In this document: positions 1-32,000 of the stretch, in pieces
Layout of the letters: the number at the start of each line of letters is the position of its first letter
How positions within the stretch are numbered: position 1 is the first letter of the stretch
Assembly: GCF_000012545.1 (NCBI RefSeq)
Contig: NC_007681.1
Location: forward strand, 1,260,001-1,292,000
DNA length: 32,000 bases
Source: Methanosphaera stadtmanae DSM 3091
GTDB lineage: Archaea > Methanobacteriota > Methanobacteria > Methanobacteriales > Methanobacteriaceae
Direction: 5' to 3'
Program-made: the position numbers and the translations under genes
The notes under the pieces: generated by a model
What the model was told of the DNA's origin: nothing
What the model saw: only the letters and a program-made list of their open reading frames with translations
Databases searched by the model: none

Positions 1-2
1 AA

Positions 3-125
3 GAAACCACACCATTAGATACCAAACCTGAAGAGATTCAAAGTAGTGGTTCTGGATACCAGGAAAGAGGTAAAGTATACCAAGACCCAAGTACTGGAAA
101 ACTAGTTCTGGTTAAATCATCATGA
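3..125 (+). CDS. 3' end of an unidentified CDS truncated by the window edge
   Basis: Frame 3 is open from base 3 (ETTPLDTKPEEIQSSGSGYQERGKVYQDPSTGKLVLVKSS) to TGA at 123-125. It is less AT-rich than the spacer that follows. No family recognised. Confidence 0.35.
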   Translation, partial: ETTPLDTKPEEIQSSGSGYQERGKVYQDPSTGKLVLVKSS

Positions 126-947
126 AAAGAAAATACTATTTTTTGGATATGAATAGGACTTTCCTATTCAATATTTTTATATTATAAATAGATGATGAAA
201 TATTAAGTGTATATGTTATTTTTAAGAATAAATTTATTTTATAGAGGATTGATTAAAATGAAAGAGAGTAAATTAAGAACTTCAAAGAAAATTAATAGAA
301 ATTCTAATTATTTTACTAAAGAAAAACAAATAATAAGTATCATACTAAAATTATTGATAATATTTGTTTTAATTACAATTACAATAAATCTTATTAATTA
401 TATAAATATTTTACTAAACTAGAAAAATACTGTAATTTGTATAATAACATATATATTAAATAGTTACTTTTTCAAAAAATAATAAAACTTAGTTTAATAA
501 TGAACAATGACTTAAATAATCTCCAAAAACTTAAAATAAATATACTTATTTTATAATATTTTTATTAATTATTTAAAGTAAATGATACTTTAATACAAAG
601 TATCATACAACCTTCAAGATATTTTTCAAATATTGACTTATCCTTATATAAACCACCAAAATAAACAATAAAATTAGAAAAATAGGTTTTTTTAACAAAC
701 ACCTGACATAAACTAAAGAAAATAAAAAATAGTTTTAAAAAATATACAACACTCATAATAAATAGAATTTATTCTTATTTTTTTAAAAATAACAAAGTAA
801 AACAATAAAATAAAGTAAAATTTATATTAAATTTATAAAAGTTAAATAGTTTAGTGAATAAATATATCAATTATCATGAATTATCTTGATATGAAAAAAT
901 TATCTTAAATTAAGATATTTGTGAAAAGTAACAATAAAGGTGAAAAA

Positions 948-3900
948 ATGAAGACCATAAATAAATTTCTATTGGCAACAATAGTTTTATTAATGGTTGG
1001 CTTAGGTTGTGCAGCTGCTGCAGATAGTTCAAGTAATTCAACTATAGCAACTGTACATGAAACTTCAAGCCTAAGTGGTGATATCCAAAGTAGTTCAATA
1101 GAACCTACTTTAACAAAGGATATTCAAACAACTAATAAAGATAATATAAAAGAAAAAACTTCAGATAGTAGTACCAAAAGTATTCAAACAAAGGATACGC
1201 AAAAGAAAACTACATCTAACAGTTTTTCAAAAGATGTAACAAATAAAAATACACAAGTATCTAAAAATGTAGAAAAAGATACTAAAATCATAGAAACAAC
1301 GAAAAAAGAATCTAATACACAACCAACAAAAACAGTGAAAAAAGCAACAGTTACAACAATAACTCCCGATGACTATGATTTATATTTCAGATATAATCCT
1401 AAAACTAATAAAACAGAATCTACAACACTTGTATCTGCAGGAGATGTGTTAGATTTACAGGGAACATTTAAAAATGTTAACTTCACAATAGATAAATCTA
1501 AAATAACAATAACAAGTATTGGTAAAACTGCAAAGTTATACAACTGTACAGTAAATGTTTTAGGACTTCAAAGTGCAGGTTCATCTGTACATAACCTAAC
1601 AATTACTAATAACAACTATTATGGTAGTGGAATCTACTTAAATGTTACAAAAAATATTCTTGTAGCTAACAACACCATACATGTATGGGGACCATTTGCA
1701 TTTGCTCTACCATGTGATAGAGTAAATAATAGTTTAGTTATTGATAATTATCTTGAAACATCATGCCGTGAAGATACAAATCGTACACACACAGCAACAC
1801 CATGGGGATTATCCTACTATAACAACATAGTAAACAACACCGTAGTAAGTGACCAAGCAAATGGTATTTACTTCAGTTTATGGGGATCAGGATTATTCCA
1901 AGGAGGATACTGTGATTACAACAATGTAACAGGTAATGATGTTACAGGAGGAGATACTTCCTGGAGTTACACCATACAAATTATGGGTACAGGTAACATC
2001 ATATCCTACAACAATGTTAGAGGTGGATATAGAGGAATATCTACACAAGACTTTACAAACAACACCATTATATTCAATGAAGTAAATGGTACAGCACAAG
2101 GTATTTTTGCTTGTGAAGGAGCTATAGTAGCTAACAACACTGTACATGTAAATGGTACAACTACTGGTGTTGAAGTTGGTGGAGATGGAGCAATTATTGA
2201 AAATAACACTATAACATCCAATTCTGGATCAGCTCTTGTAATTAGTGCAAGTAATATTAATATTAAGAACAATTACTTATGGTCCACATTAGGTTATGGT
2301 ATATACTCAAAAGGTAAATACATTAACCTCAACATTTCAGACAACACCATTATCAGTGGAAAAATAGGAATTCTCTTTAGAAAACAATCCTCAAGTAAAA
2401 AAATAAACTATGTAAACGTGACTAAAAATGTAATTAAATCAGATGGCGAATATGCTATTGACTTTAGTGAAGCTGGAGCAAGAAATGAAGTAGATGTACA
2501 CATACTCGTTTCAGAATCAAATGTATTGACTTCAAAAGCAGGAACTGGTCTTGAAAAAGCATATCTTCCACCTTCAGTAGGAGGAGGAGACGACCTACCT
2601 GACTCTAATAAAACATACACAGTAACAGATAGTACTTATTACACATACTTCACAGATGAACAATCAATAAACACGAAAAAAGTACTTAAAAATGATACTA
2701 TTATATTAAAAGGTGAATTTAAAAATAAAAACTTCACATTTACACAAAAAACCCATGTTATTGGAGATAATTGTATAATACGTAATGGTACAATAACATT
2801 CACAGGTGATGCTTCTGCATCTACATTAAAAAATGTTAAAATCATAAACTATGATAAAAATAGTTTAAATAGACATGGAGTTGAGGTTATTGATGTAAAC
2901 AACGTTGTAATAAACAATGTAAATATTAATAACTATGATCCATGGGAAAGCTTTGGTATATTCATATGTTCATCAAATGGTAATACACTTACAAACAATG
3001 TAATTTACACCTCTGGTGACTATGTAAATTATGGAATATTTGTTTATGCATCAGACTTAAATAATTTAAGTAAAAACCGCGTAACACTAAATCAAAGTAG
3101 TAAACCTATAGAGTATGCTGATGAAATAATGTTCAATGATAGAATAGGACTTATTAAAGAAGTACTTCATAACTATGGAATAATTCTTATGTATTCATCA
3201 TACAACACAGTAGATCAAAACATTGTAAATGGTACATCACAATTTAAAACATACCAATTCCCAGTAGAAGAATGTAAAAACAGTATTGTGGGAATTGATG
3301 TATACTATGATAGTAATTACAATACAATTACAAGAAACAACGTTACAATAAACAGTTATGGACCATATGAATATGGAATGGGAGTATTAGGAGCACCATG
3401 GGGAACAGCAATCTCTACATTAAATGCTACAAATAACACATTTGCACATAACAATGTACGTGTAAATGGTGGATACTTTGCTACAGGTTTCATTGCTGGT
3501 CTTAACAGTATAAACACAACCATATATAACAATACATTTGATGTACATGCCCTACATAACAGTACACAAAAAGGTGATTATACATATGGTTTAACACTTG
3601 AAAGTTGTACTAATACCACATTTATAAATAACACAATAAATGCTTCAGCTGCATCATTATACACTGTAGAATTATTTGGTACTAAAAAAAATATTATAAC
3701 AAATAATTACTTCTATGGAGAAGCAACAAATCCATATGGAATTGCAGGATATCAATCTAGTGATAATACAATAACAAACAACACCATAATTATGAGACAA
3801 TTTAATTATGGACCAACCAGTTCTGCTCTACATGCTGATGTTATACCATATGGTAAAGAAGGTATAATGTTAATGAAAGACAGTTACAGAAACAAAATAA

Positions 3901-6713
3901 TGTACAATACAATCAATACCAATGCTACAGAATATGCAGTAAAACTAACAGAACAAGCAATTAACACAACTGTCAAAGAAAATTCAATAATATCTTCAAA
4001 ATATCATGGAGATGATGCTGTATCTAATGGACATAAAACAAATATTGTATCAAATAACTTCAAATACTTCACAAATATAACAGCATATCCATCAACAGGT
4101 ACAGTTGGATATCCTATTACAATTAAAGCAAAAGTAACTTCAACTACAAGTGATGTTTCAAATTTAACAGTAACATTTAGAATTGGATTAACACAACTTG
4201 GTAGTGCTAAAGTTAACAATGGAATTGCACAAATTACTGTAAATTCAACTAGTTTCCTTAAACCTACTATATATACCTTGATTGCAACTGTTGGTGGAAC
4301 TAACTTCCAAAATGCAACTTCCACATCCCAATTATCCTTAAACAAAACAATGTCATCAAGTACAGTTACTGTTTCAAAAGTTAATGGATTAATAGGATCT
4401 AAGGTAAATATGGATGTAGATGTAACTGATTCCAATGGTGCTAAGTTAGAAGGAAATGTTACATTTAAACTTGAAAATACTGTATTATCCACTATGAAAC
4501 TCACTCTTGGAAGAGCAACATACACCTACACCATACCTGCAAATGCAAAAAGTGGTGTATATACAATTACAGTATTATATAGTGGAGATGAAAACCATAA
4601 TGCCGGTGTTGGAACTAATACTTTAGGTATTCAAACAAAAACAATTGCAACAGTAAGTAGTGTTAATGGTAAAATTGGAAATCCAACAAAATTCACTGCA
4701 AAATTAACATCAAATGGTGTTCCATTAACTAATGGAAAAGTAACATTCCTTGTAGATAACGTTGTTGCTGGTACAAGTAATATAAACAAAGGTGTAGCTA
4801 CATATAACTATGTTGTACCTACAAACTTCACTGCTAAAAATTATACTATAACAGTAAAATACGATGGAAATGATACATTAACATCTGCTAGTGCAAGTAA
4901 TAAATTAGTTGTAACCAAATCAATAAGTAAAATAACATATACTCCAGTAGCAGTTGTTGTTAGTGATGATGTTGTTTTAACAGTGAAAGTAACTAATAGA
5001 ACTAATGGACTTGTTGCAAAAAGTGGAAGAGTAAGTATTAAACTTAATAATAATTACTTAAAATATAGTAATGGTTCCATAATATATGGAAATGTAAATA
5101 AAGAAGGTAATGCTATATTTACATTCACAGCACCAGCACAGTACAGTGGTTTAAATAATATTACATTCTACTATGAAGGTAATGATCAATTCCTTGCAAG
5201 TTCACAAAAATATACCAATGGATTTATTGTAAGAAATCCTTCAAAAATCACAGTAAGAGAATCTGCAGGTAAAATAGGTAATACTGCAACACTTAAAGCA
5301 ATAGTAACAGATGATAGAAACATGGGTATAGCAAAAGGACAAGTAACCTTTAAAATAAATAATCAAGTTATAAAAACAGTGAATATTGACAAAGGAATTG
5401 CAACAATAAAATACAACATACCTACAACATTTAAAGCAGGAACTTATAAGATATCTGCTGTTTATAACTTCAATAAAATATCCATACAAAATACAAGTAA
5501 ACTTACTGTACAAAAAGTGATAAGTAAAATATCATACACCCCTACAACTCAAGTTGTTGGTGATAAAGCTATTTTAAAAATCAAAGTAACAAATAGAACT
5601 AATGGATTCACTGCTAAAAATGGAAACATATCCATTATGATTAACAAGGAAACATTAAGAAATAGTGATAACAGTGTAAAAATTGCAAAAGTAGGTGCAG
5701 ATGGTTATGCTACATATGTATTTACTATTCCTAAGAAATTTATTGGAGTAAATAACATTACAATTAAATATTCTGGTGATGATCAATTCCTTGCAAGTCA
5801 AACAACTATTAAAAACGGATTTATTGTAAGAAATCCTTCAAAAATCACAGTAAGAGAATCTGCAGGTAAAATAGGTAATACTGCAACACTTAAAGCAATA
5901 GTAACAGATGATAGAAACATGGGTATAGCAAAAGGACAAGTAACCTTTAAAATAAATAATCAAGTTATAAAAACAGTGAATATTGACAAAGGAATTGCAA
6001 CAATAAAATACAACATACCTACAACATTTAAAGCAGGAACTTATAAGATATCTGCTGTTTATAACTTCAATAAAATATCCATACAAAATACAAGTAAACT
6101 TACTGTACAAAAAGTGATAAGTAAAATATCATACACCCCTACAACTCAAGTTGTTGGTGATAAAGCTATTTTAAAAATCAAAGTAACAAATAGAACTAAT
6201 GGATTCACTGCTAAAAATGGAAACATATCCATTATGATTAACAAGGAAACATTAAGAAATAGTGATAACAGTGTAAAAATTGCAAAAGTAGGTGCAGATG
6301 GTTATGCTACATATGTATTTACTATTCCTAAGAAATTTATTGGAGTAAATAACATTACAATTAAATATTCTGGTGATGATCAATTCCTTGCAAGTCAAAC
6401 AACTATTAAAAACGGTTTTATTGTAAGAAATCCTTCAAAAGTTGTTGTAAGAAACGCTGTTGGTAAAGTAGGTTCTACTGTAACATTAAATGCTACAGTA
6501 ATAGATGATAAAAAAATAGTTATACTTAAAGGACAAGTAACTTTCAAAGTAAACAATCAAATTGTAAAAACAGTTAATATAACAAATGGAACAGCAACCA
6601 CACCATACACTATTCCAAAAACTTTTAATACAGGAAACTATACAATAAATGCAGTTTACACACTTAACAGTATAAAATTAGAAAATAATGGAACTCTCAC
6701 CGTTAAAACATGA
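948..6713 (+). CDS. Giant secreted Asn/Thr-rich adhesin-like protein (two parallel beta-helix blocks plus a C-terminal array of about 9 Ig-like domains)
   Basis: The ORF is open from 921, but ATG 948 is preceded by GGTGA (939-943) and yields a signal peptide, MKTINKFLLATIVLLMVGLGCAAAAD. This is followed by an S/T/K-rich linker. The beta-helix region shows periodic NNT(I/V)/NN(Y/F) coils typical of PbH1-type right-handed beta-helices. From about residue 1040 there are repeated domains of about 95-100 aa with the pattern G..V.L.A.V....G..V..G.V.F.(V/I)N......V..G.A...Y.IP.....G.Y.I...Y. Confidence 0.88.
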   Translation: MKTINKFLLATIVLLMVGLGCAAAADSSSNSTIATVHETSSLSGDIQSSSIEPTLTKDIQTTNKDNIKEKTSDSSTKSIQTKDTQKKTTSNSFSKDVTNKNTQVSKNVEKDTKIIETTKKESNTQPTKTVKKATVTTITPDDYDLYFRYNPKTNKTESTTLVSAGDVLDLQGTFKNVNFTIDKSKITITSIGKTAKLYNCTVNVLGLQSAGSSVHNLTITNNNYYGSGIYLNVTKNILVANNTIHVWGPFAFALPCDRVNNSLVIDNYLETSCREDTNRTHTATPWGLSYYNNIVNNTVVSDQANGIYFSLWGSGLFQGGYCDYNNVTGNDVTGGDTSWSYTIQIMGTGNIISYNNVRGGYRGISTQDFTNNTIIFNEVNGTAQGIFACEGAIVANNTVHVNGTTTGVEVGGDGAIIENNTITSNSGSALVISASNINIKNNYLWSTLGYGIYSKGKYINLNISDNTIISGKIGILFRKQSSSKKINYVNVTKNVIKSDGEYAIDFSEAGARNEVDVHILVSESNVLTSKAGTGLEKAYLPPSVGGGDDLPDSNKTYTVTDSTYYTYFTDEQSINTKKVLKNDTIILKGEFKNKNFTFTQKTHVIGDNCIIRNGTITFTGDASASTLKNVKIINYDKNSLNRHGVEVIDVNNVVINNVNINNYDPWESFGIFICSSNGNTLTNNVIYTSGDYVNYGIFVYASDLNNLSKNRVTLNQSSKPIEYADEIMFNDRIGLIKEVLHNYGIILMYSSYNTVDQNIVNGTSQFKTYQFPVEECKNSIVGIDVYYDSNYNTITRNNVTINSYGPYEYGMGVLGAPWGTAISTLNATNNTFAHNNVRVNGGYFATGFIAGLNSINTTIYNNTFDVHALHNSTQKGDYTYGLTLESCTNTTFINNTINASAASLYTVELFGTKKNIITNNYFYGEATNPYGIAGYQSSDNTITNNTIIMRQFNYGPTSSALHADVIPYGKEGIMLMKDSYRNKIMYNTINTNATEYAVKLTEQAINTTVKENSIISSKYHGDDAVSNGHKTNIVSNNFKYFTNITAYPSTGTVGYPITIKAKVTSTTSDVSNLTVTFRIGLTQLGSAKVNNGIAQITVNSTSFLKPTIYTLIATVGGTNFQNATSTSQLSLNKTMSSSTVTVSKVNGLIGSKVNMDVDVTDSNGAKLEGNVTFKLENTVLSTMKLTLGRATYTYTIPANAKSGVYTITVLYSGDENHNAGVGTNTLGIQTKTIATVSSVNGKIGNPTKFTAKLTSNGVPLTNGKVTFLVDNVVAGTSNINKGVATYNYVVPTNFTAKNYTITVKYDGNDTLTSASASNKLVVTKSISKITYTPVAVVVSDDVVLTVKVTNRTNGLVAKSGRVSIKLNNNYLKYSNGSIIYGNVNKEGNAIFTFTAPAQYSGLNNITFYYEGNDQFLASSQKYTNGFIVRNPSKITVRESAGKIGNTATLKAIVTDDRNMGIAKGQVTFKINNQVIKTVNIDKGIATIKYNIPTTFKAGTYKISAVYNFNKISIQNTSKLTVQKVISKISYTPTTQVVGDKAILKIKVTNRTNGFTAKNGNISIMINKETLRNSDNSVKIAKVGADGYATYVFTIPKKFIGVNNITIKYSGDDQFLASQTTIKNGFIVRNPSKITVRESAGKIGNTATLKAIVTDDRNMGIAKGQVTFKINNQVIKTVNIDKGIATIKYNIPTTFKAGTYKISAVYNFNKISIQNTSKLTVQKVISKISYTPTTQVVGDKAILKIKVTNRTNGFTAKNGNISIMINKETLRNSDNSVKIAKVGADGYATYVFTIPKKFIGVNNITIKYSGDDQFLASQTTIKNGFIVRNPSKVVVRNAVGKVGSTVTLNATVIDDKKIVILKGQVTFKVNNQIVKTVNITNGTATTPYTIPKTFNTGNYTINAVYTLNSIKLENNGTLTVKT
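5220..6439 (+). repeat. Perfect in-frame tandem duplication, 597-bp unit (199 aa, two Ig-like domains), about 2.04 copies
   Basis: Bases 5220-5816 and 5817-6413 read identically base for base by eye. The identical antisense ORFs at 5241-5513 and 5838-6110 in the ORF track confirm the 597-bp offset. The junction sequence GGATTTATTGTAAGAAATCCTTCAAAA occurs at 5220 and 5817, and with one mismatch at 6414. Diverged copies of the two domains flank the array. Confidence 0.95.
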
Positions 6714-6773
6714 ACTATGCAAATAATAGGAAATTATTATATGAAATTATTATGATAATTTTCTTATTTTCTA

Positions 6774-6790
6774 TTTTTTATTTTTTTTTT
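6774..6790 (+). terminator. Oligo-T tract (T6 then T10), candidate archaeal intrinsic terminator
   Basis: ctaTTTTTTaTTTTTTTTTT lies about 60 nt after the stop at 6713. Archaeal RNAP terminates at T-runs. The AT-rich background lowers specificity. Confidence 0.35.
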
Positions 6791-6961
6791 AATGATACTA
6801 ATTCGTTATTAAAAATATTTTTCAAAATCATATTATAATAAAATATATTATTCATAAAAATTATAATAAATATTATATAATCAGGTATTTTTAATTAAAA
6901 TTAAATTATTTTGTTTATTTTTAAGTACTCGATTATATTTTAATAAAAAGGAGATTATACA

Positions 6962-9523
6962 ATGTATAATAAAAGAATTTGCATTCTTTTAGTAACTACA
7001 TTTATCATATTACTTGCAGGATTCACTGCTATTTCTGCAGCAGATGTAAATGATACTTCTGTAGATACTAGCTCCCTATCATCTACTACACAAGTAGACA
7101 AAAGCCCTGTTTTAACTACTGTGGCTGATAATGATAATAATATCAAAACAGATAGGGATGATGCAATAAAAACTCAACTAAAAACTACTAAAAAAGTAGA
7201 TACAGAATCTTATGTTACTACTAAAGACTCTACAAAAACAAAAAATACAAACAAAACTATTAAAACAGAAAACCCAACAATAACAGTAACAGATGGAAAT
7301 TATGGAAAATACTTTGATGATGATGGAACACGTAACATCAACCCCAATACCACAGTAATTTTAAATGGTGCATTCTACAATAAAACATTCATAATTGATC
7401 AGGAATTTATCACTTTAACAGGAAACAATGCAACATTACACAATGGACATATATATGTTACAGATATGGCAAGTAATTCCACAATTTCTAACCTAGTTAT
7501 TAATAGTACTGGTATGGAAAATGTTATTAACAACGAAGCATGGGATATTACAATAAAAAACAATAAAATTACACTTACAAATAGTGAAGGTATTACAGAA
7601 GGTATTACAAATAATGGAGATAATGTACTTATTGTAAATAACACTGTTGATGTATATGGTCCAGCTAAGGATATAGACTGGACTGGTGGACCCAGAGAAG
7701 GATTAGCTCTAACCTTTGCAATATTCAATGATGGTGGAAATAATGTTATAATTGAAAATAACACTGCAAGAAGTGGAAGATCAAAAGATGGTGAAGATAA
7801 CCCCTTTGGAACCATTGATGGTATTGAATTAAAAAGTGGAAATAATGTAACAGTATCAAACAACTACATAGAAGTAAGTGGAGCAAGATTTGTATATGGA
7901 CTTAATGCTTTATCTGAAGTTTATAATGTAGTTCTATCAAATAATACTATTAATGTTACAAGTGAAAGATATATTGCTGGTATACAAATAGGTAACTCTG
8001 CAAGAAATTGTAGTATTTTAGATAATAAAATCTATGGTGTATGTTACAATACAACAATATTCACACAAGATAATGAAGCACTTGCATTTGGTATTATCAC
8101 AACAAGTATGGGTGGAAGTGAATCTAGAAATATGACTGTAGCAGGAAATATAATGAATTTAAATGCTACAATTGTATATGGTATGGAAATTTATACAACA
8201 TATGATACTATCATTGATAAAAACTTAGTTAATGCTATAGGAAATTATAGTATGGGTATGAGTTTAGCTCATTCTCCAAATTCAATAGTAACTAACAATG
8301 TATTTAATACTACAGGAAATAGTAATATTCCTATTAATCCTATTGTAGAAGAAATTGCACCTGCAAATACAGGTATCCAAATACAACAAAATTCTACAAA
8401 TGCATACATAGCAAACAATATTGTTATAACTACAGATGCTGGTAACAATGCCAAAGCAGTGAATATTGAAACTACAAACAATGTAGCAATTATTAATAAC
8501 ACATTATTTGCTAATGGTAAAACTGGTGATGATGCTGTAAATGCATCTAGTAACCTAATAAATATTACAGTAAATGATAATCATGGACCTATTACCAAAT
8601 ATGATGCAATGGTTATATTAAATATTCCAAAAACAATTTCTACAGGAAGTACTTTAAATTTAAATTTCACTGTAAAAGATAAAGAAACTGAAAAATTAAT
8701 TAATGGTAAAGCTATAGTTAAAATCAATGGTGTAACATTAAAAGATGATGATGGTGAAATAATCAAACTTAATGTTGTAAATGGTATTGCTAATTTATCA
8801 TATATATTAAAAGGTTATAGTGCTAAAGAAGCAAAAGTAACTATAGTCTTTGCTAACAGCACATATAATAGAGCTGAAAGTACTGGTATGTTAAATATTA
8901 CTAAAACCAATGTTAAACTCGAAAGCAAAGATATGACAGTTTATACTGGTGAAACAATAACAATTAACCAAACATTATTTGATTCAAATAATAATCCAAT
9001 TTATGGAAATACAACTGTAGCAGTAAAAATTAATGGTGTAACTGTTAAAAATACTAAAATTGTTAATGGAAATTTATTAGTTAATATTACTGTTCCTTCA
9101 ATTAAAGCAGGAAAAAATGTTTTAACAATTATTCTTGGAGAAAATAATAGATATAATTCTGTTTCAGTAAATAGTACACTTACTGTTCTCAAACAAGATC
9201 CTGTAATTAAAATTGAAAAAATAACTGCAAAACCTGGAGAATATGTAACATTAAAAGCAACAATTGTTTCAAATGTTACTAAAACACCAGTTACTTCTGG
9301 TAATTATGTATTTAAAATTAATGGTATGACTGTTAATAATACTGATGAATATACCTTTGAACAAGTAACTGTTCAAAATATTACAAATGGAATTGCAACA
9401 CTTAGTACATATATGGATATTTCAGCTAATGATGGAGTCTATAATGTAACTGTTGTATATTCAGGTAATAATCATATTAACTCAGGAAGAAGTACTGAAA
9501 GTTGTTTAATAATAAAAGCTTAA
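6962..9523 (+). CDS. Secreted Asn/Thr-rich adhesin-like protein (beta-helix block plus about 3 C-terminal Ig-like domains)
   Basis: AGGAG at 6948-6952 precedes ATG 6962. The signal peptide ends in AISAADV. The module ITVTDGNYGKYFDDDG is followed by NN(T/V)-periodic beta-helix coils. The C-terminal repeats resemble those of the first adhesin. Confidence 0.88.
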   Translation: MYNKRICILLVTTFIILLAGFTAISAADVNDTSVDTSSLSSTTQVDKSPVLTTVADNDNNIKTDRDDAIKTQLKTTKKVDTESYVTTKDSTKTKNTNKTIKTENPTITVTDGNYGKYFDDDGTRNINPNTTVILNGAFYNKTFIIDQEFITLTGNNATLHNGHIYVTDMASNSTISNLVINSTGMENVINNEAWDITIKNNKITLTNSEGITEGITNNGDNVLIVNNTVDVYGPAKDIDWTGGPREGLALTFAIFNDGGNNVIIENNTARSGRSKDGEDNPFGTIDGIELKSGNNVTVSNNYIEVSGARFVYGLNALSEVYNVVLSNNTINVTSERYIAGIQIGNSARNCSILDNKIYGVCYNTTIFTQDNEALAFGIITTSMGGSESRNMTVAGNIMNLNATIVYGMEIYTTYDTIIDKNLVNAIGNYSMGMSLAHSPNSIVTNNVFNTTGNSNIPINPIVEEIAPANTGIQIQQNSTNAYIANNIVITTDAGNNAKAVNIETTNNVAIINNTLFANGKTGDDAVNASSNLINITVNDNHGPITKYDAMVILNIPKTISTGSTLNLNFTVKDKETEKLINGKAIVKINGVTLKDDDGEIIKLNVVNGIANLSYILKGYSAKEAKVTIVFANSTYNRAESTGMLNITKTNVKLESKDMTVYTGETITINQTLFDSNNNPIYGNTTVAVKINGVTVKNTKIVNGNLLVNITVPSIKAGKNVLTIILGENNRYNSVSVNSTLTVLKQDPVIKIEKITAKPGEYVTLKATIVSNVTKTPVTSGNYVFKINGMTVNNTDEYTFEQVTVQNITNGIATLSTYMDISANDGVYNVTVVYSGNNHINSGRSTESCLIIKA

Positions 9524-9528
9524 TATAC

Positions 9529-9550
9529 TTTTTTCTTTTTTATTTTTTTT
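9529..9550 (+). terminator. Oligo-T tracts, candidate terminator
   Basis: TTTTTTcTTTTTTaTTTTTTTT begins 6 nt after the stop at 9523. Confidence 0.35.
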
Positions 9551-9755
9551 AAAAAAAATAAATAAAACCTTAAACTTATTTTATAATCCTCAAAATACCA
9601 TAGAACTTTTTTTTAAATTTAAAAAAAACCAAAATTATATAAAGAATATAATACTAATTACTATTAGTGTATTCTTATTCAATATTTTTGAACTAAATTA
9701 ATGATTTTTTTAAGAATTGTTGAATACACTAACAAAAAAAAGAGAGTAATATGTG

Positions 9756-12700
9756 ATGAAAATTAAGACCTTTTCATTATGTATGATATTCTTAGTTCTC
9801 TTAGTATGTACAACAGTGCCAGCAAGTGAATCTACAGATATACCAGTACATCAGAGTTCAATTTCAACATATGAAATTCATGAATTAACAAGTAACATGT
9901 CAACAAGTAACATATCAACAAGTAACATATCCAGTTCATCCAGTATTAAAACAGTAAAAGAGAGTTCACAACAAACAAGTGTAAAGATAACAACAAATAA
10001 AAAATCAGATACAAATCAAGTAACTACTAGTAATAATGTGGCAAAAAAAACTACTTCTTCAAAAGCAAGTACTACCCAAAGTAGTACAAAAGCAAGTAGT
10101 AAAGCAAAAGCAAGTACTACTAAAAATAATTCAGTACAAGAAGTTAGTTTAAACACTACACAACCATCAATAAAAGAGGCAGAAACAATAAAGCAGTTAT
10201 CTGCAACAAAAAATATGTCCTCACTAAAACAATTAACATCATTAAAGCAAGCTCAAAACAAGTATAACTTAGAAGGTAAAGTAACTTGTGTTTACAATAA
10301 ATCTTCTGATAGTTATGTTGGTGATGAAGAGGATGCTTTAGGTGTTGGAGGTGCTGTGATAACAGTAACTAATAAAAGTAAAGTTATTGCAAAGGTTACA
10401 TCAGACTCTAATGGAAACTATGTTATAAAAAACTTAGCTCCAGGACTTTATACAGTTAAATTTAAGTATGGAACCTATGCAGTAGGTGAAGAGGATATAC
10501 GTATAATTAACACCACAGAACGGTTTAATTATGTGTTTATACCTGATCTTGCTATTATCACATACTCTGGAAGTACTAATGATGGTCAAAGAAATAAATT
10601 TGACGCATTAAGAAAACTTAGTGATAGATTTTATTTCCTAGAAAGCTATAATCTAAATAGTTCATACGATGTATCTCATCAATGGATGTTAGATTATGCA
10701 AACTTTATTCTAGTAGATATGTATAGTAAAGGACAGGGATTTGGAGTAGATATAGATGCTATTAAAAATTCACCTGCTTCACAACACAACAGAGTTGCAT
10801 ATACTTTTGGTATATTTGATCAAATGTTATTACAAGAACTAGGTTGGGGATTCCTTGGAGTTAATCCTGTTGAATCCATAGAAAATACCTATGTTGGATC
10901 ATATTGGCAAGCTGAAGCTATAAAAGATGCTACAGTAGTTAATACCAATATGAAAAACTTGTATCATTATATATTATATTTACTTGGAGAAAGTGACTAC
11001 AACCCAACTAGAACAGATAGTGGAACACCTGTTTTAGCTGGACCACAATGGGGTGTTTATTACCCAGGATATAAAATGTCTGTTCCTACTCCAAGCAATA
11101 AATTGATAAATAAATGGATACAACAAGCACCAGGTTATAACAATGATGGAGCTGGAAGTCTAAATTGGATGACAGAATATTATAATCCATGGATTCTAGA
11201 AAATCAGAAACCTGTGAATGTATTCAGAAAATTTGAGAATTGGTACAATAAACATGTAAATATTAAAGGATCATTTGTTGTTATAATAAGTTATTATCAG
11301 ACAACAACAGAAGTTGAAGCTTTAATTAAAGAATTTGAAAGACAAGGAAGAGCAGCATTTTGTTTATATCAATATGCTACCACACATCCTACTATGACCG
11401 AACTATTAGAAACAGCAGTTACTGATAGAAAAGGTTTCTCAAGAGGAATTGTTGCTGGAAGTTCTTTATATTCATGGTCAACTTCATATACTCAAATGGG
11501 AACAAATACAACTATAAATGCATATAAAAACATGAATATTACAATTTTGAATGCTTTAAGTGGAATAAGTGAATACAGTTATCATAGTCAATATGGTCCT
11601 CAAAATGAATGGACATATAAGGTAACAATATCCCAATTTGAAGGAATAATAGGTGCCCTACCTATTTCATACATTTCAAATACAACTAAATCAACTGTTA
11701 TGATTGACAGTGGTGTTAAAAAACACGTTGAATTAGTTAATGGTTGGGCTAAACTTAAAGAAACTCAAAATTCCAAGAAGAAAATAGCTATTGTACTATA
11801 TGACTATCCACCAGGTAAAGCTAATATTGGTGCATCTTATTTAGATGTATTTACCAGTACACATGATTTACTTGAACAATTAGCCGATGCTGGTTATGAT
11901 ATTGGAATGAAGAAAAGTGAAATTCCTACAACAGAGGAGTTAACTACAATGATTTTCAATATTGGTAACAAAGGTAATTGGGCTTCAGGATATCTTAAAT
12001 CATATGTAAAAGATAACTATGATGAACTTGTCAAAAATCATCAGCTAATCAGTAAATCTGAATTCCAATTAATGTTCAATCAATTACCTACAAATTTACA
12101 ACAACAACTTGTAAACTCATGGGGTAAAGGATTAGGTAATGGATCTATGATCTATAATAACAGTTACCTAGTAATTCCTGGATTGTACTTTGGAAATGTG
12201 TTTATTACTGTTCAACCTGCAAGGGGTTGGGAATCAGTAACAGACTATCATAGTCCTGATTTAGCACCACCACAACAATATGTGGCATTTTACAAGTATC
12301 TTACTAGTTATTATCTGGGAAAAGAAAATAACAGTGTGGATGCAATGATAAGTATGGGAACACACGGAACACTTGAATGGTTACCTGGACGTACTTTAGG
12401 ACTCCAAGAATCAGATTGGCCATTCCAATTAATCAAAACACCGATTATTTACCCATATATTGTATCTAACCCTGGGGAAGGTATGACTGCTAAAGAAAGA
12501 AGTTTTGCACAGGTAATTACACACATGACACCTGTAACTACTGCATCAACACTTTATGGTGAATATTCTAAATTAAGTGAAGCTATATCAGATTACACAG
12601 CTAATAAAAAATTAGGTGATGCAAGCAATATGGCTTACTATAAAGAATTAATATTAAACCTTACAAGTGTAAATAGTTCATTTTCAGCACCAACATTTAC

Positions 12701-15491
12701 AAAGATGAGCCAATACATTGATGAATATAACTATGCAGTTTCAGTAAATGATACTGCATTAATAAATGAAAAAAGAGCAGCTATACTTAGCTTATCTGCA
12801 TCATTAAATAAACCAATGGAAAACTACTTCAATCATACATCTGCAAAAAATATGACTTTTGATGAGTATATAAAAAGAATGTATGAATATGTAAATAGTG
12901 ATGAAGCTTTCGATGCATGGCTAGAAACTATACATGCTGTTATTGAAGGATTAAGTTCTGATACAATAACATATGGTGTTCATAAAATTGGTTATGTATG
13001 GAACAGTACTGAAATGATCGATGGAATAAGTGTTATTGGTGCTTCAAGAACCAATATCATGCAAAACATCATGAATCTTTACTTTAATATCAATGGAAGT
13101 TATTATGAAAAAGTACAAGACCGTGACTTCAAACCTTATCAAACAGCAATTGAAGCAACACTTAACAACATTGTAACAAGCTTAGTATTAGATACCACAC
13201 TTGAAAATGTTGAAAAAATAGCTAAAGAAAAAAATCAAGATAAAAACAGTAGTTTCTATCAAGATCTTTATGATATTATGAATCTTATTAATAGTGTAAG
13301 AGACAATCATGAATGGGAAGCTATTATGACAGCTCTTGGTGGCGGATACGTTGCTCCTGGTCTTTCAGGAGAACCTGCAGCAAGTGATGTTCTACCAACA
13401 GGACGTTCAATGTATAACAGTGATACAACTAAAATGCCATCTAAAGCTGCATGGTCATCAGCAGTAAACTCTATTAATCAAATATTAGTTAAATATATGA
13501 AAGATCTTGGAGAAGATACCTATCCAGAATTAGTTGCAGAAGTTATATGGGGTACAGAAGTACTTCGTACAGAAGGTATAAGTCTTGCACAATACCTATA
13601 CTTACTTGGAGTAAAACCTACATGGGATAGAACAGGTAAAGTAAATGGTACTGAAGTTATACCTCTTGATGAACTTACAATAACTATTGATGGAACAGTA
13701 TATCAACGTCCAAGAATAGATGTTTTTGCTACAATTGTATCAAACAACCCATACTGGCTAAGTTTATTAACAAGTGCAGTAGATCAGGTAAATGCTTTAA
13801 ATGAAAGTTTTGAAGATAACTATGTTAAAAAACATTATGCTAAATTCCCAAGTACATTCAGATTATTTGGACTTAATGGAAACAAATTAGAAGGTACCGG
13901 AGTTTCAGATAGAATAAATAACATTGGTAATTTAACCCAGTCATCAAAAAGTGTGCAGGAAGAAATAGCTAGTGTATATGAATCTAGACTTAACAATGCA
14001 TGGACTGTTGATGCTAATGGTAATATTGTTGTTAAAACAAATCAGACAGAATTATTTGTATGGTTATTATCCAACGTAAATCTAATAATCCAAGATTTAG
14101 ATAGTACATGGAGATATCTTGATTCAGATGATTATACTGATTGGTTTGGTGGTCTTCTAAATTCAGCAAACATACATGGTGCAACACCAAGTACAATGCT
14201 TCTTGATATACGTAACAGAAACAATATAGTTTCAAATACATTATCCCAAGAAGTAAGTAAAGAAATAAGAACTACCTTAATAAATCCAAAATGGTTACAA
14301 GGTATGACATCTTCTGTTGGTGGATGGAACCAAATGGCTGCTAACTGGGAAAACCTACATAAAACAATATTCACAACACAAGGTTATCTTGAAGATGAAA
14401 ATGGTAAAGCTATTTTACAAACTAACAAAGGAAACAACACAGGTGCAGTTAGTAATGAATTATATACTCAAGCAGTGAAAAATCTTGTAACTAGTGAATA
14501 TTTAGTTGTAGATGCTGATTATAAGTCTTATGCTATGCAATCCATGATTGGTTGGTCCTTAACATTATTAAAAGATGGTTATTGGAAAACAACCGATAAA
14601 AAATTAGTATACGATCTTGTAAAAACATATACACGTATTGTAGTAAAATACGGTGTTGCATGTTGTCACCACACATGTGGTAACATAGAATTTAATAAAT
14701 GGATTATTAAAACTGGAACTGCAATGGGTATTGATATGGCAGGTTATGCTAATGAAATGAATGCTGCAACAGAACAAGGACTTACTACTGGTCAAGGTAG
14801 TGGTAGTGGTGATGGAACTGGTTCTGGAAGTAGTGGTGGAACATCTAGTGATGGTGGAGATGGAGGAACTGCAATAGGTTCCGATTCTTTCAAAGATGGA
14901 GCAGATACTGGAAGTGTAGGTGGAATTGGATCATACACTGGAACAGGATCTTCTCAGTCAACAACTGGTAATGCTAATGGTGAACTTGCAGGAGTAGCTT
15001 CTAACGACAATGGTGCAAATTCTGGTAATGGAACAAACAATAACAACAATGGAAACAACACTGGAAATCAAGACACTAATGGTACAAATACAGGTTCTAA
15101 TTCCACTTCCAACAATAATGGTAATGCTGATGGTAATTCCAACAGTACTGGAAGCGGTGATAGTACAGGTAATGCAGATTCAGGTAATGCTGATGGTGCA
15201 TCTACTGGAAATAGTACTCAAAAAAATAGTGGAAGTTCTGATGTTGGTACATCAAGTACTGGTGCATCCTCTGCAGGATCAGCAGCAGCAAGTAGTTCCT
15301 CAGCAGCAAGTAGTTCCTCAGCAGCTGTTGCTGCAACTGCAACTGCAACTGCTTACGAAGTAAGTGAGAAAAGTGGAGGAAAAGCTGCTTCAAATAAATC
15401 AGCTGTTTCATTCGGTTATCTTGTAGCTATTGTTTTAATAGCACTTCTTTTCTTTGTTGGATTCAAAAGAAAAGATATTCGTGGAGATTAA
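9756..15491 (+). CDS. CobN/ChlH (Mg/Co-chelatase large subunit) family protein with signal peptide, CarboxypepD_reg-like domain, low-complexity stalk and C-terminal TM anchor
   Basis: The ORF is open from GTG 9753; ATG is at 9756. The N-terminus MKIKTFSLCMIFLVLLVCTTVPASES looks like a signal peptide, followed by an S/T-rich linker. A beta-sandwich-like segment follows: GKVTCVY...GGAVITVTNKSKVIAKVTSDSNGNYVIKNLAPGLYTVKFKYG. CobN/ChlH hallmark motifs are present: SMGTHGTLEWLPG, LGGGYVAPGLSGEPAASDVLPTGRSMYNSD, and VIWGTEVLRTEGISLAQYLYLLGVKP...RPRIDVF. Bases 14790-15353 encode a G/S/N/T/D-rich tract. Bases 15405-15464 encode the helix VSFGYLVAIVLIALLFFVGF, followed by KRKDIRGD and the stop. Confidence 0.88.
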   Translation: MKIKTFSLCMIFLVLLVCTTVPASESTDIPVHQSSISTYEIHELTSNMSTSNISTSNISSSSSIKTVKESSQQTSVKITTNKKSDTNQVTTSNNVAKKTTSSKASTTQSSTKASSKAKASTTKNNSVQEVSLNTTQPSIKEAETIKQLSATKNMSSLKQLTSLKQAQNKYNLEGKVTCVYNKSSDSYVGDEEDALGVGGAVITVTNKSKVIAKVTSDSNGNYVIKNLAPGLYTVKFKYGTYAVGEEDIRIINTTERFNYVFIPDLAIITYSGSTNDGQRNKFDALRKLSDRFYFLESYNLNSSYDVSHQWMLDYANFILVDMYSKGQGFGVDIDAIKNSPASQHNRVAYTFGIFDQMLLQELGWGFLGVNPVESIENTYVGSYWQAEAIKDATVVNTNMKNLYHYILYLLGESDYNPTRTDSGTPVLAGPQWGVYYPGYKMSVPTPSNKLINKWIQQAPGYNNDGAGSLNWMTEYYNPWILENQKPVNVFRKFENWYNKHVNIKGSFVVIISYYQTTTEVEALIKEFERQGRAAFCLYQYATTHPTMTELLETAVTDRKGFSRGIVAGSSLYSWSTSYTQMGTNTTINAYKNMNITILNALSGISEYSYHSQYGPQNEWTYKVTISQFEGIIGALPISYISNTTKSTVMIDSGVKKHVELVNGWAKLKETQNSKKKIAIVLYDYPPGKANIGASYLDVFTSTHDLLEQLADAGYDIGMKKSEIPTTEELTTMIFNIGNKGNWASGYLKSYVKDNYDELVKNHQLISKSEFQLMFNQLPTNLQQQLVNSWGKGLGNGSMIYNNSYLVIPGLYFGNVFITVQPARGWESVTDYHSPDLAPPQQYVAFYKYLTSYYLGKENNSVDAMISMGTHGTLEWLPGRTLGLQESDWPFQLIKTPIIYPYIVSNPGEGMTAKERSFAQVITHMTPVTTASTLYGEYSKLSEAISDYTANKKLGDASNMAYYKELILNLTSVNSSFSAPTFTKMSQYIDEYNYAVSVNDTALINEKRAAILSLSASLNKPMENYFNHTSAKNMTFDEYIKRMYEYVNSDEAFDAWLETIHAVIEGLSSDTITYGVHKIGYVWNSTEMIDGISVIGASRTNIMQNIMNLYFNINGSYYEKVQDRDFKPYQTAIEATLNNIVTSLVLDTTLENVEKIAKEKNQDKNSSFYQDLYDIMNLINSVRDNHEWEAIMTALGGGYVAPGLSGEPAASDVLPTGRSMYNSDTTKMPSKAAWSSAVNSINQILVKYMKDLGEDTYPELVAEVIWGTEVLRTEGISLAQYLYLLGVKPTWDRTGKVNGTEVIPLDELTITIDGTVYQRPRIDVFATIVSNNPYWLSLLTSAVDQVNALNESFEDNYVKKHYAKFPSTFRLFGLNGNKLEGTGVSDRINNIGNLTQSSKSVQEEIASVYESRLNNAWTVDANGNIVVKTNQTELFVWLLSNVNLIIQDLDSTWRYLDSDDYTDWFGGLLNSANIHGATPSTMLLDIRNRNNIVSNTLSQEVSKEIRTTLINPKWLQGMTSSVGGWNQMAANWENLHKTIFTTQGYLEDENGKAILQTNKGNNTGAVSNELYTQAVKNLVTSEYLVVDADYKSYAMQSMIGWSLTLLKDGYWKTTDKKLVYDLVKTYTRIVVKYGVACCHHTCGNIEFNKWIIKTGTAMGIDMAGYANEMNAATEQGLTTGQGSGSGDGTGSGSSGGTSSDGGDGGTAIGSDSFKDGADTGSVGGIGSYTGTGSSQSTTGNANGELAGVASNDNGANSGNGTNNNNNGNNTGNQDTNGTNTGSNSTSNNNGNADGNSNSTGSGDSTGNADSGNADGASTGNSTQKNSGSSDVGTSSTGASSAGSAAASSSSAASSSSAAVAATATATAYEVSEKSGGKAASNKSAVSFGYLVAIVLIALLFFVGFKRKDIRGD
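9888..9932 (+). repeat. In-frame 15-bp tandem repeat x3 (TSN[M/I]S) in the CobN-like N-terminal linker
   Basis: The three consecutive units are acaagtaacatgtca, acaagtaacatatca and acaagtaacatatcc. Confidence 0.9.
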
Positions 15492-15540
15492 TAAATATCA
15501 TACATGATACTTTAATAAATAATAAAATAAAAATCCCCCC

Positions 15541-15561
15541 TTTTTTTCTTTTATTTTTTTT
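15541..15561 (+). terminator. C-run followed by oligo-T tracts, candidate terminator of the CobN-like gene
   Basis: aaaaatCCCCCCTTTTTTTcTTTTaTTTTTTTT lies about 50 nt after the stop at 15491. Confidence 0.4.
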
Positions 15562-15766
15562 ATAAATAATTAGTTCTTTAAAAATAGAATTAAATCTTTT
15601 TTTTAAAAAAATTAACTTTTAATTTAAATAAACTTACACATCATGAAAGTAAGTTTTACTAAAAGAATCTATAAAAATAACAAGCATGTCTTTAAAATAA
15701 TAGACTATGGTGAATATAATAAAAATACACTAACTAACCATCTACATTAACTCTTATTAAAATAAT

Positions 15767-15782
15767 AAAAAAGTAAAAAAAA
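15767..15782 (-). terminator. Oligo-T tracts (on the - strand) downstream of the ECF operon
   Basis: The + strand reads aaaaaagtaaaaaaaa, which gives T8 and T6 on the - strand about 15 nt after the stop at 15797. Confidence 0.33.
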
Positions 15783-15796
15783 GAAATAATTAGAAT

Positions 15797-16402
15797 TTAT
15801 TCTAATTGATATTTTTCTTTGTTACGTTGGAATATTTCTTTAAACCATGTGTATGCAATTACTAATAATATTAATGTACATATCCCACGTGATGCATCAT
15901 AGAATATACTTGCTGTATATGTACTTATTATAGAAGGTACTGAAATTGGTACAAAATAAAACCATGATATGTTTGTAATCCAACCATATATGAATCCCCA
16001 TAATAAACCAAAAACTGCTCTAAATGGAAGACTTTCCATTTTATTAGCAAATAAACCAGAAGTATATCCCAGTAGACCAAATCCAATCATTTGATATGGA
16101 GTCCATGTTCCAATACCTGCACCAGAAATTAGTCCAAATACTATTATAGATAAGGCCCCTACCAAGAATCCACTTTCTTTTCCAAAGACCACTCCAGCCA
16201 TTATAACAATAAAGAAAACTAGATCTATATGTAATATTGAACCTATAAAGTTTGCAACTACTGCTATAGCAATTAATATTGCTAACATAACAATATATTC
16301 TACAGAAGGTTTTGATTTTTCAAACATTCTGAATATTACACCTATAAATCCAACTGCCACCAATAATGAAATTATTAATGTTAATATATTCATAAGCTCC
16401 AT
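15797..16402 (-). CDS. Polytopic membrane protein, probable substrate-specific (S) component of an ECF transporter; substrate unknown
   Basis: 201 aa with about 6 hydrophobic helices by eye, which is the S-component size class. Its start overlaps the upstream ATPase gene by 13 nt (16390-16402). It is the last gene of the T-A/A'-S operon. Confidence 0.6.
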   Translation of the reverse strand: MELMNILTLIISLLVAVGFIGVIFRMFEKSKPSVEYIVMLAILIAIAVVANFIGSILHIDLVFFIVIMAGVVFGKESGFLVGALSIIVFGLISGAGIGTWTPYQMIGFGLLGYTSGLFANKMESLPFRAVFGLLWGFIYGWITNISWFYFVPISVPSIISTYTASIFYDASRGICTLILLVIAYTWFKEIFQRNKEKYQLE

Positions 16403-18105
16403 TGTTCTTTCACATCCTTAATTGAAATTGCTTTTGGTAAATAGTTTTTAACCATTCTATTTACAAAAGTTGTATAAAAGTTATTACTTGAAAATATTTG
16501 TGTCGGTGTTGTATCTAATTGTAACGAACCATCAAAGATCATTACACATCTTTCAACACTGTCTGCTACAAAAGATAAATCATGTGTAGTCATAATTATC
16601 GTTGTCCCTTCATTATTAACTTGTTTTAGAAGTTCACCTAATTTATGATTAGATATTGGATCTAAACCTTTAGTAGGTTCATCCAATATTAATATATCAG
16701 GATTATCAAGTAATGCTTTAATAAAAGCTATTTTTTGTTGTTCCCCTCCACTACAGTCATAGGGATGGTTATTAAGAATTTTTCTAATATCAAAATAATC
16801 AACAAGTTCCATAGCATAATCAGATAATTCAATAGTTTTATTTATTGATTTATCTATTTCATTCTCTTTTTTTGATTTGTTAAATGGATTGAAGTTAAAA
16901 TCTGTTTCAATTTTTGATTCACGAATATTGGATAATTCTTTTAGCACAGTATCTTCTGTAAATTGAACCATAGGATTTTGATGAACATAACTGATTTTAG
17001 TGTTCTTAGCATACTTTATTTTACCTTTCACTGGTTTTATTAGACCTGCAAGAAGTTTTAGAAATGTACTTTTTCCACTTCCATTACCACCAATAATTGT
17101 AATATATTCTCCTTTATTAACATTAAATCCAATTCCTTTAAGAATTACATTTTCTTTTTCATATCCAAACCATAAATCCTTTACTAATACTAATTCATCA
17201 GTATTTTCTACTTTAATTCTAGATAATGCTTGAAGAGGAATGTCTTTAATAATATCATCCATATTATTTAGTAATTGAATTCCTTCCCTAACACTAAGTG
17301 CAACTTCCACATCTTTAATTGAATCAAATTTGTCCTTAAGAAGTAAATTTACCCTTGTAACCTCTGGCATGTAGTACTTAAATACTTCATCATCTTTAAT
17401 ATCATCACAAATATTTCTTGAATCATTGATGTATTTTAAATTTCCATTCTGTAGATAAATTACTTTATTAGCAAATGGAAAAATATTATCCATTTTATGT
17501 TCAGTCACTATAATTGTAATTGAAAATTCTTCATTTAATCTTCTAAGCATTGCTAAAAAATCATATGATGCTATTGGATCTAGTTGACTTGTAGGTTCAT
17601 CTAGTAGTAGGAGTTTTGGTTTTAAAACCAACAATGAACATAGATTTACTAATTGTTTCTGTCCACCTGATAGATTATTAACATTTTCATGTAATAATTT
17701 ATCTATTCCAAAGAATGTGGACATTTCTGCAATTCTATTTCTTATTTCATCAGTAGGTAATCCAATATTTTCAAGGGGAAATGCAATTTCCTGAATAACA
17801 GTATCTGTTACAATTTGTGCATCTGGATTTTGAAACATGAGACCTATATCACAAGCTGATTTTTCATCATCTAACTCTTCAACTAAAATATCATCAAAGA
17901 ATATTTGACCATAAGTATCCCCTGCCGGTTTTAATTCTTTTTTAATATTGTTTAACAGAGTTGTTTTTCCAGAACCTGATGGACCACACAGTAATACAAA
18001 CTCACCCTCATTTATCTTAAAATTAATATCTTTTAAGACCTTTTCTTCATTATATTTGAAACTAAAATCTTTAACCTCTAAGAGTGCCATAGTATTCTCT
18101 CCCAA
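16390..18105 (-). CDS. Fused double ABC ATPase (EcfA-EcfA' type) of an ECF transporter
   Basis: There are two complete nucleotide-binding domains. The first has GPSGSGKTT, LSGGQKQ and LLLLDEPTSQLD. The second has GGNGSGKST, CSGGEQQK and ILILDEPTKGLD. An alternative start at MALLEV (18090) is possible. The gene overlaps the T-component gene. Confidence 0.92.
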   Translation of the reverse strand: MGENTMALLEVKDFSFKYNEEKVLKDINFKINEGEFVLLCGPSGSGKTTLLNNIKKELKPAGDTYGQIFFDDILVEELDDEKSACDIGLMFQNPDAQIVTDTVIQEIAFPLENIGLPTDEIRNRIAEMSTFFGIDKLLHENVNNLSGGQKQLVNLCSLLVLKPKLLLLDEPTSQLDPIASYDFLAMLRRLNEEFSITIIVTEHKMDNIFPFANKVIYLQNGNLKYINDSRNICDDIKDDEVFKYYMPEVTRVNLLLKDKFDSIKDVEVALSVREGIQLLNNMDDIIKDIPLQALSRIKVENTDELVLVKDLWFGYEKENVILKGIGFNVNKGEYITIIGGNGSGKSTFLKLLAGLIKPVKGKIKYAKNTKISYVHQNPMVQFTEDTVLKELSNIRESKIETDFNFNPFNKSKKENEIDKSINKTIELSDYAMELVDYFDIRKILNNHPYDCSGGEQQKIAFIKALLDNPDILILDEPTKGLDPISNHKLGELLKQVNNEGTTIIMTTHDLSFVADSVERCVMIFDGSLQLDTTPTQIFSSNNFYTTFVNRMVKNYLPKAISIKDVKEQWSL

Positions 18106-18956
18106 ATTTCAATAATTATAAATGGTAATAACAGTACAACATATGCAAAGTAATATATGTTAAATGGTGTTTGACTAAATGTAAATGTGAATTTTGGATA
18201 AATCATGATTGATCCAACACCATTATATAATCCATACACAGATATTGTTGCTGTTACTAATATAAGTACTGTAAGAAGTACGTCAATTTTATTAAAGTCA
18301 TATCTAAGATAACTTGTTCTTTTTGTTATATTATATCCTCTAGATTTCATTGATGATGCAGATTGCATAGCTTCTTCTAATGACCATGAAACTACCAATC
18401 CTAAATTTTGAATTAATTCTGATGTTTTTTCTGTAAATTTCAAGTCTTCATTTCTATTTTTTAATTTTGACAGTTCAAGAAGTTCGTTACTTCTTTTTTG
18501 TATCAATGGAACAAATCGCAGAGACATTATTATTATCATAGATAAGTTAGGATACTTTTTTGAAAATACATAAAGCATATCCTGATATGATACATAAGTG
18601 TTGTATGCTATAAATGTTAATGTAACTAAAAAGAAAGTTACAGCCATAATTACACCATATACTAATGCTTCAAAGGTTACATAATATGATCCAAAGATAT
18701 AAATATGTGTATCTCCAACATGTGTAAAAATAGTGTTTAATAAGGTAATAAAAAGTATTACTGGTAAAAATACCTTAGTAGTACTTTTAATTTCACTTAT
18801 TGATCCTTGTAATGCAATTAAGGTTAGTATTAATATCCCATAGGTTATTACATAATATGGATTATTAAATAAAAATGCAAATATTATCAGAATCAGAAAA
18901 TACACTATAAAAATTGCTGGATGAATTCGTGTAATCTTCATTTTCTTTCTATCCAA
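18078..18956 (-). CDS. ECF transporter transmembrane (T) component, CbiQ/EcfT family
   Basis: 292 aa, multi-TM, with the EcfT-like coupling motif region EEAMQSASSMKSRGYN (A-x-x-x-R-G). TTG start at 18956; an alternative ATG (MKITRIH) lies 5 codons in. The gene overlaps the ATPase gene by 28 nt. Confidence 0.8.
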   Translation of the reverse strand: MDRKKMKITRIHPAIFIVYFLILIIFAFLFNNPYYVITYGILILTLIALQGSISEIKSTTKVFLPVILFITLLNTIFTHVGDTHIYIFGSYYVTFEALVYGVIMAVTFFLVTLTFIAYNTYVSYQDMLYVFSKKYPNLSMIIIMSLRFVPLIQKRSNELLELSKLKNRNEDLKFTEKTSELIQNLGLVVSWSLEEAMQSASSMKSRGYNITKRTSYLRYDFNKIDVLLTVLILVTATISVYGLYNGVGSIMIYPKFTFTFSQTPFNIYYFAYVVLLLPFIIIEIWERILWHS

Positions 18957-19262
18957 AAAATTTTAAATTTAATATTTAAAAGTGTTAAATCTATTTTATT
19001 TAATTAAAAATAAATTTCACTATGCTTTTATTATGTTTACCTTAATAAATATAATTTACTTAAACAAATATCAATTAAGTTATTATTTAATAAATAACAT
19101 AAAAAAAGTTTTTTAAATTTAAATATATGCACAAATAATAAATTAATTAACTTTTAATAGAATTATTCAATAAATTTTTAAAAAAAATAAGATAAAAATA
19201 AAAAAAATTATTAAACTAGTACATAAAAATGACTAAACAAAAAAAAAGATAAAAAAATAGAA

Positions 19263-20213
19263 TTATATGGATTTATATAATCTGTTGGCATTATTTTTAT
19301 ACCAGTTAACAGTTTCTTCCATTGCATCTTCAAATGTCCATTTAGGTTCCCATCCTAATTTTTTAGTTTTAGATGCATCAAGAGAATATCTTCTATCATG
19401 ACCTAATCTATCATCAACATGTGTAATTAGACTTTCTGGTTTATTTAATTTTTCAAGTATTAGTTTGGTTATTTCAAGATTATTTCTTTCATTACCTCCA
19501 CCAATATTATATACTTCACCAATTTTACCTTTATGTAGTACAGTATCTACACCAGCACAGTTATCTTCCACATATATCCAGTCACGTACATTTTTTCCAT
19601 CCCCATATACTGGTAATGATTCATTATGTATAGCTTTAAGAATAAATAATGGTATTAATTTTTCAGGGAATTGTCTTGGTCCAAAATTATTACTACTTCT
19701 TGTTATCATAACTGGTATATCATATGTTTTATAATATGCATTAACTAGTAAATCTCCACCAGCTTTACTAGCAGAATATGGGCTTGAAGGATCGATATTA
19801 TCTGTTTCTTTAAAAGAACCATCTAAAATACTACCATAAACTTCATCTGTTGAAATTTGAATATATTTTTCCACATCATATTTTCTAACTAATTCTAGAA
19901 GATTTTGTGTTCCTAAAACATCAGATTTAACAAATGATGCAGGATCTGTAATTGATTTATCAACATGTGTTTCTGCTGCAAAATTAACAACATAATCAGC
20001 ATCCTTCATAGCTTCAGATGCTTCTTTTTCACTTGCAATATCTCCTTTAATGAATTTTAAATCCACTCCTTCAATATTTGTCATATCTCCAGCATAAGTC
20101 AATTTATCTAAAACAGTTATTTCATAGTCATCATATTTATTTGCTATGTAATGAACAAAGTTTGAACCTATAAATCCTGCTCCACCAGTTATCATTATCT
20201 TCAAAGTACTCAC
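19263..20213 (-). CDS. rfbB: dTDP-glucose 4,6-dehydratase
   Basis: Motifs: ITGGAGFIGSNFV (Rossmann), STDEVYG, and YSASKAGGD (catalytic YxxxK). The length of about 316 aa is typical of RmlB. The ORF starts at GTG 20213. The TTG at 20204, preceded by GGTGA, would give MKIMITGG and may be the true start. Confidence 0.9.
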   Translation of the reverse strand: MSTLKIMITGGAGFIGSNFVHYIANKYDDYEITVLDKLTYAGDMTNIEGVDLKFIKGDIASEKEASEAMKDADYVVNFAAETHVDKSITDPASFVKSDVLGTQNLLELVRKYDVEKYIQISTDEVYGSILDGSFKETDNIDPSSPYSASKAGGDLLVNAYYKTYDIPVMITRSSNNFGPRQFPEKLIPLFILKAIHNESLPVYGDGKNVRDWIYVEDNCAGVDTVLHKGKIGEVYNIGGGNERNNLEITKLILEKLNKPESLITHVDDRLGHDRRYSLDASKTKKLGWEPKWTFEDAMEETVNWYKNNANRLYKSI

Positions 20214-20293
20214 CCTTCTAATATTTATTAAATATATAAATTTTAATCATTATAATATTATAAATATATATAGTTTTGTTTATTAATAATTAT

Positions 20294-20537
20294 CTCACTG
20301 TCAGAAGTTCAGTGAATATATACTTTCATTATCCCAAAATGTTAGTGTTAGTTTTACTCGTGTTTCTACTCTTTTAAATGTTTTATTTTTCTTTACATGT
20401 TTTAACATTATTTTTAGAAACATATTTTCTAATCCTACTAGTTCTTTCTATTTTTGAATCTTCACAATTTTCTTTATGTTTTTGAGATAGGGCAGTATAG
20501 TTTTTCATACATCTATTGTTGGTTTATAATATTTTTA
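20294..20537 (-). mobile_element. Truncated copy (3' about 245 bp) of the IS-like element at 28193-28983
   Basis: By eye it is about 90% identical to 28194-28437 in the same orientation. It starts at the terminal sequence tcactgtcagaagttcagtg. The - strand reads ...NNRCMKNYTALSQKHKENCEDSKIERTSRIRKYVSKNNVKTCKEK* (a transposase-C-terminus-like remnant). The outer end lies 80 bp upstream of rfbB. Confidence 0.5.
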
Positions 20538-20567
20538 GTCACATTTAATTTAAGTTTATATTAATTC

Positions 20568-20665
20568 TGAATTATACTCTTTTTATTTCTTAATATTTTT
20601 CTTAAAATTAGTTTTTTATAATAATACATTATTATTTGGTGTTTATTTTATGTAAAATAGTTATT
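20568..20665 (+). repeat. Copy 1 of an approximately 95-bp direct repeat (repeat B) flanking the third adhesin gene
   Basis: ctgaattatactctttttatttcttaatatttttcttaaaattagttttttataataatacattattatttggtg... matches 26866-26963 with roughly 10 substitutions by eye. Confidence 0.7.
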
Positions 20666-20883
20666 ATATATATTACTATTTTAAAATTTATTAATACTTA
20701 AATTTTTAATTAAAATTCATTTCAAGTGTAAAATCTGATTTTATAGTAATTAAAATTTCAAAAATTATGTTATGAATATTAGCCTTTTTTTACAAAGCTA
20801 TTATTATAATAGAAAAAGAGGACTTTAATTGGATTATTCTTACCTTTATTCTCAAATCTTATTCTATTTTATTTTTTAAAGAA

Positions 20884-20916
20884 ACAAAAAAAATGAATGA
20901 AGAGTAAAAAAACTCC
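20884..20916 (-). terminator. Short hairpin plus T8 tract downstream of the third adhesin gene
   Basis: The - strand reads GAGGAGuuuuuuuaCUCUUC (6-bp stem with one G-U pair) immediately after the stop, then cauucaUUUUUUUUg. Confidence 0.35.
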
Positions 20917-23900
20917 TCATGATTTTACAACAGTAAGTGTTGTGTTTCCTTCACTTCTTTCATATAATTTATGTCCATATACACATGATAAAGTATATTC
21001 CTTGGATTTTAATGTTGAAGGTAGGGTATATGTTATTGAAGCCACACCATTTTCTACTATTGCATAAATTACATTATTATTACTATCTTTTAAAGTTCTA
21101 CCATTAATTTTAAAAATTACTCGTCCACCAGTTACCTTGTTGTTTGTTTGAGAATTTTCATTGATTATTTCATTTGTAATTTTTGCTGTTATTGTTATTT
21201 GTGATTTTTCTTCTGCTGTCTGTGGTTCTAATTCAATATGTGCTTTTGCCTTAGTAATATTCATAACATCAGTATAGGTAGAACCAAGTATAATACCATT
21301 ACCACTATAAACTGTGGTTATAGTAGGGTTTTGTCTTAACCAGTTAGAATTCACTATAACATTTTCAATTACAGCTTTACCATCAACTACTTTAACATAT
21401 TGTATGTTTCCATCTGCATCTTTTAATGTTTTACCATTAACTTTAAATACAACACGTCCACCATTAACATTATTACCATTAAATGTAATGGAAGAAGACA
21501 CATTAATTACATTATTAAGACATGAAACTATAGGATTCATGGTAATACTAGCAACAGCATCAGCATACTCGAGGATACCAGTTGTATTTACTTGTTCTAA
21601 GGAAAACATATCTAAAGGATCTTCAGCTTCTTCGTTCTGAATCCAATTTAAGTGGGCGTATTTTCCACTATCACATGTATAATTTACGTTTATAGTGTAA
21701 TTTCCTGTTTCAATTGGTTTGTATTTTATTGATGCAAGACCATCTTTTACAGTTGCAGTGCCTATTTCAGTATCATTAATTTTTACAGATACAATTCCTT
21801 CATTAATTTTATTACCAAATAAATCAACAACAGTTATATTAATATAATTATCAAGATTTTTATACAATTTATTAGGAAATACTGTGTTAATAGCAGTTAC
21901 CATATTTTCTTCAGAAGGTATATTGCCCATAACTGGTACTTCCTCAGAGTTTACTAATTTTATTGTATTATCTCCCTTTACAAAAGGAGTTTCTAGATAA
22001 TTAAATATAACCATAGGTTGTTCACCATCATCTGGCATAGTAGTATTTTCTAAATAAATTATCGATTCATTTGATGGTTCATCTACAGTAACAATTGATG
22101 CTAGTAAAAATATTGTAGAATTATTTCCTATAATTATTGGAGTAGCAATTTTAGTTTTAACAGTAATATTTGAAAATATAAAACCAACATAACGATTTTT
22201 GTTACTTATATTTAAAATCATAGCTTCTTCACAATCCATGTTTAGTGTAATATAACTTAATCCAATATCTTTTGATTCATTATTGAAAATAGTACCTTTT
22301 TTAGATTCCATATTTATTGTAATATTATTAAAAGCTACATTTGTCTCATCGTTTTTAGTGATAAGAGTACAATCAGATGTTTTATTCTTTTGAGATAAAT
22401 ATCCTCCTTCAAAGTATATACTAAAATCATATTTACCATTTATTTCAATTAATGATTCTCTTTCATCAGTATTTACAATATTGATATTATTTATACTTAC
22501 AGTACCACTAGATTTTCCTTTGAATGATACTGTTGAATTGTATAATGTATAATTATTTGGATTATTGAAGTGATTTAAACTATTGTTGATTGTTATATTT
22601 TTATTATATAAGTCAGATCCTAATGTAATTTCTGTTATTGATGAATTTATTACTCCATTTTCATCGAAGTATTGATTGTAGTTGTCGTTGGTGATTGTTT
22701 CTGTTTTAATACTTTTTGTTTTCGAAGATAAAGTTAATACGGTATTAGGTGTATTATTTTCAACATATATATTATTATTATAAACATATTCCTTTGTTAT
22801 AGCATTATCTCCACAGCTATATGGACTTTGTAAATAATTGTAACGTACATATACTTTTTTACCTGCCAAAATTTTTTTTAATACTCCGTGTATTATACTT
22901 ACATTTGTGTTTTCGTGTACTATTATTGTGTTGTTTTCAATATATGTTTTATCGAGGTTATTAAACATTATTGCTTGTGTTGGTGTTGTTGTGTGTGTTG
23001 TTATGTTATTTGATGCTATTTTTATGTTTTCTCCTTTGGTTGCTGTTAGTGCTGTTGCTTTTGTTGAGTTTATTGTTATTTTATTGTTGTATATGTTTGT
23101 GTTTGTTGCTGTTGTTAGTGTTATTGCTGTTATTATGTTTCCTGTTGCTGTTATTGTGTTGTTGGTTATTGTTGCTTGTACTCCATTGACTGTTATTATT
23201 TTTGCTTCATTATTATTATCAATATTAATGTTAGTATTGTTTATTGTTGCTGCCATGTTTATTATTATTGTGTTTGTTCTTGTATCTGTATTTACTATGT
23301 TTAGATTATTTATTGTTGCTATTTTGTTTAGTGTTATTGTTGTGTTGTATATTGTGTATTTATTTGGATTTTCTATTGTTACTTCTTTGTTAAATATCAT
23401 ATTTTTGTTGTATATGTCTGATGTTAATACTATTGTATTTAAATCAAATTGGTATATGTTGTTTGTGAAGTATGTGTTGTAGTTGTTGTTTGTTAAATAT
23501 AATACATTGTTTATTGTTGGCGTGTTATTTAGTAGTGTGTTGTTTTGGCAATTGTTTTGTATTATGGTGTTGTCTGCTCCATTTAATTGTTTGTTGTTTA
23601 GTAGTATGTTGTCTTTGATTATGCTGTTGTTTGTATTGTTTAGTATTATTGTGTATAGGTTGTCTGTGGTTATGTTTGTTCCTGTTATGTTTATATTTTG
23701 TGAGTCTGTTATTAGTATTGGTGTGTTTATTGTGTTTATTGTTGTATTTTCAACATAGTCTTCTTTAACTAGTTTTCCTATGTATATGTTACTAGAGTTT
23801 GTTATTTGTGCATAGTTTCCTTGACTGTTGTATTTTATTGTGTTGATTGTTTTTTGTATGTATTTTATTCCATTTACTTGTGTTTGTGTTGAGTTTACTA

Positions 23901-26607
23901 TGTTAAATACAGTGTTTGTTGGTTTTAATACATCATATCCAGTGTTTAATGTTCCTGTTTTACCATTGATATATGGTGATATATAACTTATTTCAGTATT
24001 ATTTGCTTTAAATAAGCCAATCATTGTCACATAATTTCCATGTAAATAATAGGAGCTACTAGAATCATTTGATGATATTCTTGTATTATTGGTATTGTAT
24101 AATTCAATTCCATATATGATGTTTGAGGTTATATTGCTTATTGTTAATTCACTAATTATGTTATTGTTTGATGTTTGGTTATTTCCTGTTATTATTACAC
24201 CGTATGCAATATTCTGTGAGTTTATGGTTACTTTTGCATTTATATCATTATTATGGGAATCTACAACTTGTATAGCATTTGCATAATTATCTGAAAATAC
24301 ATTAATTATATTATTAGTAATTACGTTATCATCAGTATTTAATAGATTTAATGAGTATGCATATGCATTTGATTGTGTTGTTATTGTATTGTTTAATAAT
24401 GTGTTGTTTGTGTGTCTGGTGATATTATCTTGTATTGACACTCCTATTGTTGTTCCATATGGTTGTGTTGTTGTATAATTAGTTTTAAATACATTTGATT
24501 CTATGTTGTTTTTTGATGATTGTATATGTAATCCTATTGTATCTGCAACACCATAACTACCAGTATAGTTTATGTTATTGGATGGCCCATTTGTTGTTAT
24601 TGTATTATTATATATGTTGTTTTCATCAGCTAGGAGTATAATTGTGTGTATTGGTGTGTTTGTGTTTACTGTTATGTTGTTTGCTTCGATGTTATTGTAT
24701 TTTGAGTTGATTTTTATTACATAATCTTTATCATTGGTATTTTGTATGTTTAGTCCATAAATTGTTGTTTTTGCAGTACTATCAACATAGATTGAACAAT
24801 TTCTAAGAATTGATCCATCAATACTTGTAATAAATACTCTTAGATTTTTTATGTTAAATTGTTTGTTATTTAATGATTGTAGATTTAAACGACTACCATT
24901 ACTTATAAGTGTGTCTTGTATATTTCCTTCACTATCAAAGTAGGTATTATAATTATCATCAGTAATTGTAATATTTTCTCCAGAATCAACAATATTATCT
25001 GATACAATATTATCATTTGTGGATTTCACAGCCATATTTCCAGTAAAAATGGAAGCAGAAATATTATTACTTCTTATACTATTATTAAAAGCATTATTTG
25101 TTAATTCAACAGTGTATGATCTATTACTTGTTAAATTATTATTTAAAATAACACTATTATTACCATTAATATATACAAGTCCTTGGATATTGTTATTTTC
25201 TACTGTATTATATCCATTAAGATATAAACCATAAGCACTTGTTGGAACTGTTATATTGTTGTTTGTTATTTGTGTATTAGCTTGACCAAGGTTATATATT
25301 GCAAAGGTTATCAGTTTTCTAAAATTAAGACTGTAGAATAAGCTAGAGCCTTTCATATCACTAAAACATGAATTTTCAATGACACGATTAAATGAACTAT
25401 TAAACACGTCATCATTAGCAATATAAATTCCAGTACTATTTTTAAATACACATTCATTCACATAAAGGTTTCCTTTTCCTTGGTATATGTCTGTTTGTTC
25501 ATTGTTTTCAAATGTACACTTGGTTATGTTTGTAATGAGTGTTACTGATCCATTATGTTGGTTGTAGAAGTCTGCACTTCCCGTGTTTGCTGCAATTCCA
25601 CTTCCAAATTTAAATGTACTTGCAAGGTTGTATGCATGTCCATTACGGAATGTTGAGTTTACTATGGTTAGTACTTTATCATTGGTTACTGTTCCCCATC
25701 TTGCTGCATTATCTATAAATTGACTGTTATGTATTGTTGCTGTACCATTATTGTATATTCCAGCTCCAAAGTTACCTGTACTACTACTTTTACGGTTGGA
25801 TTCAAATATACTGTTGTTTACAACTAGTGTGGAACCATCATTACTTCTTATTCCTGCTCCTACTCCTGCAAGATTTTCATAGAAATATACATTATCTACT
25901 TCAAGATTTGCATAGTTATCTATTGTTGCTGTAGGATATGCATTGATATTGTTTCCACCTTTACTTACCATGTGTTGGAAGTTTAGGTTTTTTATGGTTA
26001 TTTTACCATTACCTGAGGTTATGTTCATTGCCCAGTTACCTTTTGTTATGTTGTATGTGTTAAAGTATGGGTCATCTCCCCAAACTGTTCCTCCTTGTAT
26101 GGTATATTCACTTTCTCCATCAATGATTGTTTGATTTATTCCATCACCAATAAAGTTAATGTATTTATTACCATCTATTGTTAGATTTGTATTTCCTGTA
26201 CCTTTATATGTACCATTTTTAATGTGGATGTTGTAATTATCATTGGAATTTACCTTTCCAACTGCATATCCTATGGTTTTAAAGGGATTGTCTTGACTTC
26301 CAGTATTACTATCACTTCCACTATTATCACAGACATAATAGTCTACATTACTGGTTTCTTTTTTTATTGTTTTTTTATTATCTGTTTTTTCTTTTGTTTG
26401 AATATTTTCACTATTTTTAGATAATACCTTATTATCAGTAGTATCTTCTTTTATAACATTACTCATACTTACTTGTTTTTCAACAGTAACTGTTGGTGAT
26501 GTGGTTGTCGAGTTTGACACATCACCTGCACTTATTGCTGAAATACTAATAAGAAGTAATGATACGAGTATAAGTAAAAATACTTCTTTACTATACTTTT
26601 TAAACAT
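20917..26607 (-). CDS. Giant secreted Asn/Thr-rich adhesin-like protein (multiple beta-helix blocks plus C-terminal Ig-like domains)
   Basis: GAGGT lies about 10 nt upstream of ATG 26607. The signal peptide ends in SAISAGDVSNST. There are at least four beta-helix blocks, three of them introduced by a (I/L)T(x)(D/N)NYN(T/Q)YF module. The C-terminal domains of about 95 aa resemble those of the other two adhesins. Confidence 0.88.
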   Translation of the reverse strand: MFKKYSKEVFLLILVSLLLISISAISAGDVSNSTTTSPTVTVEKQVSMSNVIKEDTTDNKVLSKNSENIQTKEKTDNKKTIKKETSNVDYYVCDNSGSDSNTGSQDNPFKTIGYAVGKVNSNDNYNIHIKNGTYKGTGNTNLTIDGNKYINFIGDGINQTIIDGESEYTIQGGTVWGDDPYFNTYNITKGNWAMNITSGNGKITIKNLNFQHMVSKGGNNINAYPTATIDNYANLEVDNVYFYENLAGVGAGIRSNDGSTLVVNNSIFESNRKSSSTGNFGAGIYNNGTATIHNSQFIDNAARWGTVTNDKVLTIVNSTFRNGHAYNLASTFKFGSGIAANTGSADFYNQHNGSVTLITNITKCTFENNEQTDIYQGKGNLYVNECVFKNSTGIYIANDDVFNSSFNRVIENSCFSDMKGSSLFYSLNFRKLITFAIYNLGQANTQITNNNITVPTSAYGLYLNGYNTVENNNIQGLVYINGNNSVILNNNLTSNRSYTVELTNNAFNNSIRSNNISASIFTGNMAVKSTNDNIVSDNIVDSGENITITDDNYNTYFDSEGNIQDTLISNGSRLNLQSLNNKQFNIKNLRVFITSIDGSILRNCSIYVDSTAKTTIYGLNIQNTNDKDYVIKINSKYNNIEANNITVNTNTPIHTIILLADENNIYNNTITTNGPSNNINYTGSYGVADTIGLHIQSSKNNIESNVFKTNYTTTQPYGTTIGVSIQDNITRHTNNTLLNNTITTQSNAYAYSLNLLNTDDNVITNNIINVFSDNYANAIQVVDSHNNDINAKVTINSQNIAYGVIITGNNQTSNNNIISELTISNITSNIIYGIELYNTNNTRISSNDSSSSYYLHGNYVTMIGLFKANNTEISYISPYINGKTGTLNTGYDVLKPTNTVFNIVNSTQTQVNGIKYIQKTINTIKYNSQGNYAQITNSSNIYIGKLVKEDYVENTTINTINTPILITDSQNINITGTNITTDNLYTIILNNTNNSIIKDNILLNNKQLNGADNTIIQNNCQNNTLLNNTPTINNVLYLTNNNYNTYFTNNIYQFDLNTIVLTSDIYNKNMIFNKEVTIENPNKYTIYNTTITLNKIATINNLNIVNTDTRTNTIIINMAATINNTNINIDNNNEAKIITVNGVQATITNNTITATGNIITAITLTTATNTNIYNNKITINSTKATALTATKGENIKIASNNITTHTTTPTQAIMFNNLDKTYIENNTIIVHENTNVSIIHGVLKKILAGKKVYVRYNYLQSPYSCGDNAITKEYVYNNNIYVENNTPNTVLTLSSKTKSIKTETITNDNYNQYFDENGVINSSITEITLGSDLYNKNITINNSLNHFNNPNNYTLYNSTVSFKGKSSGTVSINNINIVNTDERESLIEINGKYDFSIYFEGGYLSQKNKTSDCTLITKNDETNVAFNNITINMESKKGTIFNNESKDIGLSYITLNMDCEEAMILNISNKNRYVGFIFSNITVKTKIATPIIIGNNSTIFLLASIVTVDEPSNESIIYLENTTMPDDGEQPMVIFNYLETPFVKGDNTIKLVNSEEVPVMGNIPSEENMVTAINTVFPNKLYKNLDNYINITVVDLFGNKINEGIVSVKINDTEIGTATVKDGLASIKYKPIETGNYTINVNYTCDSGKYAHLNWIQNEEAEDPLDMFSLEQVNTTGILEYADAVASITMNPIVSCLNNVINVSSSITFNGNNVNGGRVVFKVNGKTLKDADGNIQYVKVVDGKAVIENVIVNSNWLRQNPTITTVYSGNGIILGSTYTDVMNITKAKAHIELEPQTAEEKSQITITAKITNEIINENSQTNNKVTGGRVIFKINGRTLKDSNNNVIYAIVENGVASITYTLPSTLKSKEYTLSCVYGHKLYERSEGNTTLTVVKS

Positions 26608-26865
26608 TATACTAACCTCTTACTGGCTTTGTATTATTATAAGTAATTCTTTAATTGATAGTACAACTATCCCAAAATAATATTATTAATAAAATATACT
26701 TGAAAATTATTAATTAATAGTTTAAAGTATTACTTAATTAATATTATTTAAAAGTTATTTTATTTAAAATTAATTTTATTTTAATTTTTAGATTTATCTA
26801 AAACATTTCATTGTTTTTGGTAGTTTTGAATTATTTAGCCCCTTTGATTTATTTTTATTATAATC

Positions 26866-26963
26866 CCGAACCATACTCATTTTATTTCTTAATATTTATC
26901 TTAAAACTAGTTTTTTATAATAATACATTATTATTTAGTCTTTATTCCATGTAAGAAATGTTA
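26866..26963 (+). repeat. Copy 2 of repeat B
   Basis: cccgaaccatactcattttatttcttaatatttatcttaaaactagttttttataataatacattattatttagtc... matches 20568-20665 in the same orientation. It lies between the inverted 12-13-mers TAGCCCCTTTGAT (26836-26848) and ATCAAAGGGCTA (27189-27200). Confidence 0.7.
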
Positions 26964-27265
26964 GTAGATATTAATATTTAAATACAATAACATATATGTA
27001 GAATATTAGTGAATTACATGAAACATTATATGTATTTTAGCAAACATTCAATATACATAAAAATCCACAAATATACACCAGAATCATTCATAAAAGACAT
27101 ACCTCCAGGCGTATTATTAATAAAACAAATAATAAATACAACAGAAAATACAAAAACGGCATTACAATAGTTAAGTCAACAATGACTTATCAAAGGGCTA
27201 AAAATATATTACTAGTATTAATAACTACCTAAAAAACATATATTTAAAAGAAGTAATAGTTTAAT

Positions 27266-28126
27266 ATGAAATTCTTTATAACAGGTGGTAGTGGTTTACT
27301 TGGTGAAAGATTAGCCACAATAGCAAGTAATGATGATGAGATTGTATTATCACATAATTCAAATCCAACAAAAAACACTATAAAATGTGATATTACAGAT
27401 AAAAATGAAGTTGAAAAAGTAATAAATAAAAATAAACCAGACACTATAGTTCATTGTGCTGCTATGACAGATGTAGATTTATGTGAAGATGAAATAGACA
27501 TAGCTTATAGAATTAATAGTGATGGAACAAGAAATATGGCCCAAGCTGCTGAAAATATTGGTGCTAAAATTATATATGTATCAACAGACTTTGTATTTGA
27601 TGGAGATAAAGGTTACTATAGTGAAGATGATGAAGTAAATCCCCTTGGAATCTATGCAAAATCTAAATATGATGGAGAAGTTCAATTAAAAAAATACAGT
27701 ACTAACTGGGCAATTGCACGTGTAAGTGTATTGTATGGATGGCATAAAAAAGCAAACTTCACAACATGGGTTATAAATCAACTACGTAGTAATAATTCAA
27801 TAAATATTGTAACTGATCAAATTAACTCACCAACCTATGCAGATAATGCTGGTGAAGCTATATTTGAAATAGCAAAACAAGATAAAAATGGTATTTATCA
27901 TACAGCAGGTAATGATAGAATAAATAGATTTGATTTTACACAGAAAATTGCCGAAGCATTTAATTTAAATAAGGATTTAATTAATCCAACAACAAGTGAT
28001 AAATTCATTCAAAAAGCACCAAGACCAAGAGATTCTTCCTTGAATGTTAATAAAATTAAAAAAGAATTGGGTTTTACTATGGAAACATGTAGTGAATCAT
28101 TAGAAAGAATGGCTAATTGTAAATAA
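27266..28126 (+). CDS. rfbD: dTDP-4-dehydrorhamnose reductase
   Basis: Motifs: FITGGSGLLG (Rossmann), STDFVFDG, and YAKSKYDGE (YxxxK). The length of 286 aa is typical of RmlD. Confidence 0.85.
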   Translation: MKFFITGGSGLLGERLATIASNDDEIVLSHNSNPTKNTIKCDITDKNEVEKVINKNKPDTIVHCAAMTDVDLCEDEIDIAYRINSDGTRNMAQAAENIGAKIIYVSTDFVFDGDKGYYSEDDEVNPLGIYAKSKYDGEVQLKKYSTNWAIARVSVLYGWHKKANFTTWVINQLRSNNSINIVTDQINSPTYADNAGEAIFEIAKQDKNGIYHTAGNDRINRFDFTQKIAEAFNLNKDLINPTTSDKFIQKAPRPRDSSLNVNKIKKELGFTMETCSESLERMANCK

Positions 28127-28192
28127 GATGGATTTTTTTCATCTTATACTATAAAGTCATTAACTATTTATAAATAGAAGAAGTCACTCTCA

Positions 28193-28983
28193 GAAGTTCA
28201 GTGGATATAACTTTTCATATTTTTTAAATTCCAAAATGCTAGTGTTAGTTTTACTCGTGTTTCTACTCTTTTAGACGTTTTATTTTTCTTTATATGTTTT
28301 AACATTATTTTTAGAAACATATTTTCTAATCCTACTAGTTCTTTCTATTTTTGAATCTTCACAATTTTCTTTATGTTTTTGAGATATGGTTGTATAGTTT
28401 TTTCACATATTTCAATTATTGGTTTATAATAATTTTTTTTATTATTTAAAATATCTTCAAGTATTTTTCTAGCATTTTTTAATAGTCTGTGAATATATTA
28501 TTGAATTTATCCTCTTCTTTTGTTGATATACTTTGTTTATTTCATTTCATTCAAGTTATTTTCTTTAATAAACTTTTTAAGGTCTCTATTTATCTTTTGT
28601 TGTAAGTGGAACTGACAAAATTGGTGATCCATCATTAATTTATCTATTGGTTTTCTATATTCTTCTTTAAGGTCTGTTGTAACTGATTTTGATTTATATT
28701 TAGCTTTATCTATCTCTAAAAATATCTTATATTTAATTTCTACAAAATCTTCTATAAAATCGTAAAGTTTAAGTTGTTTTTCATGCAAAATAATATTAGG
28801 AACTTTTATTTTTAAGTTTTTCATGTAAATATGTAAGATCCTCTTTATATAAAGACTTTTTTTATGCTTATTTTTCACAATAGAATTATTTAAAGTGTAA
28901 ATTTTTAATTTAAACCGTTTCAAGCATATTTCTATTTTTTTATTGAAAAAAATCAAAAATCAACTAAGTTTCCTGACAATGAC
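28193..28983 (-). mobile_element. Degenerate IS-like element of about 790 bp with imperfect terminal inverted repeats
   Basis: The ends are gtcactctcagaagttcagtgg (28193-) and the reverse complement of 28961-28983, gtcattgtcaggaaacttagttg. They share the core TCAYTGTCAG and about 16 of 23 positions by eye. The interior - strand coding is broken into at least 3 frames. The 3' 245 bp is repeated at 20294-20537. Confidence 0.45.
28537..28956 (-). pseudogene. N-terminal fragment of a putative transposase (disrupted downstream)
   Basis: The 139-aa ORF starts (TTG) just inside the inverted repeat and ends in ...DHQFCQFHLQQKINRDLKK. This is reminiscent of the D-x-FH region of ISL3/IS256-like DDE transposases. 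The reading continues in other frames (YIHRLLKNARKILEDILNN..., then ISQKHKENCEDSKIERTSRIRKY...) with stops in between. The family is not identified. Confidence 0.35.
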
Positions 28984-29075
28984 CACAAGAAAGCGTAACA
29001 TTTATATATAATAATTTAAATATATAGTATTAACCTTTATGTAGGTTATTATTTTTCAATGGTTAAATCCATCCA

Positions 29076-29088
29076 AAATATAAAAATA
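29076..29088 (+). promoter_or_regulatory. Candidate TATA box for the tRNA gene
   Basis: aaaatataaaaat is centred about 20-25 nt upstream of the mature tRNA 5' end (29102). AT-rich context, so specificity is low. Confidence 0.3.
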
Positions 29089-29101
29089 AACTTTTTTATA
29101 C

Positions 29102-29185
29102 GCGGGGGTGGTCGAGCGGTCAAAGGCGATAGGTTGAGGGCCTATTGAGGTAGTCTCTTCGCGGGTTCGATTCCCGTCTCCCGCA
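29102..29185 (+). tRNA. tRNA-Leu (anticodon GAG), class II with long variable arm, no encoded CCA
   Basis: Hand-folded. Acceptor stem GCGGGGG/CTCCCGC (one G-T pair). D arm GTC-GAGCGGTCAAA-GGC. Anticodon stem ATAGG/CCTAT with loop TTGAGGG. Variable arm of about 15 nt. T arm GCGGG-TTCGATT-CCCGT. Discriminator A. This is the only GC-rich island in its neighbourhood. Confidence 0.9.
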
Positions 29186-29215
29186 TTTAATTTCAAAAAC
29201 TTTTTTTAAAAAAAA

Positions 29216-29626
29216 TTATATTTTAATTGTAACTTTTAAATTACAACCCTTTTTTAAATCATTAATTAAATCTTTATCCAAGTCTCTTGCAGCCTTATTA
29301 GAATTAATCATCAATGTACGATTACATGTAAAATCACTTTTTCGACAAACCATGTCAGTTGGATGATTAAGTGTTAATTTTGAACATCCAAAACCTATTA
29401 TAGAGTCATGTGCATTATCTGTTTCTAATATCAATTCTATTTTTGTATTATCAGTTTTTATTTTTTCTTTTAAAGTACTTGGTAAATCATTTAATATTGT
29501 ATTACTACAAACACCAATTATACAATCACCCTTTAGTGTTAATGTTTTATCAGTTGTTATTTCAAAAGTAGATTTATGATGGGACGTTATATTTTCATGT
29601 CCCCTTGCTAAAAAACTATACTCCAT
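29216..29626 (-). CDS. Conserved archaeal protein, DUF371-like
   Basis: 136 aa. The N-terminus ARGHENITSHHKSTFEITTDKTLTLKGDCIIGV matches my recollection of the DUF371 signature (ARGHENI..TH.TT.E.T.....T..GDCI.GV). Confidence 0.6.
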   Translation of the reverse strand: MEYSFLARGHENITSHHKSTFEITTDKTLTLKGDCIIGVCSNTILNDLPSTLKEKIKTDNTKIELILETDNAHDSIIGFGCSKLTLNHPTDMVCRKSDFTCNRTLMINSNKAARDLDKDLINDLKKGCNLKVTIKI

Positions 29627-29782
29627 ATAATCACGTAAAATCCTATTTTAAATTATTCCACTTAATATTTATAAAACTTATATTGAATAAATTTTATGGA
29701 AAACTAGAATTTATATTAGATTATTAAAATAATAGTAATATATAAAAGAATAAATTAATTTTAGATTTTGAAGGGAAATAAA

Positions 29783-30220
29783 ATGGAAATACCTGATAAA
29801 GGAAATTATTGTTTAATTATTAAAATGAAAAATGATTGTACAATTAAAATAGGTGCAAAAGGAAATATTGATTTTAAAAAAGGTTATTATGTTTATGTTG
29901 GTTCAGCATTAGGGACATTATCTAATAGAATAAAAAGACATCTATCTAATGATAAGAAAAAACATTGGCATGTGGATTATTTATTACTTAATAAAAATAC
30001 TGAAATTAAAGAAGTGATATACACATACTGTACTAAAAAAATAGAATGTAATATAGCCTATAATATACAAGAAGATGCAACTAATTATATTGAAAGTTTT
30101 GGATGTTCTGATTGTAAATGCATGTCTCATTTATATTATTTTAACAACTATACTGATGCTCTAAATAGTAGTATTAATTCTTATAAAAAAATAAATTATA
30201 AACCATATACATGGTTTTAA
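29783..30220 (+). CDS. DUF123 / GIY-YIG (Uri) superfamily nuclease-like protein
   Basis: [35 protein letters not shown] and [15 protein letters not shown] are the DUF123 signature blocks. The ORF is open from TTG 29768. ATG 29783 is preferred because GAAGGG lies about 8 nt upstream. Confidence 0.7.
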
Positions 30221-31005
30221 ACATATGAATAGAAGAACTCTTCAAATTCCTCAATACCCATAGGTGTTGGTGTAGAAAATTCCTGATTATTCATAATATT
30301 GTTTATAAGTTCAGAATAGATTTTTGACTGACTAGAATCAGGGAAAGTTTCAACAACTGTACTTGCCTTATATTCACTTGTCTGAACAAGTTCACATCTG
30401 GGAATTATACCCATAATCTTACTTGAAATAAGTGATGCAAACTCTGTAACCACTTCCACCTCATTTTTCACATTCCTACAGTTACAAATAATACCACCAA
30501 GTTTACCATTTAATTTCTTAATTCCCTTAGCAATATTATTTGCAGCATATAATGACATGTATTCTCCACTAGTTACAATATATACTTCATCAGCATAATC
30601 CTCACGTAATGGTACACTAAAACCACCACATACAACATCACCTAAAACATCATATATTACTAAATCAGGATCATTATCAAATGCACCAATTTTATCAAGT
30701 AGGTTCATTGCAACAATTACACCCCTACCAGCACAACCTACTCCTGGTTCAGGTCCACCAGATTCTACACATAAAGTATTATTATATCCTTCATATACAA
30801 TATCTTCAAGTTCAGGTTGAGTATTATCTCTCATTGTATCAAGTATTGTTGGTATACGTTTACCTACCAATGTTCTTGTAGTATCAGCCTTAGGATCACA
30901 GCCAATAACAAATGTTGAATTATCATATGCTGCAGCCATATTTGATACTGTTGTTGATTTTCCTATTCCACCCTTACCATATATTGCTATTTTTTTTAAA
31001 ACCAT
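30217..31005 (-). CDS. cfbC: NifH-like ATP-dependent reductase, probably Ni-sirohydrochlorin a,c-diamide reductive cyclase component CfbC (NflH)
   Basis: Motifs: [13 protein letters not shown] (P-loop), CDPKADTTR, and the cluster ligands in GVGCAGRG and VVCGGF. At 262 aa it is shorter than bona fide NifH. There is no nifD/K nearby. Methanogen context is inferred. Confidence 0.75.
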
Positions 31006-31008
31006 ATT

Positions 31009-32000
31009 TTACACATCCTTTATTTGTACTTTTTTATACACATGATCATTTTCACGAACAATACCATTTATTTTTATACCTACATCTTCTTTTGAAACTT
31101 TATCTACATTCACTCCATTAACTTGCATGGATGTTACCTTCTCTGTAATACTACCAGTTTTATTTCCCTGAATTATTATAGTATCATTTACTTCTAAATC
31201 AGACCATAACTTAATTTCAGCCACATTGATTTTCTTATAGAAATTTGTTACCTGACCAATATCCACCTTTTTATATGTTGCCTTATTATCAAAACTCGTT
31301 AATTTAGGAGTTCTATAGTAAAATCCAGTGTCGAATCCCCTGTTAAATACTGAACTTAACTCTTTTTTCCATTTTAATAATAAATCAGGTGATTTTTTCT
31401 CCCATTCACCACTTTCATATAAATCAATTGCTTGTCTATAACAGTTTGTAACTGTTGCCACATAATCTGCAGGTCTTGCTCTTCCTTCTAATTTAAATGC
31501 ATCTATTTTTGATTCTATTAAATCAGGAATATGTTCAATCATACACATATCTCTTGGACTTAGTATACGTGAATTTTCTATGGAATTGTTTTCAGGATTA
31601 GATAATATCAATTCCTTATTTTCTGTTGATTTAAGTACCCATTCCTGCCTACATGGTTGTAGACATTCTCCACAATTAGCATTTCTATCATAGAAATATG
31701 AACTTAAAAAGCACCTGCCAGATACTGCTACACACATTGCTCCATGAACAAATGTTTCAATTTCTATTGGAGATTTTCTTTTAATAGTACAAATATCCTT
31801 TAATGATAATTCTCTTGATAAAACAGCCCTTGATATTCCTAATTCCTTATATAATTTCAGTGCTTCTACATTTGTAATGTTTGCTTGAACACTTAGATGT
31901 AGAGGAATTGATGATTTATTTGCTATGTTAATCATACCCATATCTGAGATAATTAAAGCATCAACATCATATTGTTCCAGTTTATCTAATTGTTTCCCAT
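31009..32000 (-). CDS. Peptidase U32 family protein (5' end beyond the window)
   Basis: The U32 signature ETFVHGAMCVAVSGRCFLS is present, followed by NANCGECLQPC. The frame stays open upstream of the listed Met (..GKQLDKLEQYDVDALIISDMGMIN) to base 32000, so the gene is truncated by the window. The stop lies 3 nt before the cfbC start. Confidence 0.85.
   Translation of the reverse strand, partial: GKQLDKLEQYDVDALIISDMGMINIANKSSIPLHLSVQANITNVEALKLYKELGISRAVLSRELSLKDICTIKRKSPIEIETFVHGAMCVAVSGRCFLSSYFYDRNANCGECLQPCRQEWVLKSTENKELILSNPENNSIENSRILSPRDMCMIEHIPDLIESKIDAFKLEGRARPADYVATVTNCYRQAIDLYESGEWEKKSPDLLLKWKKELSSVFNRGFDTGFYYRTPKLTSFDNKATYKKVDIGQVTNFYKKINVAEIKLWSDLEVNDTIIIQGNKTGSITEKVTSMQVNGVNVDKVSKEDVGIKINGIVRENDHVYKKVQIKDV

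Follow-up and report, generated by a model that had tools for sequence, protein, structure and literature searches.

A perfect tandem duplication inside an adhesin-like surface protein gene of Methanosphaera stadtmanae raises the question of whether the repeat is real, how it was formed and whether the number of units differs between strains. The window analysed was a stretch of 32,000 nucleotides of the genome. The favoured answer, held with a probability of about 85%, is that this archaeal adhesin-like surface protein has a real and unstable polymorphism in length, generated by exchange or slippage within a 24-base repeat.

The repeat and the gene that carries it

Every base from 5220 to 5818 was identical to the base 597 positions downstream, an exact match of 599 bases, and the units 5220-5816 and 5817-6413 are hence the same at every base. 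A match of this length cannot arise by chance in DNA of 27.7% G+C. It was ended by a single mismatch (5819 A versus 6416 T), followed by 24 further matching bases up to 5843/6440. Position 5220 is the start of a codon, and residues 1434-1632 equal residues 1633-1831 in the frame starting at GTG 921. The 597-base repeat ranked second-longest among the perfect tandem repeats of the 1.77-Mb genome. The initial annotation had described identical in-frame 597-bp units, each encoding a pair of Ig-like domains (199 aa), in the order Y0-X1-Y1-X2-Y2-X3 with diverged flanking copies. This description was borne out by the base comparison, the domain identities and the Pfam matches. The features of the gene were as follows.

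948..6713, + strand: adhesin-like surface protein gene, 1921 residues, Asn/Thr-rich; Pfam matches to Beta_helix, NosD and nine Big_3_5 stretches
948..1370, + strand: N-terminal hydrophobic helix (signal or membrane anchor), then Ser/Thr/Lys-rich low-complexity linker, from the translation
1400..4070, + strand: right-handed beta-helix region(s), PF05048 and PF13229; three Beta_helix stretches in total
4074-4349, + strand: D1, older Ig-like domain, 25-41% identity to other domains
4350-4637, + strand: D2, older Ig-like domain, 25-41% identity to other domains
4638-4916, + strand: D3, older Ig-like domain, 25-41% identity to other domains
4917..5219, + strand: Y0, older diverged copy of the Y domain (Big_3_5 E=1.9e-7)
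5220..5816, + strand: unit copy 1, 199 residues, X1 (5220-5516) and Y1 (5517-5816)
5817..6413, + strand: unit copy 2, X2 (5817-6113) and Y2 (6114-6413), identical to copy 1, missing in one-unit alleles
6414..6710, + strand: X3, older diverged copy of the X domain, final domain (Big_3_5 E=7e-8)

The start codon is GTG 921 in the list of open reading frames and ATG 948 (MKTINK...) in database proteins, and the stop codon at 6711-6713 directly follows X3. Asn and Thr together make up 25% of the residues. A hydrophobic segment was read from the translation at residues 6-24 (KFLLATIVLLMVGLGCAAA), and no Pfam match was obtained for the N-terminal part (948..1370). N-terminal anchoring of Methanobacteriales adhesin-like proteins has been reported (PMC11532034). 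In the GTG frame PF05048 matched residues 334-504 (E=7e-8) and PF13229 matched residues 878-1047 (E=3e-21). The whole protein matched PF16640 (Big_3_5) in nine stretches with an E-value of 1.9e-57 and 192 bits, the gathering cut-off being 35.5 bits. E-values of single domains ranged from 7e-11 to 2e-7 and both types were recognized; scored alone, X1 (42.4 bits) and Y1 (38.1 bits) were above the cut-off and Y0 (32.0 bits) and X3 (33.4 bits) just under it. Nucleotide and amino-acid identities were 65% and 48% between Y0 and Y1 and 71% and 58% between X2 and X3 (amino-acid identity of X3 to X1 was 58% too), compared to only 30-32% between X and Y. A single-sequence AlphaFold2 model of Y0-X1-Y1 was all-beta, but its mean pLDDT (57) was too low for folds to be compared. 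A PDB sequence search returned no close solved relative, only marginal matches (E ~0.02) to phage tail tube proteins.

Surface display and an adhesive role are suggested by the architecture, from which the name adhesin-like is taken. As the only hydrophobic segment that could serve as an anchor is at the N-terminus, the beta-helix is predicted to be closer to the cell and the Ig array to form the distal C-terminal tail. The term "stalk length", originally applied to the variation, is doubtful for the same reason.

Junction anatomy and the route of duplication

A junction sequence of about 27 bp had been noted at all three boundaries. This was correct for two of them: the 27-mer GGATTTATTGTAAGAAATCCTTCAAAA was exact at 5220 and 5817 only, and the copy at 6414 starts with GGT and not GGA (26/27). 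The stretch common to the three junctions is a 24-mer at 5223, 5820 and 6417, which encodes the inter-domain linker FIVRNPSK.

5223..5246, + strand: 24-base junction core, copy a, Y0|X1 boundary, preceded by GGA
5820..5843, + strand: 24-base junction core, middle (recombinant) copy, preceded by GGA here and by GGT in all other two-unit sequences
6417..6440, + strand: 24-base junction core, copy b, Y2|X3 boundary, preceded by GGT
5819, + strand: synonymous base A, private to the reference sequence (T according to all other two-unit evidence)

In alleles with a single unit the two parental junctions are both present (Y0|X as GGA+24, Y|X3 as GGT+24), and the repeat and its one mismatch therefore predate the duplication. 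In three two-unit metagenome contigs (L006-L008) the junctions were GGA/GGT/GGT and the exact self-match was 621 bases (597 + 24). At the level of sequence, such a self-match is the signature expected of unequal exchange within the 24-base junction repeat: tandem duplication via a 24-base homology predicts exactly 621 bases, a length that would not follow from gene conversion, whose tracts may be of any size. The middle junction of the reference (GGA) needs an extra step if the crossover fell inside the 24-mer. With parental junctions in one-unit alleles and the hybrid in two-unit contigs, the origin first proposed, unequal exchange or slippage between existing repeats, was supported.

Gene conversion is common in arrays of this kind, and older diverged copies (Y0 and X3) flank the identical part at the same 597-base period. 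An old six-domain array could thus have been homogenised in its middle, with no new duplication. However, the identical stretch equals exactly one period plus the junction homology, both in L006-L008 (621 bases) and in the window (599+24), and the one-unit alleles are numerous and collinear with the orthologue of another species. Homogenisation of an old array is considered very improbable. A site-specific or programmed switch was dropped as a candidate: the junction is a simple direct repeat within the coding sequence of a linker, without inverted repeats, and none of the neighbouring genes predicted on the contigs examined encodes a recombinase.

Under the favoured reading, the ancestral gene end would have had the order D1-D2-D3-Y0-X-Y-X3, in which Y0|X and Y|X3 shared 24 identical bases, 597 bases apart. 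Unequal homologous exchange or replication slippage within the 24-mer would then have duplicated the X-Y pair and produced Y0-X1-Y1-X2-Y2-X3, with nine Ig domains compared to seven. The protein would gain two whole Ig-like domains at linker boundaries and the distal C-terminal Ig tail would become longer; neighbouring Ig domains remain only ~30% identical after duplication. Perfect 597-base repeats would be good recombination substrates, by which a unit may be lost again or, in principle, gained further, and recombination between strains may carry the unit between backgrounds, which would explain why samples from the human gut show both states on shared haplotypes. The repeat structure, the anatomy of the junctions, the two alleles and their distribution over haplotypes are established by the sequences; the mechanism (recombination or slippage), how often the unit number changes, surface display and any consequence for binding or immune recognition are what we infer.

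One-unit and two-unit alleles in public assemblies

The two-unit gene (1921 aa) was also present in three independent metagenome assemblies, and a one-unit gene of 1722 residues (1921 minus 199) was present on more than 100 contigs. A cluster of 211 proteins contained the 1921-aa form (the reference and the three metagenome assemblies) and many 1722-aa forms. The one-unit protein of the reference background was found on at least 24 contigs, and an 876-kb contig with a long-read-like 1-base indel had one unit. Scanning of a metagenome contig collection for the 24-mer gave two contigs only, both one-unit. An orthologue in another Methanosphaera species (L034, 1693 aa) aligned collinearly and over the full length with the one-unit form (49% identity), and one unit is therefore ancestral. 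Copy number had been predicted to differ between strains, and both forms do exist, on shared haplotypes. The length polymorphism of the gene is real and of an already familiar kind.

A de Bruijn assembler without repeat resolution would be expected to break at a loop-back junction and not to traverse a gene containing one. For a k=31 assembler of this type, break points of the two-unit allele were predicted beforehand at 5252 and 6411. Eleven Logan contigs ended exactly at 5252 and nine started exactly at 6411, two runs being represented on both sides, and these contigs point to two or more units in a further 15 runs. The breaks occur on at least seven haplotypes, seven being represented among the contigs on the left side. 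Failure of short-read assemblies at this place, as anticipated in the initial annotation, was thereby located to the base. The 207-residue product expected from the unit contig had no record, nor had any break on the P0019 background or at 5249, where a reference-type GGA junction would cause one. Proteins with three units, or with two units on two other backgrounds, were likewise absent in exact look-ups; this absence says little, since these forms are beyond what Logan can assemble.

Perfect repeats are a classic source of misassembly, most public contigs have one unit and base 5819 is private to the reference, all of which would fit a reference assembly that had inflated a single X-Y unit to two. 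This explanation can practically be discounted. It is contradicted by the three independent two-unit assemblies, by their Y-end-to-X-start junction, which occurs in no one-unit genome, and by the 20 Logan contigs breaking exactly where this junction makes the k=31 graph branch. The opposite error, in which every strain has at least two units and the one-unit contigs result from collapse during assembly, was judged improbable. Handling of loops varies among assemblers, and two of the two-unit metagenome contigs each have a one-unit twin without any difference over 8.5-9.5 kb. On the other hand, the more than 100 contigs traverse the gene unbroken, which a loop-back junction would be expected to prevent; the 876-kb contig, whose errors resemble those of long reads, has a single unit, and the orthologue of the other species resembles the one-unit form. 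Some one-unit contigs could nevertheless stem from mixed populations in which the minority junction was pruned by the assembler.

Haplotypes were compared by pairwise BLAST and anchored alignment. The two twin pairs were without difference over 8527 and 9544 bases (pairwise BLAST), and copy number therefore changes repeatedly or spreads by recombination. Three copy-number changes were required on the tree in every bootstrap replicate. Diversity of the species was low (17 sequences differed at 25 sites over 7.2 kb), and identical copies are therefore expected even if the polymorphism is as old as the haplotypes sampled. For this reason the duplication, initially called very recent, cannot be dated. 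Sites 2936 and 4619 occurred in all four allele combinations among the haplotypes, and recombination therefore occurs in the gene.

The same combinations would also suit a duplication that arose only once, long ago, has been maintained as a balanced polymorphism and reaches other haplotypes through homologous recombination between strains. All two-unit sequences other than the reference have an identical GGT hybrid junction, and, with the flanking SNPs placed as they are, a transferred tract of 1.2-3 kb would go unnoticed. The shared junction is no proof, since a crossover anywhere in the 24-mer gives the same product; frequent loss is expected of perfect 597-base repeats, and the copies have not diverged in any haplotype. 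A single ancient origin is a possible explanation that deserves serious weight, but is the less likely one. Independent duplications cannot be told apart from a single origin followed by recombination and loss.

Comparison with known length-variable surface proteins

The bacterial Periscope Proteins (SasG/Aap, Rib/alpha C, Sgo_0707, Esp and CdrA; Whelan et al. 2021, PMC8201768) vary in repeat number even among closely related strains, which has been attributed to intragenic recombination (PMC8201768). Like these, the present gene encodes a surface protein with tandem folded domains in highly identical DNA (597-base units, 100%) and differs in repeat number within one species (one versus two units). 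SasG alternates two domain types, E and G5 (PMC8201768), comparable to the X-Y pair. Periscope Proteins have been described in bacteria only (PMC8201768), whereas the present gene is archaeal. Their arrays are long and rod-like and serve as a stalk that joins a ligand-binding head at the N-terminus to a wall anchor at the C-terminus. In the present protein the only hydrophobic segment is N-terminal, and the array, seen with only one or two units, is the free C-terminal end and runs to the stop codon at 6711.

The architecture fits very well with that of the subgroup IA adhesin-like proteins of Methanosphaera stadtmanae and Methanobrevibacter, composed of a membrane anchor, a right-handed beta-helix and archaeal Big domains (PMC11532034, PMC13658579): an N-terminal hydrophobic helix, a beta-helix and then repeated Ig-like domains were found, and the Asn/Thr-rich composition is shared as well. 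The number of Ig-like domains across adhesin-like proteins ranges from 1 to 44 (PMC11532034, PMC13658579). These studies compare proteins and species, whereas the present case concerns a single gene within one species. In literature searches, including these two papers, no description of a within-species polymorphism of one versus two units or of the junction anatomy was found.

Perfect in-frame Ig-domain repeats were observed in at least four other Asn/Thr-rich genes of the same genome (~891450, 517259, 905255 and 1058645). As here, the periods are multiples of three, the repeats are perfect and they lie in long Asn/Thr-rich open frames. They differ from the two-domain, two-copy repeat described here in that the period spans one domain (273-285 bases) and the copies number up to five or more. 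A common process presumably underlies all of these repeats.

A more far-reaching and doubtful proposal is that the protein is an archaeal counterpart of the bacterial length-variable surface proteins, that switching between seven and nine domains is so frequent that clonal lineages differ between people, and that selection keeps both lengths, for example through host antibody recognition or the binding of partner cells by this methanogen of the gut.

Searching for predicted break-point fragments detects tandem-duplication alleles in unitig-style assemblies without the use of reads. Short-read assemblies break this gene at two predictable bases or give one form only, and catalogues of archaeal adhesin-like proteins based on metagenome bins are therefore expected to under-report such alleles. 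The locus is a clean, fully dissected archaeal example of length change in repeat-rich surface proteins: public data show the parental junctions as well as the recombinant one, and the ancestral allele as well as the derived one. It also shows that members of Methanosphaera stadtmanae differ from one another in the domain number of their adhesin-like repertoire.

The adhesin-like gene and its tandem repeat

The window covers bases 1260001-1292000 of the reference genome, a single contig of 1,767,403 bases with 27.6% G+C. The features around the repeat are the following:

Upstream of the adhesin-like gene: DUF2162, MotA/ExbB-like, DUF2149 and a 54-residue gene
921 (GTG) or 948 (ATG) to 6713, + strand: open frame with the repeat (ORF list)
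Ending 9523: downstream neighbour, gene for an 853-residue beta-helix protein
Starting 9753: surface CobN-like gene

The ATG start is used by the database proteins and gives 1921 residues. An N-terminal hydrophobic helix is followed by a Ser/Thr/Lys-rich linker, right-handed beta-helix regions (matched by PF13229 and PF05048) and nine Big_3_5 Ig-like domains up to the stop codon. Adhesin-like proteins of Methanosphaera stadtmanae have been described with the same 'anchor, beta-helix, archaeal Big domain' architecture. Related proteins carried the source labels Methanosphaera or Methanobacteriaceae. The order from DUF2162 through to the 853-residue gene was conserved in every M. stadtmanae contig with long enough flanks (window 1-15491, loci L006-L026); the CobN-like gene comes next in the window. 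A poly-A run at about 9550, between the 853-residue gene and the CobN-like gene, varied in length between strains; two metagenome contigs, L006 and L008, had one A more than the reference, and other loci showed further length differences.

Comparison of bases at a lag of 597 gave 599 consecutive matches (5220-5818), and the units 5220-5816 and 5817-6413 are therefore identical. Every base is the same, as the initial annotation had claimed, and each unit encodes 199 residues in frame. The pair of Ig-like domains proposed for each unit was also found, X and Y being one Big_3_5 domain each, with an amino-acid identity of 30-32% between them. Older copies flank the units at the same 597-base period, with 65% nucleotide and 48% amino-acid identity between Y0 and Y1, and 71% and 58% between X2 and X3. 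Past 5818 a single mismatch (5819 A, 6416 T) was followed by 24 further matches. The junction of about 27 bases reported at all three boundaries was exact at two, and the third matched at 26 of 27 bases, with GGT for GGA.

One-unit and two-unit alleles

A protein cluster of 211 members was collected around the gene. The reference carries the 1921-residue form, and so do the metagenome contigs L006, L007 and L008, each from a different sample. Many variants of 1722 residues (1921 - 199) lacked exactly one unit and, apart from that, departed from the reference at only 1-8 residues. Inflation of the copy number by assembly was considered. The junction from the end of Y to the start of X was present in two-unit contigs and in no one-unit genome, so an assembler could not have invented it. 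With two units present in a finished genome and in three assemblies made independently, this explanation is excluded. The one-unit form is also real. The reference sequence minus one unit was present on at least 24 contigs, and two contigs with the one-unit form turned up when a collection of metagenome contigs was scanned separately. It was also found on an 876-kb contig, where a single-base insertion disrupting a neighbouring gene suggests a long-read assembly. The predicted copy-number variation between strains thus exists. An orthologue of 1693 residues from another Methanosphaera species (L034) is collinear end to end with the one-unit form at 49% identity, which makes one unit the ancestral architecture.

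Logan contigs are taken from a graph built at k=31 in which repeats are not resolved. Break positions in such a graph were derived before look-up for two-unit alleles whose middle junction reads GGT: a left contig ending at 5252 (product, residues 1-1435) and a right contig starting at 6411 (product, the last 100 residues). No break was predicted for a one-unit genome, because there is no shared 30-mer at those positions. Seven Logan contigs of the reference protein background and four additional ones of the N1353K background stopped exactly at 5252, and nine began exactly at 6411. Two runs, SRR20550364 and SRR30236030, were found on both sides of the break. Contig ends were checked base by base; the left-hand contigs comprised seven distinct DNA haplotypes, one contig being equal to the reference over 4305 bases. 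Judged by these ends at exactly the predicted bases, at least 15 additional listed runs contain alleles of two or more units, which bears out the concern that short-read assemblies misrepresent the copy number. More than 100 contigs ran unbroken across both 5252 and 6411. The 1921-residue form was not reported from Logan, which fits the break logic, and the two-unit form is thus under-counted in such resources. Our own uncalibrated estimate from contig counts puts the two-unit share roughly at 10-30%, depending on background.

Origin and turnover of the duplication

Every one-unit locus has two junction copies 597 bases apart, GGA plus 24 bases at Y0/X and GGT plus 24 bases at Y/X3; the short repeat and its mismatch are therefore older than the duplication. 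In L006-L008 the order was GGA, GGT, GGT, with an exact self-match at lag 597 of 621 bases (597 + 24). An unequal exchange or template switch inside the 24-mer would yield exactly this self-match. A conversion tract between older repeats is very unlikely, since nothing would make its length match one period plus the homology at the junction. The breakpoint lies in an inter-domain linker (…TIKN/GFIVRNPSK/ITV…); whole domains were added, and neighbouring domains are still about 30% identical after duplication. Base 5819, the third of the middle junction, was A only in the reference; it was T in L006-L008, and T is implied by all break-point contigs, including those from strains with no other difference from the reference. 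The reference A may be an old assembly consensus error; alternatively, it arose as a private change or by a short conversion that copied the first junction.

Loci were compared in pairs after deletion of one unit from the two-unit sequences. No differences were found between L007 (two units) and L022 (one unit) over 8527 bases, or between L006 (two units) and L025 (one unit) over 9544 bases. L008 differed from the reference by one substitution and one poly-A length change, base 5819 falling in the deleted copy, and unrelated pairs showed 5-20 differences. Three copy-number changes were required in every bootstrap replicate of a 17-locus tree, on which the two-unit label clustered no more than shuffled labels. 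All four allele combinations at the synonymous sites 2936 and 4619 occurred among the 17 sequences, which means that recombination, or else recurrent mutation, has acted in the gene. Recurrent duplication fits these data, as does a single origin with loss and recombinational spread. Under either origin, copy state turns over no slower than single substitutions in about 9 kb. The event had been called very recent. The copies are indeed identical, but with 25 variable sites in 7.2 kb across 17 sequences the diversity of the locus is very low, and identity alone therefore gives no such date.

Effect on the protein and the wider repertoire

The duplication takes the C-terminal array from seven to nine Ig-like domains. 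At about 4 nm per Ig-like domain, the two added domains would lengthen the array by roughly 8 nm; the quality of the structure model was too low for judging the shape of the array. N-terminal anchoring has been reported for M. stadtmanae adhesin-like proteins of this type (PMC11532034). Should the N-terminal helix serve as the anchor, the array would form a distal tail rather than a stalk carrying a head, contrary to the stalk-length reading first proposed, and the duplication would extend reach or valency.

The closest orthologue in another species (L032, G002:C1:87272-94258) is 63% identical through the end of Y0. Beyond Y0 it has a GGAI/Pmp-like beta-helix repeat module in place of the X-Y Ig tail, and the tail has thus been exchanged between species. 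The reference genome has several more Asn/Thr-rich genes in which Ig domains are repeated perfectly, in tandem and in frame.

Other perfect in-frame tandem repeats on the reference contig (G000:C1)
About 891450: period 273/546
About 517259: period 276
About 905255: period 285
About 1058645: period 276
About 275990: period 189, frame N+T 16%

These five lie in long open frames, mostly with one Ig-like domain per period, and one array has at least five identical 91-residue copies. Four of the five frames are Asn/Thr-rich (N+T 25-27%), the 275990 frame being the exception. All five are likely to be further copy-variable surface protein genes.

Ig-like domain number varies widely among the adhesin-like proteins of M. 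stadtmanae and Methanobrevibacter (PMC11532034, PMC13658579). Among described concepts, the bacterial Periscope Protein class (PMC8201768) comes closest, sharing high DNA identity and copy variation from strain to strain with the adhesin-like gene. Unlike Periscope Proteins, the gene described here is without stalk topology and is archaeal, and it is a well-documented case of domain-number change in a less studied lineage.

Follow-up and report, generated by a model that had tools for sequence, protein, structure and literature searches.

We analysed a window of 32,000 nucleotides from Methanosphaera stadtmanae DSM 3091 (NC_007681.1:1260001-1292000), in which a very long open reading frame follows two genes for secreted proteins. 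Its features are listed below, with residues numbered from ATG 9756.

1..125, + strand: 3' end of a DUF2149/HmuV-type gene (last ~40 codons and stop; tblastn)
921..6713, + strand: secreted giant beta-helix protein, NosD-like, with 9 Big_3_5 repeats (Pfam; probable ATG 948)
6962..9523, + strand: second secreted beta-helix/Ig-like protein, 853 aa (weak Beta_helix match; signal peptide, no anchor)
9753..15491, + strand: CobN/ChlH/HmuS-superfamily gene, predicted exported and C-terminally anchored protein (1911 aa from ATG 9756)
9756..9833, + strand: predicted signal peptide, aa 1-26 (MKIK, hydrophobic core, VPA/SES; heuristic reading)
9834..10310, + strand: S/T/K-rich linker, aa 27-185 (composition; 7 N-x-S/T sequons)
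10311..10535, + strand: CarboxypepD_reg-like beta-sandwich, aa ~186-260 (Pfam PF13620)
10536..14750, + strand: class I chelatase body, aa ~261-1665 (head, neck, domains III-VI; Pfam, hhalign, AF2)
12357..12377, + strand: active-site motif GTHGTLE, aa 868-874 (alignments, papers; invariant, 28/28)
12468..12482, + strand: NPGEG loop, aa 905-909 (E908 = CobN E593 = HmuS E577)
14118..14135, + strand: LDSDDY motif, aa 1455-1460 (D1458 = CobN D1100 = HmuS D1208)
14661..14678, + strand: CCHHTC, aa 1636-1641, of a C-x4-C-x-N module, CCHHTCGN (conservation)
14751..15395, + strand: low-complexity G/S/N/A/T/D stalk, aa 1666-1880, ending in a conserved AYEV..K motif
15411..15488, + strand: C-terminal TM helix, aa ~1886-1903, and basic tail KRKDIRGD (translation, homologues)

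A reading frame of 1912 codons in DNA of ~28% GC, to which 356 of the scored candidates are homologous at E<=1e-10, is far beyond chance. ATG 9756 (MKIKTF...), directly 3' of GTG 9753, is the more probable start; in a public annotation the identical protein (P0001) begins 16 codons downstream and has 1895 aa. Each element that the first-pass annotation had listed for the frame is present in the translation, from the signal segment, linker and domain through the family motifs (THGTLEWLPG, GGYVAPG...LPTGRSMYNSD, RPRIDVF) to the TM helix and tail. Its low-complexity stalk is there as well, but at ~215 aa rather than the ~190 given (G 21%, S 21%, N 14%, A 13%, T 12%), with a nearly invariant E1868 near its end in the family alignment. 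The linker is 22% S and 16% T and contains a 15-bp x3 tandem repeat (9887-9931). The CarboxypepD_reg match (aa 193-250, E=6.2e-8) scores 33.3 bits against a Pfam cut-off of 32.3, and the domain is a precomputed annotation in most homologues. CobN-Mg_chel spans ~1140 residues (aa 397-1535, Pfam E=3.1e-178).

We read the topology from hydropathy together with the -3/-1 and positive-inside rules. The n/h/c organisation recurs in the signal peptides of homologues, where position -1 is A and position -3 small or aliphatic, and G1902 of the C-terminal helix is invariant. Of the 120 best homologues, nearly all keep both signal peptide and anchor, and those with names are all Methanobacteriales; this bears out the exported, anchored layout proposed earlier and shows it to be retained among orthologues of that order. 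On this basis, the CobN-like body very probably sits outside the cell. The first-pass annotation had treated an N-in/C-in arrangement as grounds for a cytoplasmic body; this does not follow, as the two membrane segments would place the body outside the membrane. A Sec-type N-terminal signal would export the catalytic body of ~1400 residues through the cytoplasmic membrane, the single C-terminal helix and basic tail would retain the protein there, and the ~215-residue disordered stalk could extend the body into the pseudomurein wall or beyond it. A 1624-aa Methanobrevibacter CobN-domain orthologue (an M. smithii-group database entry) is apparently represented by 42 peptides in a proteomics supplement.

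Database names for such proteins read "cobaltochelatase subunit CobN", CobN models are the best NCBIfam matches, and the F430 gene cfbC lies 15 kb from the CobN-like gene, as might be expected of an ordinary cytoplasmic CobN for B12 synthesis or a Ni-chelatase for F430. However, scores against the NCBIfam CobN/BchH equivalogs are a quarter to half of every cut-off (397 vs 1619, 391 vs 822 and 366 vs 829 bits), and the protein is neither a canonical cobaltochelatase nor a CobN/BchH equivalog, as the first reading had held. CobN (aerobic cobaltochelatase; PDB 9uk9, 7c6o) and ChlH/BchH (Mg-chelatase; PDB 4zhj, 6ysg) have CobN-Mg_chel in common with it, but they are cytoplasmic, soluble proteins of ~1200-1350 aa that lack the signal peptide, the anchor and a Cys module described below, and they act with AAA+/VWA partners and ATP. 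Across 81 loci (80 related loci plus the window), the +/-10 kb around the gene contained no co-conserved AAA+ chelatase partner (CobS/CobT or ChlI/ChlD), in agreement with the earlier expectation that there is no dedicated pair. In a neighbour-joining tree, all 54 cytoplasmic representatives formed one clade, and the Methanosphaera family fell outside it. Nickel insertion in Methanobacteriales is served by CfbA. Their B12 route is anaerobic, with CbiX (PMC3087415). The conserved signal peptide and anchor likewise argue against the cytoplasmic reading, which is effectively refuted by topology and scores and which we consider highly improbable.

The best solved match by sequence was instead HmuS (9d26, E=1e-69), and hhalign of the body against B. 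theta HmuS gave a probability of 100% and E=8e-66. An AF2 model of aa 655-1665 only, of mediocre quality (pLDDT 69.5, pTM 0.48, low confidence around the active-site loops), also returned HmuS as the top solved fold in Foldseek (E=7.5e-34), with CobN and ChlH also found; domains V-VI of this model superpose on ChlH/CobN C-terminal fragments with TM 0.81-0.84. The HmuS parallel, first offered as conceptual, is more than that: it holds by sequence, by fold and by the N- and C-terminal membrane segments, and HmuU/HmuV-type genes are linked to the family. We assign the gene, from its sequence, to the class I chelatase (CobN/ChlH/HmuS) superfamily as a predicted exported member. Within the superfamily, its family groups with the extracytoplasmic members, among them the Bacteroidota haem dechelatase HmuS. 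The family is conserved in Methanosphaera, Methanobrevibacter and Methanobacterium, and of 80 genome loci only L065, apparently a mis-binned contig, does not have Methanobacteriales in its title.

Retention of the active-site residues, claimed earlier, was confirmed over 28 family members: H870, E874, E908 and D1459 occur in 28/28 and D1458 in 24/28. H870 aligns with CobN H554 and HmuS H538, and with E908 it corresponds to the superfamily His/Glu pair (HmuS H538/E577). CobN H554, E593 and D1100, which bind two Co2+, all have conserved equivalents, as presumably does ChlH E660, which we pair with E874 by our own numbering of the ChlH motif. On this mapping, the protein retains the full set of chelatase metal-site residues.

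The LDSDDY motif is identical in type to that of CobN/ChlH and is not of the HmuS LSLDHxxEFMGG type. Together with the H/E/D metal ligands, this insertion-type motif could suit a forward extracellular chelatase, which would load a tetrapyrrole, free or secreted, with scarce Ni, Co or Fe outside the cell and use it as a metal-capturing shuttle for later import. D1459 occupies the position of HmuS H1209, yet Asp and His are both found there in exported and cytoplasmic forms, so the residue is uninformative on the direction of the reaction. A MotA/ExbB-DUF2149 unit found at related loci could replace the energy supply of the cytoplasmic AAA+ partners, but the sole characterised exported member works in the dechelation direction, and we know of no secreted tetrapyrrole metallophore in methanogens. 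We regard forward chelation as improbable.

Near the end of the body lies the C-x4-C-x-N module, CCHHTCGN here and CSGFVCDN in HmuS. C1636, C1637, H1638, H1639 and T1640 are invariant (28/28), C1641 is nearly so (26/28), and three of the four Cys in the 1405-aa body fall within CCHHTC. The module occurs in 72/82 exported representatives, and its segment is missing from 54/54 cytoplasmic ones. CCHHTC is a candidate metal or redox site limited to exported superfamily members.

HmuS (BT_0494/0495, PG1553; PDB 9d26, 9p4s) is the haem dechelatase of the Bacteroidota hmuYRSTUV operon. It is bound to the membrane through N- and C-terminal helices and strips Fe from haem without ATP (PMC12583661), with its body probably on the periplasm side (PMC13227078). 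It resembles the Methanosphaera protein in its superfamily, six-domain body and lack of an AAA+ partner, as well as in its N-terminal signal or anchor and its C-terminal TM helix with a basic tail. Still, the differences are substantial. The Methanosphaera motif reads LDSDDYTDWFGG against LSLDHxxEFMGG, Asp replacing His-1209; the HmuS Met-rich insertion is absent (at most 6 Met per 120 aa, vs 11 in HmuS); and no HmuT homologue was found, DUF2162 taking the HmuT slot without detectable homology. In these three HmuS-specific tests the protein came out negative, and we count them against the function proposed below. The head domain is not alignable with that of HmuS, and a conserved His is lacking at the neck haem site. 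Methanosphaera also has no HmuY hemophore, HmuR TonB-dependent receptor or outer membrane, whereas its protein adds the CarboxypepD_reg domain, S/T linker and long stalk and is accompanied by secreted NosD-like beta-helix partners.

At the window's 5' edge, the DUF2149 tail (1..125) reads ...SSGSGYQERGKVYQDPSTGKLVLVKSS followed by a stop codon, and DUF2149 proteins from loci L011, L026, L077 and L014 match positions 15-122 (tblastn, best E=1.4e-9). The first-pass annotation's statement that the window holds no partner gene is correct for AAA+ partners but overlooks this HmuV-type tail. DUF2149 is the last gene of a DUF2162-MotA/ExbB-DUF2149 trio in related loci. Gene order in the window matches that of M. 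stadtmanae SIG25 (L014), where the trio is likewise upstream of the CobN-like gene; it lies directly 3' in nine loci, and in L011 and L077 a beta-helix gene stands between. The Methanosphaera MotA/ExbB protein is 33% identical to B. theta HmuU over its full length (E=2e-28), and the DUF2149 protein shares 26% identity with HmuV, both matching PF09919. An Asp that starts a hydrophobic, probably membrane-spanning DUF2149 segment is invariant in 12/12 sequences including HmuV, and DUF2162 carries an invariant APCPCCF motif inside a similarly hydrophobic, probably membrane-spanning stretch. A MotA/ExbB-family protein (PF01618) with a small single-pass DUF2149 protein recalls ExbB-ExbD, TolQ-TolR and MotA-MotB, and we take the invariant Asp to be comparable to ExbD D25 and its equivalents in TolR and MotB. 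However, DUF2149 is not detectably ExbD (PF02472 E=0.98), and the Methanosphaera system is without TonB, outer membrane or flagellar rotor.

The position of the gene after two secreted adhesin-like genes, as originally described, was upheld. The product of 921..6713 (Big_3_5 1.9e-57, Beta_helix 3e-21, NosD 7e-8) carries a signal peptide, lacks a membrane anchor and is a syntenic partner, with cluster 1 homologues in 52/81 sources; that of 6962..9523 resembles cluster-19 proteins flanking the CobN-like gene in other Methanosphaera (tblastn). In all 39 loci where 3 kb or more of sequence was available on each side of the gene, a large secreted protein is encoded next to it on the same strand, and the secreted neighbours examined carry NosD/beta-helix and Ig-like domains. 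In M. ruminantium M1, mru2047, "BchH with N- and C-terminal TMHs", adjoins adhesin-like mru2048/mru2049 and was taken in 2010 to be surface-exposed, as a peptide-vaccine target (PMC2812497). Annotated as magnesium chelatase subunit H, BchH, it is probably an orthologue of the Methanosphaera protein; rumen Methanobrevibacter loci have the CobN-like gene followed by two adhesin-like genes, in the order seen at mru2047. The Methanosphaera linker and stalk are much longer, and its beta-helix genes lie upstream, not downstream.

Such surroundings, the grouping of the M. ruminantium protein with adhesin-like vaccine targets, the N-terminal CarboxypepD_reg domain and the long, glycosylation-prone linker and stalk could indicate an adhesin-like or structural wall protein, with the chelatase fold serving as a scaffold or for a non-tetrapyrrole target and a role in attachment. 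Yet invariant catalytic residues and cavity-lining motifs are unexpected in a scaffold, and the linked HmuU/HmuV-type genes have Bacteroidota counterparts in a haem utilisation operon that is induced when iron is limiting. The CobN-like protein is also the only one of the cluster with a membrane anchor, which its beta-helix neighbours lack. A purely structural role is, in our judgement, a poor prospect.

Overall, these results are best explained by an exported surface metal-tetrapyrrole module that works without ATP and feeds a membrane unit, a reading to which we give a probability of roughly 0.55. The probable role of the protein is the ATP-independent processing of metal-tetrapyrroles on the cell surface. 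That its putative chemistry concerns metal-tetrapyrroles at all is fairly likely, whereas dechelation, rather than binding or insertion, is put forward tentatively. An environmental metal-tetrapyrrole would be bound in the central cavity without an AAA+ motor, and its metal then removed or exchanged, compare HmuS with haem. Metal or macrocycle would next be handed to the membrane unit (DUF2162, MotA/ExbB, DUF2149), perhaps powered by the proton gradient, for uptake. Candidate substrates are haem, a corrinoid or a Ni-tetrapyrrole. The kinetic inertness of Co and Ni tetrapyrroles speaks against corrinoids or F430 being readily dechelated. Further points count against this reading: the trio is adjacent in only 11/80 related loci, only ~40 codons of DUF2149 are visible in the window, and in M. 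woesei the trio stands by itself elsewhere in the genome. Moreover, HmuS needs NADH-derived electrons, and there is no evident electron route outside the archaeal membrane.

A related possibility is a non-catalytic surface receptor, whose cavity would bind a tetrapyrrole and pass it intact to a transporter. Corrinoids, needed by methanogens for Mtr/Mta methyltransferases, would be a natural example, comparable to surface B12-binding proteins in Bacteroides. The exported layout, the tetrapyrrole-binding fold and the linked transporter-like membrane unit are all consistent with this, a B. fragilis HmuS homologue is also called BtuS2, and for P. gingivalis HmuS a haem-chaperone or transfer role is considered possible by the authors who studied it (PMC13227078). 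However, strict invariance of H870/E874/E908/D1459 across genera ~40% identical exceeds what pure binding needs. The adjacent ECF transporter is not co-conserved across related loci, and the window yielded no Rfam element, cobalamin riboswitches included, though these are rare in archaea anyway. We consider a pure receptor unlikely, if less so than forward chelation or a structural role.

The novelty implied by the first-pass annotation is lowered by the 2010 M. ruminantium work, which proposed no function, family analysis or HmuS/HmuUV link (PMC2812497), and by a 2025 remark flagging archaeal HmuS homologues as unexplained (PMC12583661). Still, judging from the sequence, the surface of a gut methanogen would carry a relative of the enzymes that insert metal into B12 and chlorophyll. 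Its conserved gene set is partly common to the bacterial Hmu system for harvesting haem iron, which provides a testable lead on the role of the unexplained methanogen "CobN" genes.

The open reading frame at 9753..15491 (+), in a window of ~28% GC, is real. It opens with a GTG at 9753 followed by an ATG at 9756 (MKIKTFSLCMIFLVLLVCTTVPASES...), and we take ATG 9756 as the probable start, which gives a CobN-like protein of 1911 residues, numbered here from that codon. Its recognisable parts are as follows:

aa 27-185: S/T/K-rich linker, identified by composition
aa 193-250: CarboxypepD_reg domain (Pfam E=6e-8, above cut-off)
aa 397-1535: CobN-Mg_chel domain, PF02514 (Pfam E=3.1e-178, 595 bits against a cut-off of 24.5, above cut-off)
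215 residues: stalk (G 21%, S 21%, N 14%, A 13%, T 12%)
C-terminus: terminal hydrophobic helix, then a KRKDIRGD tail

The PF02514 match is full length (profile positions 10-1028 of 1090), and the 1405-residue body holds only four cysteines. The layout and domains described in the first-pass annotation stand, and every motif it quoted was found in the translation; only its start codon and stalk length needed correction. On heuristic grounds, the protein is predicted to be exported and C-terminally anchored.

An identical public protein is named 'cobaltochelatase subunit CobN [Methanosphaera sp.]', but this name is a transfer by similarity. All nine NCBIfam equivalog models for CobN/BchH scored far below their curated cut-offs, at a quarter to half of them (for example, 397 bits vs. 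1619, 391 vs. 822, and 366 vs. 829). Neither does the protein look soluble and cytoplasmic, as its predicted signal peptide, C-terminal transmembrane helix, and basic tail are kept in homologues. Of the gene clusters that recur within 10 kb on either side of 81 loci, none was a co-conserved AAA+ or VWA gene; ChlI/D-like genes are reported elsewhere in the Methanothermobacter genome. The database reading of a cytoplasmic CobN is effectively excluded.

Of the candidates scored in a search across 5.8 billion proteins, 356 were homologues at E<=1e-10. The best 120 of these share 38-100% identity across the whole body, run from 1500 to 2170 residues, and have Methanosphaera, Methanobacterium, and Methanobrevibacter as their named sources. 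Nearly all of the 120 keep both ends of the layout, the exceptions being visibly truncated gene calls. Homologue N-termini run from a basic start through a hydrophobic core to a small residue at -1 (as a rule ...SA before ED, or ...TA before SD); C-termini carry a hydrophobic helix up to G-Y/F and then basic and often also acidic residues. A gut archaeal vesicle/lysate proteomics table contains a 1624-residue Methanobrevibacter CobN-domain protein (an M. smithii-group entry), apparently with 42 peptides, which indicates that an orthologue is expressed, with some uncertainty over the meaning of the 42 and the fraction concerned.

A scan that took a single genome for each GTDB species yielded 80 loci, 79 of which are titled Methanobacteriales. 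The remaining one (L065, CAJOOI010000130.1) comes from a metagenome-assembled genome labelled 'Acholeplasmatales bacterium'; its gene order, the CobN-like gene and then two adhesin-like genes, is typical of rumen Methanobrevibacter, and it looks like a mis-binned contig. One locus (L006) has a tandem duplication with two adjoining copies of 1538 and 1542 aa, and in another (L035) the pair of CobN-like and beta-helix genes occurs twice. In a 3293-residue family member from an uncultured Methanobacterium (P0361, WP_319372959.1), the query-matched CobN-like region falls within the C-terminal third, behind >1800 extra N-terminal residues; this protein retains the signal peptide, the motif CCHHTCAN, and the anchor.

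Among solved structures, the best match by sequence was Bacteroides thetaiotaomicron HmuS (PDB 9d26, E=1e-69), the haem dechelatase of the Bacteroidota hmuYRSTUV operon. CobN (9uk9, 7c6o) and ChlH (4zhj) followed closely; only the HmuS alignment reached through the C-terminal part of the body. An AlphaFold (AF2) model of residues 655-1665, built on an 8-sequence alignment, was mediocre (pLDDT 69.5, pTM 0.48), so we relied on it to assign the fold and drew no cavity geometry from it. In a Foldseek search of the PDB with this model, the top 20 matches were all HmuS, CobN, or ChlH (E 7.5e-34 to 1.5e-17), with HmuS first (E=7.5e-34) and CobN and ChlH next, which puts body domains III-VI in the class I chelatase fold. 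The global TM-score was only ~0.35 because of the quality of the model; domains V-VI reached 0.81-0.84 on C-terminal fragments of ChlH and CobN.

The metal site is well kept. A preprint on the CobN holoenzyme places a pair of Co2+ ions at H554, E593, and D1100 (10.64898/2026.07.21.739949), and HmuS catalysis has been assigned to H538, with E577, D1208, and H1209 (PMC12583661). The alignment counterparts of these residues are H870, E908, D1458, and D1459. By our own numbering of the ChlH motif, E874 presumably corresponds to ChlH E660. The first-pass annotation had allowed that the cavity residues might be lost, but H870, E874, E908, and D1459 are invariant in 28/28 family sequences and D1458 is present in 24/28, so the cavity is not degenerate. 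In motif terms these central-cavity residues are the His of GxHG, the Glu four positions further on, the Glu of PGEG, and the Asp of LDSDD. Invariant columns of the same 28-sequence alignment include G868-T-H870-G-T-x-E874-x-L-P-G, P906-G-E908, D1456-S-x-D1459-Y-x-D-W-x-G-G, and C1636-C-H-H-T1640, with C1641 in 26/28. Beside this conserved site has to be set the alternative that the protein is a non-catalytic corrinoid or haem receptor on the cell surface, which we regard as unlikely.

In a full scan of 1.84 billion representatives with HMMER we obtained 2902 matches; the family of the CobN-like protein itself accounts for 8 clusters that score more than 650 bits, after which the scores drop straight to 398 bits. 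The top 150 of the 2902 were checked for hydrophobic segments at the termini and for motifs, and 136 of these entered a rough neighbour-joining tree with crude distances and midpoint rooting. The 54 representatives without signal or anchor form one clade, and the C-terminal segment is absent in 54/54. The 82 with a signal and/or an anchor lie outside this cytoplasmic clade, and 72 of them carry a C-x4-C-x-N module. Exported, anchored chelatase homologues thus make up a large, mostly uncharacterised class, whose exported branch we define by signal peptide, C-terminal anchor, and the C-x4-C-x-N module together. The module occurs as CCHHTCxN in archaea and one Bacillota protein, as CC(D/E)HTCNN, and as CSGFVCDN in HmuS. 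With CCHHTCGN at aa 1636-1643 and its predicted termini, the CobN-like protein is one branch of this class.

We abandoned Asp or His at position 1459 as a marker of reaction direction, as each occurs in both the exported and the cytoplasmic class; His at the position of HmuS 1209 is found in 16/54 cytoplasmic and 11/82 exported representatives. Since both residues are common to the two classes, no direction can be read from them. We think it very unlikely that the CobN-like protein is a forward chelatase.

Different exported groups have in common short motifs directly before the C-terminal helix, such as 'NPTFSA(S)' + helix + 'YGFRRK' or 'SSSG' + helix + 'RRR', and Methanobrevibacter C-termini read 'SSMP' + helix + 'VGYxRNK'. 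Sorting signals of the sortase or archaeosortase type look similar. If such a signal were processed, the CobN-like protein would be lipid- or wall-attached and not helix-anchored.

The first-pass annotation had offered HmuS as a conceptual parallel. The comparison proves firmer than that, as HmuS is the best solved match and HmuU/HmuV-type genes are linked to the family, although the HmuS-specific motif and methionine-rich insertion are absent. HmuS is anchored in the membrane through a helix at each terminus and turns haem into protoporphyrin IX and Fe(II) without ATP, the removal of Fe(II) being NADH-dependent (PMC12583661). A signal peptide and periplasmic exposure have been reported for HmuS of P. 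gingivalis (PMC13227078). The CobN-like protein likewise has hydrophobic membrane segments at both ends and a body predicted to lie outside the cytoplasm. Where HmuS has LSLDHxxEFMGG (His-1209, Glu-1212), however, it has LDSDDYTDWFGG, and the archaeal family has an invariant Asp in place of His-1209. The methionine-rich domain IV insertion of HmuS has no counterpart in it, and methionine reaches at most 6 per 120-aa stretch (2.3% overall), compared to 11 in the C-terminal part of B. thetaiotaomicron HmuS. The head domain, which with the neck holds the Met-79/His-254 haem site of HmuS, did not align to its HmuS counterpart in hhalign (probability 5% over 41 columns). An invariant D321-M322 after a beta-strand might match HmuS Met-79; the neck of the archaeal family has no invariant His and a conserved YSWS.

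In the hmu operon, which is induced when iron is low, HmuS is followed by HmuT (a hypothetical membrane protein), HmuU (MotA/TolQ/ExbB), and HmuV (DUF2149), an order that we confirmed on a Bacteroides contig. After clustering all open reading frames of the 80 loci and the window and annotating the recurrent clusters, we found a comparable trio, DUF2162 (235 aa), MotA/ExbB (220 aa), and DUF2149 (110 aa), with the CobN-like gene on the same strand in 11/80 loci. These loci belong to Methanobacterium, several Methanobrevibacter lineages, and one M. stadtmanae. The CobN-like gene directly precedes the trio in nine of them, and a beta-helix gene stands between in two (L011 and L077). M. stadtmanae SIG25 has the order trio, beta-helix gene, CobN-like gene, and the window matches it: bases 1..125 belong to the tail of a DUF2149 gene (tblastn E=1.4e-9; ...GKVYQDPSTGKLVLVKSS*), so that the window takes in 40 codons of the trio. 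The only public contig that carries the identical protein is 19.3 kb long and ends inside the first beta-helix gene. Unlike the hmu operon, the archaeal loci have neither HmuY nor a TonB-dependent receptor. The Bacteroides receptor HmuR (L081:3687-5828) begins with a CarboxypepD_reg domain, a domain type that is also fused to the N-terminus of the archaeal CobN-like proteins; this may be chance, or the domain may serve both as an interaction module.

Along its entire length, the MotA/ExbB protein of Methanosphaera shares 33% identity with HmuU (E=2e-28). Between the DUF2149 proteins and HmuV identity is 26%, and PF09919 matches both. In 12/12 DUF2149 sequences, HmuV included, an invariant Asp stands where the single hydrophobic segment begins, which we take to be the position of the proton-binding Asp of ExbD, TolR, and MotB. 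DUF2162, which Pfam annotates only as a 'predicted transporter', has an invariant A-P-C-P-C-C-F inside a hydrophobic stretch (L014:1251-1949, from SIG25, and 11 other loci), which to our eye resembles the CPx motifs found in heavy-metal P-type ATPases. B. thetaiotaomicron HmuT resembles DUF2162 in length (233 aa) and operon position, but we rejected their equivalence: hhalign against the DUF2162 profile gave a probability of 0.2%, and HmuT has no Pfam match. A profile search for Bacteroidota DUF2162 proteins found only Methanobacteriales among the 120 matches listed.

In M. woesei, the trio stands elsewhere in the genome, apart from the CobN-like gene. About 2.7 kb upstream of it (L083:5280-7331) lies a pair of cfbC and U32 peptidase genes, followed by ferritin. 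The window has the same pair, cfbC adjoining a U32 peptidase gene (30217-31941, -); cfbC (426 bits vs. a cut-off of 402) is the gene for the NifH-like subunit of an F430-synthesis enzyme, Ni-sirohydrochlorin a,c-diamide reductive cyclase. The M. woesei arrangement looks like a remnant of shared gene order.

Secreted beta-helix proteins are constant neighbours of the family. In the window, two such genes (921..6713 and 6962..9523) lie upstream; both products start with signal peptides, and between them they carry Beta_helix, NosD, and Big_3_5 domains.

Where a locus extends 3 kb or more to each side of the CobN-like gene, as 39 do, a large secreted protein is encoded on its strand and no more than two genes away in 39/39. 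The neighbours examined combine a NosD-like right-handed beta-helix with Ig-like domains (Big_3_5, Big_5, PKD) in every lineage checked. In Methanobacterium, two beta-helix genes, the CobN-like gene, the trio, and two further secreted proteins form a compact set that reads like one operon. Because the beta-helix neighbours have signal peptides and no membrane anchor, the CobN-like protein appears to be the anchored member of the group. They end in Ig-like domains without transmembrane segments, and the idea that its anchor is a generic local sorting signal is unsupported. That the CobN-like protein is itself an adhesin scaffold seems quite improbable to us, its adhesin-like company notwithstanding. 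In ~40 rumen Methanobrevibacter loci, the gene for a secreted DUF1002 protein (~282 aa; for example, L029:8001-8849, -) adjoins the CobN-like gene on its upstream side and is divergent from it.

Other features of the window are the following:

258-422 (+): small open reading frame of 54 codons, basic N-terminus and one hydrophobic helix (MKESKLRTSKKINRNSNYFTKEKQIISIILKLLIIFVLITITINLINYINILLN)
15797..18956 (-): complete ECF transporter; T component (CbiQ-like), fused double ATPase, S component
19263-20213 (-): NAD-dependent epimerase/dehydratase (GDP_Man_Dehyd, Epimerase)
20917-26607 (-): third giant secreted adhesin-like protein, 1896 aa, 17% Asn, 73 N-x-S/T sequons
27266-28126 (+): RmlD-like reductase (RmlD_sub_bind)
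29102-29185 (+): tRNA-Leu (GAG)

The 54-codon frame sits in the AT-rich gap between the end of the DUF2149 gene and the first beta-helix gene. We rejected the ECF transporter as a partner, as it is convergent to the CobN-like gene and clusters with no gene of the 80 other loci; its S component matched no named family (a weak FolT-family match, E=0.0015) and no solved structure. A search for a cobalamin or other riboswitch near the locus found only the tRNA-Leu. The third adhesin-like gene, flanked by the two nucleotide-sugar genes, of which we read the epimerase/dehydratase as RmlB-like, shows a strong local strand skew at 23-24 kb (GC skew 0.44, AT skew -0.51), where Tandem Repeats Finder detected no tandem array at a score of at least 80.

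Taken as a whole, the first-pass reading of an ATP-independent surface tetrapyrrole module was broadly right. Judged by its motifs and predicted topology, membership in the exported class places the CobN-like protein with one proven ATP-independent dechelatase, HmuS. In our main reading, which we hold to be slightly more probable than not, the CobN-like protein would bind a metal-tetrapyrrole at the cell surface and remove or exchange its metal, and the MotA/ExbB-DUF2149 pair would use the proton gradient to drive this step or uptake. The thiol-rich DUF2162 would pass a soft metal ion through the membrane, the beta-helix proteins would capture or present the substrate, and the CCHHTC cluster may be a site of metal hand-off or redox chemistry. 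A bolder reading, to which we give a probability of roughly one in four, is that the CobN-like protein, DUF2162, the MotA/ExbB-DUF2149 pair, and the secreted beta-helix proteins form a surface machine powered by the proton gradient in a cell without an outer membrane. In it an ExbB/ExbD-like motor would stand in for the AAA+ ATPase of cytoplasmic class I chelatases, driving the removal of metal from scavenged tetrapyrroles, or its insertion, as well as product uptake.

Parts of this picture have precedents. The layout had been noticed earlier, and one relative that shares it has been characterised. The Methanobrevibacter ruminantium M1 'BchH' mru2047, a probable orthologue, was listed with the adhesin-like mru2048 and mru2049 among predicted surface proteins for peptide vaccines (PMC2812497), and the authors of the HmuS structure call the archaeal homologues unexplained (PMC12583661). 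For B12 and F430, methanogens rely on small chelatases of class II. The HmuU/HmuV-type linkage is reported in neither of these two papers, and the term DUF2162 was not found in the literature searched. New here is that part of an Hmu-like gene module occurs in an organism that has no outer membrane, that its beta-helix partners are constant, and that the exported class has a residue signature.

These results place one large family of methanogen CobN/ChlH homologues outside the cell, by heuristic prediction, and tie it to HmuU/HmuV-type genes, a putative thiol-lined membrane protein, and beta-helix 'adhesin-like' proteins, with a residue signature that tells exported from cytoplasmic members of the superfamily. 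As Methanobacteriales have no outer membrane or TonB-dependent receptor, a proton-driven motor at these loci, if real, would reach to Bacteroidota, where HmuU and HmuV would serve HmuS and inner-membrane transport and not, as currently drawn, the receptor HmuR; the archaea would offer an outer-membrane-free system for asking what HmuU/HmuV energise. The CobN-like protein would also be an exposed, conserved vaccine target for methane mitigation, and its M. ruminantium counterpart has already been tried (PMC2812497). If metal is harvested from haem, corrinoids, or Ni-tetrapyrroles, the system would bear on Fe, Co, or Ni acquisition in the dominant methanogens of the human and ruminant gut.
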